Part shown: one piece after another, positions 1-64,000 of the stretch
Numbering within the stretch: position 1 is the first letter of the stretch
How the letters are laid out: the number at the start of each line of letters is the position of its first letter
Origin: a plasmid
Strand: one strand, 5' to 3'
Assembly (NCBI RefSeq): GCF_054482525.1
Contig: NZ_JBTHVG010000003.1
Length of the DNA stretch: 64,000 nucleotides
Made by a program: the position numbers and the translations under genes
The notes under the pieces: generated by a model
Databases searched by the model: none
What the model saw: only the letters and a program-made list of their open reading frames with translations
What the model was told of the DNA's origin: nothing

Positions 1-876
1 ATGATTAAAAACAACGAGTTAATCCATCCTTTTGACGTAACCAGTAATGAATCAGGTAAGACTTATCAACTGACGCCTAACTCGTCCAAGTCGGTTCAGC
101 CCGTGGCCCTGTTGAGATTGAGTGTATTTACCCCTGTCGGCACAAAAGAAAACCGCGACCGAAACTTTGAAGTTGATGCCTCTGATGAGCTTTCGTGTAT
201 GGAAATTGCAAGATCGGAGGGTTATGACGACATCAAGATAACTGGTGTCAAACTATCTATGTCTACCGACTTTAAGTGCTGGCTCGGGATCATCATGGCT
301 TTCAGTAAATATGGTTTTACTTCCGAGAAGATTACCCTGACTTTTAACGAGTTTGCGAAGATGTGTGGTATCAGTTCAACAAACATCAACAAACGAACTC
401 GTGCGCGCTTTAAAGAGTCATTAATGAACCTTGCATCGGTAGTGCTTGCCTTCTCAGACTCTCGGAGTGGTCGGTTCACAGTAACGCATCTGGTGCAGAA
501 GGCTATGATTGATCCAAAAAGCGATACTGTTGAGTTGGTTGGGGATCCTTCTATGTGGGAACTGTATCGTTACGACCATAAGACATTGTTAAGCCTTCAG
601 GTTCTATACATTTTGGCTAAAAAAGAAGCTGCGCAATCTCTCTATATTTATTTTGAAGCAATGCCAGCTGGTACGTTGTTCGTTAATATGAAACGGTTGA
701 GGGAAAGGTTGCTTCTTACAACCCCTATTCGTACGCAAAACCAGATAATTCGTAAAGCAATGCGGGAACTTGAATCTATCGGATATCTCGATTATCAAGA
801 AGTTAAGAAAGGTCGCGACATACAATTTCAGATCTTCAAAAGAAGCCCTAAGCTGGCCCTCGCCAAACAAGGTTGA
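1..876 (+). CDS. repA: Plasmid replication initiator RepA, Rep_3 family (RepFIB-like)
   Basis: 291-aa ORF. By-eye similarity to E. coli RepFIB RepA (LTPNSSKSVQPVALLRLSVFTP near N-terminus, IGYLDYQEVKKGR near C-terminus). Followed by iteron-like repeats. ORF begins at window base 1, so completeness of the 5' end cannot be checked. Confidence 0.8.
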   Translation: MIKNNELIHPFDVTSNESGKTYQLTPNSSKSVQPVALLRLSVFTPVGTKENRDRNFEVDASDELSCMEIARSEGYDDIKITGVKLSMSTDFKCWLGIIMAFSKYGFTSEKITLTFNEFAKMCGISSTNINKRTRARFKESLMNLASVVLAFSDSRSGRFTVTHLVQKAMIDPKSDTVELVGDPSMWELYRYDHKTLLSLQVLYILAKKEAAQSLYIYFEAMPAGTLFVNMKRLRERLLLTTPIRTQNQIIRKAMRELESIGYLDYQEVKKGRDIQFQIFKRSPKLALAKQG

Positions 877-1109
877 AAGCTACCAGGTATGCACTGGTTA
901 TAACATGCTGAAAAATAAGTTATTTATCAGTGCTATGCTTAGTGCTTCTTTTACTACTGGTCTTACATCTCGGCTTAATGTGCAAAAAAGTAACTTTTCA
1001 AACGAACTCCTGACTATTCATCTGTATGCCTTTCTGGCTCAAGCGTACATGCTAGCCCATTCATTAAATGCCGTGGAGCAAGATGGTTTCGTGCGCACTC
1101 TATTCACGT

Positions 1110-1600
1110 GAATGCCTTTTGTGGATTACGCCTCTTACATTCATACAAATGCTTTTGATGTCGGTATCCCAAAAAATCATTCATTGAAATGCTTTTGTTT
1201 GCCACTGTATCCCGAGCATAGCTATGCAGTGGTATAAAAAGGCATTTTGGTGAATGGCATTAGGTCGAATGACACACAGTACAGCTTTGTTAAGAGCGAG
1301 AATGGTCCAAGACATCTATGACATTGGGCATCAGAAGGACTATGTGTTTGATATGAGATCAAAAAAATATCAGAAGCATCACAACTCCAATGGCATTCAA
1401 AGAAATGCCTTTGTTTTGTTAGTACACCAAACAACCCAAAATTCATGCAGTTATATCAAAGACTCATTCGCAAAAGGACTCAGCCAGAAAGCATTTGCTT
1501 AAATAGCATTGGCCAAAAGCATTCGAATGAATGATGTTCATATGGACAAGACAAAGTCCCACTCACGCCCAGAGGTGTAAAAGGCATTTAGATGAATGAC
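1110..1600. repeat. Iteron-like repeat cluster downstream of repA (core AATGCCTTTTG / CAAAAGGCATT in both orientations, about 8-9 copies)
   Basis: Repeated motifs seen directly: gtgaatgccttttgtgg, caaatgcttttgatg, gaaatgcttttgttt, aaaaggcattttggtgaatggcatt, gaaatgcctttgttttg, ccaaaagcattcgaatgaatg, taaaaggcatttagatgaatgac. No long ORF with coding character in this stretch. Confidence 0.55.
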
Positions 1601-2024
1601 GCACCGGCCGAGGATTGTATGTAGTTTCTCCAACTGATAGTTGCCGAACCAGGGAGCACAGTGATATGCGGCCTTCTCAGAATCAAGAGATAGATATTAA
1701 GGGAACAAAAAAGATTAGATATGAAGCTTAGTTACCTGCCCGATATCTAGTTAGAGCTTTTCAAACCATCAAAAGTGACTTTTATGCTTGAGGAGTCTCA
1801 TCAGCTTCAGGATTGAGCTTAACGTAATCTTACCCCCTCCCCTCTTTCAAACTTTTACTAAGCGTTCACTGGTACTTTTCAAAGATTATGCTTTAGGCCC
1901 CTTTGCTTAAAAATTCACCAATCGCTAAACGTTAAAAAAAGGGGGTTTATGCGAACGGAAGGATCGGAATAAAAAAGTATTATTCATTCGCGTTTACGTG
2001 AACTCAAATCTACACGGAGTAATT

Positions 2025-2378
2025 ATGGAACTTTCTTTAAATATTGGCCTTAGTGAAAAGAAATCTAACACGGCTGCACTTTTTAAAACAAAAAGCGCAA
2101 AAGTGATTTTGTTTGTTCTGCTGACCGTGCTTTTTTGCGGTCTGGCATATGCGGGTTCAGATGATGGGGCACTGGGAGATATTTGGTCATACATGAGTGA
2201 AAGTATGACTGGAGCTCCGGGCAAAATTCTGGCAGCCGCGATGTTGATCTCAAGCGTATATTTCTCTGTCCTTAAGCCTAACCCGGGCCTGGCACTGGTT
2301 TCATTATTCATGATGCTGGTAATGGCCAACGGCGAGAAAATTATCAGCACCTTTATGGATGCTGGCGTACCGCTGTAA
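2025..2378 (+). CDS. traA: Conjugative pilin precursor (TraA/TrhA-like)
   Basis: Small protein with a long leader, probable cleavage after LAYA, and a mature part with two hydrophobic segments. GGAG ribosome-binding site 7 bp upstream of the ATG at 2025 (the track ORF starts at 1998). Sits at the head of the traL-traE-traK-traB cluster. Confidence 0.5.
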   Translation: MELSLNIGLSEKKSNTAALFKTKSAKVILFVLLTVLFCGLAYAGSDDGALGDIWSYMSESMTGAPGKILAAAMLISSVYFSVLKPNPGLALVSLFMMLVMANGEKIISTFMDAGVPL

Positions 2379-2400
2379 TTTATTGTTAATCATGCATGAG

Positions 2401-2412
2401 GGGGTTCATCCC
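2401..2412. repeat. Target-site duplication (GGGGTTCATCCC), left copy, flanking IS186
   Basis: The identical 12-mer occurs immediately outside both terminal inverted repeats (2401-2412 and 3750-3761). Confidence 0.7.
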
Positions 2413-3749
2413 ATAAGCGCTAACTTAAGGGTTGAACCATCTGAAGAATGCGACGCCTCGGTGCCTCGTTAAGACGATGCCTCGCGTTCTTCAATTGCGT
2501 TTTGTAGGCTGTCAGGGATACTGTCCCACGAATGGCCACCTGTAAGCTCCAGATGACCATTTTTGTTATTCTCCACAACGAGTTAGTTCTTCTTTTCGGA
2601 TCCGGCACTTCTGGGGGGGAAATCCAGCGATGGCTGGATTATGTCGTCAATTAAAAATGCGGCGAGTAGATTAGCAAATATCCACGCTTTCGCGAGTTCA
2701 GGTTCCTTTGCACGCAAAGCATCCAGGTGCAGCAAACTTTTGAGCCGCTTAAAAGCCAGTTCAATTTGCCATCGCAGACGGTAACAATCAGCCACTTGCT
2801 CTGCTGAATATTCATCTTCCGGTAATGATGTTAGCAATAGCACATGGCCCGCTGCTTCCAGCGTTTCCGCCTGAACTACTCGTCCTTTTCGACGATTCTC
2901 GCTGAGCAGTCGGGTTTTACTGATTAATGCTTTTTCGGGAGGAAGTGATACGGCAATGAGACGTGCCGGAAAGGGAGCTCCGGCTTTTTTATTACCTGAA
3001 TTGCCTATCATTACAGTGGTTTCACCGTTCTTACCGCAATCCAGCCCGCGCAGAAAACCCATCATGTCAAAGCGCATTCCTTCTGCAGTTAACCAGCGCA
3101 ATCCTCGCCAGTGAACCCGGACGATATAATCAGCTTCTCCAAAAGCAAGTGAGCGGATACATTCGGGACGCGAACCGAATCCCCGGTCAGCAATGCGTAT
3201 CTCGTCTGCCGTTTGCGCAAATCGGTCCAGCCGTTCAGCGTCTCTGCTGTCGGTTAGCTCAAAATCAGTGAACTGACAGGTATGAGGATCATATCCCATA
3301 TGTAGTCGCCATTCAGCGCTGCCGCCCCCGGGCGCACTGATTGCTGTTCCATCGACAAGACGCAATCTCTTTCCGCTTGTACAACCCGTAACTGCGGCGC
3401 GTACAGCAAGTGTTTGTGCGGCAAGTATGCCAAACCAGTCGGCGGCATTCCGCAGCCGCTTCAGGAGAGCCACGTCAGATAATGTTGCAACGTCATGGAG
3501 CTGAGCCCATGCAGTGACTTCACGTAATGACATCCCCCCGGGGCCGTAAGCCAGCCCCAGACGTAGCAGAGTTGCAGCATCACGAATTTCGCGGCGGCGG
3601 GTTAGAGCCCCGGCATTACGTGCCGAAGTATCCAGTTCTTCGGGCTTACCAATATGGGCCAGAATTGCTGACCAGTTATCGTGAGAGTAATTCATCGGCA
3701 CGTTAAATCATATCAGGCGTAATACCACAACCCTTAAGTTAGCGCTTAT
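2413..3749 (-). mobile_element. IS186-like insertion sequence (IS4 family), about 1337 bp, with terminal inverted repeats ATAAGCGCTAACTTAAGGGTTG
   Basis: Perfect inverted repeats at 2413-2434 and 3728-3749 enclose one transposase ORF. The protein sequence matches my recollection of the E. coli IS186 transposase (MNYSHDNWSAILAHIGKPEE...). Flanked by a 12-bp direct repeat. Confidence 0.85.
2583..3701 (-). CDS. insL: IS186 transposase (DDE, IS4 family)
   Basis: 372-aa ORF filling the IS. Recognised from memory as IS186 InsL-like; the true start may be the third codon (MNYSH...). Confidence 0.85.
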   Translation of the reverse strand: MPMNYSHDNWSAILAHIGKPEELDTSARNAGALTRRREIRDAATLLRLGLAYGPGGMSLREVTAWAQLHDVATLSDVALLKRLRNAADWFGILAAQTLAVRAAVTGCTSGKRLRLVDGTAISAPGGGSAEWRLHMGYDPHTCQFTDFELTDSRDAERLDRFAQTADEIRIADRGFGSRPECIRSLAFGEADYIVRVHWRGLRWLTAEGMRFDMMGFLRGLDCGKNGETTVMIGNSGNKKAGAPFPARLIAVSLPPEKALISKTRLLSENRRKGRVVQAETLEAAGHVLLLTSLPEDEYSAEQVADCYRLRWQIELAFKRLKSLLHLDALRAKEPELAKAWIFANLLAAFLIDDIIQPSLDFPPRSAGSEKKN

Positions 3750-3761
3750 GGGGTTCATCCC
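3750..3761. repeat. Target-site duplication (GGGGTTCATCCC), right copy, flanking IS186
   Basis: Same 12-mer as at 2401-2412, immediately outside the right inverted repeat. Confidence 0.7.
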
Positions 3762-3777
3762 CCTCTCTGGATTTTTA

Positions 3778-4095
3778 ATGAGTAAGCAGAACGACGTTCC
3801 TCAGCATACCTATAGATTCCCTTTCAGGATCAACATGCCTCTACTGATTTTGTTTTGGGATGCAAAAAAAATAGGGCTTGCATTCATTCTGGTTGCATTT
3901 GGGAATATCTTCGAATGCTTCGGGTTTTCTGTTGTAGTAGCGGTTGTATATTGGATTGCGTATAACAAAGCAGCTGAGTCAGGAATAAGAGGATTGCTAA
4001 AACACAGACTCTGGTGGCTCGGTTTTTTGCCAGGTAAAGCAGTTTTTAGTAGCCGTTATTTCAACGATCCATTTATCAGAGATTTGTATTCTTGA
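3778..4095 (+). CDS. traL: T4SS protein TraL-like (VirB3-like)
   Basis: 105 aa. YRFP motif near the N-terminus and a hydrophobic core, resembling F TraL. First gene after the IS186 insertion. The track ORF start at 3748 lies within the target duplication, so the ATG at 3778 is preferred. Confidence 0.55.
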   Translation: MSKQNDVPQHTYRFPFRINMPLLILFWDAKKIGLAFILVAFGNIFECFGFSVVVAVVYWIAYNKAAESGIRGLLKHRLWWLGFLPGKAVFSSRYFNDPFIRDLYS

Positions 4096-4106
4096 TGGAG
4101 CTATGA

Positions 4107-4895
4107 ATGAAAATGCTAAGTGGCATTAACATCCCTTTTTTCAAAAAATCTAAAAAGGATGAAAACGGTGATCTTGAACAGTCATACGTAAAGAAAGATG
4201 AAAGTGCTAAGGGACGTTTTTTGGACATTAAAAAACGATTTAGCCCACAAGCTGAAGCGTCAGGTGCTGGAATTACATACAGCGCCCTGATTAATCGTGA
4301 TACAAAACTTATCCGCATTAATACTGTTTCAATAGCCGTCATTGGGTTATTGGTTGCAAAGATTCTTTTTTTCACTGACCCAGTGACGATTGTTACCCCT
4401 CCAAACATGAATGAAGAGATCACGGTTGTTGGTAACAAAGCATCGGAATCTTATAAAACACAATGGGCTCTCTTTTTTAGTACCCTTTTAGGGAATATTA
4501 ATCCAACTAATATTTCCTTTGTGACGGCCTATGTCCTCGATGCCCTTTCACCTGAACTACAGGCTAAAACGAGTGAGTCTTTACAGGAGCAGATAAATAT
4601 CATGCAGGCTCGTGGTGTTGAGCAGACCTTTAAGCCTAATGATATTTACTTTGATCCAAAAAATGACATGGTCTATGTCTGGGGTACCAAAACGACTCGA
4701 CTTGTAAATGTTCCGGACAAAACTGAATCATCGAAATGGACTTATGAATGGGTTCTCGGGATGAAAAATGGTCGCCCAAGAATTGCATATGTAAATCAAT
4801 ATTCCGGAACACCGAATATTAAAAAAATTACGATAAACGGCAAAGAGCAACTGGCAACGCTGGATAATCCGCCACCGTCTACAGGTAACAAGTGA
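4107..4895 (+). CDS. traE: T4SS protein TraE-like (VirB5/TraE family), N-terminal membrane anchor
   Basis: 262 aa, one N-terminal transmembrane segment then a periplasmic domain. Position between traL and traK. GGAG ribosome-binding site upstream. Confidence 0.55.
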   Translation: MKMLSGINIPFFKKSKKDENGDLEQSYVKKDESAKGRFLDIKKRFSPQAEASGAGITYSALINRDTKLIRINTVSIAVIGLLVAKILFFTDPVTIVTPPNMNEEITVVGNKASESYKTQWALFFSTLLGNINPTNISFVTAYVLDALSPELQAKTSESLQEQINIMQARGVEQTFKPNDIYFDPKNDMVYVWGTKTTRLVNVPDKTESSKWTYEWVLGMKNGRPRIAYVNQYSGTPNIKKITINGKEQLATLDNPPPSTGNK

Positions 4896-6166
4896 TGATT
4901 AAAAAAAAGGGCTTAGGGTTCAACGCAATTACCGCATTGATCATGCTCACGACTTCGAACTGCGTAATCGCTGAAGAATACCAATTGCCAGCAACAATTA
5001 ATAACCCGGTTGTAATGCCAGTTGGTGCTGACGGATTTCAGAATGGAGCTGCAAAAGCCATTATTCCGGGTCAAGCTGGTTCTGAACAGTCAGGTGCACA
5101 AACAAACCTTAGTGAAGCCGGTAATGCGCAGGGACAAAAACCTACAACTGATCTCCCTACCGTGCAACTTTCCCCAGCCAGCAATGCTTCGCCTGCGGTA
5201 AGCGCTATTACTGGAGCATTATCAAATAATCCTAGTCTCCCCGGATTTGACGCACAGACCCGCTCTGGTGCAATTGATAGCTATGGGAGACCAACAGGTA
5301 CCTCTTCCCAGCAGAATGCAACCAATGCGACCGCCACGTCAAAAGCCGATGAACTTTATGTCGAAGCTCGTAACCGATATAAAGAAGTTCAGCGTGTAAA
5401 TGTGCCGCCTGGTGGGAATGTGGTACTGCCAGTTTCACGAGGACTTCAAAACAGAATATCGACCAGCTTCAAGAATGCTTCTGTCAGCACTTCTACCCCT
5501 GCTGAAGAGGCAAGCATATTTGTTAATGGTGGCGATGTCTTTATTTCAACTAATACCGATAAACCAATCGGGATTATGTTGTCGGAAGATCAGGTACCTG
5601 AATCGACCTATAACCTGACCCTGGTACCGCTTGATGTTCCCGGTGCGATGATTTCAGTTACTACATCTTTAAGCCCATCTATGCAAGCCAAACGTGAAAC
5701 CTCATTGGATAAGCAAAACTATGAGGAAATGTTGGCCCGCTCCCAGTCAGAAGAACTGGCTCCATCGGATCCAAAACAAGACGATCATAAACAAAGAATC
5801 ATTGATTTATTGACTCCTGTGGCTCTTGGTGAGGTCCCTTCAGGATTCAGTTTACAACAGGACCGACTTTCTCGTATTCCTGCGTCAGAGCAGTCCCCAT
5901 GTAACTTTAATATGTATGCAAAGCTCGGTCAGAGACTGGTTGGCTCACGTGAACTTATTGATGTAATTCTTGTGAAAAACGATAAACCATACGGTCAAAT
6001 CGTTGCTGATCAGCAGTGTATGGCAGAAGGCGTTATTGCAAGTGCTTTATTTGATAAAGCATACCTGCAACCGGGAGAAGAAACAGAGCTTTACATAGTC
6101 CGGGATAAATTGTTCAAGGAACGCGAGGCCCGGGTTACAACCAGACCAAGTCTAATCAGAAAATAA
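4895..6166 (+). CDS. traK: T4SS protein TraK-like (VirB9/secretin-like) with a long low-complexity N-terminal extension
   Basis: Signal peptide. C-terminus (ELYIVRDK...) resembles F TraK (DVYVIRDG). ATG at 4895 overlaps the traE stop (ATGA). About 424 aa versus about 240 in F; the N-terminal half is rich in A/S/T/Q/N/P. Confidence 0.55.
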   Translation: MIKKKGLGFNAITALIMLTTSNCVIAEEYQLPATINNPVVMPVGADGFQNGAAKAIIPGQAGSEQSGAQTNLSEAGNAQGQKPTTDLPTVQLSPASNASPAVSAITGALSNNPSLPGFDAQTRSGAIDSYGRPTGTSSQQNATNATATSKADELYVEARNRYKEVQRVNVPPGGNVVLPVSRGLQNRISTSFKNASVSTSTPAEEASIFVNGGDVFISTNTDKPIGIMLSEDQVPESTYNLTLVPLDVPGAMISVTTSLSPSMQAKRETSLDKQNYEEMLARSQSEELAPSDPKQDDHKQRIIDLLTPVALGEVPSGFSLQQDRLSRIPASEQSPCNFNMYAKLGQRLVGSRELIDVILVKNDKPYGQIVADQQCMAEGVIASALFDKAYLQPGEETELYIVRDKLFKEREARVTTRPSLIRK

Positions 6167-6167
6167 T

Positions 6168-6629
6168 ATGGGAAAAGTTACTTTGCCTGCTCTGCTTGGG
6201 GCCACCGTGATTGGTTTTGTCGTATTTGCTTTAACCAGCTTTTACTACAGGTCAGAATATATACCAAAAAGGAGTGTATTAATCGTTCCGGACGCACCCA
6301 TTAGTATCGAAGATGGCAGTAACGCTTTTCCCGTTCAGACAGTAATAATGAACGATCCAACTCTTATTGATAAATTTGTAGGAGAGGACAATATTAATGA
6401 GGAGAATGCTTTTGACTATCACAAAAGTAACGTTTTGGAACCTAATTACAAACATGAAATATCTAGAACGAGCCAGATAGATAAAGCTGAAATGAATCAT
6501 CCATCTGTTCGTGAAAACTGGGCCAGAGCAGGTGATCCCTATATCGTTCCTCAGATGTCTGACAGCGAACGAAATCTAAAAATTAAACGATTCCAGAAAC
6601 CTACAAGTGGAGCTAATCATGGACATTAA
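6168..6629 (+). CDS. Hypothetical small membrane protein
   Basis: 153-aa ORF with an N-terminal hydrophobic segment, tightly packed between traK and traB. Confidence 0.3.
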   Translation: MGKVTLPALLGATVIGFVVFALTSFYYRSEYIPKRSVLIVPDAPISIEDGSNAFPVQTVIMNDPTLIDKFVGEDNINEENAFDYHKSNVLEPNYKHEISRTSQIDKAEMNHPSVRENWARAGDPYIVPQMSDSERNLKIKRFQKPTSGANHGH

Positions 6630-7974
6630 AAAGGCCTGGGAAAATAAGACCGTCAGACTTTCTGTTATTGGCGCTCTGCTGGTAGTGATTGTTTATATTA
6701 TTAGCCAGTCTATTTTTTCCACACCAGTTAAGAAAGAAAAGAAAACACAGAAAAAAGACATGCAGACCAATTTGTTGTTAGATGATTCGCAAATGAACAA
6801 ATTGAGTAATGAAGAAAGCCAGAAAGTATATAAGGAAATGGTTAAGCAAAACCGACTTGATCAAAATGCGGCGAAAGAGGACCGCGAAAAAGCAGAAAAA
6901 GCCCAACAGGAAACTAAAGCCCAAGTTGCAAGTTTAACTTCTCAACTTCAGCAACTGTCTCAGCAAATTAATGATATGCAGACTAATCGAAACGGCAATC
7001 GTAACTTGGATGCTGGTAGTTCGCGTAAAACGATTAATGAGCAGGCACCGGCAGCTCCTTATCAGCTTAATGCTAATGCGCCGATTAATGGCGTAAACCC
7101 TAATTACGCGTCTATCACACCTACGCGTAATAGCCCGATGAGAACAATCACACAAAGTTCCATTAAGACTAATGGTACCGATGGTGTCATTCAGGTTATG
7201 CCCGTGTCTGAAAACAGAATCAAGGAAGGCAGAGAGGTCATTGCAGGAGATAAAGCGCCTACTCGGACTGTACGAGGTGATGGTACTGCGCCAGTTGATA
7301 GCAAAGCGCGGCATGCTGCCCGAAAAGATGAAATGTTTCTTCCGGCAACATCTATTATCACTGGTGTTCTGATTACCGGGCTTGAAGCGCCTACAAGCCT
7401 TTCTTCCAAATCAGAACCAATGCCAGTAACAATGCGTATTAAAAAAGATGTCATCATGCCCAATAATTTCACCATGGATTTGCGTGACTGTAACCTTCTG
7501 GGTTCAGCTGTTGGTGATTTGGCGTCACAGCGTGCTTACATACGTGCCACTTCTATCTCTTGTGTTAATTCAAAAGGGAAAGCTTTTGACGTAAAACTGG
7601 AAGCATATGCTGTAAGTGAAAATGACGGAAAAAATGGGATCCGAGGCACGCTTATCAGCCGAAATGGTAACGCAATTGCAGGAGCTGCATTTGCCGGTGG
7701 ACTTTCTTCACTTGCCGGTAGCTTAAGCCCCAGTAAGGTATCTTCACTTAACATCGACCCTAATTCACAGGCTCAGTATCAGTCCCCTAATTTTGGTGCA
7801 CTTGGGGCATTAGCCGGGGCTGGTGCAGCTCAAGGTGGCCTTAATCGACTCGTCGATTACTACACCGCAATTGCAGAACAACAGTGGCCAATCGTAGAAA
7901 TTAGCCCTGGCCGAGCTATTACATTTGTCGTTCAGACCGGAACTACAATTCCAACGAATCTGACCAGTCGCTGA
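6619..7974 (+). CDS. traB: T4SS protein TraB-like (VirB10 family)
   Basis: N-terminal transmembrane segment, Q/K-rich coiled-coil region, glycine-rich C-terminal domain. GGAG ribosome-binding site 6 bp before the ATG at 6619. Gene order traK-traB. Confidence 0.6.
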   Translation: MDIKKAWENKTVRLSVIGALLVVIVYIISQSIFSTPVKKEKKTQKKDMQTNLLLDDSQMNKLSNEESQKVYKEMVKQNRLDQNAAKEDREKAEKAQQETKAQVASLTSQLQQLSQQINDMQTNRNGNRNLDAGSSRKTINEQAPAAPYQLNANAPINGVNPNYASITPTRNSPMRTITQSSIKTNGTDGVIQVMPVSENRIKEGREVIAGDKAPTRTVRGDGTAPVDSKARHAARKDEMFLPATSIITGVLITGLEAPTSLSSKSEPMPVTMRIKKDVIMPNNFTMDLRDCNLLGSAVGDLASQRAYIRATSISCVNSKGKAFDVKLEAYAVSENDGKNGIRGTLISRNGNAIAGAAFAGGLSSLAGSLSPSKVSSLNIDPNSQAQYQSPNFGALGALAGAGAAQGGLNRLVDYYTAIAEQQWPIVEISPGRAITFVVQTGTTIPTNLTSR

Positions 7975-7981
7975 GGTTTAA

Positions 7982-8464
7982 ATGGATAGTTTAGAAAAAA
8001 AAGAATCGACTGAATCAGCTGGACCTGAAATCACTAAAAAAATGGTGCGAGAAAGGACAACAAAAAAAATTACCTTCGAAATTGATATTGAAAAAATATT
8101 GAAGTATTTATTTTTCTTCGCCTTTGCCGTTTTGGTCATTATTTATGGTTATAAAGGCTTTATGAATGTTTACGATTACTTCAATAAACAATCACAGCCT
8201 TCGTACAAGATTGCAGTGCTTGACATGCCTGAATTACGTAAGGAATTTTTCAAGCATCACGGAGGCCGTACTGCTGACAATGATAGAACTCAATTCGAAG
8301 AATATTTCAGAACATTAATGAAGATCTACCGTGACCGTGGCTATTTAATTATTGATGCAACGCTTGCCGTTACTGTACCGGATAGTGTTGAAATCGTCAC
8401 TTATATGGAACTTGAAGATAGCTCTGAAGCGGTACAATCAAGTTCTTATAATGCAAAGAAGTAG
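7982..8464 (+). CDS. Hypothetical membrane-anchored protein
   Basis: 160-aa ORF with one hydrophobic segment (YLFFFAFAVLVIIYGY). Confidence 0.3.
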   Translation: MDSLEKKESTESAGPEITKKMVRERTTKKITFEIDIEKILKYLFFFAFAVLVIIYGYKGFMNVYDYFNKQSQPSYKIAVLDMPELRKEFFKHHGGRTADNDRTQFEEYFRTLMKIYRDRGYLIIDATLAVTVPDSVEIVTYMELEDSSEAVQSSSYNAKK

Positions 8465-9335
8465 AGGGCACCCAATAGTGAAAAAGTTACTTTTCCCTTT
8501 AATGGCGGCTTTCGCCATTATGGCGAATACGGTCACTTATGCTTCAGAGCAGGTCCTAACTAATAGTGATGCTGCTGCGTTAATGGCAAAGGCAAAGGAA
8601 GGCGGCGTTTCACCCAGTCAGATCTCGGGTGCGTTATCAAAAATGAAAGGATATAAACCTAAGGATGCCATATACATTCCTTCTGGTGGGCTATACCTCT
8701 TTCAGGACGAGCGTTCGCAGCTAATGGCAGTAACGACCGATGGCCGATACTCCCTTACTGGGGGAAGCCTTGTTGATGTAATTAAACGTAAACCTGTTCT
8801 GACTGTAGAAGAAATCAGAAATTCCTATTTTATTAGTCTTGATGAGGCCCCCTTCCCTCTGGAAACTGTAGCGTCCATTCATCTGGGAAATTCAAAGCTT
8901 AAGAGACAAGCAGCCATTTTCTTAACACTTGATTGTGACGGTTGCATGGAACTTGTTAAGAAATTTTATGCAGATCGGGACAAGTATCGGATAGATATTG
9001 TTTTAGTTCCCTCACCCGGTGAGCCAAAAGAAGAGCTTAGAAGGCTCTGGTGTAGTAAAGAAAAAGGAAAAATAAACAACCTCGATATTCTTCGTTGGCT
9101 AATGGGAAGCAAATCCGACATTGAAAAAAGATTGCTCTCTCAAAAAGAAGCAGAAGAATGTCCGGCGGAACCTTTGGTAGCGTCATTGATGCTCGCAGGA
9201 ATTTATAAATTGCAGGGTGTACCTTCAGTTGTCAGACAGGATGGTTTGGCTGGTAATGGCATTCCAAAAGATTTCGACTACTGGTTGAACCAAAGCGTTG
9301 AACCTCTCTTAAAAAATCCATTTGAGACAAATTAA
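8451..9335 (+). CDS. Thiol:disulfide interchange protein, DsbC/TrbB-like (CxxC)
   Basis: Signal-peptide-like N-terminus (KKLLFPLMAAFAIMANTVTYA) and a CxxC motif (LDCDGCMELVKK). Location inside a tra cluster, as for DsbC/TrbB homologues. Start is ambiguous: ATG at 8451 or GTG at 8478. Confidence 0.5.
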   Translation: MQRSRGHPIVKKLLFPLMAAFAIMANTVTYASEQVLTNSDAAALMAKAKEGGVSPSQISGALSKMKGYKPKDAIYIPSGGLYLFQDERSQLMAVTTDGRYSLTGGSLVDVIKRKPVLTVEEIRNSYFISLDEAPFPLETVASIHLGNSKLKRQAAIFLTLDCDGCMELVKKFYADRDKYRIDIVLVPSPGEPKEELRRLWCSKEKGKINNLDILRWLMGSKSDIEKRLLSQKEAEECPAEPLVASLMLAGIYKLQGVPSVVRQDGLAGNGIPKDFDYWLNQSVEPLLKNPFETN

Positions 9336-9344
9336 GGCTAGTTT

Positions 9345-10295
9345 ATGAACATCAAAAGATTGGTACTCAGTGCTCTGGTTGTAGGTACATCCTCATATCT
9401 TACGGGGTGCTCCATCGGGAGTTCCGAATCCGAATGTCCAGGCATTGAAAAGGGCGTTATCTGTAAAGGTCCTCGCGAAGTTATGGAGTTAACTAATAAT
9501 CGAGATGATCTGTCTGCACTTGCGGGGGAAGAGTCGGAATCGGGAAAGGAGAAATCGGCTGTCAATGACAGCCGTTATCCAACTGAAATTAGCCCTCCAG
9601 GGGAAGTCAAATATCCACAGTCTACAACCCTTAAAAATCAGCCTGTGGCTTATTCAAAAACCGAAATTAAGCCAGTTGGTCAGTTACCTGTCATGTACGA
9701 TAAAACTTTAAAAATGGGTGCCCCTACTTCATCCATTGGACCACGGCCTATTTCTGGTGTACCGGTTAATTCAAACGTAAGGATGACTAGCAGTTATAGC
9801 ACTGCCTCTTCAGCTGGTAACCCTTTCGTTCATCCGGCTGCGGAAGTCGTTAAACAAACAAGCTATCCGGTTTCTGCTGGAAATGCACCACGCTACGTTG
9901 CACCTAATTCTGATATCAGCCCTGGCAAGGATATGTACTCTCTTTACAATGGCCAGCCCGTTAACCCTACTCTCAACACTGGGCAGATCCAGCAATACCG
10001 TTCGCAAGGTTATAAACAAGCTGTAGTGGCTCCTGAACCACTTGCTGTTCTGCAACAGGGGAAAGTAATGAGAATTACTTTTGCACCTTATACCGATGAT
10101 AACGATGCGCTTAATCTTCCCGGCTACGTTTATGTCAACGTAAAACCGCAAACATGGATTGCTGGCAAGAATTCGACCTCAAACCCAGCTCGCATAGTTC
10201 CTTTAGAAGTACAGGATGCGGCCCGGGAAAATATGCAGCAGCAACAAAAAGCAACTAAAGCTGTCTCTTCGAACGGCATTGTTAGACAACTGTAA
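9345..10295 (+). CDS. traV: Outer-membrane lipoprotein TraV-like
   Basis: Lipobox (LTGC) after a signal peptide, Cys-containing N-terminal region, position immediately upstream of traC. Confidence 0.45.
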   Translation: MNIKRLVLSALVVGTSSYLTGCSIGSSESECPGIEKGVICKGPREVMELTNNRDDLSALAGEESESGKEKSAVNDSRYPTEISPPGEVKYPQSTTLKNQPVAYSKTEIKPVGQLPVMYDKTLKMGAPTSSIGPRPISGVPVNSNVRMTSSYSTASSAGNPFVHPAAEVVKQTSYPVSAGNAPRYVAPNSDISPGKDMYSLYNGQPVNPTLNTGQIQQYRSQGYKQAVVAPEPLAVLQQGKVMRITFAPYTDDNDALNLPGYVYVNVKPQTWIAGKNSTSNPARIVPLEVQDAARENMQQQQKATKAVSSNGIVRQL

Positions 10296-10303
10296 GGTCA
10301 AAT

Positions 10304-12985
10304 ATGGAAGCTATCAATAATTACAATAGCGGTTTAAATCGCCATCAATTAGGTGGGTTTATCCCTGTTTACGATCAATTAGCAGGGACTCACTATTTTT
10401 TGATTGATGGCAACAGATTAGGGTTTATGTTTATCTGTAATCCATCACCTGGAGTTTTTGATAATCAGCAAGATGTTCTTGCTGAAATGTTCAAAATGGA
10501 TTTTCCTACAGATACTGTCTGTCAAATATCTCTGACTGCATTGCCAGACTTGACTTTACAGCTTAGTGCTTGGTCAGCTGTGCGAGGTGGGCGTATGACT
10601 GGGAACGATAAGCTTAAAGCAGATCTGCTTAATGGTTATCAGTTGGACTACTACGACAGAAGTATGCATAAGCCTTTAAAACCTGATCATGATAACCTTA
10701 TGTTGAGGGATTTTCAGGTATGGATCTCGCTATCGATTCCTTTACAGTCTGCCCTTCCTACCGAGCTGGAACATTCGCGTATCGATTCACTTTACTCTGA
10801 ACTTGTAAGTAAGTTAATTACGATTGGACTGCATCCGTTTAAGGTCGATGCAGAAAACTGGCTCTATTGTATAGATAAGGTCGTAAACCCCGGAAAGAAC
10901 TCTCGGTGGGCTGAAGGTTTTATAGACGTTAACACTATGAAAAGGCTTAATGAACAAGTTAACGTTCCCGGCCGTAAGTATACAGTCACAGAAAATCATT
11001 TCTCATCAGTCACACAAAGTGACGACGAATCTGAGCATCGTTACTTCAAACAACTTTCCGTTGTAAAGTTTCCTGAATACGTCAATTTCGGTTGTATGTA
11101 TGAGTTAGTAGTTAACTGGATGCATGGACGTAAGACAATTTTCAGCCCATTTATGATCACTCAGACTGTTCAGTTTGCCGATCCGCTCAAGTTGTCAAAA
11201 GAAAACGTCCGCTACAAAGCAATCACTAATAAACAGGCAAGTATACCTTCAGTTGTCACATTCTGCCCTCGCCTGCGGGATATGGATAATGACTACATGG
11301 CCGTAACTCGCGAGCTTGAGGATGGCGCAAAGCTTTTAAGAGGGTATCTTACTTTCACTGTTATGGGTAGTAATGCCAATTCTGTGCAGACAGCAGCTAA
11401 CGATCTCAAATCCTTTTACCTCGAAAGCCGGGTCAAAGTAGCAGATGATTCCTTTATCGTTTTCCCGTCATTTATGTCATGTCTGCCAATGTGCAATGAC
11501 CCAAAGACAATTTTCGACCTTGACCGATCCGAAGTAGTGAGCAACACCGGAGCGGCTCATATGACGCCGATCTTTGGGCCCTGGAAAGGTAATACAGATA
11601 GACCAGTACTGAGTTTAGTTTCTCGTGAAGGTCAACTCATGGGACTTGATATTTTCAAGACTTCTGCAAGCTATAACATGGTTATTGGTGCAACGTCAGG
11701 TGCAGGCAAGTCATTCTGGACAGCATATCTAATCAATAACTATCTTGGAGCTGGACCGCGATCTAATAACCTCGTTCATTATCGCTCAACATTTAAGCAT
11801 TTTTTAGAAAACGAATACCCAGATGATGATCCTGATGGTGCTCAAGTTTTTGTAGTGGACGTGGGGCGTTCTTACCAGGGGATTGCGGAACAATATACAA
11901 ACAGTCAATTTATTGATTTCGGTAAAACCCCTGACTTCACCCTAAATCCCTTTGCCTTCCTAACTGACATCACTGTTAACGACGATGTATTTAACGAAGC
12001 ACCTGAATTTACCGGTGAATCAACTTCAAACGATGCAGAAAAAGACAAAGTTGCTCAGACCATAATGGTTCTGAATCAGCTAAAAATTATGGCTTCAGAG
12101 AAAGGCCTTATCGATGATTATCAACAATCAGTGATGCTTCAGCTTATTGCAGAAGAGTACCAGGAATCCAGAAAATCAGGTCGGACCGGTTCAATAACCG
12201 GCTTTGCTCTGCGTTGCAAGAAGCATGAAGACAAACGTATAAAGGATATTGGGGAGCAACTCGGAGCATGGTGCGAAGGTGGAATTTATGGGCACCGGTT
12301 TACCGATACGTTGCCTCCAATCAACTTCGACAGCAGATTTATTGTTTTGGAACTGGAGGAGCTAAAAGGCACCCCCCACCTTCAGACAGTTGTTTTAATG
12401 TCTATCATTCAGGCTGCTCAGCATGCAATGTTCATCAAAAAAGATGGGCGTCGTCGCTTGTTCATCCTAGATGAAGCTTGGGAGTACATTCGTCCTGATA
12501 ATTCATCAGGTGCCGGAAATCAATCAAACCAATTCTTCTCTTCCTTCCTCGAAGCGGCATGGCGTAGGTTCAGGAAAACAAACTGCGCTGGCATCTGTAT
12601 CACACAGTCGTTTGAAGATTATTTTACTTCTTCTGTTGGCCGGGCCCTGACTGCTAACTCGCCTTGGAAGATAATCATGAAACAAGAAAAAGAAAGCATT
12701 GAAGCAATGAAGGCTAATAAATATTTTTCTACTTCAGATGCAGAATATGAACGAATGAAAAATATTCGTACAGTCAAAAAGGTGTTTTCAGAGATGTTAG
12801 TCAGGTTCGAAAACTTCCAAGAGATCTGTCGGTTATACGTAGACCGGAAAATGGAGCTTTGTTTTACTACGGATAGTGCTGACAGGAGTAAATTATGGGA
12901 AATTCAAAGCCGCGAGAATTGTAGCTATGGCGAGGCAATAGAAATTCTCTATGCTCAAGAAGTAGCAGCGGGTTTGGCCGCGTAG
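10304..12985 (+). CDS. traC: T4SS ATPase TraC (VirB4 family)
   Basis: 893 aa. Walker A (GATSGAGKSF). Size and position typical of F-type TraC/VirB4. Confidence 0.85.
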   Translation: MEAINNYNSGLNRHQLGGFIPVYDQLAGTHYFLIDGNRLGFMFICNPSPGVFDNQQDVLAEMFKMDFPTDTVCQISLTALPDLTLQLSAWSAVRGGRMTGNDKLKADLLNGYQLDYYDRSMHKPLKPDHDNLMLRDFQVWISLSIPLQSALPTELEHSRIDSLYSELVSKLITIGLHPFKVDAENWLYCIDKVVNPGKNSRWAEGFIDVNTMKRLNEQVNVPGRKYTVTENHFSSVTQSDDESEHRYFKQLSVVKFPEYVNFGCMYELVVNWMHGRKTIFSPFMITQTVQFADPLKLSKENVRYKAITNKQASIPSVVTFCPRLRDMDNDYMAVTRELEDGAKLLRGYLTFTVMGSNANSVQTAANDLKSFYLESRVKVADDSFIVFPSFMSCLPMCNDPKTIFDLDRSEVVSNTGAAHMTPIFGPWKGNTDRPVLSLVSREGQLMGLDIFKTSASYNMVIGATSGAGKSFWTAYLINNYLGAGPRSNNLVHYRSTFKHFLENEYPDDDPDGAQVFVVDVGRSYQGIAEQYTNSQFIDFGKTPDFTLNPFAFLTDITVNDDVFNEAPEFTGESTSNDAEKDKVAQTIMVLNQLKIMASEKGLIDDYQQSVMLQLIAEEYQESRKSGRTGSITGFALRCKKHEDKRIKDIGEQLGAWCEGGIYGHRFTDTLPPINFDSRFIVLELEELKGTPHLQTVVLMSIIQAAQHAMFIKKDGRRRLFILDEAWEYIRPDNSSGAGNQSNQFFSSFLEAAWRRFRKTNCAGICITQSFEDYFTSSVGRALTANSPWKIIMKQEKESIEAMKANKYFSTSDAEYERMKNIRTVKKVFSEMLVRFENFQEICRLYVDRKMELCFTTDSADRSKLWEIQSRENCSYGEAIEILYAQEVAAGLAA

Positions 12986-13012
12986 AGTAAATATCTTCAA
13001 GCAAAAACAATT

Positions 13013-13046
13013 AAACCAGATGTCTCATAAGAATCTGGTTTTTTAT
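13013..13046 (+). terminator. Putative intrinsic terminator after traC
   Basis: aaaccagatgtctcataagaatctggtttttt: hairpin followed by a T-run. Confidence 0.5.
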
Positions 13047-13379
13047 TGTATGCCTTAAGTAAACAAATGAGGTTATGACTTAATGAGTTCATCACTGTGC
13101 TGCAAATTTTGGTTTTATAATTAATATGGCTTAAAAACAGTGACATAATTACAAATCGCATTTAGGTTGTGTACGCATTAAGTAAACAAAATTTATAACA
13201 TCAATACTGACTTTATAAGATGAAATTCACGTAAATTACATTTTTGTTTACCAAAGGTAATCAAAGGAGCGCGGCATTATTAGTGAAAACAGATCACTGG
13301 TGTCATATTGCATACAAAACTTAATATCCTTTAATCATTCTTCTAAAAGTTTAATATTAACGCTTTGGTTTATGAAAAT

Positions 13380-16300
13380 TTATCCAATTTGCTCACCGAA
13401 GACTTTTAACTTATTTAACCCCCTTTATCGCCAATCTGTGATTTTCTAATGTTAGCCTACAGTTCTAGGGCCCTTGCTCCCATGATGCGAATCCTTCCAC
13501 CTAATAAAGATTAACGCCTCATTCCTGTATGCCGGTCTTACGACGCCAGTGCACGGACAATTTTTGGTCATCACAAGGCCAGGCGGGAGATTTAATCAGG
13601 GCGTGGTGTTCCTTAGCAGCAGCTGCGGCACTGTAAGCCGAAGGCGGAATTAACTCCTTTATCGCCATCTGGGGACGTCATTAGGGGTACCCCTTTTAAC
13701 TTGCTCAGGACCATTAAGCTAAAATTCCGGATAGTGATTGACGTAAGATTTAGGCTAAGCAGGTAAAGTGATCCCCGCTCCCGGGGTGACCACTTTATAC
13801 AAAAGGCCGATCGGAAGATTGTCCTTAGGGAAATATTCCTTTAACACAGCACGGGCACTTACTGCCGCTGCCGGATTTAACCCCCTTAATCGCCAAACTG
13901 GGGTACTGTCCTGATGCTGGCCTTCAGTTCTGGGCTGGGTGGCTATCACTTCCTCCCATAATGCGAAATGTAACTGCTGATACAGATTAACGTCATATTC
14001 CTGCGTGCCGGTCTGCCAACACCAGTGCACGGGCTTTTTTCGGTCATCACATTACCGGGCAGGAGATTTTATCAGGGCGTGGTGTGACTGAGCAGAAGCT
14101 GGGGCACTGTCAGCAGCTTGCAGATTTAACCCCCTTAATCGCCAAACTGGGATTCTGGTCTGATATTGACCTTCCGTGCTGGGCGGGGTTCGGTTTGCTA
14201 ACACTTACTCCCATGATACGAAATGTGCCTGCTGATACAGATTAAAATCACATTACTGCATACCGGTCTGCCGACACCGGTGCATGGGCGATTTCCGACG
14301 ATCTCAAGAACATATGGGAGATTATATCAGGGAGAGTAGTATGCCTGAGCAGCATCTGAAGGCACTGTCAGCCGCTGTCAGATTTAACCCCCTTAATCGC
14401 CAAACTGGTGTTCTGTCCTCATGCAGGCCTTCAGTTCTGAGCTGGGTTGCTATCACTTGCTCCCATAATGCGAAATGTACCTGCTGATACAAATTAACGT
14501 CGTATTCCTGTATGCCGGTCTGCCGACACCAGTGCTCGGGCTATTTTCGGTCCTAACAAGACCTGGCGAGAGATTTAATCAGGGCGTGGTGTGACTGAGC
14601 AGCAGCTGGGGCACTGTTATCCGCTTGCAGATTTAACCCCCTTAATCGCCACACTGGGGTTCAGTCCTGATAGTGTCCTTCCGTCCTGGGCTCGGTTGCT
14701 AACACTTGCTCCCATTGCGCCTGCTGATACAGATTAAAGTCACATTACTGCATACCGATCTGCCGACTCCGGTGCATGGCTTTTTCCGATAATCACAAGG
14801 ACGGACGGGTGATTTTATCGTTGCATAGTATGTCTGAGCAGCATCAGAAGGCTCTGTCAGCCACTGGCAGATTTAACCCCCTTAATCTCCAAACTGGGAT
14901 CAGTCCTGATAGTGTCCTTCCGTCCTGGGCAGGGTTGCTAACACTTGCTCCCATGATACGAAATGCGCCAGCTGATACAGATTAACGTCTCATTACTCCA
15001 TGCCGGTCTGCCGAAACTGGTGCATAGCTTTTTTCGATATTCGCATGAACAGACGCTTGATTTTTTCAGGTTGTAATATACCTGAGCAGCATCTGAAGGC
15101 ACTTTCAGTCGCTGTCAGATTTAACCCCCTTAATCGCCAATCTGGGATTTTCTGATGTTAACCTACAGTTCAAGGCCCTTGCTCCCATGATGCGAACCTT
15201 GCAACCTGATAAAGATTTAAGCTTCATTCCTGTATGCCGGTCTTACGACTCTAGTGCACGGGGACTATTTTCGGTCATAATAAGACCTGGCGGGAGATTT
15301 AATCAGGCGTGGTGTGACTGAGCAGAAGCTGGGGCACTGTCAGCCGCTGGCAGATTAAAACCCTTTATTCGCCATCTCAAGACGTCATTATGGGTAGTCC
15401 TTTTAACTTTCTAAGGACCATTAAGCTTAAACTCCGTTTAGAGAATGACGTAAGATTTAGGCTAAGCAGGTTAAGTGATCCCCGCTCCCGGGTTGAACAC
15501 TTTATTCATCGTACGAGCGAAAGATTGTCCTTCGGGAAATATTTCTTATACACCGCTCGGGCACTTACAGCCACTGGCGGATTTAACCCCCTTAATCGCC
15601 AAACTGGGGTACTGTCCTGATGCTGGCCTTCAGTTCTGGGCTGGGTGGCTATCACTTGCTCCCCTAATGCGAAATGTGTCTGTTAATACAGATTAACGTC
15701 ATTTTCCTGCGTGCCGGTCTGCCGACACCAGTGCACGGCCTTTTTTCGGTCATTACATTACCGGGCAGGAGATTTTATCAGGGCGTGGTGTTACTGAGCA
15801 GGAGCTGGGGCACTATCAGCAGCTTGCATATTTAACTCCCTTAATCGCCAAACTGGTGTTCTGTCCTCATGCTGGCCTTCAGTTCTGGGCTGGGTTGCCA
15901 TCTCTTGCTCCCATAATGCGAAATGTATCTGCTGATACAGATTAACGTCATATTCCTGTATGCCGGTCTGCCGACACCAGTGCTTTGGCTATTTTCGGTC
16001 ATAACAAGACCTGGCGAGAGATTTACTCAGGGCGTGGTGTGACTGAGCAGCAGCTGGGGCACTGTCATCCGCTTGCAAATTTAACCCCCTTAATCGCCAA
16101 ACTTGGGTTTTGTCCTGATGCTGGCCTTCCGTTCTGGGCGGGGTTGCTATCACTTGCTCCCATCATGCGAAAAGTGCCTGCTGATACAGATTAACGTCAT
16201 ATTCCTTCATGCCGGTCTGCCGACACCAGTGCTTTGGCTATTTTCGGTCATAACAAGACCTGGCGAGAGATTTACTCAGGGCGTGGTGTGACTGAGCAGC

Positions 16301-16700
16301 AGCTGGGGCACTGTCATCCGCTTGCAAATTTAACCCCCTTAATCGCCAAACTTGGGTTTTGTCCTGATGCTGGCCTTCCGTTCTGGGCGGGGTTGCTATC
16401 ACTTGCTCCCATCATGCGAAAAGTGCCTGCTGATACAGATTAACGTCATATTCCTTCATGCCGGTCTGCCGACACAAATGCACGGGCTTTTTTCGGTCCT
16501 TACAATACCGGGCAGGAGATTTAATCAGGGCGTGGTGTGACTGAGCAGCAGCTAGGACACTGTCAGCCGCTGGCAGATTTAACCCCCTTAATCGCCACAC
16601 TGGGGTTGCCTCCTGAAGTTGGGTTTCAGTTCTGGGCTAGGTTGCTAACTCTGCTCCCATAATTCGTAGTGGGCCTACTCAAGAGATTAACACCTCATAT
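13380..16700. repeat. Tandem direct-repeat array, about 14 units of about 221-259 bp (mostly 249 bp), with higher-order periodicity of about 1.7 kb
   Basis: Recurring block ...CAGATTTAACCCCCTTAATCGCCAAACTGG...GCTCCCATAATGCGAAATG...CTGCTGATACAGATTAACGTCATATTCCTG...GCCGGTCTGCCGACACCAGTGCACGG...GATTTAATCAGGGCGTGGTGTGACTGAGCAGCAGCTGGGGCACTGTCAG. Two adjacent units are identical (identical 69-aa track ORFs at 15985 and 16234, 249 bp apart). Segment 13400-13870 recurs at 15120-15580. Confidence 0.9.
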
Positions 16701-17070
16701 CTTTAGACTGGACTGACGACAACGATTCACAGTTAGGAAACGTAAATCAGCACACCGGTGAGATAGATTTTAGGGTCTAAGCAAGAAATAGGGTAGGCGT
16801 GAAGATTCATTAATGGAGCTCATAACGTCAAAGCGTAGAGAAGTCGACAAGAATCGTGGTTTAAAAAGAATGAGCATTAGGTATGGACTAGAGAGTCTGA
16901 GCTCTCATCTGCAAGTTAAGCTCACAAAAAATCATAAAAAAGTAAACAAACATTAGCTTAGGATTGAAACAAAGGATAGAATTGTACGTATAACAATGAA
17001 ATGGACGCATTATGCGTAAAGTTTACATATATGCGTAAAAGTCGGTTTTCAGTGCAAAAAGGTCATAACC

Positions 17071-18324
17071 ATGAATTTACTTGAAAAGATCGCCCTCGTT
17101 GGTCAGCGCATGAAAAGCGAGCAGATTTCTCTTAAGGAATCTCTGATGGCTTCATCAAGAGTATCTGTTTCTGATGATAGTGTTGATGGTGTTGATAGAC
17201 TGATCTACAACCACTGTTTAAATAAAAAAAATCTCTCTGATTTTTTTGGGAAGTCACGAGTAACGTTCAATAAAATACTTTCGGACTTAGAAGAAAAAGA
17301 AGTTGTTGGTGCACCTATTTATCAAAACAAAAATCATCTTTACACCCGCTGGGATGTTCAAAAAATAATGGATGCCCTGGGTTATCCCAAGTACCGCGAT
17401 CATTACTTTAGCAGAGCTATTGTTACTCAGAATCATAAAGGCGGTACAGGGAAAAGCACTACATCTGTAGCTTTAGCAGTAGCAGCTGCTTTAGATCTAC
17501 AACTGAATGCACGTGTATTAATGATCGAATGGGACCCACAAGGTTCGATTGGAAGCAGCATGATTCAAAGTGTCTCAGAAGATGATGTCTTCCTTACAGC
17601 AATTGATGCAATCCTTGGAATTTATGAAGAAAATTCTGAGTATAAAAAATATTTAGATTCAGGATTCTCTGAAGAAGAAATCATCACTAATATGCCTTTT
17701 TCAACGCATCTGCCAAACTTGGACGTGATAACGGCATTTCCGACAGATGCTCGTTTTAAAGATAAATACTGGCAATGTTCTAGAGAAGAACGAACGTCTT
17801 TGTTACTACGTTTCAAGGAAGTTATCTTACCGGTACTGAAGCAGAACTATGATTTGATTATTATAGACACTCCACCTGAAGATTCACCTTTGATCTGGGC
17901 TGCTGACGAAGCGGCCGATGGGATTCTTGTCGCAGTGTCACCACGTGAATATGATTACGCCTCTACTACAGACTTCATGCTTACAATAAGTGAAAGGTTT
18001 AAACAATCACCAAGTAAGGGCGATAATTTAAAATGGTTCAAAGTTCTTGCTGTCAATGTTGATGACAAAAGTCCATATGAAAGAATAGTTTTGGATAAAT
18101 TAATCAGAACTGTTCAGGACCTTTTGATGTCCGCTAACATAAAAAATTCTGAAGCATTTAAGGCAGCTGCTTCCAAAGGGCGTACAGTGCTTGATATCAA
18201 AAAATCAGAGGAACTTTGTTCCGCAAAGCAACTTGATGTCGCAGAAGAATCTGTATTACAGGTATATCAACAATTTATAAATGAAATAAAAAGTTTTTCA
18301 GCTAAGCAAGGAGTTAACGCATGA
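17071..18324 (+). CDS. parA: Partition ATPase ParA (type Ia, with N-terminal HTH extension)
   Basis: 417 aa. Deviant Walker A (KGGTGKSTT). Size and N-terminal extension as in P1 ParA / F SopA. Stop overlaps the parB start. Confidence 0.85.
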   Translation: MNLLEKIALVGQRMKSEQISLKESLMASSRVSVSDDSVDGVDRLIYNHCLNKKNLSDFFGKSRVTFNKILSDLEEKEVVGAPIYQNKNHLYTRWDVQKIMDALGYPKYRDHYFSRAIVTQNHKGGTGKSTTSVALAVAAALDLQLNARVLMIEWDPQGSIGSSMIQSVSEDDVFLTAIDAILGIYEENSEYKKYLDSGFSEEEIITNMPFSTHLPNLDVITAFPTDARFKDKYWQCSREERTSLLLRFKEVILPVLKQNYDLIIIDTPPEDSPLIWAADEAADGILVAVSPREYDYASTTDFMLTISERFKQSPSKGDNLKWFKVLAVNVDDKSPYERIVLDKLIRTVQDLLMSANIKNSEAFKAAASKGRTVLDIKKSEELCSAKQLDVAEESVLQVYQQFINEIKSFSAKQGVNA

Positions 18325-19325
18325 GCGATGAGCAACATATCGGGAATGATAAATCTCGATATTTAAACGCACCAAAGCGGACAGAAGTCGGTCACCGTTC
18401 AGGTCTTGCGGGTTTGAAAACAGCACCTCGCATAAAAAAGTTATTCACTCTTCATAAGGGCCGAAGACTTGAAGCGGAACATGTGATTGTTCCAGCCCAG
18501 AGAGTGGAGAAGGAGACCTTAGTCCATCCAGCAAACCCACGAAATCAAGAAGCCCTTACAGATTATTCTGTTAGAGATATTCTTAAGCAGATTGAAGAAA
18601 GAGGGGTCGATACCGAAGGGATCGCTGTAAAAAGAGATGGGGTTTATTTATTAATAGAAGGAAGTCGCAGACGTTTCTGCTGTATAAAGGCAGAAAAGGA
18701 TCTCCCCCTGTGGGTACTACCGGATGAACTAACCGAAGATGATATAAATTCAATTATATCCGCAGCACAAACATCTCGAAAATTTTCATATAGAGAAGTT
18801 GGGTTTCAATTTATCAAGAAAATGGAAGAAAAGGGATTTTCTACTAATGAAGAACTCGCAGCATATCTTGGGATTAGTCATGTATCGGTAGCCAAAAGAA
18901 TCCAGGCGGCACGTATTGACGAAACATTGATCTCTTTATTCCCGGATTATGAAGGAATACCGAACTCCTATTATAGTCGCTTGTCTCGTTTACAGAAATA
19001 TGTGCAAAAAAATCTATTTCCTTTAGATGAAGTAATAGATAATGTTAAAGAGGAAACAAAAGATTTAGACATTGGAGATCTCCAAGTTGCCCAAAAAGTT
19101 GTAATGGAGAAAATCACACAATCTGTGGAAAGTGTTTGTGAAAAATCTTATTCCACAAAATGGGAAACAAGTGATCTTATTACTTTTGATAACAAAGATA
19201 AGTATGCAAGAATCAGTAAAAACAATACTGGAAGAAAAATTCGCATTGAATTCAATAGGATAAGTGCGGGTTTTATTAAGGAGCTAGAGGAGTTCATAAA
19301 AGAAAAATTAAAAGTATCAGAATAA
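18321..19325 (+). CDS. parB: Partition protein ParB-like
   Basis: 334 aa. ParB-box-like GSRRRF motif (LLIEGSRRRFCCI). ATGA overlap with parA. Confidence 0.65.
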   Translation: MSDEQHIGNDKSRYLNAPKRTEVGHRSGLAGLKTAPRIKKLFTLHKGRRLEAEHVIVPAQRVEKETLVHPANPRNQEALTDYSVRDILKQIEERGVDTEGIAVKRDGVYLLIEGSRRRFCCIKAEKDLPLWVLPDELTEDDINSIISAAQTSRKFSYREVGFQFIKKMEEKGFSTNEELAAYLGISHVSVAKRIQAARIDETLISLFPDYEGIPNSYYSRLSRLQKYVQKNLFPLDEVIDNVKEETKDLDIGDLQVAQKVVMEKITQSVESVCEKSYSTKWETSDLITFDNKDKYARISKNNTGRKIRIEFNRISAGFIKELEEFIKEKLKVSE

Positions 19326-19386
19326 ATATTGAACTGCATCTTTATGATGCAGTTCATATGATTTATATTTTTAATTTCTTGTTATA

Positions 19387-19776
19387 TTAATATGGGGTGT
19401 GCGCAGGTTCAGACATATAAGGTCTTAGTTCTATATGAACAGAAGCGCCATTCCCATCATTTACTACGTTTAAAGGTGCTTTGCCCGGCAATGACATAGT
19501 TGCAACGTCAGGTCCAGAAACAGCAAAATTATTTTCTGCTGAAGGCATTACTGTAAAAATCTTTATAGCAACATTTTCATGTCTAAATAAAGAAATCCCA
19601 AAAGTAGAACCAGCTTCGGTATTGCTCACGTCCACAACCACAGGGGTTTTTCCTAGATATTCATTAGTTAGTATGTTTTTTACTAATGCCCCTTCCGGGA
19701 CAGTATAGATACGGTATGGATATGCTAAAACTGAGTGACAAAAACATAATAAAATAACAATTAATGTTTTTTTCAT
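19387..19776 (-). CDS. Hypothetical secreted protein
   Basis: 129 aa with a signal peptide (MKKTLIVILLCFCHSVLA). Last gene of a four-gene minus-strand operon. Confidence 0.4.
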   Translation of the reverse strand: MKKTLIVILLCFCHSVLAYPYRIYTVPEGALVKNILTNEYLGKTPVVVDVSNTEAGSTFGISLFRHENVAIKIFTVMPSAENNFAVSGPDVATMSLPGKAPLNVVNDGNGASVHIELRPYMSEPAHTPY

Positions 19777-20294
19777 AGATTATCCTCATTCAAAAATAAA
19801 AGATATAACTCTTGAAAATCGTGGTTATTAATTAGGTCCGCTTTTCCGGGAAAATCGTAACTAACAGAAAATAAAAGAGAAAGAGAATCTTTTCCTTTTG
19901 CTTTGGGAGAGATTCTGCTAAAAGCACGGTTAATAAACATAAGTTGATCTTCATTGTTGAAGCAAAGTCCAAGCATTCCAACCGTAGGAACTACGAATGT
20001 GCTTACGCTGCCTGGGGGCAAAAGTTGCTTACTACGGGCATTGTAAGCACAACGACTACCACCTAGCGTTAGGCCTGAAAGCTCAATAAAACTTCTGGTT
20101 CCATTCTTGGCGACAAGCCAAACATCAGTTCCTGAACTTTCGACACGTAAAGTAACTTTTCCGTCAGTAAAGGCCTCACTTTTATTGTATAGAATAGGGT
20201 CAAAACCAACTGTCGGGAGTTCTTCGATTTTACTTTCTACTGACTGACAACCAGTCAGTAATGCAAACAATAAAAGTGTGATAACTTTAATCAT
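19773..20294 (-). CDS. Hypothetical lipoprotein
   Basis: 173 aa, lipobox LLTGC. Overlapping start/stop with both neighbours. Confidence 0.4.
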   Translation of the reverse strand: MIKVITLLLFALLTGCQSVESKIEELPTVGFDPILYNKSEAFTDGKVTLRVESSGTDVWLVAKNGTRSFIELSGLTLGGSRCAYNARSKQLLPPGSVSTFVVPTVGMLGLCFNNEDQLMFINRAFSRISPKAKGKDSLSLLFSVSYDFPGKADLINNHDFQELYLLFLNEDNL

Positions 20295-21123
20295 CCCGCT
20301 TCCTTAGATTGTTTTTGGCGCTGGTTATAAAAGATAATGATTCACCGGGGTAGAGAATTGTTTCTTTCGTCCAATAACGATAACCACCGAGGATATCTTT
20401 TCTTTTCTCAATATAAACCGGTTCAGAAAATTCTAAATGTTGATATTTCGGAAGAGATAAGATTTTATATTTTACTTGTCCAACTAAGAGGTAATTCTTC
20501 TCTTTAGGATTGATGGTTACTGAATTACCAACACTTTGAGGTATGTTAAGTTTTTTTATATTTAGATCAGAATCGTCAGGAACGGACACTTGATCATTAG
20601 ATGTCTTTCCGGGAAGAGTAAACCCTTTACCCTGATCCGGTCCAAAGATGGCAATTACATCTTTGTTGTTTCTTGTGATCGAAACGATAGCCTGAAGGGG
20701 CGTATTAGCAAGGTCATTTATAAACGATATAGTTATACTTGATTTAGGCTCGACCCAAATAATGCTTTTTCCGGATGTGCCTTCGCTTAATGCAATTTTT
20801 TCATTTAGTAAGATTTTATTTTTGGCAATGATATTATACTCAAGTTTCGGTATCACCATAAAAAGTGATTCTTTATTTGAAACATTCATGATTTCTAAGA
20901 AATTGGTTTTGGTCATGCTGGTCTTTAGAACAGGCCTATATTTACCATTTATAAACCACCTTCCGTTTATAAGCTCCGCTTTAGCAGATATAAGTGAATC
21001 ACTTTTCTGAGCGGCAGAAGAAAAAGCATCTTTTCTTTGCTCTTTCTCTTGATGTGGTGCAGCTGCTGCGTGAAGATGCAAAAGTAATGTTGAAATTGAG
21101 ATAATCTTCCATTTTATCTTCAT
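20287..21123 (-). CDS. Hypothetical secreted protein
   Basis: 278 aa, N-terminal signal peptide. Overlaps both neighbours. Confidence 0.4.
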   Translation of the reverse strand: MKIKWKIISISTLLLHLHAAAAPHQEKEQRKDAFSSAAQKSDSLISAKAELINGRWFINGKYRPVLKTSMTKTNFLEIMNVSNKESLFMVIPKLEYNIIAKNKILLNEKIALSEGTSGKSIIWVEPKSSITISFINDLANTPLQAIVSITRNNKDVIAIFGPDQGKGFTLPGKTSNDQVSVPDDSDLNIKKLNIPQSVGNSVTINPKEKNYLLVGQVKYKILSLPKYQHLEFSEPVYIEKRKDILGGYRYWTKETILYPGESLSFITSAKNNLRKRDD

Positions 21124-22067
21124 CTTGTTACCTCAATGTTGTTTTCAATCGAATCGAGTTCTAACGGATAGGTTTTAAGTGAATAAAACTTGTTTGTTGT
21201 TTGTATTAGCTGATGACACAATAAAACTGGATTGTTCTTCATGATTATTTCTACTAATGTAAGTGCTGGTGAGTCAGTTGGCGGTATACCCGGAGCAACT
21301 ATTACCTGGTCTTCTAATTTTGACATATAGAGTGATCCAGTATTTATATGTAAACAATTACCGATCAGTACTGGAAGATTGTTTTGAGTACGACCATGGG
21401 CTTTTCGAATGCTGTTTACAGGATTCCTACCTAGGACCATAAGGTTGACGTCATTTATCATCATTGGTATTACGGCATGGTCCATACCGAATAGAAACTG
21501 GCTCTGAAAAATATTCACATTGGCATAGTTGAATGCTTGAAGCGCATTATAAGTATCAGTGAATGATGTGCGGATAGGGGCGTAATCAGAAGGGCAAACC
21601 CCAATTTTTATATCGCCTTTGAGTAAAATCTGCATCATCGTACCAAGCTGGGTATTAAGAAGTTTTTTTATCTCTTCCTCTAAATAGTAACGATTTACAG
21701 CTTTATGCCACTTTCCGCCCATTACACACCATCTCTCATTGAGGTATGTGCTGGGGTAAAATGTTCTCCGGTCTTTGTTTAATGGTAACAATTTTTTTAA
21801 CATTTCTTCTCCGGCTCCGGCAGCTGAGAAATGCCTCACAAAACGTCCATCGAAAAAGCCACTGTTTATCGCCTTCATCAACTCTATGGGTTCCGGCCCA
21901 TAGTCAAACAAATTTCCAGTAGAGAAAATTACTATCTCTTCTTCTGGCTTTGTAACTGATTGAATCAAGTTGCACAGCGCAGAGTAATGTCCATGAGGAT
22001 CTGCCAGAAAGAAAATCCTTCCCGAGAAGTTTGTAAGGTCTATAGTTTGGACGTGCTCAGCTGCCAT
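21120..22067 (-). CDS. Calcineurin-like (PPP-family) phosphoesterase homologue, possibly catalytically degenerate
   Basis: 315 aa. N-terminal FFLADPHGHY aligns by eye to the GDxHG motif of lambda-type PPP phosphatases. The GDxVDRG and GNHE equivalents look substituted (GNLFDYG; AGAGEE). Confidence 0.45.
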   Translation of the reverse strand: MAAEHVQTIDLTNFSGRIFFLADPHGHYSALCNLIQSVTKPEEEIVIFSTGNLFDYGPEPIELMKAINSGFFDGRFVRHFSAAGAGEEMLKKLLPLNKDRRTFYPSTYLNERWCVMGGKWHKAVNRYYLEEEIKKLLNTQLGTMMQILLKGDIKIGVCPSDYAPIRTSFTDTYNALQAFNYANVNIFQSQFLFGMDHAVIPMMINDVNLMVLGRNPVNSIRKAHGRTQNNLPVLIGNCLHINTGSLYMSKLEDQVIVAPGIPPTDSPALTLVEIIMKNNPVLLCHQLIQTTNKFYSLKTYPLELDSIENNIEVTR

Positions 22068-22430
22068 AAATTCCTCTACGTATGTTTACATCGATGATAC
22101 GGTATTTCGAGCTATGATTTTTTTACATAAAGGCGTCATTTTGGATTCTAAGCCTAAGGACCTTTGTTACTTACTGGTAAAGGCTCCAGTCCTGGCTCTC
22201 AAACAGTTCATACTTAGGATGCAAAGTAACTTTCTGATTATAATTGGCTCCTTTATAAACATGTTTACTTCATGAATACAGGATATTTAACGGTAATGTA
22301 TTTAAAATGGAAGGATGCTGAAATAACATAGAGTTACGTATTTTTTTAATAGTGTTGATGTTGATAATAGGTCACCATTAATGTATAAAGTTAATATCTA
22401 ATATGGTCCTATTAATAAAAGAGAGTTTTT

Positions 22431-23468
22431 ATGGCTGAACTATTAAAATCTGAAAGTCCTGTTTCACAATCATTGCAGGATATCACTGAAGCTTTAAAAA
22501 TCGTTGTCGATGATGGAAGTAAAGCTGCAAAACTGGTTTGTCTTAATGAAAGAAACGAATTAGTTCCCTTGCTCACACAAAATAGTTTTGTTCCAGATTT
22601 CCGTGTTCGCCATGAGGGTCTCAATCCTTTTAACTATCTTATTGATGGGCTGGAAAGGTTTTCGCATCACAGCGAATCTAGTAACTCACTGGAATCGACT
22701 GATGTATCTCACCAATACGATGAAATTAGCCGGTTAAATGTTCACCATGCACTTCATGCTTCTGGTTTAGTTCCTCAGGATGTTCACCTCTTTGTTACTT
22801 TACCTCTTAGCCAGTTCTATACTGCTTTAGGGGAAACGAATATTGAAAATATTCAGAGAAAAAAAGATAACCTGATGAAACCAGTTGAGCGTTATCTTGA
22901 CGGTAAACGCTATTCTTTCAACGTTTTGTCTGTGACTGTTTTCCCTGAATCTTTACCAGCTGTGACCCGGGCAGATGAAATTGAGGATATTGCTTCATTT
23001 GAATCAAGTTTGGTAATTGATCTTGGTGGTACTACTCTTGATGTTGCAAGTATTACTGGGCAATTAGAACAGATTTCGAAAGTAAAAGGTTTTGACCGTA
23101 TTGGTTGTTCTATTGTTTACGATGAGATCAGCAGGTATCTTGAATCTGAGAAACTGAATACGAGTAATGCTTACATTCATCATCTTGTTGATAATCGTCA
23201 TGATAAATCAGCTTTGAAGGTTGCAGAGGACAAGCGTGACGGTGTTTTTGATGCGGTAAACTCTGCGGTACAGAAGTTGCAAAGTAAAGTAATCAGAGCG
23301 GTTACACAAGTCGAAGAGAGGCCTCATAATGTTTTCCTTGTTGGGGGAGGTTCATATCTCATCGAAACAGCTATTCGTAAACATTTTGAAACGGCTAAAG
23401 TTATCATGGTAGACAATCCGCAGTTCGCATTATCTTTGGCAATTGCTGATACTATTTATTCAGAATAA
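22431..23468 (+). CDS. parM: Actin-like segregation ATPase ParM/StbA (type II partition)
   Basis: 345 aa. Actin-fold phosphate motifs (IDLGGTTLD; VFLVGGGSY). Followed by a small putative adaptor gene. Confidence 0.75.
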   Translation: MAELLKSESPVSQSLQDITEALKIVVDDGSKAAKLVCLNERNELVPLLTQNSFVPDFRVRHEGLNPFNYLIDGLERFSHHSESSNSLESTDVSHQYDEISRLNVHHALHASGLVPQDVHLFVTLPLSQFYTALGETNIENIQRKKDNLMKPVERYLDGKRYSFNVLSVTVFPESLPAVTRADEIEDIASFESSLVIDLGGTTLDVASITGQLEQISKVKGFDRIGCSIVYDEISRYLESEKLNTSNAYIHHLVDNRHDKSALKVAEDKRDGVFDAVNSAVQKLQSKVIRAVTQVEERPHNVFLVGGGSYLIETAIRKHFETAKVIMVDNPQFALSLAIADTIYSE

Positions 23469-23479
23469 TGAGCTAGAAC

Positions 23480-24118
23480 ATGGCTAAAAACCCTATCTCA
23501 AATAAGGCAGATAACGACCGGATTCAGATCCGGTCTTTCTGGATATCCGAAAGAAAAGCACCCTATGTTTATAGTTTCTTGAAAAAAACAGAACTTTCTC
23601 ATAGGGGTGACCAACTGGATTTAATTAGGTCGGCTATTAGTACCGGGTTGGTATTGAATAATTTATTTCCTGACTTGGCAAATTTTATAAATGGTTTAAA
23701 CGAAAGATTAACACTTGCAGATCTTAATAGGTTTCTGAATGATGGAAATACTATAGATACTGAACCTAAGCCTCCTATTAATGTATTGCTAGAGAATGTC
23801 TTAGATCAAAAGTTTAAGGAGTATTTAACACCTCTACAATTAGATAATTCAAAGCAGGATTCTGTTTCTGTAAAAGAAACCTTCCTTGTACAAAAGGAAC
23901 ATGCCTGCTTTGGTGTGAAGATTGAAAATGAGGGAAGCGATACCTCTATACCATCTGAAAGCCCACTTTCTTCAGATGCATCCAAAATTTCAAAAGAAAA
24001 GTCCATTTCCGCTGTGGTGCCAGTGCTAGAAAAAGTATCGGATGAAAATCAAACCGCCTCCATAAGCATAAAATCTAAAGCTAAGGCAAACAAGCGACTG
24101 GCAACTTTGGCAAGATAG
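23480..24118 (+). CDS. parR: Putative ParR-like centromere-binding adaptor
   Basis: 212-aa ORF immediately downstream of parM with a K/S-rich tail. Assignment by position only. Confidence 0.4.
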   Translation: MAKNPISNKADNDRIQIRSFWISERKAPYVYSFLKKTELSHRGDQLDLIRSAISTGLVLNNLFPDLANFINGLNERLTLADLNRFLNDGNTIDTEPKPPINVLLENVLDQKFKEYLTPLQLDNSKQDSVSVKETFLVQKEHACFGVKIENEGSDTSIPSESPLSSDASKISKEKSISAVVPVLEKVSDENQTASISIKSKAKANKRLATLAR

Positions 24119-24166
24119 GTGAGAGACAGTACAATCGACTTCTGAGTTCCAACTTGTCTTACCAGG

Positions 24167-24196
24167 AAAGCCAGCATACTTGCTGGCCTTTTTTTT
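24167..24196 (+). terminator. Putative intrinsic terminator after parR
   Basis: gccagcatacttgctggc hairpin followed by a T8 run. Confidence 0.5.
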
Positions 24197-24521
24197 GTTA
24201 TAATAATTTCAGGCTTCACCTGGGTATGTAAAATTACTGTTAATGAAACGGTATTTTAGGTTAATTTGGGTGCTGTTACAGGAAGTGCGGATTTTTCCTA
24301 AATTTGTAAAAAACCTAAGAATTATCTTAATAAATCTGGTACTTAATTATTATTTTACTTATAAAGTCTCTGTGCTTTAATGGTTATGTAAGGATTTTTT
24401 GATACCCTTATACCCGATGGACCTAAGGTCACTGACAACGATGTTCATGTAGAATCTTCGTTTCTGTAATCCCTTTTGTTCTTGTCCCAAATGTTTGATT
24501 ATTATAATAAAGGCTGATCGA

Positions 24522-24974
24522 ATGCTATCTCGCAACTCACTAATACATGGTTTACGCCGAGACCAGTTAATCGGAGTTCTGACTATTTCAGAGTTTCCGG
24601 TAGTTATGGTAGAAAGCCACTTCATTCAGTCTGAGGTTATGGGAATAAAACCCGTAATTTTTAATATTGATGAGCTTCTTGTTTCTATATCCCCAATTTC
24701 CTCTCTTAAGTTCGATTGGGAGTGGGCCCCAGTTGATACAATACTCATTGAAGTTATCATTCCACCTGTAGAGTCAGACCTTGTAAGTGCAGAAAATGAC
24801 TTCCTCCGTGATTCTGGTATCGGCCATATCCAGTGCGAGCCTGGCGGAGCATCAATACGACGTACAGTTACCTTCGTTGGTGGAATAACCGCTGATAACT
24901 TACTGTATCAGTTGAGGCTTATGTGCGTAAGTGCGTTAAAACTTTTAGGAGAGGAACTGGGGGATGAAGTCTAA
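24522..24974 (+). CDS. Hypothetical protein
   Basis: About 150-aa ORF; start chosen at the internal ATG with an upstream AAGG. Confidence 0.3.
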   Translation: MLSRNSLIHGLRRDQLIGVLTISEFPVVMVESHFIQSEVMGIKPVIFNIDELLVSISPISSLKFDWEWAPVDTILIEVIIPPVESDLVSAENDFLRDSGIGHIQCEPGGASIRRTVTFVGGITADNLLYQLRLMCVSALKLLGEELGDEV

Positions 24975-25389
24975 GATTAGATATGTTTTATCTGGTTTTG
25001 TTGTGATATGTGCATTTGCTGGAGTTTATAAAATCCTAAACAATGTTCCGGTTAAACCTGACCTTTTGGACTTCACTGGAAACACATTTAAAAAGACATC
25101 ACTCTTCCTGCCATGTGATAAAAGCTCGCCTTCTTTAAACATTAAAATTGCTGATAACGAGAAAATCGTGATCAACGGCATCGCTTCAAAAGTAACTTTT
25201 GTTGAAAAGGCTGACCCCGTCAAAAGCCCTGGTTTTTGTGATGATCTTGATCTAAACAATTCTCGCCTTGTACATACGGCATCTTACAGCATGGTGATTT
25301 CTGAAACCAAAACAGGATATACACTCTCAAATTTCAAGCATCTTGCCGATGATGAATCATTAGGTGGTATGTGGTTTTATCAAAAGTGA
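24964..25389 (+). CDS. Hypothetical secreted protein
   Basis: 141 aa with an N-terminal hydrophobic signal-like segment. Confidence 0.3.
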   Translation: MKSKIRYVLSGFVVICAFAGVYKILNNVPVKPDLLDFTGNTFKKTSLFLPCDKSSPSLNIKIADNEKIVINGIASKVTFVEKADPVKSPGFCDDLDLNNSRLVHTASYSMVISETKTGYTLSNFKHLADDESLGGMWFYQK

Positions 25390-25397
25390 CTTTTTAT

Positions 25398-25952
25398 ATG
25401 GCAACTTCAGACTTCTCTCTTAAAAACCATAATGTAAAAGCTTTTGGTCAGGATGCAGCACTTGTCATTGAGATGAACAATGAAGATGTTAGCTCATCAA
25501 AACCTTCACCTTTTTCAAATGAGATTGATAATTATTATCTTACATTGCACGTCGCTCCGAGGAACGCCAAAAAAGATTATGACTGGGGCTCAAACCGTTC
25601 TGTACTTCTAAAATTGTCGACGAATGAAGTTATGCAGATGGCATCTGTATTTCTTAGAATCATGCATACTTTAAAAATTGATAAGAGGAAAACCTCACAT
25701 CATGGCCACGTCGTATACAAAAATATAAGCGTTACCCCAAACGAGAGGGGCGGTTTGTTGTTATCAGCAGGGATAGTTCCAGTCGATAAAGACGGCTTAA
25801 AACCCTTCATGCACATGGTCCCCGTCTCACAAATGGACTGCGTTAAAATTGGCCTCTACATACTTGGATATCTTGCTCAAAAAACGCCTTGGGTAAGCTC
25901 CGAGTCTATAATTACCGCGCTTCGCTTATCTGAAGCCAAGAATTCAAAATAG
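25398..25952 (+). CDS. Hypothetical protein
   Basis: About 184-aa ORF. Confidence 0.3.
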   Translation: MATSDFSLKNHNVKAFGQDAALVIEMNNEDVSSSKPSPFSNEIDNYYLTLHVAPRNAKKDYDWGSNRSVLLKLSTNEVMQMASVFLRIMHTLKIDKRKTSHHGHVVYKNISVTPNERGGLLLSAGIVPVDKDGLKPFMHMVPVSQMDCVKIGLYILGYLAQKTPWVSSESIITALRLSEAKNSK

Positions 25953-26071
25953 CGTATTAACATACGGAATACATGGAAAAATACAGGTTTTTTTAAATAT
26001 TATACGAACGGATATTTCTGTTTTTCATCGTAAAGTGAGTTTAATTTTGCTCAGAAAAACAGGTATTCGTC

Positions 26072-29000
26072 ATGAGAAAATCAGGTTTAGGTTTAGCCCT
26101 GTTGTTTTCTTTAATTGCTCCGATTAAAGCGGTCTATGCCGAAGCGATTATGATTTCAGGAAAGCTACAGGCTGATTTGCCAGCCGTATCCTTTGACCCG
26201 GGGCCGGGCGACTTTGTTGCATACGTTAATTCTAACACTATCACTGCCTCAGGTGCAGGCACAGCCTGTAATGTAACGGTTGATGATCGAGCGACTTCCT
26301 CTGTTGATAACCTCGTTTGTTTTTTTGAGTGGTTACCCAATACCTTGGGATTTACTTCTAACGGTTTCACTCTTTCAGGCGTTCCCAACACCACCGGTGA
26401 TTTAAAACTACCTTACAAGATTTCTTACTTCTCTGGTTCTGAACGGAAAAAAGTTGAAATAGTAAAAGGTGAATATTCAATCAAAAGTGTGGCACCGGTA
26501 AAACCTACTATCACCGGTCTTAAATCATCCCTGAACGGATTAGTCTATGACGGCTTTTCTTTCAAATCGTATTTAAAGGATGAAGCGATCAAAGATATCG
26601 CTGTTTCTGTTGAGCCCCGCAATTATATTCAATACATCTCAATAGGTTCAGGCTCCGCCTGTGAAGTTCCTATTGGCGGAACTTCCTGTACCATTGAAGT
26701 TGGAAGCATTAAGGCCAGTGATACAGATGAACTTTTGGGTTCACGTGATATCACAATTACAGCAAACTCTAAGAATAATTATTTCGCACCTCCTGAATCC
26801 AAAAAGCTTGTTGTTAACTGGGATTATCGGCCTCCTGTAGTAGACCATACACTTTGGAATTTTACCGATGAGGCTAAAACAATCAAAGTAGGTGGCCAGG
26901 ACATCTATACCGGAGCCAAAACCGTTGCTGTGGCCGTTAAGGTACCCCAGCAAGAAACAGAAGGTGAATGGTGGCTCCCAACAGCTATGTCGCTCACTAT
27001 GACTCCGGATGGCGTGTTTAAACCGACGACTAAAGTGACTTTAGATGATGGCACTGAGATTGATTTCAAACAGTCCTGGGCAACCCCTTTACGTAGAACT
27101 TTACAGCCGGTAAGTGGACCTCAAAAAGTCGGTGATGAGTACCTCTATATCTTCGACTTAACGGATCTTATAAACGGGTCCTACGCAGCGACTTTTACAG
27201 TAGAAAATACGAGCAAAAACTCTTCTACGTACACTGAGCCTGAAAGCAAACTGATGCTGTCTGATAACCCAACGCTTATGGTTCTCAAAGATGGGCAGGT
27301 ATTAACTAAACGAGCACCCGTATACTTCCTGAACGAGATTATCGTTGCAGCTTTCCAGGGGCAGGCTGGGGTTGCTGACATAAAATCAGTAACAATAGAC
27401 AACAAAGTAGTTTCGTTAACACCTACAAATTATAGAGGTATTTACTACCTGCCGGTTGGAGACGATTTAGCAGTTAATTCGGATCACGAGATTACTGTGG
27501 TGGCTGAAAACCTTTATGGAAAAAACGTTAATTTCAGTACCGTTTTCACTTATCAACCTACTGGATTCACTCTCAAGAATCTGGAAAAAAACGTAACTCT
27601 TTACTCGCGTGTACGTCAGTATACGGACCTGCTTAGTCAAACAGCTGGTGATAAATGCACTCTGTTTACCACAGAGGAAAATGCGAATGCTTACCTCGCC
27701 TGGTATGGGGAAAAATCAGATGTTACAGCATGCTACCCTCAGTGGAACAATGTCCCTGATGGGTTGGAGTTCTATTTTAAAGGACGTACCCCGGGTCTAA
27801 CTGGATTCTTTAATAAAACAGGTGAGAATCTGCTCGACTATCAAGTCTATATGATTAACGGGAAGGGCTCTAAAGCGGTATCCGCAAGGAATCGCCGTAC
27901 TCTGACCACACAATTACCATACAACCCGATCATCTCTTACAAAAAGAATAAAGTCATAGCTGGCATCAATCCGAACACTGCTCTGGCTTATACGACCGGG
28001 GGGGAGGCCGCTCGAATATTAGCGAAGGTGGTACCAGCTGACGTTACGATGATCGTCTCTCAAAACGGCTCTGAGGCTGTCAAAACGTCATTTAAAAATC
28101 GTTCCTCAAACAACGATGCAACGACCTTTGTACAAAGGGTTAAGGTTGCTGCTGCACCATTGTGGACAAAGAACGTCTTTGACATAGCTGTAGAATACTC
28201 AAAGGATCCAGAATTAAGAACTACAGACACACTCAACGTATATACGGTGCCTGATTTCAATATTCGAGCATCGATGGAAGTGGATGACAGAAAAACAGCC
28301 ACATCTCTTGAAGTGCCCTTAAAGGTAACAGTGGGGCGTTATAACAACTCCACACGTAAAAGTGCATTTGACCGTAAAACAATGGGAGAATGGGACGTCA
28401 CGATATACTCGCAAAAAAGTGTATACGGCAAAGATCCAGAAACAGGCCGTTATAAAACTACATACGAAAGAACTGCGCTGACTGAAGCATTGCCGGTCAA
28501 TGATGCGGGCATTGTCGAAACCAAGATTAAAATTGAAAATATGGATCTGGGTAATATGCGTCTGGTTGGTGTGGCTAAGGTCAGATCGCCATTCTCTGAT
28601 TTTGAAATGAAACGTGAGACCAGTGCTGTAGGCATTCGAATCTATAAAGGTGAGGAACTGGAGGGTAACCTGTCGAAAAGCCTTATTATCGGAAGGATCC
28701 CACTTAGTACTCTGGTAAGCTTCAAATCTGCCAGTACTGCTAACTCTGACGCACTTGCCCCCACCGAATGGCAGCAGTCCTCTGATAATGGTCAAACCTG
28801 GAATATGCTTTCCGACATGACCGGAAAGAGAAGTGTAAGTATCAAAAAGACAGAAGTAGGAAAGTGGCTTTATAGGGCAAAAATGACCAATAAATTCACA
28901 TCTAAGGTTTCCTACACAGATGCCTTAACGGTAGTTACCTACAAGCAGCCTAAGCTCAGTATAGATGTGACAGACATTCTTCAGGGCTCAGATGTACCTG

Positions 29001-30376
29001 TAACCCTGCTTGATAACGATGAGCCTATACCAGCAGGCACCGCTGAGGTTCTCTGGTCAGAGGATAAAGTCAACTGGGTGCAGGGAGATACAACTTACAC
29101 TGTGGCTTCAGCTGATACCCTACCGTCTACGATTTATGCCCGGATGCGTTACCTTGATTCCGATGAACTGGCAGAGGAGTCTTCATGGAAGGAAACGTCT
29201 GCTCGGTTGGCAGCCGCAAAACCCAAGCGCCTTTCTGTCTCGGTAACGGGGGTTTCTAAGGTAGAGGTTGGTCAAAAAGTTACTTTGGAAGGTAAGTTCA
29301 CGAACCCTAACAGTAAGTACCAGAATGGTAATAACGTAGTTGAAGAATGGAAAACACCGGATGGCCAGACATTTAAAGGCTCTACACTGTCTGTTACCCT
29401 TACTGAGCAAATGTTGGATAAACAGGGATATGCTGCTTTTGAATACAGTGCATGGTTAGCGGACAATAAGGAGAATACGGTTTCTACCCGTAGAGTTTCT
29501 GTCAAATCGTGGGTTTATAAATTCCCCGAAATGAAAATAAGCTCCAAACTTAAATACGACATGGCACCGACCACCCTACGCGTTGCGTTGAGCGGTATTA
29601 AGGATGGAGACTATCCTGGTGTTACTTATTCCCGAGAATGGATTTACGACAAAGAGAATCTGGTAATCACTAAAGATGAAGGTGACACCAAAGAATTTAC
29701 AATTGAAAATCCTGGCAAATATACATTGATGGTTGTTTTCAAAGATAACCGCAACAATGAACAGCGTATCGAAAATACCTTTGTTGTCGATGAACAAACG
29801 CCAATGAACGTTGAGATGACACCCAAGTTCTCTAACAAATATATGAGAGCTCCACTCGATGTAACCTTAAGGTCAAACATCAAGCTATCTCATTCGGCGG
29901 ACTCGATAGATACGGTCACATACAAGGTGAACGGTGAGGTAATACCCAGCGGCAAAAATTATTGGGCTCAACTGATTTCGGGTTTAAAAGAAAAGAAATA
30001 CGAGATCACAATTGATGTTGTTAGTAAACTTGGACAGAGAGGTTCAGCATCTGTTGAGTTTGATGTCGTTAAAAACGCAGTGCCTAATTGTACATTGAGC
30101 TACACGGAAACCAACCTAAGCTGGAGCTTTACCAATAAATGTGATGATACTGATGGAAAAATGGTTAGATATGAATGGTTCATCAACGGCGAATTAAGGA
30201 ACGTTTTCGGTAGTACGGCTACACTTTCTAAAAACCTTAACCGTGGTAAGCAGGACATAAAAGTAATTGCTTATGATGATAGTGGAGACTTTGCAACGCA
30301 GCACGTGACAGTTTTCGGACCGGCTGAAGAGGCAAGTAAGTCTGAAAACACTGTATCAATACCAAGCAGTGAGTAA
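26072..30376 (+). CDS. Large secreted beta-rich repeat protein (bacterial Ig-like; resembles the large RSP-type proteins of IncHI plasmids)
   Basis: 1434 aa. Signal peptide (MRKSGLGLALLFSLIAPIKAVYA). T/S/V/N-rich composition typical of Ig-like/adhesin repeats. Strong hairpin terminator downstream. Confidence 0.5.
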   Translation: MRKSGLGLALLFSLIAPIKAVYAEAIMISGKLQADLPAVSFDPGPGDFVAYVNSNTITASGAGTACNVTVDDRATSSVDNLVCFFEWLPNTLGFTSNGFTLSGVPNTTGDLKLPYKISYFSGSERKKVEIVKGEYSIKSVAPVKPTITGLKSSLNGLVYDGFSFKSYLKDEAIKDIAVSVEPRNYIQYISIGSGSACEVPIGGTSCTIEVGSIKASDTDELLGSRDITITANSKNNYFAPPESKKLVVNWDYRPPVVDHTLWNFTDEAKTIKVGGQDIYTGAKTVAVAVKVPQQETEGEWWLPTAMSLTMTPDGVFKPTTKVTLDDGTEIDFKQSWATPLRRTLQPVSGPQKVGDEYLYIFDLTDLINGSYAATFTVENTSKNSSTYTEPESKLMLSDNPTLMVLKDGQVLTKRAPVYFLNEIIVAAFQGQAGVADIKSVTIDNKVVSLTPTNYRGIYYLPVGDDLAVNSDHEITVVAENLYGKNVNFSTVFTYQPTGFTLKNLEKNVTLYSRVRQYTDLLSQTAGDKCTLFTTEENANAYLAWYGEKSDVTACYPQWNNVPDGLEFYFKGRTPGLTGFFNKTGENLLDYQVYMINGKGSKAVSARNRRTLTTQLPYNPIISYKKNKVIAGINPNTALAYTTGGEAARILAKVVPADVTMIVSQNGSEAVKTSFKNRSSNNDATTFVQRVKVAAAPLWTKNVFDIAVEYSKDPELRTTDTLNVYTVPDFNIRASMEVDDRKTATSLEVPLKVTVGRYNNSTRKSAFDRKTMGEWDVTIYSQKSVYGKDPETGRYKTTYERTALTEALPVNDAGIVETKIKIENMDLGNMRLVGVAKVRSPFSDFEMKRETSAVGIRIYKGEELEGNLSKSLIIGRIPLSTLVSFKSASTANSDALAPTEWQQSSDNGQTWNMLSDMTGKRSVSIKKTEVGKWLYRAKMTNKFTSKVSYTDALTVVTYKQPKLSIDVTDILQGSDVPVTLLDNDEPIPAGTAEVLWSEDKVNWVQGDTTYTVASADTLPSTIYARMRYLDSDELAEESSWKETSARLAAAKPKRLSVSVTGVSKVEVGQKVTLEGKFTNPNSKYQNGNNVVEEWKTPDGQTFKGSTLSVTLTEQMLDKQGYAAFEYSAWLADNKENTVSTRRVSVKSWVYKFPEMKISSKLKYDMAPTTLRVALSGIKDGDYPGVTYSREWIYDKENLVITKDEGDTKEFTIENPGKYTLMVVFKDNRNNEQRIENTFVVDEQTPMNVEMTPKFSNKYMRAPLDVTLRSNIKLSHSADSIDTVTYKVNGEVIPSGKNYWAQLISGLKEKKYEITIDVVSKLGQRGSASVEFDVVKNAVPNCTLSYTETNLSWSFTNKCDDTDGKMVRYEWFINGELRNVFGSTATLSKNLNRGKQDIKVIAYDDSGDFATQHVTVFGPAEEASKSENTVSIPSSE

Positions 30377-30392
30377 TAAATTTTTAAATATA

Positions 30393-30422
30393 AAGCCGGG
30401 ACATTTTGTCCCGGCTTTTTTA
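30393..30422 (+). terminator. Intrinsic terminator after the large secreted-protein gene
   Basis: aaagccgggacattttgtcccggctttttt: 9-bp GC-rich stem plus T-run. Confidence 0.7.
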
Positions 30423-30653
30423 TGCCCAACAATTGGACCTTTGAAAAATTAATACCGGAAAGTAACTTTGCTACAAAGGTATCTTTCATGGCCGCTAACA
30501 AGGCTGCGTCTACATGCTGAGAAATTAACATCCTTATAGGTTAATATTAGGTTAGTTTGCAGACTTCCGAGCGTTGAAAAACATGGATAATAGTTACTTG
30601 GATAGAGGTGTATCTACTTAGTAAAAATATTCTTCAGTGCTAGTGAGAAAAAT

Positions 30654-31166
30654 ATGAGCGACTACATACCTAAAAAGAGAGGGCTGCTTATACTGGATTG
30701 GTATGTCCCCATTAATATTTTATTGCTGATTCTCGTTATGTGTGTCTTTTTCACCCGTTATACATTTGGATACGGTTTATTGAATGGGTGCCTGCCTGCT
30801 GATTTTTATATGATTGATCATTCGGATAAAACTATTAAAACTGGTGAACTCATAGCTTTCAACATGCCGAAATCGGTTCGTTTTATCCCAGAAAATGAAC
30901 GAGTCATAAAAATTGTTGCCGGTGTGGGCGGTGACAAACTCAAAGTAACAATGGATGGGGTTTATAACGGGGACAAATTTTTTGAAGCTAATGCACGTCG
31001 TATTTCAAAGAAATACAGTATTCCGTCCATTTTGATTGAAAAAGAATTGATAATTCCTGAAGGCGAAGTTTTCCTAATTGGGCAAACCGATCACTCATGG
31101 GATTCCCGTTTTTGGGGAACAGTAAAGCTGAATTCAGTAATTGGGAAAACATATGCGATCTTTTAA
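30654..31166 (+). CDS. Signal peptidase I-like (S26 family) protein, TraF/TrhF-like pilin-maturation peptidase
   Basis: 170 aa, N-terminal transmembrane segment, S26 box-E-like motif (DSRFWG) and a KIVAGVGGD segment. Location in the tra cluster. Confidence 0.55.
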   Translation: MSDYIPKKRGLLILDWYVPINILLLILVMCVFFTRYTFGYGLLNGCLPADFYMIDHSDKTIKTGELIAFNMPKSVRFIPENERVIKIVAGVGGDKLKVTMDGVYNGDKFFEANARRISKKYSIPSILIEKELIIPEGEVFLIGQTDHSWDSRFWGTVKLNSVIGKTYAIF

Positions 31167-32664
31167 TGTAAATAAAAAATATTTACCAATACTTCCTGGA
31201 CTTGCGTTATGTGCAGTTTTAAGTAATACAAATGCAAGCACTGAGTATCAACATGATGCTGACCTAATCGCTCAGCAAGCAAAAGGGCTTGGCGCTCAGG
31301 CTAAAGGTGCACAGCAGCCAGATGGGGCTCTTAGCCTTGATGCTACGCTAAATTCACCAGATGTGCAGAAGTACATTGCGCAAGCTGAAGCACTCAAAAA
31401 AAACCAGGACCTGAGCAGGCAAACAAACCGTGGTTACGTGCCCGGTATGAATGCGGATAGTGTTCAAGCAGTTATAGACCATACCCAGGCTATAAGGGCC
31501 CAAAGTAATAACTCTGATGCTGTCAACGATATAATTAGAAGACGTGATGAAATTCAGGAAAACGCCAGCCTTAATGAAGCGGCTCTGAAAGCTGTGGAAA
31601 ATAAGCCGGAAGTCATGCGAGGACAATCTAAAAATATCGAAAAATTGTTTGGTTCCTCGGGCATCACAGCTGCTGACTTCGAAAGAAAAATGGATAGCAC
31701 ACGTGAAGAAGCACTATCAACTGAAAATGGTATAACGATCTTTGCTTCATTTAGCTTACCGGATTATGTACTGGAAGACCTTTTACGTACGGCCTCAGAG
31801 CATAAAGCTCGTGTAGTTTTCAATGGTCTAAAGAAAGGAACTACTCGGCTACCAGAGACACAGGCAGCAATAAACCAAATGATTGTCAAAGGAAAATTTG
31901 AATCTCCTTTGATTACAATTGATCCTGATAGCTTCAGTCAGTATCAAGTAACTCAAGTACCGACAATTATTTCTCGGGAGCAAGCTCGTTTTGCAAAAAT
32001 GGTAGGGTCCTTCAACGTTGAGTTTTTTCAGCGAGAACTTGCTAAAAAACCCGATCAGGACATTTTTCCTGTTGCTGGTACGATTTATCCCGTTGAAGAA
32101 AAGAGCATCATTAAAGAACTGGAAGAACGCGCACAAAAATATGACTGGGAAGGTGCAAAAAAAAGGGCCGTTGCGGACACCTGGAAAAATCAATGGATGG
32201 TCGATCTCCCTCCTGCCCAGGAACACAAAGAATTTTTAATTGACCCTACAGTGAGGGTCACTCAGGACGTAAAAGATAAGCAGGGCCGTGTAATAGCTTC
32301 CGCCGGTGAGTTGATTAATCCACTTTCGAGATTTCCTCAAAACCTGACGATGATAATTTTCGATCCACTCAATCCGGGCCAGCTGGTATGGGCTGAGCAG
32401 CAGTATCGACAACGTCTGGGTAGTGGAAAAGTAATGCCAATGTTTACCCGTATCCAAAAAGATAATGGATGGGATCACCTAAATGATTTACGTGAAAAAT
32501 TTAACGGTAAGGTGTTTAAAGTAAACGAACAGATTATCTCACGCTTTCAGATTAAAAATACACCTGCGCTTATAACTACTGACCAAGATAAATTCCGGAT
32601 CACCCTGTTTAGCGAGGCAGAAGTCCGTGGAATCGGAGCCCCAAATCTTTCAGAGGAAAAATAA
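31153..32664 (+). CDS. traW: T4SS periplasmic protein TraW/TrbC-like
   Basis: About 500 aa, signal peptide, positioned before traU. Larger than F TraW, consistent with a TraW-TrbC fusion. The track start at 31141 is TTG; the ATG at 31153 is preferred. Confidence 0.45.
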   Translation: MRSFNVNKKYLPILPGLALCAVLSNTNASTEYQHDADLIAQQAKGLGAQAKGAQQPDGALSLDATLNSPDVQKYIAQAEALKKNQDLSRQTNRGYVPGMNADSVQAVIDHTQAIRAQSNNSDAVNDIIRRRDEIQENASLNEAALKAVENKPEVMRGQSKNIEKLFGSSGITAADFERKMDSTREEALSTENGITIFASFSLPDYVLEDLLRTASEHKARVVFNGLKKGTTRLPETQAAINQMIVKGKFESPLITIDPDSFSQYQVTQVPTIISREQARFAKMVGSFNVEFFQRELAKKPDQDIFPVAGTIYPVEEKSIIKELEERAQKYDWEGAKKRAVADTWKNQWMVDLPPAQEHKEFLIDPTVRVTQDVKDKQGRVIASAGELINPLSRFPQNLTMIIFDPLNPGQLVWAEQQYRQRLGSGKVMPMFTRIQKDNGWDHLNDLREKFNGKVFKVNEQIISRFQIKNTPALITTDQDKFRITLFSEAEVRGIGAPNLSEEK

Positions 32665-32665
32665 T

Positions 32666-32800
32666 ATGAAACTCGGATTTATTATAGGCGCTCTCTTTGC
32701 AACATGGCTGACGCTAAATTATCCGGACCAGATGAGAAGTTATTTTACCAAAGCCGTCGACTATATCGAAAGTGTTGCAACATTTATTACATCCAAGTGA
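32666..32800 (+). CDS. Putative 44-aa small membrane protein (not in the supplied ORF track)
   Basis: ATG at 32666 preceded by GAGGA. Encodes MKLGFIIGALFATWLTLNYPDQMRSYFTKAVDYIESVATFITSK. Fills the gap between the traW stop and the traU start. Confidence 0.3.
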   Translation: MKLGFIIGALFATWLTLNYPDQMRSYFTKAVDYIESVATFITSK

Positions 32801-32802
32801 GC

Positions 32803-33864
32803 ATGATGGTGAAAAAATTCAAAAAGTTACTTTTAGAGTTCATTGTAGCAGTTATGCTTTCGCTTTCTATACCTGGTATGGCTATGGCAGCAGATGCTGG
32901 AGTCCCTGGGGCTATGTGTCAGTCAGCTGGAGTGTGGCAGGGCTTGATTAAGAATATCTGTTGGAGCTGCATTTTTCCCATGAGGATAATGGGCATAGGG
33001 GCTGCTCCAGAAGGCGCTGCACCTTCACGTCCGGGTTGCTACTGCACAGATCAGAACGGCGTACCGGAAATAGGTTGGCAATTGAGCTTCTTTCAGCCGG
33101 TGAAGATTGTAGAAGTTGTAAAGAGCCCCTGGTGCAGCCCCTTTCTTGAAGGCACGATGCTTCAAAAATCGCAGTTTGATATTGGTAAAAGCAACACTAA
33201 TCAGCCAATGACAGCAACTGAAGCCGGATTTTACGATGTTCATCTTTGGGAGTTCCCAATCATGACAATGCTCAAATTACTGATTATTGGCGAGTGCACT
33301 GCTGAACCCTATATAGATGCCAGCCTGACCTATATAAGCGAAGTGGACCCTATGTGGGAAAGTGATCTGCTTACACTCGTCCTGAATCCCGAGGCAGTAG
33401 TTTTTGCAAACCCAATTGCCTCAATGGTGTGCGCTGCTGACTGTGTAGCAGTAACAGCAGGAAAGGATAATCTCGCTGCATACTTTTGTGCCGGATGCGA
33501 TGGCAACCTTTACCCATTAACCGGCCACATTTACGCAAATGATGACGCTGTAAGGACGAGTTCACTGATTACCCAGCGTCTTCTGACAAAACTACATCGC
33601 CAAGGCATGCTGATGCGAACGATGGGAGCAGACGCAATGTGTGAGAAAACGTGGGAATACTTTACACCACGTTCCCAGTATCGGCTTTCAATGCTTTTCC
33701 CTACTCCTGAGGCGAAGGGACCGGATTGCTGTCATCGTCTTGGTGATTCGGTACACGACTGGTCAACCCTTAAAGGTGGGCGCAAAAAAATAGGCAACGA
33801 TAATTATGTCTATATGTTGTGGCGTTACAATGACTGTTGTGTTCGCTACGTTCCAGGCGTTTGA
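32803..33864 (+). CDS. traU: T4SS protein TraU-like
   Basis: Signal peptide (MMVKKFKKLLLEFIVAVMLSLSIPGMAMA) and a Cys-rich periplasmic domain. Position between traW and traN. Confidence 0.6.
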   Translation: MMVKKFKKLLLEFIVAVMLSLSIPGMAMAADAGVPGAMCQSAGVWQGLIKNICWSCIFPMRIMGIGAAPEGAAPSRPGCYCTDQNGVPEIGWQLSFFQPVKIVEVVKSPWCSPFLEGTMLQKSQFDIGKSNTNQPMTATEAGFYDVHLWEFPIMTMLKLLIIGECTAEPYIDASLTYISEVDPMWESDLLTLVLNPEAVVFANPIASMVCAADCVAVTAGKDNLAAYFCAGCDGNLYPLTGHIYANDDAVRTSSLITQRLLTKLHRQGMLMRTMGADAMCEKTWEYFTPRSQYRLSMLFPTPEAKGPDCCHRLGDSVHDWSTLKGGRKKIGNDNYVYMLWRYNDCCVRYVPGV

Positions 33865-33882
33865 TTTCTAAGGAGAAAATAA

Positions 33883-36800
33883 GTGAAACTTAGAAAAACA
33901 ATCACCTCAGCGATTATTGCATCAATGGTTGCCAATACTATGAGTTGGGCTTTTTATGTCACACTCATAAACATGGTAATGACACCACGTGTTTACGCTG
34001 CTGACGCTATATTTGACCAGCTCGAAAATAATTTTAACCTTGCAAATCCTAACGCAAATCGCAATGCAACCACCAGTGCTCAGGACATTGTGGAGAAATA
34101 CAAGAACGCGGATTCAGGCGAGAATGTCAGTGGGAAGATCACCGAGAAATACGTGGGTAAAGCCGAATCCGCTAATCTTAATCTCGGGAAGTATGGGGCA
34201 GGGAACTCTAATGAAAGTGTCATGAAAAATGCCGCATCCGATGGAAAGTCTATTGGTAGCGCCGTACAACTGCCGAGTATGTCTGGAGGGACAATCAATT
34301 CAAACTACACCAAGGAAGGGGCAAAGCTGCTCTCTCGTGATGCTAATGGCAACATTGGTATAAGCAGTAATCCCAATACTACTCCTGGAACCAAAACAAA
34401 TACGGGAGAGATTTTCAGCTCAGAGCAAAAGCACAGCGATATAAAGTTCAACGCCGCAGATCGTTATGGGGATGAGGATGGCTTTGTTAACGATATAAAG
34501 AATCGGAAAAGCCAGTTATTTGATGCTCAAAGTTATGATGGCGTTGCCTACCGCACCCTCGTAAATGCTAACAAGGACAACCCGGCATCGTCTGTAAAGC
34601 CTAACGATCCCATGTTTACTGCGGGGAGAAATGAGATAACCAATGCTGTTGCTGGTACTGGAAACTGGCTTCAGAACTGTAATGTTGAGACCTCCAAAAA
34701 AACAGTAACCACACACTATCCTGATTACAAAGAGTTCTACTGTAACTCGCCTAAGCAAGATAACTTCAGCAGCTGCACGATAACTCGTGACTTCTCTGTT
34801 CCTGTATACATTTCAGGCGGAAACGGAGACATGTCGATGTGCGGCGATAATTGTGTGCGTATATGGTTTGGTCGCCGTGATGACAACTACTGGAGTGACG
34901 GGGTATTTGATAACGAACTGACATTAAAATTCCATCCGGATGCAAAATTGGCCTCAGCAAAGATTGTTAACGCGGAGTGGGATGACCACATGCGGGTAAC
35001 ACTTGATGGCACGCAGATTTTTGCTCACATAGATGGTGCATATCGAGAAAGTGACTATCCGGCTCCAAAGGGATCTTGGGAGTTAAAAAAATCGTGGAAA
35101 CTCGACAAAGTATACGATGTAACTGAAAAGGTCAGAAAATCAGTTTATGAAGAACCTGATCGTGAAGTGACAATGGCATCCAGAGTCTGGGTTGGTGGGG
35201 GAGGTGAAGGGTACTTTGAGGTTGAGCTGACGTTTGAAAATATGAAGCTCGAAGATAAGCACGTCCAGGAACCAGCTGGTTGTTACGATGCTGTACAAAC
35301 ACCAAATACATTCTGCCGTTTCGATCGGTTTAAAGATATGGATGTTGGCACGAAGCGGCTTCCGGAAAGCGTGCTTTCTATGGCAAAGCCGCTGTATGAA
35401 GGCGATAAAGGCTTTCTTACCTGGAAGACTAACCTTGAAGGCTATTTTTGTGATCCATTGGCTAAAGACAAGATTTGCTCTTATGACGCCAGTGGGAAAA
35501 TTATGAAAGACGCTAATGGAAAGGACCTCTGTTACAACTACGAAGAAATTAAGAGTATGCCTGATGCATGTAGTTCTTATAAAAATGATGCAGCATGTGT
35601 ACTCGATAAACAAACATGTGCAGAGGGTTGGTTCGATGAGGGCACTAACAGCTGCTACATGTATGAACAGAAATACACCTGTGACAGAGGTAAGGATGTA
35701 GTTCGTGAGGTTGAATCTTCTACAAATGCCTGTGTTGGCATGATCCCATGTTCTGGAGGAACATGCGAAACTGGGCCAAAGGAAGAGAACAACGATTTTG
35801 GAAAAGTTGCGGCTTATTCAAACATGGTTCAGTACATGCAGGGCGAAGCCAAATGCGAAGACCCTAACGATGCCAATTCCTGTTCTGTCTTTGAAGGAAA
35901 ACCTGAATGGTGTGGTCGTTCAGTAGGCTTTGTAAATGGCCTGGCAAAGACGGACTGCTGCGAAGCACCGCAGGGAACCGCAGGAGCACTTGAAGGTATC
36001 ATGCTTGCCGGATCTATGATCAGAAACACTAACTGGACCAGAGTTAATGCTCAGCTAATAAAATGGACCGGCGGTGATACAGGTACATGGGCTTCTATGT
36101 CCAATGCGGTCGGTGAGTGGACTGCATCAGCTGGTAAAACAGTAGGGCAAATGTGGAACAATGTCACGAGCTCCTTAACGAGCGTATATGAAAACGTCGC
36201 TGGTAATCTAAGCAGGGCAGTTGGGTCTTCCGCAACTTCTGGAGGGGCAGGAGGTGCTGGCCAGTTGGCACAGGAAACAATGTCCAGCTTCGGTATAGGT
36301 CAGCTTAAGCAGATGGCAATGAAGAAAGCCTACGAATTGCTACCAGATACAGTTCGAGACTTTGTCTTTAAGAACGTTGCTACTACCGGAGGAGAGGTTG
36401 TCTTCTCGGCTGCGGTTCAAAACTTTATGCTTGCATTAAACGTGATCGGTTGGATTTATACAGCCTATCAGGTCACTAAAATGCTTTTAGAAATGTTGGT
36501 AGCATGCGACCAGAAAGAGATGGAAGCTTCTATTCATAAGAATCAAAAATCCTGTTTTACATTAGATACGGAACGATGCGTCAAATATCTGAATGTTGGT
36601 TTCACAAAGAAATGCGTTAAAAAAGCAACAGACATGTGCTGTTATAATTCCATGTTGTCACGCGTTATTATGCAACAAGCTTATCCGCAATTAGGAATAG
36701 ACCCTGTCGCCTCTAATTGCGTGGGGCTATCAATAAAGCAAATACAGCAACTGGATTTCGATAAAATTGATCTGACGGAGTGGATTAATGATGCAGTTCA

Positions 36801-37071
36801 GGTAGGAGAAGTTCCTGATCAATATTCAAAATTCTCCGAAGAATCAATTGTGGAAAACTTACCATTCCAGAATGAGAACTATCAACTTCCATCAGAACGT
36901 ACCAAGGAAGCAATGGGCGGTGAAGAAAATATGATAAAGGCCAGACAAGAAAATGCTCAGGCTATAAAAGAGGAAAATGTAGATTGTAGCTATTTACCTC
37001 GACCGGCCATATGTGAGGTAGGTTCAACTACGCTGGATCCGGTTACGGGCAAGCAGTTGCCGAAATATTGA
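33883..37071 (+). CDS. traN: Mating-pair stabilisation outer-membrane protein TraN-like
   Basis: 1062 aa with a Cys-rich central/C-terminal region. GTG start with an AAGGAG ribosome-binding site. Follows traU. Confidence 0.6.
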   Translation: MKLRKTITSAIIASMVANTMSWAFYVTLINMVMTPRVYAADAIFDQLENNFNLANPNANRNATTSAQDIVEKYKNADSGENVSGKITEKYVGKAESANLNLGKYGAGNSNESVMKNAASDGKSIGSAVQLPSMSGGTINSNYTKEGAKLLSRDANGNIGISSNPNTTPGTKTNTGEIFSSEQKHSDIKFNAADRYGDEDGFVNDIKNRKSQLFDAQSYDGVAYRTLVNANKDNPASSVKPNDPMFTAGRNEITNAVAGTGNWLQNCNVETSKKTVTTHYPDYKEFYCNSPKQDNFSSCTITRDFSVPVYISGGNGDMSMCGDNCVRIWFGRRDDNYWSDGVFDNELTLKFHPDAKLASAKIVNAEWDDHMRVTLDGTQIFAHIDGAYRESDYPAPKGSWELKKSWKLDKVYDVTEKVRKSVYEEPDREVTMASRVWVGGGGEGYFEVELTFENMKLEDKHVQEPAGCYDAVQTPNTFCRFDRFKDMDVGTKRLPESVLSMAKPLYEGDKGFLTWKTNLEGYFCDPLAKDKICSYDASGKIMKDANGKDLCYNYEEIKSMPDACSSYKNDAACVLDKQTCAEGWFDEGTNSCYMYEQKYTCDRGKDVVREVESSTNACVGMIPCSGGTCETGPKEENNDFGKVAAYSNMVQYMQGEAKCEDPNDANSCSVFEGKPEWCGRSVGFVNGLAKTDCCEAPQGTAGALEGIMLAGSMIRNTNWTRVNAQLIKWTGGDTGTWASMSNAVGEWTASAGKTVGQMWNNVTSSLTSVYENVAGNLSRAVGSSATSGGAGGAGQLAQETMSSFGIGQLKQMAMKKAYELLPDTVRDFVFKNVATTGGEVVFSAAVQNFMLALNVIGWIYTAYQVTKMLLEMLVACDQKEMEASIHKNQKSCFTLDTERCVKYLNVGFTKKCVKKATDMCCYNSMLSRVIMQQAYPQLGIDPVASNCVGLSIKQIQQLDFDKIDLTEWINDAVQVGEVPDQYSKFSEESIVENLPFQNENYQLPSERTKEAMGGEENMIKARQENAQAIKEENVDCSYLPRPAICEVGSTTLDPVTGKQLPKY

Positions 37072-37072
37072 A

Positions 37073-37097
37073 GAAGGGGCCGTTAGGCCCCTTTTTT
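37073..37097. terminator. Bidirectional intrinsic terminator between convergent traN and the lipoprotein gene
   Basis: ggggccgttaggcccc hairpin flanked by a T-run on the plus strand and an A-run upstream. Confidence 0.6.
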
Positions 37098-37099
37098 AA

Positions 37100-37972
37100 T
37101 TACTTGGCTTTCAATGTTTTTTCTGGGAAGCCTTTTTTACCGTATTCACCGGTAAAGAGGTAATAATCTTTTCCGTTGATGGAGGCTGCAACACCCCCTG
37201 GAGTTGTTGTATTTGGGCTATCAGAACGGAAAATGATACCCGAAAAATCAGCGCTTGTTTCGTTTCCTTTAAATGGGATGAACACATAACGAATTACAGC
37301 GTAATCACCAGCGGGAAGGTTTAGCTGAGGAATTTCGGTTCCTGTTGCGGGGCGAATCGCCTGAAAGCTGTACATTGAATCTGTAGGGAAAACATCAGCA
37401 TCAGGCTTAGAGGGCAGATCACAGGTACTCCATTTATTGACGACTGCCATATCAATTTTACATGTGGCCAGAGCTGCTTTCTGTTTTTCAGGGTTGTATC
37501 CAAATGAGGCCTGAGTTGCTTTTGTATGCTCAAAAACATACTTAGCTCCTTCACGTACCAAACTTTCATCATTGTAAGGCAATTTTTTTGGATTGGGGAC
37601 GAACACTAGGTATTGATTGACCTGGATGTATTCGGCGTCAGAAGAACTGTACAAAGAGCCGAGGCTCATGATCCCAAAACCTTTTAGACCGCCTGTTACG
37701 TAGCCCATCGAACTATTGATGAGATACTTAGAAAGAAAGTTGTCGGCATCCCCTCCAGGAGTAACCTCTTGCTCCTTAAAATTAACGTCGAAACCAGCAA
37801 ACGAATAGGCATTCTTGGCGACAGAATCATTTGCTTTAGCATGCCAGTACTGGCCGTGACTGTACGCATTCAGAGCGGTGCCTGGCGTAGTGCCGGTGTC
37901 ACCGGCACAACCCGATAGGGAAAAACCAATGACGACAGAAGAGACCAGAGATACTAAACGTAAAAGTTTCAT
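37100..37972 (-). CDS. Hypothetical lipoprotein
   Basis: 290 aa, lipobox LSGC after a signal peptide. Confidence 0.4.
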   Translation of the reverse strand: MKLLRLVSLVSSVVIGFSLSGCAGDTGTTPGTALNAYSHGQYWHAKANDSVAKNAYSFAGFDVNFKEQEVTPGGDADNFLSKYLINSSMGYVTGGLKGFGIMSLGSLYSSSDAEYIQVNQYLVFVPNPKKLPYNDESLVREGAKYVFEHTKATQASFGYNPEKQKAALATCKIDMAVVNKWSTCDLPSKPDADVFPTDSMYSFQAIRPATGTEIPQLNLPAGDYAVIRYVFIPFKGNETSADFSGIIFRSDSPNTTTPGGVAASINGKDYYLFTGEYGKKGFPEKTLKAK

Positions 37973-38151
37973 TTAAAGCCCTTTTTGTAATGTCTTTTGG
38001 AGATGGAACCATTATTCCATAGTCACGCGTTTCACAAACAACCTGATTGCATAAAAAAGGAAAAAAAGTGATTTCCAGTAGAACCAGCAGTACACAAGAA
38101 AAGCGCTTTTATAAAAATGTATAATTATTAAAACGAAGTAATGAGGTTGAA

Positions 38152-39936
38152 ATGGGTAAGCCAACAGAAGAGCAAAGACCTGTTATCGAGAATGCTAGCG
38201 CAAACAATATGGTGATAGCAGCGCCTGGATCAGGCAAATCATTCACCATGATAGAAGCGGTTATATCGATTCTCAAAAAGTATCCATATGCAAGAATCGG
38301 GATGGTGACCTTTACTCGCGCTGCAACAAACGCACTTGCAGCAAAGTTACAAAAGCGATTGAGCAAGAAGGATCTTGACCGGGTGCTGGTGGATACTTTT
38401 CACGGACTCGTTAAGAAGCAACTGGACATGATTCGCTGGCCGGGAAAGATGTTGATAGGGCCAGCACAGAGATCTGTCATTCACCGGGCTTTGAAAGAAT
38501 CCGGTGTAACGATGAAGTTTGCTGAAGCTGAATTCGTTATTGATGCTATCGGCAGAGAAATGGATACGGATGTGATTTCAGTTCGGCATAACAGACAACA
38601 GATCCATTTATTTAATACCTATCAGGCGTTATGCCAGAAAGACCATGTGGCGGACCTCAATGCTCTTTCAAAATTTGTTGTCGGTCAAATGCATTCGGGA
38701 AAAATGCGCACGTTAGATTTGACACATTTGATAGTAGACGAAGTTCAGGATACTGACTCTATACAATTCTCATGGATAGCATTGCATACAAGAGCTGGAG
38801 TCTATACGAGTATAGTTGGAGACGATGATCAGGCCATCTACTCCTTCAGATCCTCAGGAGGAGTCAAAATATTTCAACAGTTTGAAAAACACTTCAGACC
38901 TAACATATTTTACTTAAACACATGCTTTAGGTGTGAACCTGAAATTTTAGAGGTGGCCGGAGCACTGATAGGAAAGAATGTTTACCGTTATGCCAAAGAG
39001 TTACGCTCGGCAAAAAAGGGAGGAGGAAAGGTCACTTTTCGTTCATATGTAGATATGGAGGAACAGATACAGGGTATTTTAAGCCTTATAAATCAGGATC
39101 CACATGGATGGGCAATTCTAAGCCGCAATAATGCTCACTTGGATGAGCTAGAAAGTTTGATCGAACAGCCAGTAATTCGTTACGGAGGTAAATCATTCTG
39201 GGATGAAAAAGAAACAAGCGATGTGTTAAGCCTTATGGCCTTTTTCCGACAATCAAATGATCCTCGCTTAATGAAGAGAGTATTGGCATTGTTTGGAGAA
39301 CAGGAATCAGTTTTGGATGATGTGGCATTGAGTATGAGAGGAAGAAAAGTTACTTTTGGCGACCTTGCCATCCCGGAGGACAGTTCTCTCGAAACAAAAA
39401 CATTACATTCAAACTTCGTGCGCTTTACCCAGGAAAGTACTGATAAAGTTGAGATAGCAAAACGTTTCGCCAACCTTACGAAATGGATGGAATCGTCGTC
39501 AATCAAGATGAGGAGTAATAAAGGTACAGCAACCTTAACAAAAATTGCTTTAGACACTTGTAAACAGTGGGCAGAAAAGACTGGTTGGATGAATATGATC
39601 AATCGTGCTGCTGCAATGTCATTAGGCCCTAGGAAGAAGGACGAGGAATACAGCCCAGAGAAAGTAGTCCTATCAACCTTGCATGGTTCAAAGGGTCTTG
39701 AGTGGAATAAAGTAATAATAATGAGTTGTAATGCGGATCAGATACCAAGTAAAAGATCAGTTGGGGAGGAGGCAATAGAAGAAGAAAGACGTTTGCTTTA
39801 TGTTGGATTTACGCGTGCAGAAAAGCAACTTTTTGTAATGTGGTATGGTGACCCTTCTTTCTTTTTAAGAGAATGCAGTGAAGAAAAGATAAAAGAAGCA
39901 GCTAATATTCGAATTTCTCCAGTTTATACAGAATAA
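38152..39936 (+). CDS. UvrD/PcrA-like superfamily I DNA helicase (short form)
   Basis: 594 aa. Motif I AAPGSGKSF, motif II VDEVQD, motif III GDDDQAIYSFR, C-terminal LSTLHGSKGLEW. GAGG ribosome-binding site. Confidence 0.85.
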   Translation: MGKPTEEQRPVIENASANNMVIAAPGSGKSFTMIEAVISILKKYPYARIGMVTFTRAATNALAAKLQKRLSKKDLDRVLVDTFHGLVKKQLDMIRWPGKMLIGPAQRSVIHRALKESGVTMKFAEAEFVIDAIGREMDTDVISVRHNRQQIHLFNTYQALCQKDHVADLNALSKFVVGQMHSGKMRTLDLTHLIVDEVQDTDSIQFSWIALHTRAGVYTSIVGDDDQAIYSFRSSGGVKIFQQFEKHFRPNIFYLNTCFRCEPEILEVAGALIGKNVYRYAKELRSAKKGGGKVTFRSYVDMEEQIQGILSLINQDPHGWAILSRNNAHLDELESLIEQPVIRYGGKSFWDEKETSDVLSLMAFFRQSNDPRLMKRVLALFGEQESVLDDVALSMRGRKVTFGDLAIPEDSSLETKTLHSNFVRFTQESTDKVEIAKRFANLTKWMESSSIKMRSNKGTATLTKIALDTCKQWAEKTGWMNMINRAAAMSLGPRKKDEEYSPEKVVLSTLHGSKGLEWNKVIIMSCNADQIPSKRSVGEEAIEEERRLLYVGFTRAEKQLFVMWYGDPSFFLRECSEEKIKEAANIRISPVYTE

Positions 39937-40330
39937 TTCGATATGGGCATTTACTTATGCTTAAAGCTATAGTATAAAAACAATGAGCTTAAATATCAGC
40001 TCCCAAATTTGAGTAACTTTGCTTAAAGTTACTTTCGCGTTAAGCGTTGATTTAGCCGTGAAAAGCGGCCAGCTTAAACAAGCTGTAAGACACCACCGGC
40101 AAAATGTCACCTTTGTCGCTGGTGCACTTCCCATGCCTGAAAAAGGCAATCTGAATTTACCAAACCGTAACTAATTTAGCTCCTCCTGGAGCTATTTTTG
40201 TTGCGTACTTCTAATGCCAGATAGTATAAATCAGGCGGTTCATAGCTTACGGGAGATGAATGACAGGCTTTGCCTTCGTGTTGAAACAAAAAATTGTTTC
40301 TTCCTTCTTACTATATATAGGTGACCCCAA

Positions 40331-41203
40331 ATGTCTAAAAATAAAGCTCGCAGTAAAGCCCTTCATCAAACCTTTAGTGAAATTATTCCAGAGATGGATA
40401 AGGCGCTAAACAAACAGCTCTTAGAAGTTCTGATGAAATATACAGAACGTGATAATGAACTGATTGTTATTTTGAATGAGGACGGCCCAAATATCATTGA
40501 ACTTAAGTCTCTTAAGCCTGTGTCGTTGTTGGCCGAAAAGCTTTCTGCTTATTCAAGCTATTATCATGTGGATGTTGTGGAGCTCGTGGTCAAGAAAATT
40601 GATTTCGAAGGAGCTTATAAGCTTCTTAAAGCTTCCCCAGATGTACCACTTTTTAAAAGCTTAACTGAACTGGATAAATATCTTGTTGAGGAGTTTGAAA
40701 AATACGGATTAAATTCATTTCTTGACGTGGATAATCTGGATTACTCACTTGAAAAAGCCAGTGAACTCAAAAATGAGCAGTTAATAAATTGGGTTTCGGA
40801 CATCATTTGCAAACGTGAAAAATTAACTTTACGTAAGCGTTTTGATGTCGCAGTAAAGGCCCACTACGAAAATGTAGAAAAAATGTATGATACCATTCGT
40901 CCGTTAATGAAAAAACTGGGTTTCCCAGAAGATCTCATGACGCACACCTTTAGTGAGTTAAGCGTTTTTGAAACTAAAGGATGGGACCATGCAATAAAAT
41001 CGAAAATTGAGACTCTCGCTAAGCGTGAAACTCAATATTTAGATGATGCGGCTAAAGCAGAGAATCGACGTCTTGTAACAGAGAAGTTGGAGAACTCTTT
41101 AGCGATTGCACCAACTAAACCAACAAGAAATTGGTTACATATTGCCGGAATTGCCTGTTTGGTAGTCTGCACGTTCATGTATGTAACTAATAAATTTATT
41201 TAA
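40331..41203 (+). CDS. Hypothetical protein with C-terminal transmembrane anchor
   Basis: 290 aa, hydrophobic tail (WLHIAGIACLVVCTFMYV). Confidence 0.35.
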   Translation: MSKNKARSKALHQTFSEIIPEMDKALNKQLLEVLMKYTERDNELIVILNEDGPNIIELKSLKPVSLLAEKLSAYSSYYHVDVVELVVKKIDFEGAYKLLKASPDVPLFKSLTELDKYLVEEFEKYGLNSFLDVDNLDYSLEKASELKNEQLINWVSDIICKREKLTLRKRFDVAVKAHYENVEKMYDTIRPLMKKLGFPEDLMTHTFSELSVFETKGWDHAIKSKIETLAKRETQYLDDAAKAENRRLVTEKLENSLAIAPTKPTRNWLHIAGIACLVVCTFMYVTNKFI

Positions 41204-41260
41204 TCCTGTTAAGGGGGAACCCTAACGGGGCTTCTCTTTGAACAAATCGAGGAGCGGAAA

Positions 41261-41638
41261 ATGTCATATCTTGAATATATCAATGAAGTAAAAGTGTCCG
41301 GGATAGTTATCAGTGCTGTGGAGAAAAAAATGACTGACCAGAGTATAGGTTTGTTAATAAAGCTCAAAAATAGGATGAAGACAGAAGTTGATGGTGAAAT
41401 CACTGAGAGAGAATTTTCAGTTCAAATCAAGGTGTCGCCTGAAATGTATTCAACCTGTTTCACTGGTATAAATCAGGGTGATGAGTTGATGGTCTCCGGT
41501 TATATTGTTGTCGATACTATTATGATTGAAGGGAGAGAACATCCTCTTGACTACATGAGAGTGGTAGCAACAAGTAAGTTGGCTCACATACCTAAACCTC
41601 TAAAAGGTTTTGGACAAAGTAGCTTTAATCAGATCTGA
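41261..41638 (+). CDS. Putative OB-fold ssDNA-binding protein (SSB/PriB-like)
   Basis: 125 aa. Beta-strand pattern (NEVKVSGIVISAV ... ELMVSGYIVVDT) resembles PriB/SSB OB-folds by eye. Weak call. Confidence 0.3.
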   Translation: MSYLEYINEVKVSGIVISAVEKKMTDQSIGLLIKLKNRMKTEVDGEITEREFSVQIKVSPEMYSTCFTGINQGDELMVSGYIVVDTIMIEGREHPLDYMRVVATSKLAHIPKPLKGFGQSSFNQI

Positions 41639-41644
41639 CATTAA

Positions 41645-41690
41645 ACCCACCCTAAAGGGGAGAAATCCCTTCATGGGATTTCTCCTTTTG
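41645..41690. repeat. Conserved palindromic intergenic element (GGGAGAAATCCC / GGGATTTCTCC arms)
   Basis: cccaccctaaaggggagaaatcccttcatgggatttctccttttgg. Same arms as the element at 51784-51823. Confidence 0.6.
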
Positions 41691-41698
41691 GAGTCCCC

Positions 41699-42676
41699 AT
41701 GAAACAAAAATTTAGGGCTACTGCAATAAGTAGTAATCAACTTAGTTTTTTTTCTATACTCGATATAGATGAAGATGAAATAACGCAAATAGTTGATTCA
41801 CCCAAAGAGCATTTAAATGATGCTTACACGTCCGGATTAAACTTTAAATCAGAAGAAAGTAACATTTCTGAGATAAATTATGATTCTGAAAGGCGTGAAA
41901 ATCACCTTTATGAAAAATCCAAATTACTTAAAAATCAGATTTTGCATACAATTAATTTTGCAGCAGAAACAGATTATCTATATACGGTTGAAGAATATAA
42001 CCCAGATTTGGGTGGTCTGGTAATAGAATGGACCCCTGAGGATGTGTATGTTGTTTTTCTATCCGCTATGGAAGAGTCTTTGGAAATCATTAAAGAACTA
42101 GTGTTGAGGAGAAAGTTATTCTTCAAAGATGACAATGGTAATATCACAGTGAATCCACTTTTAGAAGCTGAAACACGGTGGTATATGTCAAAATCATTTG
42201 AATACACTTGTTTATGTCATGGACTTGATGCATGTGAATTTAGAGCGGAATTAAAATCATGGCTCTATTATCATTCGCATCGTTCGATTAGTGAAAACAC
42301 GAAATTAGCTGAATGCAGGAATGATGATGAAATCATTTTGCATGATTGCAATGACGATATGGGCTGGGACATCTTCTTTGATCAGGATTATTTAATGTCA
42401 GAAAAAAAACTGGCTGTTAAATGGACTGACAGGGAAATTATGGATGTTTACATAAAAGCTTTTAAATCCACATTAGAGTTGTTTGACGAGCTTGTTTCAT
42501 GTGATCTGTTAACTAAACGAAACGCTTTTGGCAAGTTAGAAATCAATCCAATATTCGAAAATCATTTTGAATGGATCATGTCTGAAGCTTTTGAAATAGT
42601 GGGAAATCATCTTGGTTATAATGTGCCTCAAATCAGGAAACTGATGGCAACTATTTGCCAAATGAATCTCAAATAA
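41699..42676 (+). CDS. Hypothetical protein
   Basis: 325-aa ORF, acidic. Confidence 0.35.
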   Translation: MKQKFRATAISSNQLSFFSILDIDEDEITQIVDSPKEHLNDAYTSGLNFKSEESNISEINYDSERRENHLYEKSKLLKNQILHTINFAAETDYLYTVEEYNPDLGGLVIEWTPEDVYVVFLSAMEESLEIIKELVLRRKLFFKDDNGNITVNPLLEAETRWYMSKSFEYTCLCHGLDACEFRAELKSWLYYHSHRSISENTKLAECRNDDEIILHDCNDDMGWDIFFDQDYLMSEKKLAVKWTDREIMDVYIKAFKSTLELFDELVSCDLLTKRNAFGKLEINPIFENHFEWIMSEAFEIVGNHLGYNVPQIRKLMATICQMNLK

Positions 42677-42733
42677 AATGCCACTGGCAAACATCTGCCA
42701 GAGGGCGGTGTTTGCATTTTACCGGAGTTAAAA

Positions 42734-43792
42734 ATGTCTAATGCCGCTATGAAGTTAAATGAAACATCTTCTGATGCTTATGAAAAATTAGAAGCTCTTC
42801 TTTCCCCGGATGTTATAAAGTTAAAACATTATGTGGATAAAGGTGAGTATCTTTTAGTTCTAGCAAAGGACCTTTTTGGTATTCCAGAAATGGATCCAAA
42901 GATGGCTGTGCCTGTTTTCAAAACTAAAACCTCGTATCGAGCTCCGCTGAACAAAGACTACATACCAAATCCCCGAATACTTGAACAAGTGGTTAAACTG
43001 CTTATCAGTCCGGATATAGATTTAAGTGTGTGTCTTAAAGGTGAGTCCGGTTCTGGCAAGACTGAAATGGTAATGTACATTAGCCACATGATGAATTGGC
43101 CGCTGACAATTAAGCAGATCAACAGCAATATTCGAGTTGATGAGCTTGAAGGTGAGCGCAGTCTTAATGGTGGTAATACAGGTTTTGTACACAGCGATTT
43201 GGTAACGGGATTTCGTAATGGTCACCTCATTCTTCTGGATGAAGTGGACAAAATCGATCCTGATACGGCAGCAAAACTTCACATGCCCATTGAACGTAAG
43301 CCCTGGTCACTCAGTGCTAATGGTGGTGAGGTTATAACTGCTAATGGCTACACGCGATTTATTGGTACTGCAAACACAAACATGAGTGGAGGCGCTCGCC
43401 GGTTCGTTTCTTCTCAACGTCAAGATGCAGCTTTTATAAAGCGGTTCTTGATAGTTGAAATGGAGAAGCCCGACAAAGTTGCTTTAACCAATGTGCTTAC
43501 TAAACGATATAGCTCTTTGCCTTTTCAGGTCATTGAGAAGTTCGTAAGAGTAGCGATTGCAGTAAATGACTCTGGTACAGAAGACAGTGTGATGGATATT
43601 CGTCAATTAGTAGCTTGGGTTGGCACGTCGATGACGTTAAAAACCTTTAGTCTTCTTGACACTTTCAAAATAGCTTTTGCTTCTGCTTTACCTTTACATG
43701 TGGTCGATCTTGTTCTTCAAGCTATAGATCTTTCTCTTGGCGAAGACAAGGATAAATCGCTGGAGTATTTCACAGCAAAAAAGTCGAGTTAG
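42734..43792 (+). CDS. MoxR/CbbQ/CobS-like AAA+ ATPase
   Basis: 352 aa. Walker A GESGSGKT, Walker B LILLDEVDK. Partner vWA gene two genes downstream. Confidence 0.8.
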   Translation: MSNAAMKLNETSSDAYEKLEALLSPDVIKLKHYVDKGEYLLVLAKDLFGIPEMDPKMAVPVFKTKTSYRAPLNKDYIPNPRILEQVVKLLISPDIDLSVCLKGESGSGKTEMVMYISHMMNWPLTIKQINSNIRVDELEGERSLNGGNTGFVHSDLVTGFRNGHLILLDEVDKIDPDTAAKLHMPIERKPWSLSANGGEVITANGYTRFIGTANTNMSGGARRFVSSQRQDAAFIKRFLIVEMEKPDKVALTNVLTKRYSSLPFQVIEKFVRVAIAVNDSGTEDSVMDIRQLVAWVGTSMTLKTFSLLDTFKIAFASALPLHVVDLVLQAIDLSLGEDKDKSLEYFTAKKSS

Positions 43793-44101
43793 ATGGGATT
43801 TGTTATGAAACCTCTGATATTTGTATCTCAGAGTTATCCCATCTTGAATTTAGTGCGTTTTTAAGTACGGATGGTGCTGCTACCATTGCTATAGCAAAAA
43901 ACGGAACTAATTTTACTGGACTTATGCAACTGAATAACGACTATTCTTTATTGTTTTATCATGATGGTAAAATAAATATGGAAGGTCTGATTAAACAAAT
44001 GGAATTAAAAGGTTATATGTATCAGGGAGCAATGGGCAATGATGATGTTGTTGCTGAGTTTCCCGGTATTCTTTTAATTTCACCAGAGAAGCTTTAATAT
44101 C

Positions 44102-44150
44102 AACCCTATCGGGAAATCTTTCCCGTTGGGGAGGGTTTCCCCTTTTTTTT
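44102..44150. repeat. Conserved palindromic intergenic element / putative terminator
   Basis: aaccctatcgggaaatctttcccgttggggagggtttcccctttttttt. Confidence 0.5.
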
Positions 44151-44160
44151 GGAGAAACCC

Positions 44161-45288
44161 ATGACTTTAAATACTTCAATGCTTAACAAAGTATCTGCAA
44201 AACAAATCTCTGAGAATTTTGCAAAATCATATCCAGATTTACTGGAAGGTGCAGTTATAACAAAAATTGAAATAAGTGGCTGTCAAGGATCGCGTCGAAC
44301 CGATAAAATCGATTTGTCTTATGATGGAGATGATATTACGGATCAAAAAAGCGTATCTAAAAGCGAAGTACGCTGGATTGACATAAAAGCCCTTAGCTTC
44401 AAAAGTACGATTACCAGCAGAATATCAACTCTTTGCTCACGCTTGTGCATCCGCTATAGCAATATGTGGATTTTACCAGTATCCAGTATGGAAGAGTTTC
44501 TGGAAGGGGCCCAAGAGATTGAACGAGAGTTTCAGGCAGGTATTCAAAACGTTGTAGACAATTATGAGATGCATATTGAGGCTGAAAAAAATAGAAGCCC
44601 AAGAATGTCTTCTTTGATTGATCAGTTGAAATTAACTAAAGATGATTTCATAAAATCCTTTAGATTTAATATTGCTCACTTTATTCCTTTTACGCCTATT
44701 AGCGTTGAAGGTGATGAAACCCAGGACTACTATCAGGAACAATTGATAACAGATCTGGCAGAAGAAGCAATGAAGGTTTATGAAAAAATTAGCAAAAATA
44801 ACAATTTGCGCTCAAGTACTATTGACCGACTGAAGCAAATGCAAAATAAGATCATTAGCTTCATGTTTATACATAAAGAGGCGGCAGTACTTGCAGAAGC
44901 TATAAAACACATAATGAATAATTTACCTAAAGGTGCCATTTCTGAACCTCGCGACGTTGCGGTGTTACAGCAGTGGTTTTATTTCATGAGTGATGCTTCA
45001 ATGTTAAAGCGTATTATTTCAGGAGAGCAAAAGGTTACTGACTGGTTGGAATCTATTACCAGATCATTTAATCAAAGCTCACAAACAGAACCGAACGCGC
45101 TACAGAACACAGGTATTGAAGCTATTTTAGATTCAACAAATGTGTTCCAGGTTGAACCTGTCGTAGAGAACGATATAAATAACAGCACGTTTTCAAACAC
45201 TGATCCTGTAGCTGAACCTGAGAAATCAGTTTCGCAACAGGAAGACAATGTTGAAAATGGTTTTGATATCGAGCTCAAAGGCTGGTAA
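44161..45288 (+). CDS. Hypothetical protein
   Basis: About 375 aa; ATG at 44161 with a GGAG ribosome-binding site. Lies between the AAA+ and vWA genes. Confidence 0.35.
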   Translation: MTLNTSMLNKVSAKQISENFAKSYPDLLEGAVITKIEISGCQGSRRTDKIDLSYDGDDITDQKSVSKSEVRWIDIKALSFKSTITSRISTLCSRLCIRYSNMWILPVSSMEEFLEGAQEIEREFQAGIQNVVDNYEMHIEAEKNRSPRMSSLIDQLKLTKDDFIKSFRFNIAHFIPFTPISVEGDETQDYYQEQLITDLAEEAMKVYEKISKNNNLRSSTIDRLKQMQNKIISFMFIHKEAAVLAEAIKHIMNNLPKGAISEPRDVAVLQQWFYFMSDASMLKRIISGEQKVTDWLESITRSFNQSSQTEPNALQNTGIEAILDSTNVFQVEPVVENDINNSTFSNTDPVAEPEKSVSQQEDNVENGFDIELKGW

Positions 45289-45306
45289 CTGTTTGCTTTA
45301 TTAAAA

Positions 45307-45350
45307 ACCCCAGATGGGTACTTCACCATCTGGGTGAGTACCCCTTTTTT
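45307..45350. repeat. Conserved palindromic intergenic element / putative terminator
   Basis: cccagatgggtacttcaccatctgggtgagtacccctttttt. Confidence 0.5.
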
Positions 45351-45365
45351 ATAAAGAGGTATTCT

Positions 45366-47378
45366 ATGAAATTAGATCTTAAATCATCACCGCGCCATAT
45401 TAAGCGTTTACAGAATATAGCAAAAGTCATTAGCGGCTTAGGCGATGTAAGAGTTGTAATAGACGACAATACCAAAGGACCGTATTTTGATCCTGTAAAT
45501 AAAGTTTGTGTTTTACCAAACGGCGATTATAGCGATGATGACTTTGTCAGTCTGATTGAAGGTTTTACCTGTCATGAAGCTGGTCATGGTCGCTATACCG
45601 ACAGCGAGGTTTACAGTGACGCCTTTAATAGTGTTCTCAAGTCATCTGAAGGGTTTACACGCTTCGATGACGGAATGAATGCAGAGTTTGAGAGCCTCGC
45701 TGAGAAACGTAAAGCTTATAGCAGGGCAAAACGTCTTACCGGGCTTATAAATCTGTTCGATGATGTACAGATGGAAGAGAAGGTTGGTAACGATTATCCG
45801 GATGCAAAGCGGCGGCTTGCAGCCACTTACGCACTGATGGTTAAAGCCGGAAGGATGACTCCTGATATATCTTCTCGTCCGGAAAATCCTGTCCTATTTA
45901 TTGAGTGGTATCTGCTTAACTCATTGCGAGTAAAAGTCCTTCAGCAGGCAGGTCACAAAGAAACACTCGATCCGTTTTTTGACTATGCCCAAAAGATACT
46001 TTCTCCAGTAATTTCTGATGTTGAGGAAATTTTTCATGATGCTCTTGGTTGTGAAAATACTCAGGGCTGTGAATCCCTTGCTCGTAAGACCCTGGCTCTT
46101 TTAGAGAGACTGCGGGATGAGGCAAGGGAACAACAGCAGCAGACAGAGCAGGAGGAGCAGGAGGCATATGATGAATCCGAGACCGATACCGATACCGATA
46201 CCGAATCAGAAGATAAATCGCTTGAGTCGACTGATAGTCGTGAGGATGATTCTGAGGACGATAGTGAAGGTCAGGCAGATACTTCCGATAACTCTGATCT
46301 TGCTCAAGAGGGATGTTCTGAGCCTTCAGAACTTGCTGAAGATAACGAGGGAAATAATGAACCCACCGGTGGCAATCCCACAGGTGATAACATTATTGAA
46401 GACGATACTGATGCGATTAACCCTTCCGAGAGTGAATCAGATGAAGCCAGTTCGACTAACGTTGAAGATGAAAGTAACTTTTCATCGGCTCAATGGGAGA
46501 TACTGGCAGATTTGTTGGATGCCTTTCTTGGCAGTGATGAGGATAGCGAAGATTATCACGATGCTTTGGCTAAAGAGATTGAAGGTATTGCATCAAAAGT
46601 ATCCGATGACGTGAAAGCCGAATTCGGTGCTTCTGAATGGGATATCCCTGATCTCCTTATCGATTTGAATGTTTACAATGAGGCTTTGTCTCTGAGTCAT
46701 TCAATCGGTAGCGACTTGTCTGTTTTACAGCAGGTTAAAATGCGTGGCCGAAACAAAACTCATGAGCGTGGAATTACCTTCGATGGAAATCGATTAATTC
46801 TGTCACCAATGGGAGTTCGTGATGTCTTCAGAGCTCAAAGCGAATCTAAAAATAGAGGGCATGTTGGCCTCGTATTAGTTCGTGATATTTCAGCGTCAAT
46901 GGCTAATGATGAAAGATATATTCATGCCATTAAGTCAGATCTTGCTTTATCGATGGCCGCTGAAAGTTTGTCAAAAATGCATGTCTCCAATATAGTCTTT
47001 CCCTTCAAGGAAAGTGAATTTGAGATTATCAAAACGTTTGATCAAAGCGTTGAGGAATCTCTATCGAAATTCACTCTTGGATGTAAGGGTTATTATACCC
47101 CTACGGGATCGGCTTTAATGGCAGCTGTTGATCTGTTACTTGACAGCCAATTCGATAGGAAAATAATTTTTCTTATAACTGATGGTTATCCGAATAAATC
47201 GGAATTTACTATCGGCGAAGTTATGGAAAAGGCTAAGTGTAATGGAATAGAAATCGTTGGTGTTGGTATTAAGACTGATGAAATAATTGGTTTTGAAACG
47301 GACACTTTCGTAACAGTTGATGATACTTCTTTATTGTCTATTGAAGTCAGTAAGCTAGTTCATCAAATACTTTCTTAA
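45366..47378 (+). CDS. von Willebrand factor A (vWA/MIDAS) protein, CobT-like, with a highly acidic low-complexity linker
   Basis: 670 aa. MIDAS DxSxS (VRDISASM). Central acidic tract (EQEEQEAYDESETDTDTDTESEDKSLESTDSREDDSEDDSE). Paired with an upstream MoxR-type ATPase. Confidence 0.7.
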   Translation: MKLDLKSSPRHIKRLQNIAKVISGLGDVRVVIDDNTKGPYFDPVNKVCVLPNGDYSDDDFVSLIEGFTCHEAGHGRYTDSEVYSDAFNSVLKSSEGFTRFDDGMNAEFESLAEKRKAYSRAKRLTGLINLFDDVQMEEKVGNDYPDAKRRLAATYALMVKAGRMTPDISSRPENPVLFIEWYLLNSLRVKVLQQAGHKETLDPFFDYAQKILSPVISDVEEIFHDALGCENTQGCESLARKTLALLERLRDEAREQQQQTEQEEQEAYDESETDTDTDTESEDKSLESTDSREDDSEDDSEGQADTSDNSDLAQEGCSEPSELAEDNEGNNEPTGGNPTGDNIIEDDTDAINPSESESDEASSTNVEDESNFSSAQWEILADLLDAFLGSDEDSEDYHDALAKEIEGIASKVSDDVKAEFGASEWDIPDLLIDLNVYNEALSLSHSIGSDLSVLQQVKMRGRNKTHERGITFDGNRLILSPMGVRDVFRAQSESKNRGHVGLVLVRDISASMANDERYIHAIKSDLALSMAAESLSKMHVSNIVFPFKESEFEIIKTFDQSVEESLSKFTLGCKGYYTPTGSALMAAVDLLLDSQFDRKIIFLITDGYPNKSEFTIGEVMEKAKCNGIEIVGVGIKTDEIIGFETDTFVTVDDTSLLSIEVSKLVHQILS

Positions 47379-47386
47379 TAAACTCT

Positions 47387-47423
47387 ACCCAATCGGGGCA
47401 AAAGGCCCCGGTGGGTCTTTTTG
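47387..47423. repeat. Palindromic intergenic element / putative terminator
   Basis: cccaatcggggcaaaaggccccggtgggtctttttgc. Confidence 0.5.
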
Positions 47424-47449
47424 CTCCATGAAGGAATAAGGAGCAAAAT

Positions 47450-47671
47450 ATGACTCAGATAAAAACTTACCGTGTAGAACATGAAAAAGTCGGTGCGATG
47501 CATAAAGTCCGTATTTTCGGACGTGTTGGTGAAGTTATAAGCAATGATAGCCCTCAGGAAAGAATCTTCCGCGAAGTCACTATAGCGGAGGGTAATAGCC
47601 AGCAGGCTGCGTTACTTGTAGATAACTACATACAGTGTCTTGAGAATAATGGCTTCACGACTGAAGCATAA
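47450..47671 (+). CDS. Hypothetical small protein
   Basis: 73-aa ORF flanked by two palindromic elements. AGGAG-like ribosome-binding site (aaggagcaaaatatg). Confidence 0.35.
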   Translation: MTQIKTYRVEHEKVGAMHKVRIFGRVGEVISNDSPQERIFREVTIAEGNSQQAALLVDNYIQCLENNGFTTEA

Positions 47672-47676
47672 ATGTT

Positions 47677-47700
47677 GAGGGCCCCCGGGCCCTCTTTCTT
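47677..47700. terminator. Putative intrinsic terminator (GAGGGCCCCCGGGCCCTC palindrome)
   Basis: Perfect GC palindrome followed by a T-rich run. Confidence 0.55.
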
Positions 47701-47784
47701 AAATTCTGCGTTGTGGGTTTCTCCCTGTCTTCTGCACCGCAGAAGGCATTGAGAAACTCACAATGCCAGATAAGAGAGATCATC

Positions 47785-49017
47785 ATGACTTATGCATCCC
47801 CGGCTCTTCGTCGTAATCCACAGGAAGTATCTGAACACTTTATTAAACTCGTTCATGCTCGAATTGCTGAAGTGTCTGGCTGGAAGTATATATTCGAAAG
47901 AATACCTGCTTTCAAAGACGCTTGTGCAAAAGCCCCGAGCCAGGTTCCTTGCCCGTTTACTGGCGCAGGGAAATCGAAGTTTCGTTTCCGACAAAAAGAC
48001 CTTTATACCGGATGTGCGATCCATAATGACTTTCCGGTAAATGAGTTTTGCGACGGAATTGATGTTCTGGCGAAATATTATGAATTAAGTAAAACGCAGA
48101 CTTGCAAAAAGATTCTCTCAGATTTTTTCGGGATGGATCTGCATGCTCCGTTAACTGACGCCGACATTGAAAATGAACGACGCTATAAATCAGCAGTTCG
48201 TGCCACAGAAACTCTTGACCGAGAGGAAGTGGCAAAGCGAATGCGAAAACTTGATGTGATGTATCACTATACCGGTGAAATCAAGCCTAATACTCCTGTT
48301 GCTTTGTACCTCCGTAATCGTGGGATCTCCCGCTTACTGAGTCACTTACCAAAGGATTTAGGCTTTAATAACCGGATCTACTATTGGGATAAAGATAAGC
48401 AGAAATCGATTATCTATCCGGGAATGATTGCGATCTATCGTGACACCCGAGGTCGGCCTCTGACTATTCATAGAACATACGTAGACAAAAATGGTGATAA
48501 GGCACCTGTAGAAAATCCAAAGCTGATGATGAAGCCTCCTGCCGATATGACAGGTGGCTCAATTCAGTTGTTTGACCCTCACTATGATTCAGGTAGTTCG
48601 ACCTGGACACTGGGAGTGGCTGAAGGGATCGAGAACGCGCTTTCTGTTGTAGAAGCGACTTCAACACCATGCTGGGCAGCCAGCTCCGCATGGTGCCTTG
48701 AAAACGTTACTGTTCCTGATTTTTTACTGCCTCCGCCGGATGTAAAATCTATAAACTTTTATATCTGGGCGGATAAGGATATTGCTAACTCACAAGGCAC
48801 TCGTGCCGGTATTGAAGCTGCTCAGCGACTTCAAAGCCGCATGGTTGAGTTTTTGGCTAAACGATATCCCGCATCAAAGCTGACAATTGAAGTCTTCGAA
48901 CCAGCACAAGATATTCCTGATGGGAAAAAGGGTATCGACTGGAACGATGTTCTCCAGTTAACAGGGCAGGATGGATTCCCGATTCACTGGGCTCCTGAAT
49001 GTCTTAATCAGCTGTAA
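47785..49017 (+). CDS. Primase-like protein (degenerate primase zinc-ribbon-like segment plus Toprim-like domain)
   Basis: PCPFTGAGKSKFRF resembles the CPxCGGxDRF primase zinc-ribbon motif. Toprim-like acidic motifs (LGVAEGIENA; IWADKDIANSQG). ATG at 47785 with an AGAGAG ribosome-binding site. Confidence 0.55.
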   Translation: MTYASPALRRNPQEVSEHFIKLVHARIAEVSGWKYIFERIPAFKDACAKAPSQVPCPFTGAGKSKFRFRQKDLYTGCAIHNDFPVNEFCDGIDVLAKYYELSKTQTCKKILSDFFGMDLHAPLTDADIENERRYKSAVRATETLDREEVAKRMRKLDVMYHYTGEIKPNTPVALYLRNRGISRLLSHLPKDLGFNNRIYYWDKDKQKSIIYPGMIAIYRDTRGRPLTIHRTYVDKNGDKAPVENPKLMMKPPADMTGGSIQLFDPHYDSGSSTWTLGVAEGIENALSVVEATSTPCWAASSAWCLENVTVPDFLLPPPDVKSINFYIWADKDIANSQGTRAGIEAAQRLQSRMVEFLAKRYPASKLTIEVFEPAQDIPDGKKGIDWNDVLQLTGQDGFPIHWAPECLNQL

Positions 49018-49028
49018 CAACGATAACT

Positions 49029-49052
49029 CCCCCGCTTTTTGCGGGGGGGGTT
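49029..49052. terminator. Putative intrinsic terminator after the primase-like gene
   Basis: cccccgctttttgcggggggg hairpin. Confidence 0.55.
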
Positions 49053-49287
49053 ATCTTATCAATATTATATTTTAAAATTGTATTGATAAGATAACCGCTT
49101 TCCTTCGTGATAATTACCTGCCTTTAAGGTCTTTTCACGGCTGAGATGCTTGCTCAGTTAAATAAATGTGCGGTACTACTGGCTATGGTCGGTTGTATGA
49201 CATGGTTATTCCATAAACTATTAAAACCCATAACGGGAGTATTACCGTTATGGTGATGCTCGTCGTTTTACATCGGAGAGCATTTTA

Positions 49288-49809
49288 ATGAATTTTCAAA
49301 TTAACGAAGTTTTTAATAAATTTGCTGCTGTTATAAAATCGCGCATCGTCAATGAACCATCGTCATGCTATTTGCTGCATGATAATGAGATAGATATAAC
49401 GATTTTGAAACATAGCATATTAGAAAATGACAGAAACCTGTTGTACGTAGTTCGTCCTTCAGGAACGTGTTTGTTGCGTTGTGACAAATATTTCTATCCG
49501 AAATATTATCTTCGTTGCCGTGGAGATTATAAGTCATTCATATATGTCCATCTTGATCTACATAGTGGTGAAGCTAAAGAAATCACATGGGAGCAAGCAG
49601 ACGATATGCTGTCTAGTCCAGGAAAACCCCCATTAAAAGGGAATCTTGGACGATTTGAGTATATAAAAGTTGTGGTTGAGGACCTTCGTATTCGAGGTTA
49701 CGCTGATTATCTTCCTGCGTATAATCTTGATGACCTTCGCCGTTTTGCCTTACAGGACGACCGCCCATCCCTTGTCAGATACATTGACAATGTCATGGCA
49801 ACGGTCTGA
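49288..49809 (+). CDS. Hypothetical protein
   Basis: 173-aa ORF. Confidence 0.3.
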   Translation: MNFQINEVFNKFAAVIKSRIVNEPSSCYLLHDNEIDITILKHSILENDRNLLYVVRPSGTCLLRCDKYFYPKYYLRCRGDYKSFIYVHLDLHSGEAKEITWEQADDMLSSPGKPPLKGNLGRFEYIKVVVEDLRIRGYADYLPAYNLDDLRRFALQDDRPSLVRYIDNVMATV

Positions 49810-49887
49810 TTGATTGCTAATTGATTTACATATTTTCCCTGATGGCCAACCTGCATCAGGGAGGCCTCAATAACGAATGGAGGCTGT

Positions 49888-50766
49888 ATGAAGTTAGCTA
49901 CGGACCTGGTAAAAGCTATTTTGATTAGAAATGGCGTTGAACCAGTAAATATAAGCGAATCATCTAAGTTATCTTTGAAACAACCACTGACAGAACTTAA
50001 ATTCAGTTTATATTTGCGAACTGAGCATTTATCTCACTTCCTACCCGGTTATGTTTATTCTATAAAAGAATGTCCACTGTCATATGACATCGGGATCGAA
50101 ATTCAGAAAATCTTCGAAAGTTTACATTTGTTAAACGAAGAATTTGAATCCCTCGGTTTTGTTTCTGTATGGATAGAAATGCATCAAAGCATTTTTGAAC
50201 AAAGTCGGTTTAAGAAAAGTAACTTTACTTTTCGGGAGGAAGAGGTCGAGCTTGCTAAAGGGCTTGTTTGTTCTCACAATTCACAAATAAGTAATGCGGC
50301 TTATTTCTGGCTTCAGCACTTTGAGGAGTTTATGATTTATGTTCGTAATAAGCTTATCGACCTCTTTCGAGAGGCCTATGACCTGATCCTTGGAATGCAG
50401 CAAGTATTTTTCATTCGGGAAAAGGAAGAGCTGTTGAAAACTATAAGTTATGGCGATGAGCTGTATGAGGTGAAATTCATGGCGGCTGAGCTTTACTCTA
50501 TCGAACAGAACTTAAAGTGTTCTGAATCGATAAGTACAAAATCTCAAGCTTCGGCATATATTAACCGCATCCGTGAGTTTGTGCGTTCGGGGTGGAGGCA
50601 GGGCTATATAGTCTGCCATCATAAGCGAAGTAATCAAATTTCATCATTGTCATTACCGATGTACTTGAAAGATACGTCAGGCCGAAGTGCTCGAAAGCGA
50701 GTAAAACGTCTTATATCTTCTACAGTTTGTGGTAGAAATAAAGATTTAGGTCTTACAGATTTTTAA
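49888..50766 (+). CDS. Hypothetical protein, paralogue 1 of a five-gene tandem family
   Basis: 292 aa. N-terminal pattern (MKLATDLVKAILIRNGVEP...) shared with the next four ORFs. Confidence 0.4.
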   Translation: MKLATDLVKAILIRNGVEPVNISESSKLSLKQPLTELKFSLYLRTEHLSHFLPGYVYSIKECPLSYDIGIEIQKIFESLHLLNEEFESLGFVSVWIEMHQSIFEQSRFKKSNFTFREEEVELAKGLVCSHNSQISNAAYFWLQHFEEFMIYVRNKLIDLFREAYDLILGMQQVFFIREKEELLKTISYGDELYEVKFMAAELYSIEQNLKCSESISTKSQASAYINRIREFVRSGWRQGYIVCHHKRSNQISSLSLPMYLKDTSGRSARKRVKRLISSTVCGRNKDLGLTDF

Positions 50767-50776
50767 TTAAATTATA

Positions 50777-50820
50777 CCCATGTGGGGATCACACCCCATA
50801 TGGGAGTGATCCCTTTTTTT
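50777..50820. repeat. Conserved palindromic intergenic element / putative terminator
   Basis: cccatgtggggatcacaccccatatgggagtgatcccttttttt. Confidence 0.6.
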
Positions 50821-50836
50821 ATTGAGAGAGGATCAC

Positions 50837-51772
50837 ATGAAAATTATCGAAAAAATCATTAATGCCTTTTTGGTTGTTCAACATAAAAAAATACAGGTTA
50901 AAAACATTACATTTTTAGACAATGGGCAGGGCATGTTCTCTGGTATGTCTTTTGATGCTGATGTTTCACTGGAGTTTATGTATGAATCAGCAAAAGCATA
51001 TAGTTCTTGTTTCTGTGATATTCCCTTTCCAGGTTTTGAAGATGCAAATCTGGAGGAAATTACGAAATTTCAATTAGATGCTTTGAAGCAAAGAAAGAAT
51101 CATTCTTTCTTTGTTAACCATTTGAGGTTTCCTATAGTTTTAAGGGAAGGGTGCAAAATCGAAAGAGGAGAAGTCTATTCAATTTCGAATTGCACTTATA
51201 ATAAAGAAAGATTGCAGTATCTTTTTTCTCAGGATATTTACGGTAAGTTGTATAATTCCTTAGAGAAAGAATTAAGCTCGTTTTTCTCATTTATCAATGT
51301 TGAGGTGCACGAGTTGTTAAAAGATGCTGTATGCTTTGCATTAAAAATCCTGAATAAGATATCTTTGGATACACCTGAAAGACTTATTAAAGCTTTTAAT
51401 TATCGTGACTGGTATTGTAGTTACGATGTTGAGCTTTTTAGGAAAGGCTTACCTGGTCATATTCTGGAAGAGCTCATTGCTCCAGATATCTTACTTTCAG
51501 ACCTTAACGGTTGTAGAAAAATACTTAGAAATGCAAAACGATTTCTAAATGGACATACACAAACCAATTGTGTTTATATTAAATATGAATGGTGGTTGGG
51601 GCCTGTTGATACCTCACACTCAGCTAAGTTGATGTCTGACAAAGAAATTAATAACCGAAGTGACTTGAAGAATTTTTCAAAGGTCTTTTTCAAAGAGTGT
51701 TTAAGTTCTGGTAAGTCGGAATATGAAAACCATCTTAGTGAAAAAGAACATGCGCTTCGCTATAATTATTAA
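50837..51772 (+). CDS. Hypothetical protein, paralogue 2 of the tandem family
   Basis: 311 aa; ATG at 50837 after GAGAGAGGA; N-terminus MKIIEKIINAFLVVQ... Confidence 0.4.
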   Translation: MKIIEKIINAFLVVQHKKIQVKNITFLDNGQGMFSGMSFDADVSLEFMYESAKAYSSCFCDIPFPGFEDANLEEITKFQLDALKQRKNHSFFVNHLRFPIVLREGCKIERGEVYSISNCTYNKERLQYLFSQDIYGKLYNSLEKELSSFFSFINVEVHELLKDAVCFALKILNKISLDTPERLIKAFNYRDWYCSYDVELFRKGLPGHILEELIAPDILLSDLNGCRKILRNAKRFLNGHTQTNCVYIKYEWWLGPVDTSHSAKLMSDKEINNRSDLKNFSKVFFKECLSSGKSEYENHLSEKEHALRYNY

Positions 51773-51783
51773 TTAAAATTATT

Positions 51784-51823
51784 TTCTCCCATAGGGATTT
51801 CTCCCTATGGGAGAAATCCCTCT
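51784..51823. repeat. Conserved palindromic intergenic element (GGGATTTCTCCC / GGGAGAAATCCC arms)
   Basis: ttctcccatagggatttctccctatgggagaaatccctc. Perfect 12-bp arms with a 3-nt loop; same arms as the element at 41645-41690. Confidence 0.65.
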
Positions 51824-51840
51824 ATTAAGAGGGTATTGAA

Positions 51841-52761
51841 ATGAATGCTATACAAAAGTTAGTTGAATCTATTCTTGTTAAAATGGGTTTTGTTGGCGCT
51901 GTAGTGGAAAATATATATTTGGATTCAAAACCATTTCGGCATATTCGATTTGTGGCTGATATTCCAGTAATATCTTTTCTACCTCATTTGGTGAAATATC
52001 TTAAGGGTGCAGACCATCTTTACAGTGGTAACGATGATTTGCATCCTCTTTTCATTTATTTTTCCGAAGCGGCTACATTAAAAGCAGGTCCTGTAAATCT
52101 CGCGAACTTTCGTTTTGAAGTTTCTATAGCTTCAACTCATTTACGACTGGTCTCAGAGCAGCCTGATTTGCTTTTCAAAGGATTTAACCGGGATAATCTA
52201 GAATACGTTTATTACCGCTCAGATTTGGCCTCTAAGGATCTTATACTAGGCCTTGTTGAACACGGTTCTCCTTTCATAAAACATCTACATGGACTTATAC
52301 AAAAGCGAATTTTAAACGAGTTCTCTCTGATTTTTTCTGTTCTTGAAAAGATTTTAGAAAGCGCGAAGCCACAAATTCTTGCTTGCTTCCATAGTGTTGA
52401 TTATGAAATGAACGTAAAAATAATAGCCGAAGCTATACCTGAAACTGTATCTAATCAGATAGTCACATCTGATTATATAGTTAATTCTATATCAGATGCG
52501 GACAAGTTTATAAATCATGTTCGTCGCTATTTAGCAGGCAGGGTAATGAAGAGGCGGATATACGCTGAATTAGATGTTTGTGAAGAAACATCAAGTATTT
52601 CACTAGTGAACTTAGGATGCTTTACGTCTCCTCTGCTCGTTACGGAATATCAAATGTTTAAGCCACACTCTTCAGGGTTATATCGAAAAGCTATAAACAA
52701 CTCCTTAAAACAGTTCAAACCAGAAATGCATGTACCTTCTGAAGAACTCTTTTATAATTAA
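51841..52761 (+). CDS. Hypothetical protein, paralogue 3 of the tandem family
   Basis: 306 aa; N-terminus MNAIQKLVESILVKMGF... Confidence 0.4.
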   Translation: MNAIQKLVESILVKMGFVGAVVENIYLDSKPFRHIRFVADIPVISFLPHLVKYLKGADHLYSGNDDLHPLFIYFSEAATLKAGPVNLANFRFEVSIASTHLRLVSEQPDLLFKGFNRDNLEYVYYRSDLASKDLILGLVEHGSPFIKHLHGLIQKRILNEFSLIFSVLEKILESAKPQILACFHSVDYEMNVKIIAEAIPETVSNQIVTSDYIVNSISDADKFINHVRRYLAGRVMKRRIYAELDVCEETSSISLVNLGCFTSPLLVTEYQMFKPHSSGLYRKAINNSLKQFKPEMHVPSEELFYN

Positions 52762-52766
52762 TCTAA

Positions 52767-52810
52767 CCCATCCGGGAACCTGCTTCCCGGTGGGAAGCAC
52801 TTCCTTTTTA
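52767..52810. repeat. Conserved palindromic intergenic element
   Basis: cccatccgggaacctgcttcccggtgggaagcacttccttttta. Preceded by ATCTAACCCA, as is the element at 53879. Confidence 0.55.
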
Positions 52811-52827
52811 GTCATGAGGTAGTGTAA

Positions 52828-53766
52828 ATGTTTAAAGAATCTGACCACGTGGAATTTGTTAGTGCCTTTCTTTATCAAAATTTAGGCCTTAATGTTTCCG
52901 CTGACGATATAACCGTTCAATTATCTGATACTTCGTTCGACAAAGTAACCTTTGATTACGATGTAGATATCGATAATTTAAATTGTATGTTGGATCTCTA
53001 CATATCTGAGCTAATAAAGCACAACGCATCTTACTCCGATTCTATTCTTTTGAAACAAAAAATAATTTATTTTCTTGGAGTATTTAAGAATTTCGGATTT
53101 TTTACGTTTGATATTCGCGGATATAGTAATACTTTAAGCCCAGTTAAAGTTATTGATATTGTTTCAATGATTATTAATGACTGTGAAGAGTTATCTAAAG
53201 CTAATTCTTCTACTGATGCTATAAGAAATCTTTATCTCGATAAAATGAAGGTGGATGGGAAAGTGTTAGTTGCGAAATTTGCACTTAAACAGTTTTTTCA
53301 TTCCGACTTTGGTGACTTTATCTCATTTGTCGAGAAAAGAATTACAGATTGTCTTAATGAAACTTTAAGGATTATCAAAGCTGTTGAACATGGCTTTGTA
53401 CGTGTAGGGCAGCATAAGATTAATCGCCGTATTAATGATGACTTAAAGTTATGCATTGATTTCAATACTGATGATTATCCGGCAAATATGCCAGATATAT
53501 ATATTAAGTTTAACGATACATTTGATGGGAACGGGGCGTTATATTGTGACAATGATGCCCTCATATCCCTCTATACCGATGTTGCTTCAATTATCAATGT
53601 GCCGGTGATGATGGAAGTAAGATTGATCAATAAAAGAGGGCGTGTTGTCTGTGATTCTTCGCATTCAACTTACGTATCTCTCGAAAGTAATGACCGATAC
53701 AGAGTAACTGATCGCACATTACTAATAACTGAAGCTTTTGACGATTTTCGTAACGCGTCTCAATGA
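52828..53766 (+). CDS. Hypothetical protein, paralogue 4 of the tandem family
   Basis: 312 aa. Clearly paralogous to the next ORF (VDGKVLVAKFALKQFFHSDF versus VDGQVMIARFALQQFWDTHF; C-terminal DRTLLITEAFDDFRN versus DRNDLVSEVFDNLRN). Confidence 0.45.
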   Translation: MFKESDHVEFVSAFLYQNLGLNVSADDITVQLSDTSFDKVTFDYDVDIDNLNCMLDLYISELIKHNASYSDSILLKQKIIYFLGVFKNFGFFTFDIRGYSNTLSPVKVIDIVSMIINDCEELSKANSSTDAIRNLYLDKMKVDGKVLVAKFALKQFFHSDFGDFISFVEKRITDCLNETLRIIKAVEHGFVRVGQHKINRRINDDLKLCIDFNTDDYPANMPDIYIKFNDTFDGNGALYCDNDALISLYTDVASIINVPVMMEVRLINKRGRVVCDSSHSTYVSLESNDRYRVTDRTLLITEAFDDFRNASQ

Positions 53767-53878
53767 TCCTTTTGCTTCAGTCCAAAAAAGTAACTTTGGT
53801 TGGCTGAAGACACTTGTCTATGACAATGTAAAATCTGTCGCTGGCATCTTCTTTTAGCTTAACCAAATTTTTATCTAA

Positions 53879-53919
53879 CCCAGTGGGGAAGTCGCTTCCC
53901 TTCTGGGGCACTTCCTCTC
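53879..53919. repeat. Conserved palindromic intergenic element
   Basis: cccagtggggaagtcgcttcccttctggggcacttcctctc. Downstream ribosome-binding context GAGGTAGTGTA is shared with the 52828 gene. Confidence 0.55.
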
Positions 53920-53931
53920 AAATTCGAGGTA

Positions 53932-54894
53932 GTGTATATGACACATTCATCTGATGATAAAAACTATGTCCGAGCAGTTCTGAGTTATCTTGGCATAGAT
54001 TTTGATGAGGCGGATATAGTATTAAGTGTTTGCCATTGTCAAAGTGACGAGCTTTCTTTTACCTGTAATATCAAAGCTATTGAACTCAAGAATGTTGTTG
54101 ATTTATATGTCGATAGTATCTCTGAGAATGAAATAGAAGCTTTAAACAGAGAATCTTTAAAATCGCGACTCTGTTACTTTCTTGAGGTGTTTGACGCAGT
54201 CTCTGGTCAGTACCTTGAAATTTCAGGAAAACACTTTGCAACTAGTCGTTTTGAATATGATGATGTTTGTAGTGAAGTTCTTAGCATGTCTAATGATGTT
54301 TCTCAGTCGAAAGGTTATGACCGGGATGAATATAACAGACTGATGCAGGTTGATGGTCAGGTTATGATTGCCCGTTTTGCTTTGCAACAGTTCTGGGATA
54401 CTCATTTTATTGGACTAATAACATTTGTATCTGAGTCTATAACATCGAGCCTCTATAAAGCTTATGAAACTTTTAGTGATATTAGTTTGGCTTGCTATAA
54501 ACTGAGTGAATATTCTTATTCACGCTCTATCAACAGTGAATTGACCCTTAATATTTCACTTAAAGAAAATGACTTCTGTGAGGACCTATCTGATTGCTAT
54601 ATGGAAGATGAGGCTTTACCTTCTGGTAGGGTAATTTCTCGACGCAACAATGACTCCATAATAAGTATTTATGAGAGCTATGCTGCGGCTTCTTATATTC
54701 CGATGATTGCATCTTTGGAAGTCGTTGATGAATACGGCGAAGTGGTTACTGACCTCTGCCATACCGTTTATGTTTCAGAGTTAACCGGTGGGCGGATTAA
54801 AATCCACGACCGTAATGACTTAGTATCTGAAGTTTTCGATAACCTAAGAAATTTAAATCTTGCAGTTGGAGATTCAGTTTCACAAGCTGCTTGA
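53932..54894 (+). CDS. Hypothetical protein, paralogue 5 of the tandem family
   Basis: 320 aa; paralogous to the 52828 ORF. Confidence 0.45.
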   Translation: MYMTHSSDDKNYVRAVLSYLGIDFDEADIVLSVCHCQSDELSFTCNIKAIELKNVVDLYVDSISENEIEALNRESLKSRLCYFLEVFDAVSGQYLEISGKHFATSRFEYDDVCSEVLSMSNDVSQSKGYDRDEYNRLMQVDGQVMIARFALQQFWDTHFIGLITFVSESITSSLYKAYETFSDISLACYKLSEYSYSRSINSELTLNISLKENDFCEDLSDCYMEDEALPSGRVISRRNNDSIISIYESYAAASYIPMIASLEVVDEYGEVVTDLCHTVYVSELTGGRIKIHDRNDLVSEVFDNLRNLNLAVGDSVSQAA

Positions 54895-55157
54895 TTCTTT
54901 CCCTGATTTTGATTTTTTCTCACATACTCTTATGGCACGGTTTCCGTGCCTTTTTTTTGCCTCGCTTACAAGCGTCTACTCCTCTTCTACCTATCCCACC
55001 TTACATCACCACTTAAAATCTATCTTTCTAATTCCATTATCCTTTTCGTAGCCTCTAATGCTCTGGTATGAACATACTCTTTAAACTCAAAAAAGTGCTA
55101 TTAACGAAAAAAAATCCCTAAAGAGATTTGTATACTGTTCTCAACCAAGGAGAGCTC

Positions 55158-55433
55158 ATGAATGAACTAAAATCCAAAAACGAGAACAGTACCAAAAGCA
55201 ACTTTCCCCCGGTTGATAATCAGTTTTGCTTTTACCATGTTGATTTCAGCATAGAACGACTACTTTCTACGGCCGAGGATCTCCAGCTTGAGTACATCTT
55301 CCAGAAACCTGGAAGTGAAGTAAGAAAGGATTTGGTTGAGCGATTCGAACGTGGAGAGCGCTTTGTTACAGCTTCACACTGTGACAATTTCTGTGAAATC
55401 CTTGGTTGTCAAGGCCATCAGGAAAATGCATAA
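55158..55433 (+). CDS. Hypothetical small protein
   Basis: About 91 aa from the ATG at 55158, with an AAGGAG ribosome-binding site. Confidence 0.3.
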   Translation: MNELKSKNENSTKSNFPPVDNQFCFYHVDFSIERLLSTAEDLQLEYIFQKPGSEVRKDLVERFERGERFVTASHCDNFCEILGCQGHQENA

Positions 55434-55477
55434 ACCCATAAACCTACATTTCCACTTTTAAGGATGTTCACTAAAGA

Positions 55478-56068
55478 ATGATTGGAGAAAGTATTTTTGA
55501 CTGGGTAATTTACGGAATATCCATTTTGATATTTGCCTCAGCACTAATTGAAGGAAAGACAACTCGCTACCCAGCACTTTTTTTCTATGGGAGTTTAATT
55601 TTAATGTTAATCCTGATAGTTGCTGGAGGCCTTAACTGGTGGTTCTACAGGTCAAAATATGGCGCAGTAATCGTTATCTTCACAGTGGTTTCTTTACTGA
55701 TGACTCGATTCCGCCTGGTCATATATAAATTAAGATTAAGAAAGTTAGTTTCAGAGATCAGATTTCGTATAAAAACGGGTTTTCGTATAATTCTTGTTTT
55801 GTCGGATAATGAGGATGAGCGTAATGTTCTGCTGTCTATGCTTAGCAACGTATTGCCAGAGCAAACGCTTATTCACACGCGTGATGCTCTCGGACCTCAT
55901 TCAGGGCCTATCCTAAAAGCTCTTGAGCTACATCATCAACAGGGAACAGGTTACATACTCGTCTGTGAACAACAAATCTCAGCGCGTACGTGGTTGAGTA
56001 TCGTAGAAAATGGGAAACCTGATACATCTATAGCTGTTAATTTTCATTCGATCCCAGAAATGGAGTGA
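55478..56068 (+). CDS. Hypothetical membrane protein
   Basis: 196 aa, hydrophobic N-terminal segments then a soluble C-terminal domain. Confidence 0.35.
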   Translation: MIGESIFDWVIYGISILIFASALIEGKTTRYPALFFYGSLILMLILIVAGGLNWWFYRSKYGAVIVIFTVVSLLMTRFRLVIYKLRLRKLVSEIRFRIKTGFRIILVLSDNEDERNVLLSMLSNVLPEQTLIHTRDALGPHSGPILKALELHHQQGTGYILVCEQQISARTWLSIVENGKPDTSIAVNFHSIPEME

Positions 56069-56075
56069 TTTTTCA

Positions 56076-56333
56076 ATGAGTAGAACCGTTTCACAAAGTG
56101 TCACAGAAGATTGTCTTTTTGATACCCGCACACAAGTCAGATTACAACTAAGTCGAAGCGTTCATAAAACGCTGGCATCTGCTAAAGAAATTTTACAGGG
56201 AAGGGGGGTTGATTCGGTCTCTATTGAAGATCTTGTGCGAGCCTGTCTTGAAGAGAACCAGCCAATTGATCTCGCCTCACTTTACCTTGAAAATCTCTTA
56301 AAACAGAAAGGTACCAGCATTTGCGATTTTTAG
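56076..56333 (+). CDS. Hypothetical small protein
   Basis: 85-aa ORF tightly following the previous gene. Confidence 0.3.
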   Translation: MSRTVSQSVTEDCLFDTRTQVRLQLSRSVHKTLASAKEILQGRGVDSVSIEDLVRACLEENQPIDLASLYLENLLKQKGTSICDF

Positions 56334-56406
56334 TGTTTTCAAACCTATTAGATAAAATGCCGGTTGTGTTTATATAACATCAATAATTTCATGCAACAGG
56401 TAAAAC

Positions 56407-56943
56407 ATGAGTACTCAAAAGCAACTTTCCAGAACAACCGGCACTGAACGTATGTTTAAGGAAGAGCTGGCGTTATCCTTAATTTGTTGGGTTTTCACCA
56501 GTCCATTTACCAACTGGACCGATAAAGTCTTCAGTGGTATTGAAGTTCCGTCTGAAGGACCGTCAACATTACTGGGTGAGGCTGAAAAATTCTTTCGTTT
56601 TGTCGTTAATGAAGAAGGCTACGACGCAGGAAGGGCTGCTCTTGGTCTTGACCTATGTTGTTTTTCACTTCCGTCGTGTTTGTTCCCGGACGCTGCCCTG
56701 TCTGAGGAAGAGGTTATGAGTAAGTTAACCGGAGAAGTTATCCATGGGATTCTTCTTTCCTTACCTGAATTTATTGATATGCCAGAAGTGCTCGCTTACC
56801 AGGTCAGGGATGAAATTCTTGCTTTTAACACTCGCTGTGGAGACGGGATCTTTCATGGTTGGAACACGGCTTCAGAATTGTGGAAGTTTGAAATCTTTCC
56901 CCGCACCACCATCATGATGCAGCATACTTCGGCAATACATTAA
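56407..56943 (+). CDS. Hypothetical protein
   Basis: 178-aa ORF. Confidence 0.35.
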   Translation: MSTQKQLSRTTGTERMFKEELALSLICWVFTSPFTNWTDKVFSGIEVPSEGPSTLLGEAEKFFRFVVNEEGYDAGRAALGLDLCCFSLPSCLFPDAALSEEEVMSKLTGEVIHGILLSLPEFIDMPEVLAYQVRDEILAFNTRCGDGIFHGWNTASELWKFEIFPRTTIMMQHTSAIH

Positions 56944-56959
56944 AATTAGGCGGGGCAGA

Positions 56960-57406
56960 ATGCATAAAAAACTTTTTCTTCTCGAATGGAAACCCTGTCA
57001 GAGCCGCGTATGGGCCGGTTGGATGGCCCTGTGGTTGACTATCAGTTTTCTGATGTTATCTGCCTTGCTTATGACAGATCATCTCCTGAACAAAGTCATC
57101 CTGCCGCCAACATGGTTGTTGATCTGGTTTTCGCCAATGCTGGGGTTTTTGATAAAAGTTCGCGTCGTCGAAACTCAACATTTCCTGGAGCATGACCTCT
57201 GTGTTGCAGGTTTCTCTTTTTACCGCTGGAAGAGGTTAGTTTCTCCCGGGCTTTGGTCAGTTGACTGTATAAATGGTCGTTTTCGCCTCAATCGGATCAC
57301 CCAGGTGGGTAAGACTATCCACTATCCATGGCGTCTCCATTATCATCCTTTGTTCATGAGCCCTATCGAACATAAATCGCATGCTGTGAAAGCTGTTTCA
57401 AAATGA
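56960..57406 (+). CDS. Hypothetical membrane protein
   Basis: 148 aa with two hydrophobic segments. Confidence 0.3.
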   Translation: MHKKLFLLEWKPCQSRVWAGWMALWLTISFLMLSALLMTDHLLNKVILPPTWLLIWFSPMLGFLIKVRVVETQHFLEHDLCVAGFSFYRWKRLVSPGLWSVDCINGRFRLNRITQVGKTIHYPWRLHYHPLFMSPIEHKSHAVKAVSK

Positions 57407-57478
57407 CTTCTTTAGAGGTTTACATGACATTTATGTTCTGCAAGGTCAGCCAGGGCAGCAAAATTGATTTGAAATAAC

Positions 57479-58459
57479 ATGAGCCTGGAGAAACGTATGA
57501 GTTATGACGATTTGCCCTATTTTCGTGACCAGATTCTGGAACGTATCGACTCGCTTAAGTGTTTTCTTTCGAACACCCCCCCGCTGATGGCAAACCTGAT
57601 GACTGTCTCCACCGTATCTCGAACAGAAGAGCGACTGAAGCAGGTTAAACCCATCAGGGTTAGTGTTAAAGACGATGCTTCGGTTGAGGAAATTATTCAG
57701 GCACTTACTGACATCTGTGTGGATGACATAGAGTCATTAAGTCATGATTCCACCAAAGTGACCACTAAATACCCGGGTCTTATCATTGTCCCAGAAAGAG
57801 CAGATCTTCTCGAAAGCTTGATCACATCTATAAATGAAGCAAAAAATGATTTTGCTGCGGCAATGAGGCGTATCGATAATAAAAAGAATGTCCGTTTTGA
57901 TAAAGTGCACAAGAAGCTCCCGGGCCTTGTCGCTATGCACTCAACAAGAAATGTCCTTTTCATCAAGTCCCAGCTTAAAAAAGTTACTTTTTCATGGCGG
58001 CTAAACCGAAACCAGGAAGTTAAAACAGCAGAGCAACTTGTGAGTTTGTTGGAGCGCAGGAGAGCCTCAGAAGTAAAAAATGTAGCAACTACCAATTTGA
58101 ATGTCGTGTCTAATATCGATAAGGCTTTACACCGTCTTGAATTTCACCCACTGAAGCAGGGCGAATCTTATCGCCTTTGTCGAACTAACTCTTTCCCTGT
58201 TCCGATTGCTCACATTTTTGCATTTAGGCCTGAAGGCCAGGAACGAAACGGGAATAAATATGCTGAGACTGATTATTCAGTAGTAAAAGCATCCTTGCCC
58301 ATTTTCGCAGCAGGCAACATACCTCAATTAAAAACGCTCTCTGACTGGGCTCCTGAAAACAGCCAGGGCCCGTCCAACCAACGGAAGCTGAGCCTGAAAT
58401 ATACAGAACTCGTGCCGGGGGCTGAGCTGGGCATTTTCATTGTCAGCCCCGAAAATTAA
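57479..58459 (+). CDS. Tus-like protein (replication terminus site-binding protein homologue)
   Basis: 326 aa. By-eye alignment to E. coli Tus in its signature region (FDKVHKKLPGLVAMHSTRNV versus [20 protein letters not shown]; FSW versus FGW). Similar length to Tus (309 aa). Confidence 0.45.
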   Translation: MSLEKRMSYDDLPYFRDQILERIDSLKCFLSNTPPLMANLMTVSTVSRTEERLKQVKPIRVSVKDDASVEEIIQALTDICVDDIESLSHDSTKVTTKYPGLIIVPERADLLESLITSINEAKNDFAAAMRRIDNKKNVRFDKVHKKLPGLVAMHSTRNVLFIKSQLKKVTFSWRLNRNQEVKTAEQLVSLLERRRASEVKNVATTNLNVVSNIDKALHRLEFHPLKQGESYRLCRTNSFPVPIAHIFAFRPEGQERNGNKYAETDYSVVKASLPIFAAGNIPQLKTLSDWAPENSQGPSNQRKLSLKYTELVPGAELGIFIVSPEN

Positions 58460-58468
58460 GGAACAACA

Positions 58469-59374
58469 ATGCAATGGATTTCCACAGCCAGCCAGAAAAT
58501 CGATGAGCGTCTCTATCGTGTCTGCGTCTGGGTAAAAAAATATCACGCTGATGCGATTAACCGCGTTGTGCTTACCGTTGATCTAAGTAAAGCCCGACAT
58601 GACCCTGACGAGGACCAGGTAAGAGCAGAGCTGCTGTGCGGCCATTATTTTTTGCTTCGTAAGGAAAACGCTTCGAACTCTGCGCCTGACGATCAAAAGT
58701 TTGCTTTCCTGCCTGACGGGCGCAATCTGTGTTGGCAGACCGCAACCCCGGTGCTTCAGCATCTCCTGCTCAATAAAAACGTTCCTGAGTCGCTGAGGTT
58801 GCTTACGGACTACATACATATGCGTCTGGCCAGGCTGACAATGGTACCAATGTCCGGAACCATCATGAACGAGGCTCTGCTGGACAGCATCAGCTGGGTT
58901 AAGGTGGATTTGACCTACTTCTGGCAGTACGAACAGCTCAGCTCTCATCTGGGACCCATCCAGATAACCCACAAGGCACTAGTACGCTTCGGGCATCTGG
59001 CAAAGAATGATGAAAACTCCAGTGCCATAAGAATCCTGCGTCAGCGTCTGTCTTCAGAATTCTTACAAGAATTTCAGATGGCTGAGGATGAGCTAAAGCG
59101 CAAACAGTCGTTGATGGGCACCATGGACGTGAAAATGCTGTTTCATGCTCATTACCCCAGCCAGAAGATGCTGGTGGCTCGATATAAAAATGGTTGGGTA
59201 ATGGTGGATTGTTTTCTGTTTCATCATACCAAACCTAAGAAAAAAGCAAAAAACAAAACTACTGTGGCTAAGCCTCAACTTAAAGAGACTAAAAGAGAAG
59301 GGAGTGAAAATGGAACTGGGCATTATGGTGTGCATCGTGTTGTTACTCTCCGTGGCGGCGGCGTGGATCAGTAA
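58469..59374 (+). CDS. Hypothetical protein
   Basis: 301-aa ORF with a lysine-rich C-terminal tail. Confidence 0.35.
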   Translation: MQWISTASQKIDERLYRVCVWVKKYHADAINRVVLTVDLSKARHDPDEDQVRAELLCGHYFLLRKENASNSAPDDQKFAFLPDGRNLCWQTATPVLQHLLLNKNVPESLRLLTDYIHMRLARLTMVPMSGTIMNEALLDSISWVKVDLTYFWQYEQLSSHLGPIQITHKALVRFGHLAKNDENSSAIRILRQRLSSEFLQEFQMAEDELKRKQSLMGTMDVKMLFHAHYPSQKMLVARYKNGWVMVDCFLFHHTKPKKKAKNKTTVAKPQLKETKREGSENGTGHYGVHRVVTLRGGGVDQ

Positions 59375-59654
59375 TAAGACAGTTGATTTGCTCGAAAGAT
59401 TCTATTTCAAGCGTCCGCTGAGCATGGAGTACGCGGCATGGCTACGTGTAATGTGTGCAGGCTTGTTATTGGTTTTTATTCAGGTTGCTCCACAATTTAC
59501 ACTTCTGTATACCCTTAAACTTGTCACGCTTATTAATCTTGGAATCCAGACAATGAAATTAAATGGCGTGTACAAATATAAAAGAACGGGAATTTTGCCT
59601 CCGGGAGGGGCACTCTCTAATCTCACCAGACTTAACCCGTTCAAGAAAAAATAA
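59310..59654 (+). CDS. Hypothetical small membrane protein
   Basis: About 114 aa from the ATG at 59310 (GGGAG ribosome-binding site); two hydrophobic segments; overlaps the end of the previous ORF. Confidence 0.3.
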   Translation: MELGIMVCIVLLLSVAAAWISNKTVDLLERFYFKRPLSMEYAAWLRVMCAGLLLVFIQVAPQFTLLYTLKLVTLINLGIQTMKLNGVYKYKRTGILPPGGALSNLTRLNPFKKK

Positions 59655-59675
59655 AGTTATGCGCCCGTGAGGGCG

Positions 59676-60860
59676 CTATTCATCAAAGGCATTTCGCATA
59701 AGCTTGATCATTGCTTTTTTACCAGCTTCAATATTACGAATGTAGCGCATAACCATTTCTTCATTCGACCAGTTCCCCATTTCCATAATCTGTGGTAGCG
59801 AGTAACCTTCAATATTTAGCTGTATCGCTCCGCCTACACGAACGCTGTGCCCTGTCCAGTAACGAGTTTTAGTCTCATTTGGATAAAGCTCATTCCACAT
59901 CTCTTTAAATGCTCGTAAAAGGGAATTTTTGCTGAGCATACCGGCATCGTCCACAGTGTCTTCTTCATCTTCATCGTTCAGAAGACTTTGCTTAGCACGA
60001 TAGGGTAGGTTATGCCTTTTAAGAAGTTCAGATAGCTCATTCCCCTTACTCCGAAGCTTCCAGCCGGGTGGCATATAGCCTGTATCATGGAAATTTACGG
60101 CCTGGAAAAGGAATTCATCCGGATGACTGTGCTGATCCATTTTCACGAGGTTCATCAATCTCAAGAGGCAGTTAGTTAACTGACGTGTCAGCCGGTAGGT
60201 AAGAAGTGTACTAATGTTCGTTTTTGTACGGTATACCGTCAGGTTAAATTCACCGGTCATACTATCCAGAGACAGATCTTTCAGACGTATACGTCGAATT
60301 TCGGATGAACGGAGCAGTGTTTCAAAGCCTGTCCAGATCAGGCACAGGTCACGAAGTTTACGAACTGAGTTTGTAGTACTGCGTAACTTTATCAGAGCCT
60401 TGAGATCGCCAATAAGAAAGGGAGTTGCCTGTTTAGTCGTCTTTCGCTTCCGGGCTTCCGATTGTTTTAAGGCTTCCAGCATGTACCATGCTTCAGACGT
60501 AATAATCCCGGGCAGGTTAAGCCCTTTTTTATGGATACTATTTAAGGCCTGAAGACAGCTGTTTATGCTGCTTCGTGACAATTTGCCTTCAAGATGCCCC
60601 ATAAACGCAAGCAGAGCGTCCTCAGACACGGGGAGCGAACTTACTGGCCAGTCTGTATGCAACCGGGCATTCGCCAGATACCATTCGTTCCATACTCGTA
60701 GCCAGTGCAGATAGGTTTTAGCAGTGTTGTATCTCAGATGGGAAAAGTAACGGATCAAGCGTGAAAGCTGTTTATCATGGTTGCCGAACGTTTCCAGCTG
60801 CTGATGCAATTCGCTTTCCGAAAACTGTCTGATCACTGATTGATTCTTCATCCTGCTCAC
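59676..60860 (-). CDS. Tyrosine site-specific recombinase (phage-integrase / XerC-D-like family)
   Basis: 394 aa. C-terminal catalytic region with a conserved His-x-x-Arg (HSVRVGGA) and a terminal Tyr (MRYIRN). N-terminal SAM-like core-binding region. Confidence 0.75.
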   Translation of the reverse strand: MSRMKNQSVIRQFSESELHQQLETFGNHDKQLSRLIRYFSHLRYNTAKTYLHWLRVWNEWYLANARLHTDWPVSSLPVSEDALLAFMGHLEGKLSRSSINSCLQALNSIHKKGLNLPGIITSEAWYMLEALKQSEARKRKTTKQATPFLIGDLKALIKLRSTTNSVRKLRDLCLIWTGFETLLRSSEIRRIRLKDLSLDSMTGEFNLTVYRTKTNISTLLTYRLTRQLTNCLLRLMNLVKMDQHSHPDEFLFQAVNFHDTGYMPPGWKLRSKGNELSELLKRHNLPYRAKQSLLNDEDEEDTVDDAGMLSKNSLLRAFKEMWNELYPNETKTRYWTGHSVRVGGAIQLNIEGYSLPQIMEMGNWSNEEMVMRYIRNIEAGKKAMIKLMRNAFDE

Positions 60861-61021
60861 CGGGATACACTGGTTTTAATTACAGGTCATTTTAGCACTC
60901 ATGTACCTGGTTATGAACAGGGTGGAAACAACGAAAAAGGTTGTGAAATCGTTAGGCTTAAGTGAAAAATGATATTAAGATTATCCTTGGCCAGTTGAGG
61001 CCTGTCTAAAGAAGGTTGATT

Positions 61022-61234
61022 ATGTCTGACACAAAGCAGTCTTATTTAATGAAATTCCGTAAGTGTAGTTCGTTCGAAACGCTCGAAAAAGTATTTGAAA
61101 GGTTATGTGAAAAAAACTCGGGTGTCGCCTCTCTTGAAATTTCTGGTGCTTATGATCATCGTAAAGCCGAACTGACAATGAAAAAGTTATATGACAAAGT
61201 TCCTGCGAGTGTGTGGACCTTTGTTCGCGAGTAA
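61022..61234 (+). CDS. hha: Hha/YmoA-family nucleoid-associated modulator
   Basis: By-eye match to E. coli Hha ([22 protein letters not shown] versus [44 protein letters not shown] versus [21 protein letters not shown]). Confidence 0.8.
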   Translation: [70 protein letters not shown]

Positions 61235-61594
61235 TTATTAATATTGGCACAACAAAAAGACTGTGCCTAGATTTGAAAATAGTTTATGCCCCTTTCGGGG
61301 CTAAAGGCATTGTAATAGCCTGTCTTTTAAAGTTGTTTATTAAGTTCGGAGAAAAACTTTAATCATAAGCCAAGCCCACTGCTAAATACATCCGATATTC
61401 TCCTTCATTTTATTAGAAGTGATAAAAGTTACTTTACCTAAACTTCTCTCTCAATATTTGTAAGGCTCTCATTTGATTTTTGTCAAACATTAATCTGGAA
61501 GACGGAAAAATCATTTCTTTTAATACGTTTTACAGAAATCCTCCTCCGTTATTTCGGATATAGTTTGAATCATTATCAAAAACGGGGTGCAGCC

Positions 61595-62677
61595 ATGCGT
61601 AAGAGTTATACATTTGGTATTCCATTTGGACTCCAGCGAGAATCAGGACTCTTTTTAGATATTACAGAGGTCAGCCGGGGTATTGACTGTAACTGCATCT
61701 GCCCCGCTTGCAAAACTGATCTGTTAGCAAAGCAGGGGGAGGTCAAGCTTTGGCATTTCTCACACAGTACAGCTGTAGCCGGTGACTGTGATGGTCTGAT
61801 GGAAGCCATCCGGGGAAAGATTATTGAAGTCATCAACGAGCACCAGGTTCTTGGTTTCCCAAATCTTCTCGCTGGCGACGATGGTGGGCCGGTTTCACTG
61901 AATGAGGTTAGTGGAAGCGGCAGTATGTTCGGAGGCACAGCTGATCTGTTCGTAAAGGTTAATGATTTATGTGTGGCCGTCTTTCTGGACAGGGATCGCA
62001 GCATTTCAGAGAAGTTAACCTTTGACCATCTTCATCCTTCCGAAAGAGTTGCCGCATTGCGTATCGATCTTCCTGATATTGAATATGAAATCAGTCAGGT
62101 GCAGCTCGGGCGACGTAAAACAACATACAGTGAGTGCATTGAAAGCCTGATCATTGATGAGACCAGTTCCCGGGAATGGCTATATCATCCATTAATGCAT
62201 GAACTTGAATCTGAACCTCTTCAGGAGTATCGGGGACGGGAGCCTTCAGAGGAAGGGCCTCTTCTTCAGCGCCTTGCTGACTGTAAGATGAAATTGCCTG
62301 ATATCCTTCCGGGCAGTCATAACGCGCTAGTCAGGTTACAGCAGGATACGATTGTATGTCTGTGTCGGTTAACGGTTCGGGCTTATGACATCGCTCAGAC
62401 CGATGAATTTCCTTTGTTCCTTCGCTATTTCAGGTTGCACTGCCTGGAAAACAGCGAACATGTCAGTTACGAAAGACTGATCTGCTGGCAGGAAATGATT
62501 TCAAAAACCCAGGAAGGCCAGTCCTTGACACAAAACGAACTTGAATATCTTCATGAGATTGTCCGCATCGCCTTTTACAATCACCGGCTTAACAATGTCA
62601 GTATTTCAGATGTTAAAAACCATGACACTGGAAAGAAGAGCGGCAGGGTAGAGTCACAAAATTATTCACTTTTATAA
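61595..62677 (+). CDS. CoiA-like protein (competence protein CoiA family, putative nuclease)
   Basis: N-terminal CxxC...G...HFSH motif (CICPACKTDLLAKQGEVKLWHFSHS), characteristic of the CoiA family. About 360 aa from the ATG at 61595. Confidence 0.45.
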   Translation: MRKSYTFGIPFGLQRESGLFLDITEVSRGIDCNCICPACKTDLLAKQGEVKLWHFSHSTAVAGDCDGLMEAIRGKIIEVINEHQVLGFPNLLAGDDGGPVSLNEVSGSGSMFGGTADLFVKVNDLCVAVFLDRDRSISEKLTFDHLHPSERVAALRIDLPDIEYEISQVQLGRRKTTYSECIESLIIDETSSREWLYHPLMHELESEPLQEYRGREPSEEGPLLQRLADCKMKLPDILPGSHNALVRLQQDTIVCLCRLTVRAYDIAQTDEFPLFLRYFRLHCLENSEHVSYERLICWQEMISKTQEGQSLTQNELEYLHEIVRIAFYNHRLNNVSISDVKNHDTGKKSGRVESQNYSLL

Positions 62678-62843
62678 ATAACTTGGGCTTTGCGCATTAA
62701 ACCCTTGCCGCAGGCGGTGTACCGCATATCCGGCACAGACAGTCAGTTTTTTCTGGCAGCTTAAATTTGACACTGCTTAATATAGTGATTCATTAAACAG
62801 GTTCAGTATGCTGCCAGAACGTTTTAGTCGTAATGGGCGTCCG

Positions 62844-64000
62844 TTAGTTTTCAACTAACTGAACGACGACCAGCCTGCCGCCTTCCTCCTTTGACAGAAC
62901 AAACTGAGCGTTATTCGTCAGTTCAATTTTTTCCCCAATGGCAATCTGTCGTTTATCCGGTAATGACATAAGCCCATTTATGCCTTCATTTACTAACCAC
63001 CACTGATCGTTATGGAAAACAAAATACCCAACTCGTTTCCTTTGTGCATCGGTTGTGCGCTCATTTGGCGCAATGAGGCGATTCACATGCCACGCATAGA
63101 TTGACTGCCCGCTCCACACCATCAACCGGTGGTCGTCAGGACGATAACTGCCTTCCTTTCGGGATGAATATAAATTTAGAACCGGTAATTTACCCTTGTA
63201 TGGCGTACCGCAGTAGGGACAAACCGGCTTTGTCTTACCTGAGAAAACGTACCATTTCTGTTCACACGCCTTGTTCTGGCAGGGCTGTATCAGATCGACT
63301 GTTTTAACCAGGGCACTTTCCCACTCATCGGCGGTCGGGCGTTTATTGGCATCGTGTAAGCCATCAATAAAGGCGCGTTCAAACAAAGGCGTCAAATAAG
63401 GGCCCATGATGGTGTAAGGAATTTTCTCCGGGTCAGCCCAGGGCAGTGAAAAGGAGGATAGCTGACTGACTTTGACTGCATTGCTTTTGTCTGTCGGATG
63501 TTCAATGAAGAGTGCCTTCTCACCCATAGATAAGGTCTCATCACGTACTTCATCCGACATGTCATGTATTTTTCCGCCACGTAGCGGATGACGGAAGAAC
63601 AGATACATGTAGATAAGCACCGACAGCGCATGACGGTCAGTAGAAATGCTTGGCAATACGCGGTTCGGATCCTCTTTGGAAAGATGGCTGGTTTTCACCA
63701 CTTCCGGAGCGATAAAATCCGGGGTGCCCACGACGTCGGGAGGATACTTTCCAGGGACAACCAGGCCGTCTACGTCAATGATGCAGGCATGTCCCATTTC
63801 TGGATCGATAAGCACGTTTTTATAGCTTAGATCGCTGTGACAGAGACCTGCCGCATGCATCCTTCTGACGGCTCTTGTTAGCAGCAGACAGACCTTGAGA
63901 TAGGTAAGCGTATTGCCTCGTTCACGTAGGTCGAGAAATTTATTCTGGTTGCTGGCGCTGGCAAACCATTTGCCTTCCTTTTCACGGCCTTTTATGCCAA
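62844..64000 (-). CDS. Eukaryotic-like Ser/Thr protein kinase with C-terminal zinc-ribbon and FHA-like region; N-terminus lies beyond the window end
   Basis: Catalytic loop HSDLSYKNVL (HRDLKxxN-like), DVDG (DFG-like), FIAPEVV (APE). The reading frame stays open upstream of the first Met to position 64000. C-terminal CQNKAC...CPYCG zinc ribbon. Confidence 0.7.
   Translation of the reverse strand, partial: GIKGREKEGKWFASASNQNKFLDLRERGNTLTYLKVCLLLTRAVRRMHAAGLCHSDLSYKNVLIDPEMGHACIIDVDGLVVPGKYPPDVVGTPDFIAPEVVKTSHLSKEDPNRVLPSISTDRHALSVLIYMYLFFRHPLRGGKIHDMSDEVRDETLSMGEKALFIEHPTDKSNAVKVSQLSSFSLPWADPEKIPYTIMGPYLTPLFERAFIDGLHDANKRPTADEWESALVKTVDLIQPCQNKACEQKWYVFSGKTKPVCPYCGTPYKGKLPVLNLYSSRKEGSYRPDDHRLMVWSGQSIYAWHVNRLIAPNERTTDAQRKRVGYFVFHNDQWWLVNEGINGLMSLPDKRQIAIGEKIELTNNAQFVLSKEEGGRLVVVQLVEN

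Follow-up and report, generated by a model that had tools for sequence, protein, structure and literature searches.

A short UvrD-like helicase gene and a downstream gene for an OB-fold protein occupy positions 38,152 to 41,638 of a 64,000-nucleotide stretch of plasmid DNA, here called the window (NCBI RefSeq assembly GCF_054482525.1, contig NZ_JBTHVG010000003.1). Does this pair form a replication or establishment module, does it belong to a defence system, or does the helicase serve another process of the plasmid? The locus had been taken for a plasmid accessory region. However, the whole window is IncHI2 plasmid backbone with 100% identity to >1,100 sequenced plasmids, and the helicase gene lies at the border of Tra2, behind trhF-trhW-trhU-trhN and a minus-strand lipoprotein gene. 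Judged by sequence identity, it is an already named gene, trhI, which belongs to the transfer backbone conserved among IncHI resistance plasmids. The matching IncHI2 plasmids annotate its product as "IncHI-type conjugal transfer helicase TrhI." TrhI is 99–100% identical to other IncHI2 TrhI proteins and 82–83% identical to those of IncHI1, among which R0003 is the counterpart on R27. The order trhN, lipoprotein, trhI, R0002, R0001 is common to IncHI1 R27 and IncHI2 plasmids such as those with R478-type backbones, and nothing structural distinguishes the present trhI from theirs. Between IncHI1 and IncHI2, trhI shows a pN of 0.11 and a pS of 0.83, the latter being saturated. At least one IncHI2 record carries a trhI split by an insertion sequence (e.g. 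IS903B in NZ_MG014720.1), and truncated alleles occur on long IncHI3-type contigs (P0021 and P0022).

The name TrhI is based on similarity. The searchable literature, whose coverage does not extend to Lawley 2003, Lawley 2002, and Sherburne 2000, yielded mentions of the gene name and no experimental characterization. The gene is thus a routinely annotated plasmid helicase with a role documented in name only, but the accompanying possibility that it has no conserved neighbors does not hold. The features of the locus are collected in Table 1.

Table 1. Features of the trhI locus, in coordinates of the window
Feature	Position	Strand	Evidence
trhN, TraN-family mating-pair protein, last gene of trhF-trhW-trhU-trhN	33883..37071	+	Pfam F_T4SS_TraN; annotation in matching plasmids
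Bidirectional intrinsic terminator hairpin GGGGCC-GTTA-GGCCCC with T-run, where the trhN and lipoprotein genes converge	37075..37095	.	sequence, RNA fold
290-aa lipoprotein gene, R0004 homologue, divergent from trhI	37100..37972	-	lipobox LSGC; R27 annotation "lipoprotein"
Divergent intergenic region with presumed trhI promoter (TATAAT, 38121-38126) and RBS (GAGG, 38143-38146)	37973..38151	.	sequence reading
trhI (ATG start), 594-aa SF1A UvrD/Rep/PcrA-type helicase, 1A/1B/2A/2B, no C-terminal Tudor	38152..39936	+	profiles, AF2, Foldseek, annotation
Conserved structured non-coding region, 394 bp	39937..40330	+	folding, covariation, conservation
Candidate -10 in gap	39970-39978		
Hairpins in gap	40055-40069, 40070-40085, 40091-40124		
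Terminator in gap	40166-40205		
Invariant promoter-like box in gap	40209-40237		
Leader hairpin in gap	40238-40261		
R0002 homologue of 290 aa, largely helical with a hydrophobic tail at the C-terminus; opens the conjugation-induced cluster	40331..41203	+	
125-aa SSB/PriB-like OB-fold protein (predicted), R0001 homologue	41261..41638	+	AF2, Foldseek
325-aa protein, R0210 homologue, internal duplication	41699..42676	+	two staggered BLAST alignments to IncHI3 homologue
AAA_5, CobS/MoxR-like	42734-43792	+	
DUF3150	44149-45288	+	
VWA (73-aa ORF next)	45366-47378	+	
DUF7146-Toprim_3, primase-like	47713-49017	+	profiles; PHROG primase family

TrhI is a complete stand-alone helicase of the UvrD/Rep/PcrA type (SF1A), in which only the C-terminal tail with the Tudor domain is absent. 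Pfam assigns UvrD-helicase, UvrD_C, AAA_19, and UvrD_C_2 domains. The HMMER alignment to Escherichia coli UvrD runs end to end (UvrD residues 12–614, E 6e-33) and displays helicase motifs Q, I, Ia, II, III, IV, V, and VI. The sequence-only reading had recognized a stand-alone UvrD-like enzyme by its N-terminal motifs, and the motifs of both the N- and C-terminal parts proved to be intact (GSGKS, VTFT, DEVQDT, VGDDDQAIYSFR, FRC, HGSKGLEW, and EEERRLLYVGFTRA). In a family alignment of 30 sequences, Gly-26, Gly-28, Lys-29, Asp-196, Glu-197, Gln-199, Asp-200, Gly-223, Asp-224, Asp-226, Gln-227, Arg-260, His-511, Lys-514, Gly-515, Glu-545, Arg-547, Thr-554, and Arg-555 are invariant. The AF2 model (pLDDT 89) finds its best Foldseek matches in UvrD, Rep, and PcrA (TM 0.66–0.71), and the full-length matches 2is6, 1uaa, 1pjr, and 4c2t reveal the four-subdomain fold 1A/1B/2A/2B. 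From this kinship, the polarity of TrhI is presumably 3'-to-5'.

The four-subdomain core and all motifs are common to TrhI and UvrD/Rep/PcrA. However, sequence identity is only ∼23–25%, subdomain 2B of TrhI has not kept the GIG motif, and TrhI scores 176–180 bits against the NCBIfam equivalog models of UvrD, Rep, and PcrA, whose cut-offs are 951–1144 (E-values 7e-53 for Rep and 1e-51 for UvrD). The protein ends ∼30 residues past motif VI, and the C-terminal extension/Tudor domain PF21196, present in the 738-aa hits, has no match in TrhI. TrhI is shorter than UvrD (720 aa) and Rep (673 aa), as had been noted, mainly because this domain is missing. TrhI further differs from these enzymes in being plasmid-borne and linked to MOBH transfer genes.

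Upstream of trhI, the terminator that had been placed before the helicase promoter is real, with folding energies of -23.4 kcal/mol on the plus strand (z -6.3) and -15.6 kcal/mol on the minus strand (z -3.3), but it lies at the trhN/lipoprotein junction and not directly before the helicase. The lipoprotein gene and trhI diverge across a 179-bp gap. The IncHI3 homologue of the lipoprotein is 43% identical, lipobox proteins occupy the same slot in Shewanella and Aliivibrio plasmids, and the position is kept in all traN-linked relatives. In R27, R0004 is expressed at a very high level (9779 and 5433 units).

The existence of a downstream OB-fold protein, also proposed earlier, is borne out by modeling. 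According to its AF2 model (pLDDT 84), the 125-aa protein is a real SSB/PriB-like OB fold with putative ssDNA-binding function. Its elements follow the order E-E-E-H-E-E and build a five-stranded barrel whose strands 3 and 4 are linked by a helix, and Foldseek returned SSB (2vw9, 1qvc, and 5yyu) and PriB (1woc and 2pnh) with probability 1.0 and TMt of 0.73–0.79. Like SSB and PriB, the protein thus consists of a single OB fold of the same topology, and PriB is similarly small. In contrast to both, it has no Pfam match to the SSB or PriB families (PF00436 was not matched, nor was any other Pfam or NCBIfam family), and its sole sequence match is a weak one to the SSB of Deinococcus radiodurans (E 0.075). 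It carries its own conserved tail, PKPxKGFxxSSF, ending in KGFGQSSFNQI without the acidic tip of SSB, and is slightly acidic overall, as counted from the sequence.

Between the helicase and OB genes lie two elements that the sequence-only reading had passed over, the R0002 homologue and the 394-bp non-coding gap. The R0002 homologue has no match to any family or PDB entry, and its homologues are confined to IncHI; the 325-aa protein likewise has no PDB match. PHROGs matched a generic helicase, the CobS-like ATPase, and the primase, and nothing for the 290-, 125-, and 325-aa proteins. Further downstream, the AAA_5, DUF3150, VWA, 73-aa, and primase-like genes make up a conserved block (42734..49017, plus strand). 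Its last gene, primase-like, is the primase gene that had been noticed nearby.

The gap is a row of short hairpins with a fold z of -7.0. In the alignment, 91.7% of cells are paired (33–49% in slid controls), 14 pairs are compensatory, and the identity of 90% between IncHI1 and IncHI2 is the top value in 7.8 kb. Since no Rfam model matched anywhere in the window at gathering thresholds, the element is not a described RNA family, and a covariance model of 40157-40268 finds IncHI copies only. The invariant box was considered as a shared tra promoter motif and was not found elsewhere in the window. An Frpo-type single-strand promoter, which would act from the template strand, was rejected because the gap pairs best on the sense strand, with many G-U pairs, and forms no single long hairpin.

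The helicase and OB genes do not form one unit. A terminator, the conserved promoter-like box, and another gene separate them, and their synonymous divergence between IncHI1 and IncHI2 differs. Regulation differs as well. Unlike most tra genes, trhI of wild-type R27 shows no thermoregulation (560 and 494 units at 25 and 37 °C, 1.13-fold), whereas R0001 and R0002 change ∼9-fold (8.9- and 9-fold up at 25 °C, respectively). In htdA-derepressed drR27 at 25 °C, trhI is up 8.7-fold and the Mpf genes are up 8–28-fold, R0002 is up 61-fold, and R0001 is up 19-fold; many non-tra genes are also up in this plasmid. The OB protein belongs to a separate transcription unit and is not a dedicated TrhI subunit.

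Relatives of TrhI connect the helicase to conjugation. All 10 helicase contexts beyond the IncHI1 and IncHI2 references (27.6–78% identity) are F-type/MOBH transfer neighborhoods. The order traN-lipoprotein-helicase recurs in IncHI3, four IncHI-like contigs, Shewanella pSBP1, and Aliivibrio pRVS1; the helicase directly follows traU in one metagenomic element, adjoins traI(TraI_2)-traD-traJ in two others, and points the same way as traI-traD-DUF4400 in Burkholderia bgla_4p. A Vibrio plasmid supplies an eleventh relative, which adjoins SSB, AAA_5-DUF3150-VWA, and Toprim genes, with no transfer gene within the stretch examined. At ≤26% identity, the MOBH association is lost. The AAA_5-DUF3150-VWA-Toprim block is found near the helicase in Vibrio, Shewanella, Aliivibrio, IncHI3, and metagenomic MOBH loci. 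The OB family is restricted to IncHI, whereas the helicase family reaches other MOBH elements. When the 290-, 125-, and 325-aa proteins of IncHI were compared by BLAST with small proteins encoded beside the Shewanella, Aliivibrio, Vibrio, and metagenomic helicases, no homologues appeared, and a conserved helicase and OB module beyond IncHI was therefore rejected. A 126-aa neighbor of the Vibrio helicase, tried as a member of the OB family, was unrelated and was dropped from the alignment.

The relaxases of these elements provide the second part of the argument. TraI of R27 and two other linked relaxases match TraI_2 only and contain no P-loop helicase domain, in line with the description of MOBH relaxases as TraI_2 plus TraI_2_C (PMC6736028). 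Because TrhI-like helicases occur in MOBH elements and the MOBH relaxases examined have no helicase domain, we favor, with a probability of roughly 55%, TrhI as a plasmid-supplied SF1A unwinding motor for conjugative DNA processing, with the OB cluster as a separate unit that handles the ssDNA of transfer. TraI, itself without a motor domain, would nick oriT, and TrhI would load on the nicked duplex and unwind the plasmid. The coupling protein would in this way receive the T-strand, and the retained strand would be replicated at the same time. The cluster of the 290-aa, OB, 325-aa, AAA_5-DUF3150-VWA, and Toprim proteins probably handles ssDNA made in the process. The pN and pS of trhI, and its rise alongside the Mpf genes in drR27, also speak for the motor reading.

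The same job, unwinding the plasmid from the oriT nick, is done by MOBF TraI (F and R1) and TrwC (R388). Their helicases are SF1B domains (RecD-like, 5'-to-3') fused to the relaxase, whereas TrhI is a separate SF1A protein that would have to move along the opposite strand after recruitment in trans. A functional precedent is PcrA, since it unwinds DNA starting at the nick made by a relaxase or Rep protein, in rolling-circle plasmids as well as ICEBs1 (PMC3542172), and TrhI may be its Gram-negative, plasmid-encoded counterpart by analogy with its service to rolling-circle initiators and the ICEBs1 relaxase. PcrA and the OB-fold factors HelP, OrfL, and OrfM are required for conjugation of ICEBs1 and ICESt3 (PMC3542172, PMC12614216). 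These OB proteins, which work with a UvrD-family helicase in conjugation, resemble the 125-aa protein by functional analogy only; its top fold matches are SSB and PriB, and its gene is not co-transcribed with the helicase.

Against a motor role, a long distance separates trhI from oriT and Tra1 in IncHI plasmids. The lack of thermoregulation of trhI in wild-type R27, the rise of many non-tra genes in drR27, and the split and truncated trhI alleles also count against it. The gene is also reportedly absent from the list of essential Tra2 genes in the abstract of the 2003 study by Lawley. For the related MOBH/MPF_F plasmid Rts1, a study that deleted genes systematically lists 32 as needed for efficient conjugation, and the word "helicase" is absent from that paper; MOBH systems therefore evidently can run on host helicases. 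A more far-reaching version of the motor reading is doubtful, if worth considering. It would make TrhI-type helicases the missing motor of some MOBH relaxosomes, recruited by TraI to the oriT nick, with the OB protein as a HelP-like factor for processivity or ssDNA handling and with the RNA and promoter element in the gap coupling the cluster to the thermoregulated TrhR/TrhY/HtdA circuit. IncHI transfer would then be independent of host UvrD or Rep.

We consider it unlikely that TrhI acts together with the OB protein and the primase-like Toprim protein to convert incoming ssDNA to duplex in the recipient or to aid vegetative replication of the large plasmid, although the OB fold was confirmed and a phage primase family matches the Toprim protein. 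Distant MOBH elements do keep SSB, AAA-DUF3150-VWA, and Toprim genes next to the helicase, and one relative lies among RecT, AcrVA2-like, and DUF2786 genes, typical of early or establishment regions. However, the helicase and the cluster are separate in transcription, regulation, and divergence history, the OB/290-aa/325-aa trio is IncHI-specific although the helicase family is wider, and donors strongly induce the cluster when conditions permit transfer and when transfer is derepressed. The element upstream of the cluster pairs best on the sense strand and is not of the Frpo type. Moreover, R27 without R0206–R0210, which belong to the downstream cluster, is as stable as wild type, which argues against a maintenance or replication role of that block. 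Of the replication or establishment module proposed earlier, a role in plasmid DNA processing is likely, whereas the helicase-OB unit is not upheld.

Somewhat less probable still is an accessory replication or repair helicase that clears roadblocks or recombination intermediates and lowers plasmid cost or aids stability independently of conjugation. UvrD and Rep are the closest relatives in sequence and fold, trhI is constitutive at a moderate level at 25 and 37 °C, and host UvrD-type helicases are mentioned as modulators of plasmid cost (PMC9599605). Yet the MOBH/T4SS linkage is strict across beta- and gamma-proteobacterial elements and gone in relatives from repair contexts, trhI rises with the tra genes in drR27, and the C-terminal domain through which UvrD and PcrA bind partners is missing from TrhI.

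An anti-phage defence helicase, GajB-like as in Gabija or of another helicase-based system, is very improbable and was rejected: GajB is of similar length and its PADLOC profiles match TrhI (up to E 3e-42), but TrhI is no closer to GajB than to UvrD/Rep, these matches are weaker than those to Rep and UvrD and so reflect the shared SF1A core, PADLOC on 10 genes gave only generic GajB for the helicase and two marginal AAA matches, GajA/OLD-family models matched none of the nine neighboring proteins tested (in keeping with the earlier statement that this is no canonical Gabija), the only Toprim protein is 7.8 kb away, primase-like, and without an ATPase domain, no GajB structure is among the top 50 fold matches, and the conserved neighbors are transfer genes.

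Our analysis mainly re-identifies an annotated backbone gene and is in that respect largely ordinary. It adds the SSB/PriB-like fold predicted for R0001, the linkage of TrhI-like helicases to MOBH elements, and a structured non-coding element upstream of a conjugation-induced cluster. Multidrug, mcr-9, and typhoid resistance determinants reside on IncHI plasmids. If TrhI is the motor of their transfer, it would offer a plasmid-specific enzyme to target in order to block that transfer, and the PcrA/HelP paradigm would extend from Gram-positive ICEs to Gram-negative plasmids.

The UvrD-like helicase noticed from the sequence alone is real and is TrhI, the product of an annotated backbone gene in a plasmid family that is very common. 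Across Escherichia, Salmonella, Enterobacter, and relatives, more than 1,100 sequenced plasmids match the 5.7 kb around the gene at 100% identity. These plasmids type as IncHI2/MOBH/MPF_F, and their 594-amino acid ORF carries the label "IncHI-type conjugal transfer helicase TrhI." The orthologue R0003 of R27, the IncHI1 prototype plasmid, is 82–83% identical to TrhI, and the gene order is unchanged. trhI is already known and annotated in the IncHI backbone. The locus belongs not to an accessory region, as had been suggested, but to conserved backbone at the edge of transfer region 2.

Features of the trhI locus (window positions)
Feature	Position	Strand	Remark
rsp, trhF, trhW, trhU			upstream of trhN
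trhN	33883–37071	+	
Terminator hairpin	37075–37095		
Lipoprotein gene (R0004 homologue)	37100–37972	−	
Divergent gap, 179 bp			between lipoprotein gene and trhI
trhI	38152–39936	+	
Non-coding gap, 394 bp	39937–40330		between trhI and 290-aa ORF
Three hairpins and intrinsic terminator	40055–40205 (terminator 40166–40205)	+	upstream of 29-nt box
29-nt box	40209–40237		
Leader hairpin	40238–40261	+	downstream of 29-nt box
290-aa ORF (R0002)	40331–41203	+	
125-aa ORF (OB protein, R0001)	41261–41638	+	
325-aa ORF (R0210 homologue)	41699–42676	+	
AAA_5, DUF3150, VWA trio	42734–47378	+	
73-aa ORF, then DUF7146-Toprim_3 gene	to 49017		after VWA gene

On the strand opposite to trhN and trhI, the lipoprotein gene occupies the space between them. 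Lipobox proteins of 283–349 amino acids are found at the same place in IncHI3, Shewanella, and Aliivibrio plasmids, with sequences unrelated by BLAST, and R0004 ranks with the most strongly expressed genes of R27 (9779 and 5433 units).

Residues 6 to 564 of TrhI align to residues 12–614 of Escherichia coli UvrD (E 6e-33). All SF1A motifs are present (GSGKS, VTFT, DEVQDT, VGDDDQAIYSFR, FRC, HGSKGLEW, and EEERRLLYVGFTRA), and their residues do not vary across an alignment of 30 family members. The AlphaFold model made from this alignment (pLDDT 89, pTM 0.81) has UvrD, Rep, PcrA, and D. radiodurans UvrD as its top full-length PDB matches (TM 0.66–0.71). TrhI is indeed shorter than chromosomal UvrD or Rep, by 80–125 residues. 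The protein stops ∼30 residues past motif VI, so that the C-terminal linker and the Tudor domain are missing; in a profile search, PF21196 was absent from TrhI and found in the 738-amino acid matches. This missing C-terminal part, together with minor shortening of subdomains 1B and 2B, accounts for the shortness of TrhI, which possesses no extra accessory domain. With 176–180 bits against equivalog cut-offs of 951–1144, TrhI is not orthologous to chromosomal UvrD, Rep, or PcrA. Between IncHI1 and IncHI2, pS of trhI is saturated (0.83) and pN is 0.11, indicating purifying selection on the gene.

A Gabija-like reading of TrhI is not tenable. PADLOC GajB profiles match TrhI (best E 3e-42), but generic Rep and UvrD models score better. 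None of the nine neighboring proteins tested matches a GajA or OLD-family profile; as the sequence-only reading had stated, the locus is not a canonical Gabija system. The sole Toprim protein resembles a primase, lacks an ATPase domain, and is encoded 7.8 kb from the helicase.

Counting TrhI-related helicases of 570–620 amino acids with 27.6–78% identity, we found 11 further loci, 10 of which sit among MOBH or F-type transfer genes. The arrangement of traN, a minus-strand lipoprotein gene, and the helicase gene is found in IncHI3, four IncHI-like contigs, Shewanella baltica pSBP1, and Aliivibrio salmonicida pRVS1. The helicase gene lies immediately 3′ of traU in one metagenomic element, is convergent with traI(TraI_2)-traD-x-traJ in two others, and stands in the same orientation at the end of traI-traD-x-x-DUF4400-x in Burkholderia gladioli bgla_4p. 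At the eleventh locus, on a Vibrio plasmid, the helicase adjoins the same block of SSB, AAA_5-DUF3150-VWA, and Toprim genes, with no transfer gene inside the stretch examined. SSB, the AAA_5-DUF3150-VWA trio, and/or the DUF7146-Toprim gene are close by in most of the 11 loci. Helicases with ≤26% identity to TrhI occur in chromosomal or DNA-repair settings, and we therefore place the limit of the TrhI family at this change of context.

The linked MOBH relaxases, including R27 TraI (1011 amino acids), carry the TraI_2 relaxase domain only. A domain search found no P-loop motor in them, in agreement with how MOBH relaxases are described in the literature (PMC6736028).

Two further observations concern these neighborhoods. 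The trio of AAA_5 (CobS/MoxR-like), DUF3150, and VWA (CobT-like) genes stands beside SSB/Toprim genes in many MOBH elements (IncHI1–3, Vibrio, Shewanella, Aliivibrio, and metagenomic) and in R27 is 10- to 23-fold up at 25 °C. The distant metagenomic relative locus L004 (21104–21764, 19991–20860) features AcrVA2-like, RecT, DUF2786/DUF7168, and CoiA-like genes near the helicase, an anti-defence or establishment-type gene set.

The sequence-only reading had joined the helicase and the downstream OB-fold protein in one module, but in the strict sense they probably do not form one. A terminator, a promoter-like box, and the 290-amino acid gene intervene between trhI and the OB gene. In R27 microarrays comparing 25 and 37 °C, trhI is flat (560 versus 494 units), whereas the nine-gene cluster R0204–R0002, which includes R0002 and R0001, is 5- to 23-fold up at 25 °C, the temperature that permits transfer (PMC7366339). 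Divergence at synonymous sites between the IncHI1 and IncHI2 copies reaches only 0.41 in the OB gene, compared with saturation in trhI, and no homologue of the 290-aa/OB/325-aa trio was detected beside the more distant helicase relatives. Both trhI and the OB gene cluster seem to answer to the conjugation regulatory circuit, because they rise with the transfer genes in htdA-derepressed R27 (drR27). At 25 °C, the rise is 8.7-fold for trhI, 19-fold for R0001, 61-fold for R0002, 35- to 115-fold for R0201–R0206, and 8- to 28-fold for Mpf genes. This co-induction is supportive rather than decisive, since numerous genes outside the tra set go up in drR27 as well.

The OB-fold call itself was correct, as judged from predicted structure. 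The 125-amino acid ORF has no match in Pfam, NCBIfam, PHROG, or PADLOC. Its model, based on nine IncHI homologues (pLDDT 84), assumes the order strand-strand-strand-helix-strand-strand, and its Foldseek neighbors are bacterial and mitochondrial SSBs and PriB (prob 1.0, TMt 0.73–0.79), which places the protein as SSB/PriB-like. In contrast to SSB, the OB protein lacks an acidic tip and possesses a conserved PKPxKGFxxSSF tail instead. The family was seen only in IncHI1, IncHI2, IncHI3, and IncHI-like plasmids. One source (JGI) already names the protein "primosomal replication protein N"; the predicted OB fold of R0001 is newly assigned here. The adjacent 325-amino acid protein has no family or solved-structure match, and two staggered alignments to its IncHI3 homologue reveal an internal duplication of ∼130 residues.

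Between IncHI1 and IncHI2, no part of the 7.8-kb region from trhN to the OB gene is better conserved than the 394-bp gap that follows trhI, with 90% identity at 40133–40282 versus 68–80% in coding DNA. Its 29-nt box (TTCTAATGCCAGATAGTATAAATCAGGCG), which occurs once in the window, is nearly invariant among seven plasmids whose helicases are 49–100% identical. The box includes a TATAAA at 40226–40231 and probably supplies the −10 element for the promoter that drives the thermoregulated cluster. The RNA fold of 39975–40205 has z = −7.0. Standard pairs fill 91.7% of pair cells versus 33–49% with partners slid, and compensatory double changes occur in 14 pairs versus 1–6 in the slid controls; 0 of 500 shuffles reached the observed values, with the caveat that the structure came from the same seven-sequence alignment. 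G-U pairs are frequent, which favors the sense strand. An Rfam search gave no match, and a covariance model matches the element in IncHI plasmids only. A conserved TATAAA at 39970–39978 is a candidate start point of a ∼220-nt RNA. The element could serve as a long structured trhI 3′UTR, as an independent ∼220-nt RNA such as an sRNA, and/or as the region that controls the thermoregulated R0002–R0204 cluster.

Farther downstream, the genes at 52828–53766 and 53932–54894 (both +, ∼315 amino acids each) are adjacent paralogues (27% identity over 309 amino acids, E 1e-36); they belong to five consecutive ORFs of similar size (49888–54894) that lack any Pfam match. In the R27 deletion scan, Del18 (R0202–R0205) was never obtained despite repeated attempts, whereas Del19 (R0206–R0210) was obtained easily. 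The Del18 region (R27, NC_002305, ∼169–175 kb) adjoins the cluster and corresponds to the window past ∼49.3 kb. The failure of Del18 may have a technical cause or may point to an element there that is toxic or essential.

As the most likely mechanism, we propose that TrhI acts as a plasmid-supplied unwinding helicase of conjugative DNA processing, which would load on the TraI-nicked oriT, move 3′-to-5′ on the retained strand, and peel the T-strand away. The intact SF1A motor, the motor-less relaxase, the Dtr/Mpf linkage, and the co-induction in the derepressed plasmid all point to such a conjugative motor. PcrA offers a precedent, as it unwinds for rolling-circle initiators and the ICEBs1 relaxase NicK with the OB-fold factor HelP (PMC3542172), and works with OrfL and OrfM for ICESt3 (PMC12614216). 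For TrhI, we infer polarity, recruitment, interaction with the OB protein, and need in transfer alike. Handling of the resulting single-stranded DNA probably falls to the cluster downstream of trhI (OB protein, primase-like Toprim, and AAA-VWA). Deletion of R0206–R0210 leaves R27 stability unaffected (PMC4853401), which argues against a maintenance role of this cluster.

Several observations count against this proposal. The reachable literature yielded no trhI mutant phenotype. A mutational study of Tra2 from 2003 reportedly did not name trhI among the essential genes. In the related MOBH/MPF_F plasmid Rts1, 32 genes are needed for efficient conjugation, and the word "helicase" is absent from that paper. 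Some sequenced plasmids carry IS-interrupted or truncated trhI alleles, and the globally dominant IncHI1 typhoid plasmids contain a Tn9/Tn21 resistance island between trhN and trhI (PMC3139670). Instead of an essential component, TrhI may thus be an auxiliary factor that makes transfer independent of host helicases. The remaining interest of the locus lies in TrhI as a candidate MOBH relaxosome motor, in the predicted OB fold of R0001, and in the structured non-coding element.

Follow-up and report, generated by a model that had tools for sequence, protein, structure and literature searches.

Structured intergenic elements in an IncHI2 resistance-plasmid operon as candidate mRNA switches of translation initiation

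In translational attenuation by leader peptides, as in ermC and cat, a ribosome on the 5'-most segment of the mRNA selects the open fold. The tetQ gene of CTnDOT follows this scheme (PMC5812530). Coupling by RNA unfolding has been described for rpmI-rplT, at +52 nt, for the coat and lysis genes of MS2 and for genes VII and IX of f1 (reviewed in PMC12548453). In SXT, a “strong translational attenuator” upstream of bet hinders bet/exo expression according to the account in PMC4542580, which cites Garriss 2013 and on the same authority attributes the bet attenuator to IncA/C plasmids as well. In IncC plasmids, vcrx089 has a predicted structure that sequesters its ribosome-binding site, and the locus homologous to the one analysed here serves the evasion of host defences during conjugation (PMC7498323).

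Here, we find that the GC-rich intergenic palindromes in an IncHI2 resistance-plasmid operon are genuine, structured elements. The window is a stretch of 64 kb of plasmid DNA. The block pattern CCC-n-GGG-X-CCC-n'-GGG-X'-CC(C) recurs between genes at eight sites from 41.6 to 53.9 kb, all on the gene strand, with copies beginning at 41650, 44104, 45308, 47388, 50777, 51788, 52767 and 53879, and each copy lies between the stop codon of one gene and the start codon of the next. A simpler two-hairpin version in the gaps 41204-41260 and 49810-49887 brings the total to ten, in line with the original count of at least ten sites; that they occupy nearly every gap is true to the extent of these ten, while the gaps at 42677, 43793, 47672, 49018 and 54895 deviate from the module. 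In its strict form (CCC-N2-6-GGG-N4-11-CCC-N2-6-GGG-N4-11-CC), the pattern has 7 matches on the plus strand and 0 on the minus strand of the whole 64 kb, all at these junctions, versus 0.05 expected from shuffled sequence. A relaxed form gains the site at 45308, giving 8 matches on the plus and 1 on the minus strand versus 0.84 expected. A T-run, thought to be a general part of the module, is seen at only four of the eight copies (44143, 45345, 50814 and 52805).

The region had been labelled accessory. It is instead conserved IncHI backbone, with 100% identity in >1000 IncHI2 plasmids and synteny in IncHI1 and more distant lineages. In six diverged IncHI-type lineages, orthologous gene junctions carry the elements, whose inner sequences vary from lineage to lineage yet remain complementary. 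GGGAGAAATCCC is found at 41658 and 51809, and GGGATTTCTCC(C) at 41675 and 51794. Thus, two copies do share the 12-mer arms that had been called identical, but the arms occur in swapped 5'/3' order and are non-identical in IncHI1. Because the copies have only the C3/G3 blocks in common and each element is kept in place across the six lineages, they are not dispersed copies of one element.

Each RNA contains six alternating C-rich and G-rich blocks, i.e. C1, G2+X, C3, G4, X'+C5 and the Shine-Dalgarno/start region (X''). In the closed fold, hairpin A is built from the pairings C1:G4 and G2:C3, and hairpin S from X'+C5 paired to the Shine-Dalgarno/start region. In the open fold, the pairing is shifted by one block such that G2+X pairs with X'+C5 and C3 with G4 to form hairpin T, leaving C1 and the ribosome-binding site unpaired. 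Hairpin T (X:X') is the palindrome originally described, and the upstream half-site noted beside it is, by RNA folding, the 5' arm of hairpin A. What had been missed is that the arm 3' of the fourth block base-pairs with the next gene's Shine-Dalgarno/start region; consequently, the output of a switch would be translation initiation and not transcription termination. Folding the intergenic regions of 8 plasmids gives A+S as the minimum-energy fold at ~60 of 67 junctions and the terminator-like T stem at only ~6, i.e. the palindrome is mostly the competing fold. The features along the window, with hairpins as predicted, are:

41205-41263, plus strand: J2, simpler two-hairpin variant (RNAfold; kept in all lineages); hairpin A (41205-41229) lies 1 nt past the stop codon TAA (41201-41203), hairpin S (41230-41255) sequesters the Shine-Dalgarno sequence GAGGAG; start codon 41261.
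41646-41701, plus strand: J3 element, blocks CCC-TAAA-GGGG-AGAAAT-CCC-TTCAT-GGG-ATTTCT-CC; Shine-Dalgarno sequence GGAG (41690-41693), which lies only 4 nt away from X'; start codon 41699; the minimum-energy fold is the T-type palindrome.
42677-42733, plus strand: J4, outside the family; competing hairpins CTGGCA/TGCCAG versus GCAAACA.../...TGTTTGC, neither pairing the Shine-Dalgarno sequence; near-invariant across lineages.
44104-44163, plus strand: J6 element; hairpin A 44104-44131; hairpin S 44133-44160 (GGGTTTCCCC paired with GGAGAAACCC); alternative hairpin T 44111-44141, then T8; start codon 44161.
45308-45368, plus strand: J7 element; hairpin A 45309-45334; hairpin S 45336-45364 (GAGTACC paired with GGTATTC and the Shine-Dalgarno sequence); hairpin T (GGGTACTTCACC paired with GGTGAGTACCC), then T6; start codon 45366.
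47387-47452, plus strand: J8 element; hairpin A 47387-47416; hairpin S 47419-47448 (TTTTTGCTCC paired with GGAGCAAAA); U-tail absent; start codon 47450.
49027-49049, plus strand: ordinary intrinsic terminator at the end of the first operon, followed by a 270-nt gap.
49836-49890, plus strand: J11, simpler variant; hairpin A 49836-49862 (CCCTGATG paired with CATCAGGG); hairpin S 49863-49885 (GGCCTC paired with GAGGCT, over the Shine-Dalgarno sequence); start codon 49888.
50777-50839, plus strand: J12 element; hairpin A 50777-50804; hairpin S 50806-50836 (GTGATCC paired with GGATCAC, extending to the start codon); hairpin T (GGGATCAC paired with GTGATCCC), then T7; start codon 50837.
51783-51843, plus strand: J13 element; hairpin A 51783-51816 (15 bp); hairpin S 51818-51833 (CCCTCT paired with AGAGGG, the Shine-Dalgarno sequence); hairpin T (GGGATTTCTCCC paired with GGGAGAAATCCC); U-tail absent; start codon 51841.
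52767-52830, plus strand: J14 element; hairpin A 52767-52794; hairpin S 52797-52825; hairpin T (TGCTTCCC paired with GGGAAGCA), with a T5 run 5 nt further on; start codon 52828.
53879-53940, plus strand: J15 element; hairpin A 53879-53907; hairpin S 53908-53935; annotated start codon 53938.
54934-54950, plus strand: ordinary intrinsic terminator at the end of the second operon, GGCACGG-TTT-CCGTGCC, then T8.

Opening the ribosome-binding site costs 5-13 kcal/mol (median 9.3) in the IncHI2 elements versus a median of 4.8 kcal/mol at 16 further junctions on that plasmid, and the predicted folds argue strongly that hairpin S hides the site. At equilibrium, the closed state is favoured over the open state by 8-14 kcal/mol, and switching would therefore need an active push. 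At some junctions, e.g. J5 of pKOX_R1, T is far weaker than S.

Comparisons between junctions and between lineages establish computationally the three pairings A, S and T and their co-evolution. S duplex energies are -12 to -16 kcal/mol within a junction versus ~-8 kcal/mol with partners from other junctions (permutation p <= 0.0013 in 8 of 8 sets). For T, the corresponding values are -10.6 to -14.2 versus -7.4 to -9.9 kcal/mol (p 0.0003-0.03), with the proviso that the automatically set limits of X, X' and X'' are imperfect and that A pairs intrude into T at a few junctions. X is closer to X'' of its own junction than to those of other junctions (p <0.0001 to 0.05), and in every lineage X' is a better match to the X and the ribosome-binding site found at its own junction than to those at other junctions. 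When partners at a given junction are exchanged between lineages, S loses 2.2 and T 1.45 kcal/mol of stability, the p-values for these swaps being based on non-independent pairs. At J12, all three segments change jointly from IncHI2 to IncHI1 (X from GGGGATCAC to GGGGATTAC, X' from GTGATCCC to GTAATCCC and X'' from GAGGATCAC to GAGGATTAC). Similarly, at J6 the change of X' from GGGTTTC to GGTTTTC is accompanied by that of X'' from GAAACCC to GAAAACC, and at J8 both sides have changed with pairing kept in 3 of 16 predicted pairs, all 3 in hairpin S. The RNAalifold consensus of nine J8 orthologues is A+S, and the consensus fold of the J6 alignment (A3) is T.

Based on these observations, we suggest a model in which the elements are cis-acting mRNA switches, i.e. 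translational attenuators or coupling devices, that control, within a polycistronic transcript, the initiation of translation at the following gene. We give this model an even chance, and it is the best reading of the mutually exclusive folds, the alternative pairings having already been thought to fit a switch. In this model, A and S would form by default and close the ribosome-binding site, whereas in the alternative state T would form and free C1 and the ribosome-binding site, with X acting as a decoy copy of that site. A ribosome ending translation of the upstream gene, on or just past its stop codon, would occupy or unzip C1. As a result, the balance would move from A+S to T and the downstream site would open, giving translational coupling across a gap of 55-80 nt. 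In other words, the site is probably exposed after the upstream gene has been translated, and we infer that upstream translation is the trigger.

In-silico masking of the 5' arm of hairpin A is consistent with this model. It lowers the opening energy by a median of 5.4 kcal/mol, and by at least 3 kcal/mol in 48 of 59 elements; the drop is 7.0 kcal/mol for the IncHI2 elements versus ~1.4 kcal/mol for control junctions. With the mask lengthened into X, the opening cost climbs again in most profiles, as a three-way switch predicts. In IncHI, block 1 begins a median of 10 nt (range 1-28) past the stop codon, and half of the effect is reached with a mask of median 16 nt counted from the first stop-codon base. 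A terminating ribosome covers ~12 nt by toeprint data, and only about one third of the IncHI junctions are within its direct reach. IncC and a Vibrio MOBH plasmid have the same design, with block 1 directly adjoining the stop codon (UAACCC...). Masks of ~4-13 nt open the site at 6 of 10 short Vibrio junctions and at three in IncC, in agreement with the reach of a ribosome on the stop codon. The gap before bet in IncC and the Vibrio plasmid also has an A+S module with a T alternative. At J15, block 1 lies 112 nt past the upstream stop codon and, therefore, out of range of the terminating ribosome, and no conserved small ORF ends close by. Long gaps of IncC and Vibrio that bear promoters but no convincing upstream ORF contain the module too. 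Thus, coupling cannot be the sole trigger.

A rather unlikely alternative is that the elements are constitutive dampers, with S holding translation low despite strong transcription, A serving as a post-stop insulator and no switching taking place. This would fit a hairpin S that is universal and stable, the strong preference for the closed state, the modules in 5'UTR-like gaps without an upstream ribosome, the position of hairpin A, which resembles that of ribosome termination structures ~9 nt past stop codons (bioRxiv 10.1101/2020.02.10.941153), and the SXT element, which the account in PMC4542580 describes solely as hindering expression. However, it leaves unexplained the own-junction complementarity of X and X' and the likeness of X to the ribosome-binding site (8 sets, and between lineages), does not account for the triple covariation at J12 or the tight fit of masking window and stop codon in IncC and Vibrio, and opening costs of 9-13 kcal/mol, if never relieved, would nearly silence ten conserved backbone genes.

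That the switches are instead opened by another signal, i.e. an RNA-binding protein encoded by plasmid or host, a small RNA, or transcription starting in or just after block 1, is quite unlikely. Such a signal would remove or occupy the 5' arm of A and open all sites together, for instance upon entry into a new host, and the role of the homologous IncC locus in evading host defences during conjugation (PMC7498323) agrees with this, as do J15 and the IncC/Vibrio gaps lacking an upstream ORF, which carry a presumed AcaCD activator box. A shared recognition site could be made up of the invariant C3/G3 blocks together with an A preceding block 1 (39 of 54 elements) and an upstream spacer free of G; yet the needs of the register shift fully account for the conserved blocks, the stop-codon abutment in IncC and Vibrio suggests ribosomes, and no candidate factor has been identified.

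The original suggestion of intrinsic terminators or transcription attenuators, with T and a U-run stopping RNA polymerase, A as the antiterminator and expression falling stepwise along the operon, is now improbable. T precedes a run of 5-8 U at four IncHI2 sites (44111-44150, 45316-45350, 50784-50820 and 52781-52809), a consensus scan reports the T stems 44111-44141 and 52781-52799, and A and T are mutually exclusive. The claim stands marginally at these sites, where the proposed switches may allow some termination as a side effect, but only 17 of 54 elements have a U-tail; it has been lost from the J6 and J7 orthologues of IncHI1, J8, J13 and J15 lack it, and none is visible by eye in the IncC and Vibrio junction sequences. 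Moreover, T is seldom the minimum-energy fold, A is transcribed before T and would pre-empt it, the real operon ends (49027 and 54934) have plain, differently shaped terminators, and pairing of X' with the Shine-Dalgarno sequence is unexplained.

REP-like mobile palindromes or DNA-level sites (protein-binding, cruciform or single-strand initiation), suggested by GC-rich intergenic palindromes and the 12-mer arms common to two copies, are largely refuted and scarcely credible, as the elements are confined to one strand and two operons, differ in their inner arms at every junction, keep their positions with compensating changes over deep divergence, pair into the Shine-Dalgarno sequence and start codon, count 112 G-U pairs, fold better on the gene strand than on its complement (minimum free energy -28.1 versus -26.5, p = 0.007, modest strand evidence) and have no match in an Rfam search.

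Among known systems, REP, BIME and REPIN sequences are likewise short GC-rich intergenic palindromes following stop codons; the IncHI elements, however, have sequence in common only in the triplet blocks, one orientation and one locus, and are inherited vertically with covariation. Intrinsic (Rho-independent) terminators resemble four of the IncHI2 sites in having a GC-rich stem with a U-run behind it, but here the U-run is unconserved, the stem is usually not the favoured fold and the elements are internal to operons instead of ending them. Like ribosome termination structures (bioRxiv 10.1101/2020.02.10.941153), hairpin A is stable and lies at the edge of the terminating ribosome, a median of 10 nt past the stop codon in gaps >25 nt; those structures are, however, generic insulators without a specified partner, while the inner strand of hairpin A is shared with the fold that frees the site.

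The bet attenuator of SXT/R391 belongs to a homologous MOBH-element operon (AAA ATPase, DUF3150 and VWA proteins, with ssb, bet and exo in IncC) and, as described in PMC4542580, impedes translation of the gene that follows it in a polycistronic mRNA. It is, in that account, a single attenuator at one gene, whereas IncHI has ten in series and lacks bet and exo. The accounts of bet and vcrx089 in PMC4542580 and PMC7498323 contain neither the six-block register shift nor the decoy X nor a link to upstream termination. In leader-peptide attenuation, as in the proposed switches, a fold that sequesters the Shine-Dalgarno sequence competes with one that frees it, and a ribosome on the 5'-most segment opens the site. 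By contrast, the IncHI elements have neither drug-dependent stalling nor a leader peptide, the “leader” would be the full-length upstream gene with the ribosome at its stop codon, and the segments are nested (C1:G4 around G2:C3) instead of linear (1:2 and 3:4). As in coupling by RNA unfolding, a structure silences the downstream site and upstream translation would relieve it, and the gap is roomy enough for a second ribosome to load. In the known cases, however, the upstream ORF itself contains the inhibitory partner, which is directly unwound, while in IncHI the anti-Shine-Dalgarno segment is intergenic and would be released by a relay through the decoy.

The genes at 40331-54894 all lie on the + strand, directly downstream of the Tra2 transfer genes trhF-trhN-trhI. 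The majority encode hypothetical proteins; the named products are a CobS-like AAA ATPase, a DUF3150 protein, a CobT-like VWA protein and a toprim/primase-like protein. The original prediction placed the intergenic elements studied here in an accessory region. By contrast, 41000-54900 is 100% identical in >1000 IncHI2 plasmids of Salmonella, E. coli and Enterobacter, with many of the closest matches coming from livestock and clinical isolates, and the gene order is common to IncHI1 pHCM1, an IncHI1B-type plasmid, the pNDM-MAR/pKOX_R1 group and three more lineages from public assemblies (DUF3150 homologues 68%, 55% and 45% identical). A DUF3150 protein alignment scan of species-representative genomes returned only two loci, both of lineages already in the comparison. 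Thus, the region is conserved IncHI backbone.

Read as gene-strand RNA, the gaps of this operon carry six alternating blocks, i.e. C1, G2+X, C3, G4, X'+C5 and X'', in which X'' is the Shine-Dalgarno/start region and X resembles a decoy of it. The strict pattern CCC-N2-6-GGG-N4-11-CCC-N2-6-GGG-N4-11-CC has seven matches where shuffled sequences give an expectation of 0.05, and a relaxed pattern and two simpler gaps bring the sites to the at least ten that had been proposed:

41650-53915, + strand: seven strict matches, all intergenic
45308, + strand: element added by the relaxed pattern
41204: gap with a simpler two-hairpin form
49810: gap with a simpler two-hairpin form

The block pattern was found neither in the remaining ~50 kb of the window nor in a further 50 kb of IncHI2 backbone. 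A search of 39500-57500 against Rfam 15 gave no match at the gathering score and only chance-level hits at E-values up to 1.

At ~60 of 67 junctions from eight plasmids, the minimum-energy fold predicted by RNAfold is closed and has two hairpins. Hairpin A, with C1:G4 around G2:C3, comes first; in the second, hairpin S, the Shine-Dalgarno sequence and often the start codon too are base-paired to X'+C5. Hairpin S is found at all ten IncHI2 sites. Hairpin A starts a median of 10 nt 3' of the stop codon, in gaps of 57-78 nt. In the open fold, hairpin T, G2+X pairs with X'+C5 around a small C3:G4 hairpin; this is the palindrome originally recognized. T cannot coexist with A or with S and does not engage the ribosome-binding site, so that the suggestion of alternative pairings is borne out by folding. 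T is the minimum-energy fold mainly at junction J3, where X' is only ~4 nt from the Shine-Dalgarno sequence. Folding is slightly more favorable for the gene strand than for its complement (-28.1 vs -26.5 kcal/mol; p = 0.007), and the helices of the elements contain 112 G-U pairs.

The elements stay at orthologous junctions in six of six IncHI-type lineages, and their inner sequences turn over with complementarity kept. At junction J12, X/X'/X'' are GGGGATCAC/GTGATCCC/GAGGATCAC in IncHI2 and GGGGATTAC/GTAATCCC/GAGGATTAC in IncHI1, i.e. all three change together, and at J6 a change of X' from GGGTTTC to GGTTTTC is accompanied by a change of X'' from GAAACCC to GAAAACC. In pKOX_R1, whose proteins are only ~35% identical, the X sequences at the junctions are wholly different and the same triple complementarity is present. 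Because MAFFT alignments of orthologous junctions misregister the variable loops, column-based covariation counts are weak, and we therefore compared own with other junctions and computed energies for lineage-swapped partners. When specificity was tested over all 60 nt upstream, blocks in common and paralogy between junctions confounded the result, and the narrower own/other-junction test replaced this one. The S duplex has -12 to -16 kcal/mol with its own junction and about -8 kcal/mol with other junctions (permutation p <=0.0013 in 8 of 8 sets), and the T duplex (X:X') has -10.6 to -14.2 vs -7.4 to -9.9 kcal/mol (p 0.0003-0.03); X is also more like the ribosome-binding site of its own junction than those of others. 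When the partners at one junction are taken from different lineages, S loses 2.2 and T 1.45 kcal/mol of stability, a direction that holds at 9 of 10 junctions, with p-values that are inflated because the pairs are not independent. RNAalifold gives A+S as the consensus of nine J8 orthologues and T as that of eight J6 orthologues; at J8, three of the predicted pairs, each belonging to S, have changed on both sides. Together, permutations, swaps and compensatory changes argue that the pairing in hairpin S is maintained by selection.

To see whether the elements act like switches, a growing stretch from the stop codon was forced to be unpaired, and we calculated the energy cost of opening the next gene from position -13 to +3. 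Before masking, this cost is 5-13 kcal/mol at the IncHI2 elements. With the 5' arm of A masked, it drops by a median of 5.4 kcal/mol, and by at least 3 kcal/mol in 48 of 59 elements; once the mask reaches X, it climbs again in most profiles. The ten IncHI2 elements start at 9.3 and drop by 7.0 kcal/mol, whereas 16 other co-directional IncHI2 junctions with gaps of 41-144 nt start at a median of 4.8 and drop by 1.4 kcal/mol (Mann-Whitney p about 5e-4). Among these controls, the 119-nt gap 5' of the large rsp gene (25950-26080) has a ribosome-binding site under strong sequestration (10.5 kcal/mol); masking the 5' part of the gap opens it (drop of 9.7). This gap may hold a structure-gated start site that differs in design from the elements.

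A homologous operon (AAA ATPase, bet, exo, DUF3150 and VWA, with ssb also annotated in IncC) is present in IncC pUMNK88 and in a Vibrio MOBH plasmid, and most of its junctions, including the gap 5' of bet in both plasmids, carry the A+S module with T as the alternative. Here, the stop codon adjoins block 1 (UAACCC...), and at 6 of 10 short Vibrio junctions and three IncC junctions the site opens at masks of ~4-13 nt and recloses beyond ~15 nt. The A+S module is also present at the end of long gaps in the IncC and Vibrio sequences (L017 1947-2165 and 6802-7000; L016 4384-4829, 8567-8846 and 12485-12784), which share a GCGATAGCTGGTCGCCAAAAA-like word that we take to be an AcaCD-type activator box. 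These long-gap modules probably lie in 5' UTRs with no convincing upstream ORF, and transcription may start at or near block 1. The five-block design is missing from the Aeromonas plasmid pK520-KPC (L011), considered as a more distant relative, in which small CCC-YYYG-GGG hairpins (GCCCTTTGGGC, CCCTCGGG) stand immediately 5' of Shine-Dalgarno sequences in the following gaps:

L011 10833-11086: gap with small hairpins
L011 12140-12252: gap with small hairpins
L011 12739-12815: gap with small hairpins
L011 14211-14307: gap with small hairpins
L011 14803-14909: gap with small hairpins

Our computations show that three pairings exclude one another and co-evolve, and that the default state of the ribosome-binding site is closed. 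The feature is genuine and functional, and its conservation is strong. We suggest a model in which the ribosome finishing the upstream gene would occupy or unzip C1. With C1 taken, G4 would pair with C3, and the freed G2+X would capture X'+C5, releasing the Shine-Dalgarno sequence. We are evenly divided on whether such a coupling switch operates at these elements; that they occlude the ribosome-binding site we hold with much higher confidence. Toeprint data place the footprint of a ribosome at a stop codon at about 12 nt, counted from the first base of that codon, and the ~4-13-nt window at the IncC and Vibrio junctions fits this footprint. In IncHI, the mask with half effect has a median of 16 nt and, therefore, approximately one third of the junctions are within direct reach of the ribosome; block 1 is directly preceded by a stop triplet in only 11 of 54 elements. 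For J15, the nearest stop codon is 112 nt away, beyond reach, and a search of the J15 gap and the IncC/Vibrio promoter gaps for small ORFs ending at block 1 gave nothing conserved. Either a second trigger exists or those copies are plain dampers.

A more far-reaching version of the model is a register-shift relay across the MOBH superfamily, in which C1:G4/G2:C3 plus C5:Shine-Dalgarno would flip to G2:C5/C3:G4, stop codons would pass translation on as a strict domino chain, and promoter-proximal copies would respond to another cue. We entertain this relay tentatively, leaning against it. Its range, covering nearly every junction of the establishment/host-defence-evasion operons of IncHI1, IncHI2, pNDM-MAR-type, IncC and Vibrio plasmids and, by implication, SXT/R391, we likewise rate as possible rather than probable.

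Intrinsic terminators had been among the suggested roles of the elements. T followed by a U-run could terminate transcription at 44150, 45351, 50821 and 52810, judging by sequence. However, the T-run described as part of the module follows only 4 of 8 IncHI2 copies, a U-tail is present in 17 of 54 five-block elements across lineages, and the fold is A+S rather than T at most junctions. The U-tail has been lost at the orthologous J6 and J7 of IncHI1, is lacking at J8, J13 and J15, and was not seen by eye in the IncC and Vibrio junction sequences; in contrast to this variable tail, block 5 and the start codon stay 12-28 nt apart. Plain terminators of another shape are found where the operons truly end (49027, 54934). 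Termination is at most a lineage-specific side effect. The reading as dispersed copies of one REP/BIME-type repeat was based on identical arms at two sites. The 12-mer GGGAGAAATCCC indeed recurs at 41658 and 51809 and GGGATTTCTCC(C) at 41675 and 51794, but their order is swapped between the copies; only the C3/G3 blocks are shared among elements, and all copies are on the + strand of one locus at 41.6-53.9 kb. The elements are neither mobile repeats nor, in the main, terminators. Three further readings were set aside on informal grounds: an RNA thermometer would work in the wrong direction for IncHI because the closed state is richer in pairs and cold would favor closing; the G-runs are too few for a G-quadruplex, and the loops do not fit ANTAR-type dual hexaloops.

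Other features of the region were observed alongside the elements. The five consecutive genes at 49888-54894 (292-320 aa), each preceded by one element, have similar-looking N-termini and sizes and no PHROG match; by eye, they are an apparent tandem paralogous family of unassigned function. The gap 5' of the AAA ATPase gene (42677-42733) is near-invariant between IncHI2, IncHI1 and the IncHI1B type with flanking genes only ~65% identical, and two hairpins compete in it, with no pairing to the Shine-Dalgarno sequence in either. Ahead of the toprim/primase-like gene, the gap at 47669-47790 forms a very stable extended hairpin (-62.7 kcal/mol over 122 nt) in which GTTGTGGGTTTCTC pairs with GAGAAACTCACAATG and an alternative ATG is enclosed; its sequence is kept in all lineages, and the annotated start codons vary among records. 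The 11-bp palindrome AAAGTWACTTT has 16 copies in the window, within genes and in gaps, where 0.09 are expected:

987, 6174, 8483, 20149, 22223, 25189, 29276, 30459: AAAGTWACTTT copies
32823, 39346, 40025, 46471, 50216, 53787, 57980, 61425: AAAGTWACTTT copies

One copy belongs to an inverted pair (40011/40025) 5' of the first gene of the operon, and another is in the long gap of J15. The palindrome recurs in every IncHI-type lineage examined, often at orthologous positions, and in other IncHI2 backbone (L015), and looks like a plasmid-wide operator or protein-binding word.

IncHI2, IncHI1 and IncC plasmids are major carriers of multidrug resistance. If every gene of the operon were gated at translation, the gate would be a control point for plasmid establishment, and such gating would explain high transcription without high protein, as for bet and exo. 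The ~10 natural variants per plasmid of one ~60-nt design, in many lineages, form a comparative series in which remodelling of downstream RNA by the terminating ribosome can be tested, and offer a template for tuning synthetic operons. The operon is partly homologous to the IncC 'hde' locus, which helps IncC evade restriction and CRISPR during conjugation and for which Roy et al. predicted, at vcrx089, a structure that would sequester the ribosome-binding site (PMC7498323).

Within a limited coverage of the literature, we found no text on these elements in IncHI, on serial use at every junction or on a decoy/register-shift design, and nothing relevant on IncHI together with coupling, hairpins or RNA-seq. 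The elements belong with translational attenuators and coupling devices. In the proposed model, they would follow the same logic as ermC-type translational attenuation, except that a whole gene replaces the leader peptide. The position of hairpin A and the gap length match the ribosome termination structure (bioRxiv 10.1101/2020.02.10.941153), which has its center ~9 nt past the stop codon and occurs in gaps of 25 nt or more, and the proposed mechanism would be a relay version of the RNA-unfolding coupling model (PMC12548453). For SXT bet, removal of the attenuator structure is reported in a review to raise translation (PMC4542580); the elements share with this attenuator the sequestration of the site and, in IncC and Vibrio, the homologous operon. 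They extend the single case of SXT bet: in a new plasmid group, the architecture is modular and serial.

Follow-up and report, generated by a model that had tools for sequence, protein, structure and literature searches.

A CobS/CobT-like protein pair encoded on a conjugative plasmid raises the question of what such a motor does outside cobalt chelation. The window, by which we mean the whole 64,000-nucleotide stretch of plasmid contig NZ_JBTHVG010000003.1 (assembly GCF_054482525.1) analyzed here, comes from an R478-type IncHI2 plasmid, which is conjugative and belongs to the MOBH/MPF_F elements. The genes between positions 42,734 and 47,378 include those for an AAA+ ATPase of the MoxR/CobS type, a member of the DUF3150 family, and a protein of 670 aa with a vWA domain and a MIDAS motif. 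Their open reading frames match those of the original prediction, which had been made from the letters alone.

The Locus and Its Surroundings

The module sits inside the Tra2 block of the plasmid, directly after trhN and trhI (Table 1). The region is at least 99% identical across 1113 plasmid records, and the gene set recurs in divergent relatives, which together rule out a chance pattern. The flanking genes had been described as encoding a helicase, an OB-fold protein, and a primase; the first and last of these assignments hold, whereas profile searches with the product of 41261–41638, the supposed OB-fold protein, returned no match. In one relative (L005), a Pfam SSB gene is found in the upstream block, several genes 5′ of the ATPase gene.

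Table 1. Features of the module and its neighbors, in window coordinates
Feature	Position	Strand	Basis or remark
TrhI, UvrD-type helicase, syntenic neighbor	38152..39936	+	annotation and profile matches
Conserved 325-aa gene, internally duplicated, directly 5′ of the ATPase gene	41699..42676	+	homologues in relatives
MoxR/CobS-type AAA+ ATPase, 352 aa, homologue of IncC Vcrx089	42734..43792	+	Pfam AAA_5, PDB, and PHROG matches
Small conserved ORF between the ATPase and DUF3150 genes	43792..44100	+	annotated as 57 aa, 43924–44097
Hairpin resembling a terminator, with T8 after it, 3′ of the small ORF and 5′ of the DUF3150 gene	44111..44141	+	consensus match only
DUF3150 protein	44161..45288	+	PF11348, E = 3.7e-23, residues 28–262
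CobT-like vWA protein, 670 aa	45366–47378	+	vWA profile and motifs
N-domain (residues 1–250), predicted M48-like zincin fold	45366..46115	+	motif, predicted structure
Acidic low-complexity linker, residues 251–395	46116..46550	+	145 residues, net charge −51
C-terminal helical extension and vWA domain	46551..47378	+	Pfam VWA
Toprim-domain primase, syntenic neighbor	47785..49017	+	phrog_510 DNA primase, E = 1.4e-27

The AAA+ ATPase

The ATPase matches Pfam AAA_5 over residues 99–238 (E = 9.2e-28), and its Walker A (GESGSGKT, residues 103–110, positions 43040–43063) and Walker B (LILLDE, residues 165–170, positions 43226–43243) motifs are intact, as had been predicted. Its best solved relatives in a PDB search are midasin, NorQ, and CobS, with the alignment to CobS running almost from end to end, and it also matches phrog_249 (E = 2.5e-30). 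Its similarity to CobS and NorQ (36–40 bits) is weaker than that to Vcrx089 of IncC plasmids, with which it is 27% identical in a 275-residue alignment (E = 2.5e-26). A CbbQ_C-type lid has been reported for Vcrx089 (PMC7498323); none is reported in the Pfam result for the window ATPase, and the match in one relative is weak. The gene for the vWA partner begins 1.6 kb 3′ of the ATPase gene on the same strand.

A CobT-like Protein with a Complete HExxH...E Motif

The vWA protein follows the plan of CobT as seen in CobST, comprising an N-domain (described as M48C-like for CobT), an acidic linker (about 100 residues and disordered in CobST), and a vWA domain with a MIDAS motif and an N-terminal helical extension. 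Relatives of the window protein match Pfam CobT and CobT_C, whereas the window protein itself has no Pfam CobT match. Its MIDAS sequence, DISAS (D507-I-S-A-S511, positions 46884–46898), is accompanied by T578 and D606, and all of these residues are invariant in 14 homologues. A profile built from these homologues matches vWA domains, including those of CobT and NorD; a profile search for more distant vWA homologues returned few and was dominated by low-complexity words.

The N-domain departs from CobT. It carries the sequence HEAGH (positions 45573–45587) and, further on, a glutamate, E137 (positions 45774–45776). In the predicted structure H70, E71, and H74 lie in the helix formed by residues 58–77 and E137 in that formed by residues 111–143, and all four are invariant in the homologue alignment. 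The HExxH...E zinc-protease motif is thus invariant among homologues, whereas a real CobT has no HExxH. We predict that the N-domain is an M48-like zincin with a complete motif, which makes protease activity a candidate function. A Foldseek search of the PDB with the N-domain gave nothing significant, a tblastn search of phage records with it gave no match, and a profile of the domain compared with one CobT sequence was not significant. As far as the literature searched shows, the intact protease motif has not been discussed for plasmid proteins.

The linker had been described as an acidic stretch of roughly 100 residues with DT/SE repeats that could mimic nucleic acid. The acidity and the repeats (TDTDTDTESE and SEDDSEDDSE) stand, in a stretch that is longer than estimated and contains 54 D/E and 3 K/R residues. 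The proposed mimicry is not specifically supported: the linker of a real CobT, disordered in the solved CobST complex, is equally acidic in character (net charge −36), and that of the IncC homologue is rich in Q, N, and G and not strongly acidic. A linker is kept in every homologue, its sequence not being conserved. The acidic linker is a CobT-family trait, with no specific evidence for DNA mimicry.

DUF3150 and Further Conserved Genes

The gene between the pair, originally called unknown, belongs to the DUF3150 family, of which a search of 1.84 billion proteins yielded 118 representatives. Wherever a locus has this gene, it lies just 5′ of the CobT-like gene. The protein has a structured core (about residues 8–308) followed by a disordered tail with an aromatic residue at its end (...FDIELKGW), an arrangement that recalls the C-terminal tip of SSB. 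In phage genomes the family gave no tblastn match and has no PHROG; it is present in five IMG/VR contigs, all from one sample. Literature searches on DUF3150, and on IncHI2 together with VWA, returned nothing useful.

The original prediction overlooked the HExxH zincin motif, the full CobT plan, and at least two further conserved genes. One of these, the 325-aa gene, has homologues immediately 5′ of the AAA+ gene in five relatives (L003, L005, L007, L011, and L012), and segments 100–203 and 240–319 of its product both match one part of the L005 protein; the product has no Pfam, NCBIfam, or PHROG match. The other is the small ORF, upstream of which no stop codon interrupts the frame until that of the ATPase gene. 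In relatives, a 165–183-aa protein is encoded between the ATPase and DUF3150 genes, and the product of the small ORF is related to its C-terminal portion; the 89-aa homologue of this product on the IncHI1 plasmid pHCM1, which starts at GTG, aligns across 32 codons that are without a start codon in the window. The small family has no Pfam match, and a WGR-like motif (K..KGY) that we suspected in it was set aside for want of Pfam support. The heptamer A_AAA_AAG is frequent in the window (49 copies), making a programmed −1 frameshift a weak lead. The hairpin that follows the small ORF has a 14-pair stem with 7 GC pairs.

Distribution in Mobile Elements and Phages

The trio of AAA+, DUF3150, and vWA genes occurs together in Klebsiella MOBH elements, Aeromonas, IncC, Shewanella, IncHI1, the IncT plasmid Rts1, and metagenomic contigs. 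The gene set is kept in relatives whose DUF3150 identity falls to about 20%, and the AAA+/vWA pairing is kept in every related locus of sufficient length. Co-conservation is found across divergent elements. The module has been known since 2009, when its conservation in R478, Rts1, SXT, R391, and pCAR1 was published (PMC2642839). What IncHI2 plasmids carry is one version of a backbone module common to MOBH/MPF_F elements (IncHI, IncT, IncA/C, IncP-7, and SXT/R391) and some phages. That publication and the anti-restriction data for the IncC homologue described below also overtake the earlier view that the function of the pair is largely unknown.

Phages carry a MoxR-vWA pair (PHROGs 249 and 459/1576/17276) with the same two-protein core. 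Like the window protein, the phage vWA homologues have HExxH, an acidic region, and MIDAS, in 18 of the 18 viral sequences examined, and PHROGs labels the phage counterpart “peptidase” (phrog_459, E = 7e-168). In most phage loci, unlike in the window, there is no DUF3150 gene, and either the two genes are in the opposite order or the ATPase is extended at length at its N terminus. The pair with an N-terminal metallopeptidase has been noted in jumbo phages, where a role in virion assembly was proposed (PMC7824862), a role that is inapplicable here since the window element is a plasmid.

Comparison with Cobaltochelatase and MoxR/vWA Chaperones

That the pair is CobS/CobT-like and does not belong to metabolism is borne out. 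A genuine cobaltochelatase was rejected on three grounds. The ATPase scores 34.4 bits with the CobS model TIGR01650, against a cutoff of 558.55, and the vWA protein likewise falls far under the CobT family cutoff; the 28.6 kb surrounding the locus have 27 annotated genes, none of them for CobN; and HExxH is intact. The window further differs from CobSTN in the extra DUF3150 gene between the pair and in the carriage of such genes by plasmids, ICEs, and phages. The module is not a vitamin B12 enzyme. NorQ-NorD, CbbQ-CbbO, and RavA-ViaA also combine a MoxR-class AAA+ hexamer with a vWA/MIDAS adaptor that remodels a specific client; however, the adaptors NorD, CbbO, and ViaA do not have an N-domain with HExxH, and the pairs act on known enzymes of metabolism and are encoded in chromosomal operons.

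Anti-restriction by the IncC Homologue

The published data on anti-restriction come from IncC plasmids. When vcrx089-090 is deleted, transfer into Vibrio cholerae with active restriction drops 25-fold, a defect that is rescued by expression in the recipient and not in the donor, and that is abolished in a ΔhsdR recipient (PMC7498323). In pKAZ3, the same deletion raises EcoBI/EcoKI restriction 424- to 906-fold (PMC11602122). The IncC and window modules both lie 3′ of traN/trhN in MOBH/MPF_F elements, and the IncC locus also carries DUF3150 and HExxH-vWA genes; the operon transcript extends to vcrx094, which by position (next after exo, vcrx093) is the DUF3150 gene. The TnSeq experiment in IncC compared Cas+ with Cas− recipients and is thus uninformative on whether the DUF3150 and vWA genes are needed for restriction evasion (PMC7498323). 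In terms of gene order, vcrx090, ssb, bet, and exo separate the ATPase gene from the DUF3150 and vWA genes in IncC, whereas these are contiguous in the window, and the IncHI2 block is without bet and exo.

On the strength of the role shown for the IncC homologue of the ATPase, we favor the reading, with a probability of about 50%, that the module is an entry-phase machine that would protect or establish the plasmid in a new cell, especially by evading type I restriction. The anti-defence module originally proposed gains experimental support from a homologue of the ATPase. AntiDefenseFinder defines the system by two genes (“vcrx089_090”), and the window has the Vcrx089 homologue only. For Vcrx090, an obligate partner in the work on IncC, neither blastp nor tblastn nor hhalign gave a match in the window or the non-IncC loci examined; the protein has no Pfam match and by hhalign is unrelated to the upstream-gene and small intervening families. 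Its absence, together with the mere 27% identity of the ATPase to Vcrx089, counts against the anti-restriction reading.

Alternative Roles

A different possibility, which we regard as unlikely, is that the AAA+/vWA machine is a chaperone that assembles or remodels plasmid DNA-handling proteins (TrhI, an SSB-like protein, the primase) on incoming ssDNA, much as MoxR/vWA pairs mature specific complexes, with no part in counter-defence. Synteny with helicase, SSB, primase, and phage-contig DNA polymerase genes fits such a role equally well. In the IncHI2, IncHI1, and Klebsiella loci, a UvrD-type helicase gene flanks the module on one side and a toprim primase gene on the other; the synteny is looser in Aeromonas (helicase and toprim genes both upstream) and Shewanella (toprim only). 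The helicase holds the same relative position in L002, L003, L005, and L012, and in L002, L003, L007, L010, and L012 the module has a toprim gene next to it. SSB, Bet, and Exo genes are interleaved with the module in IncC and Rts1, the trio adjoins DNA polymerase and exonuclease genes in a phage-like contig, and the disordered tail of DUF3150 with its aromatic end is also consistent with this role. Against it, the loss of the IncC ATPase phenotype in the ΔhsdR recipient points to restriction and not replication (PMC7498323). Also against it, Rts1 replicates and transfers with a vWA gene interrupted by IS2, and several natural IncHI2 plasmids bear IS insertions within the region. These disruptions, like the small effects of deletions in SXT, point to a dispensable module, in keeping with the favored entry-phase reading.

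Those same SXT deletions, of s067, s068, and s070, which reduce transfer 10-fold or less, could instead reflect a donor-side accessory to conjugation that contributes to building or maturing the relaxosome of MOBH elements or their F-type mating apparatus, as could the location of the module in the Tra2 block after trhN and trhI and, in IncC, Rts1, and SXT-type elements, between traN and traF/traH. We consider this improbable, as IncC complementation works from the recipient and not the donor (PMC7498323), phages, which have no mating apparatus, also have the pair, and the SXT effects are small. A systematic deletion study of Rts1 found 32 genes to be needed for efficient conjugation, and the moderate-effect genes that it lists do not include the trio, a weak argument given that the Rts1 copy is already disrupted by IS2.

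A chelatase-like chaperone that inserts or exchanges metal in a plasmid or host metalloprotein, as do CobST, NorQD, and CbbQO, would account for NorQ and CobS being the closest solved relatives of the ATPase, for the CobT architecture of its partner, and for a YfaE-like 2Fe-2S ferredoxin gene a few genes 3′ in the IncC and Shewanella loci. There is little to recommend it otherwise: the neighborhood has no CobN/ChlH-type large subunit or obvious metalloenzyme client, the scores fall far under the CobS equivalog cutoff, an intact HExxH is unexpected in a pure chelatase adaptor, and the module travels across hosts on mobile elements. Least probable of all is a plasmid-borne vWA-MoxR system of defense or competition, aimed at phages or rival plasmids and using the HExxH domain as its effector, for although a peptidase could so serve, and ternary vWA-MoxR systems that bear effector domains have been described as systems of conflict (PMC7159879), the published phenotype of the homologue is anti-restriction (PMC7498323, PMC11602122), the pair is common in lytic-type phage contigs, where offense fits better than defense, and PADLOC, which led us to reject any known defense system, matches neither the DUF3150 nor the vWA protein to any model and the ATPase only to generic AAA+ models (E = 2e-4 or weaker).

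Proposed Mechanism of the Entry-Phase Machine

For the favored entry-phase reading, we infer complex formation, a client, possible proteolysis, and the role in IncHI2 as follows. On the model of the solved CobST motor, to which the pair is homologous, the CobT-like protein would be bound by a hexamer of the CobS-like ATPase at two places, one being its N-domain and the other its helical extension together with the vWA domain. A client would be held by the MIDAS face and remodeled through ATP hydrolysis. The client may also be cleaved, since the N-domain, unlike that of CobT, keeps a complete HExxH...E motif. DUF3150 would be the likely adaptor or third subunit, taking the position of CobN in the chelatase; its tail, flexible and tipped by an aromatic residue, resembles a docking peptide.

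A more far-reaching proposal, distinctly unlikely in our estimation, is that the motor, DUF3150, and the HExxH CobT-like protein form an ATP-driven, MIDAS-targeted protease with which conjugative plasmids and phages, on entry, would cleave or take apart the type I restriction enzymes of the host or its other defense proteins. The CobT of the chelatase would then descend from a protease adaptor of mobile elements and have lost its catalytic activity.

Implications

Among the carriers of multidrug resistance genes in E. coli, Salmonella, and Enterobacter, IncHI2 plasmids are of major importance. Should the module prove to be a machine for anti-restriction at entry, this would help to explain why MOBH elements have a broad host range, and the system now used for anti-defense annotation would have a second version that does without vcrx090. 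The intact protease motif offers a testable mechanistic handle, and the module may clarify the true role of the widespread phage “cobS/cobT” genes.

Composition of the module

The window carries a module made up of a CobS/CobT-type motor-adaptor pair, a DUF3150 protein, and two further conserved genes. All of the open reading frames described for this region in the original prediction are present; that finding is real, and its general reading, a role in DNA transactions or anti-defence, is sound. The ATPase is a MoxR-class AAA_5 protein (Pfam 9e-28) in which the reported Walker A (GESGSGKT) and Walker B (LILLDE) motifs are both found. Among solved structures it is closest to midasin AAA modules, NorQ, CobS, and CbbQ, with residues 43–300 aligning to CobS. 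The middle gene had been called unknown; its product matches Pfam DUF3150 (3.7e-23). In the 670-aa protein the vWA domain is C-terminal, with a MIDAS whose residues D507, S509, S511, T578, and D606 are invariant across 14 aligned homologues.

Directly 5′ of the ATPase gene lies a gene for a 325-aa protein that has homologues at the equivalent position in five loci. The protein, for which no family assignment was obtained, is internally duplicated: residues 100–203 and 240–319 both align to one and the same stretch in a shorter relative. In relatives, a gene for 165–183 aa separates the ATPase and DUF3150 genes; its counterpart encodes 89 aa in IncHI1 and is an open frame in IncHI2, with 57 aa annotated. 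As for the flanking genes, profiles support the proposed helicase and primase, and the putative OB-fold gene has no profile match; a Pfam SSB gene is present in the upstream block of one relative, several genes before the ATPase.

Coordinates of features in the window and in compared loci
Feature	Sequence	Coordinates	Strand
Originally predicted reading frames, ATPase to vWA protein	window	42734–47378	+
Putative OB-fold gene	window	41261–41638	
325-aa gene	window	41699–42676	+
MoxR-class ATPase	window	42734–43792	+
Heptamer A_AAA_AAG	window	43777–43783	
Open −1 frame into small ORF	window	43777–44100	
Open −1 frame into small ORF	IncHI1 pHCM1 (L012)	5040–5361	
DUF3150 gene	window	44161–45288	+
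DUF3150 C-terminal tail	window	45190–45288	
vWA (CobT-like) protein	window	45366–47378	+
Segment rich in terminator-like hairpins	window	37000–50000	
Strong hairpin after small ORF	window	44111	
Strong hairpin after vWA gene	window	47392	
Strong hairpin after 73-aa ORF	window	47677	
Strong hairpin after primase gene	window	49027	
Run of five hypothetical genes	window	49888–54894	
Paralogous 312- and 320-aa genes	window	52828–54894	
IS2-interrupted CobT-like vWA gene	IncT Rts1 (L013)	19030–22192	
YfaE-like ferredoxin gene	IncC locus (L006)	20775 onward	
YfaE-like ferredoxin gene	Shewanella locus (L007)	9880–10332	

A protease motif in a CobT architecture

The first 250 residues of the vWA protein are conserved among its homologues and contain the invariant H70-E71-x-x-H74 (in CHEAGHGRYTD), followed by the likewise invariant N129, D133, and E137 (in NLFDDVQMEE). 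Judged by sequence, the HExxH together with a downstream glutamate constitutes a predicted zincin motif, which the original prediction overlooked. HExxH is found in 13 of 14 non-viral homologues and in all 18 of those from viral contigs. The motif is intact in the module and missing from metabolic CobT; a bona fide CobT sequence (P0177) lacks HExxH, unlike the window protein. One phage family of these proteins is named “peptidase” in PHROGs (phrog_459, 7e-168), and a comparison of jumbo phages had earlier recorded a MoxR-vWA pair in which an N-terminal metallopeptidase is present (PMC7824862).

The AlphaFold model of the N-domain is confident (pLDDT 95.8, pTM 0.90) and folds from an N-terminal helix into a three-stranded sheet and then into the HExxH-bearing helix. 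According to a 2026 preprint that describes the solved structure of the CobSTN chelatase, CobT is built in three parts, with a disordered linker of ~90 residues and an N-domain of one helix, a three-stranded sheet, and eight helices that resembles peptidase M48C. The model of the N-domain agrees with this description, and the window protein therefore follows the CobT plan; its relatives match Pfam CobT and CobT_C.

The linker is as acidic as had been described, residues 251–395 containing 54 D/E versus 3 K/R (net charge −51). The suggestion that it mimics nucleic acid has no specific support, because the acidity is a family trait common to metabolic CobT (P0177 linker, net charge −36), the linker sequence is unconserved among homologues, and the IncC version is Q/N/G-rich and not strongly acidic.

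The DUF3150 tail and the 3′ end of the ATPase gene

The C-terminal residue is F, W, or Y in 56 of the 60 DUF3150 members aligned, whereas the background frequency is 7%. The ending [FWY]-G-x(0-3)-[FWY] occurs in 29 of the 60, and [FW]-G-x-[FW] is frequent; the window protein ends in FDIELKGW. This aromatic end follows a disordered, often acidic tail, and a flexible tail tipped in this way has, by its sequence, the look of a conserved docking peptide.

The ATPase gene ends in GCA AAA AAG TCG AGT TAG, which places an in-frame A_AAA_AAG heptamer, a classical −1 slippery site, 7 nt 5′ of the stop codon. From the heptamer onward, the −1 frame runs open into the small conserved ORF. In IncHI2 this ORF has no ATG, GTG, or TTG start within its first 32 conserved codons, which align with the IncHI1 protein. 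GCA AAA AAG also lies just 5′ of the stop codon in IncHI1, again with the −1 frame open, and 7 nt 3′ of the heptamer a hairpin begins, with z values of −2.56 (IncHI2) and −1.42 (IncHI1). A programmed −1 frameshift that would join the ATPase to the small ORF is possible but only a lead, since the heptamer occurs as often as 49 times in the window.

Distribution and plasmid setting

The module is carried as backbone of MOBH conjugative elements and also by phages. Co-conservation of the ATPase, DUF3150, and HExxH-vWA genes is borne out in MOBH plasmids of Klebsiella (DUF3150 identity 40%) and Aeromonas (20%), in a Shewanella plasmid, in IncHI1 pHCM1, IncT Rts1, and IncC, and in metagenomic contigs, frequently with helicase, SSB, or toprim genes nearby. 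A few genes 3′ of the module, the IncC and Shewanella loci have a gene for a YfaE-like 2Fe-2S ferredoxin. What stays constant in viral contigs is the pair of ATPase and HExxH-vWA protein, which occurs in three arrangements and is joined by DUF3150 in five contigs from one sample, beside DNA polymerase and exonuclease genes. In the viral contigs L014–L017 and L024, the CobS-like ATPase forms the C-terminal half of a 640–730-aa protein with a long N-terminal extension.

The 4.6-kb region is 100% identical in hundreds of plasmids of E. coli, Salmonella, Enterobacter, and Klebsiella. At least 99% identity is found in 1113 plasmid records, the majority typed as conjugative, and 272 complete E. coli genomes have plasmids that match it. 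In the representative plasmid pSTM6-275 (IncHI2A, MOBH relaxase, MPF_F mating system), the module sits in the Tra2 block, in the order trhN, a reverse-strand hypothetical gene, the trhI helicase, three hypothetical genes, the AAA ATPase, a 57-aa ORF, DUF3150, the VWA protein, a 73-aa ORF, and a toprim protein.

Plasmid maintenance does not need the module, because the Rts1 CobT-like vWA gene is interrupted by IS2, and IS1203, IS903B, IS1B, or ISApl1 lies within the region in several natural IncHI2 plasmids (matches H1–H8). As the Rts1 gene is already split, the published Rts1 deletion study is uninformative on the need for the module.

Terminator-like hairpins are in excess around the module (23 versus 9.7 in shuffles), strong ones following four of the genes, and transcription there may be punctuated. 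Farther downstream, two adjacent hypothetical genes are paralogous (27% identity, E 2e-37) within a run of five of similar size; by blastp, the other three are similar neither to this pair nor to one another.

Functional interpretation

A block that includes a MoxR ATPase and a VWA protein, pCAR1 ORF100–103, was reported to be conserved in R478, Rts1, SXT, and R391 (Miyakoshi et al. 2009, PMC2642839). In IncC, the ATPase homologue is Vcrx089, with AAA_5 and CbbQ_C domains; deletion of vcrx089 and vcrx090 caused a 25-fold defect in transfer to restricting V. cholerae, which was gone with a ΔhsdR recipient and was rescued by expression in the recipient, not in the donor (Roy et al. 2020, PMC7498323). 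Without vcrx089-90, restriction of pKAZ3 by EcoBI/EcoKI rose 424- to 906-fold (Dimitriu et al. 2024, PMC11602122), and the pair is catalogued in AntiDefenseFinder. According to this published work, the IncC homologue of the ATPase is required to evade type I restriction in recipients.

The IncC locus is ordered ATPase, vcrx090, ssb, bet, exo, DUF3150, VWA, and the published operon transcript extends to the DUF3150 gene, judged by gene position. The window ATPase shares 27% identity with Vcrx089 (E 2.5e-26), the vWA protein 22% with its IncC counterpart over the full length (E 3e-21), and the DUF3150 protein 19% (E 4e-4). We put at about 0.5 the probability of the following reading, in which the IncHI2 proteins act in anti-defence at the entry phase. 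They would assemble into a CobST-like complex, with DUF3150 serving as its adaptor or as a third subunit. A client would be clamped by the N-domain together with the vWA/MIDAS face, as CobN is by CobT, and would then be remodelled and perhaps cleaved. Among the real gaps in this reading are that Vcrx090 has no counterpart in the window or in any other locus compared, Rts1 included, and that the window ATPase and Vcrx089 share little identity.

Its main rival, a replication or establishment chaperone, is suggested by the company the module keeps, helicase, SSB, primase, and polymerase genes being its constant companions. A donor-side role in transfer is less likely; SXT deletions of s067, s068, and s070 within the block lowered transfer 10-fold or less (Wozniak et al. 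2009). Metal insertion, the task of metabolic CobT, and a role in defence are also less likely.

The module itself is already known and widely conserved, with partial functional data at hand for a sister plasmid family. New here are an intact protease motif in a protein that otherwise follows the whole CobT plan, the motif at the DUF3150 C-terminus, and the additional conserved genes.
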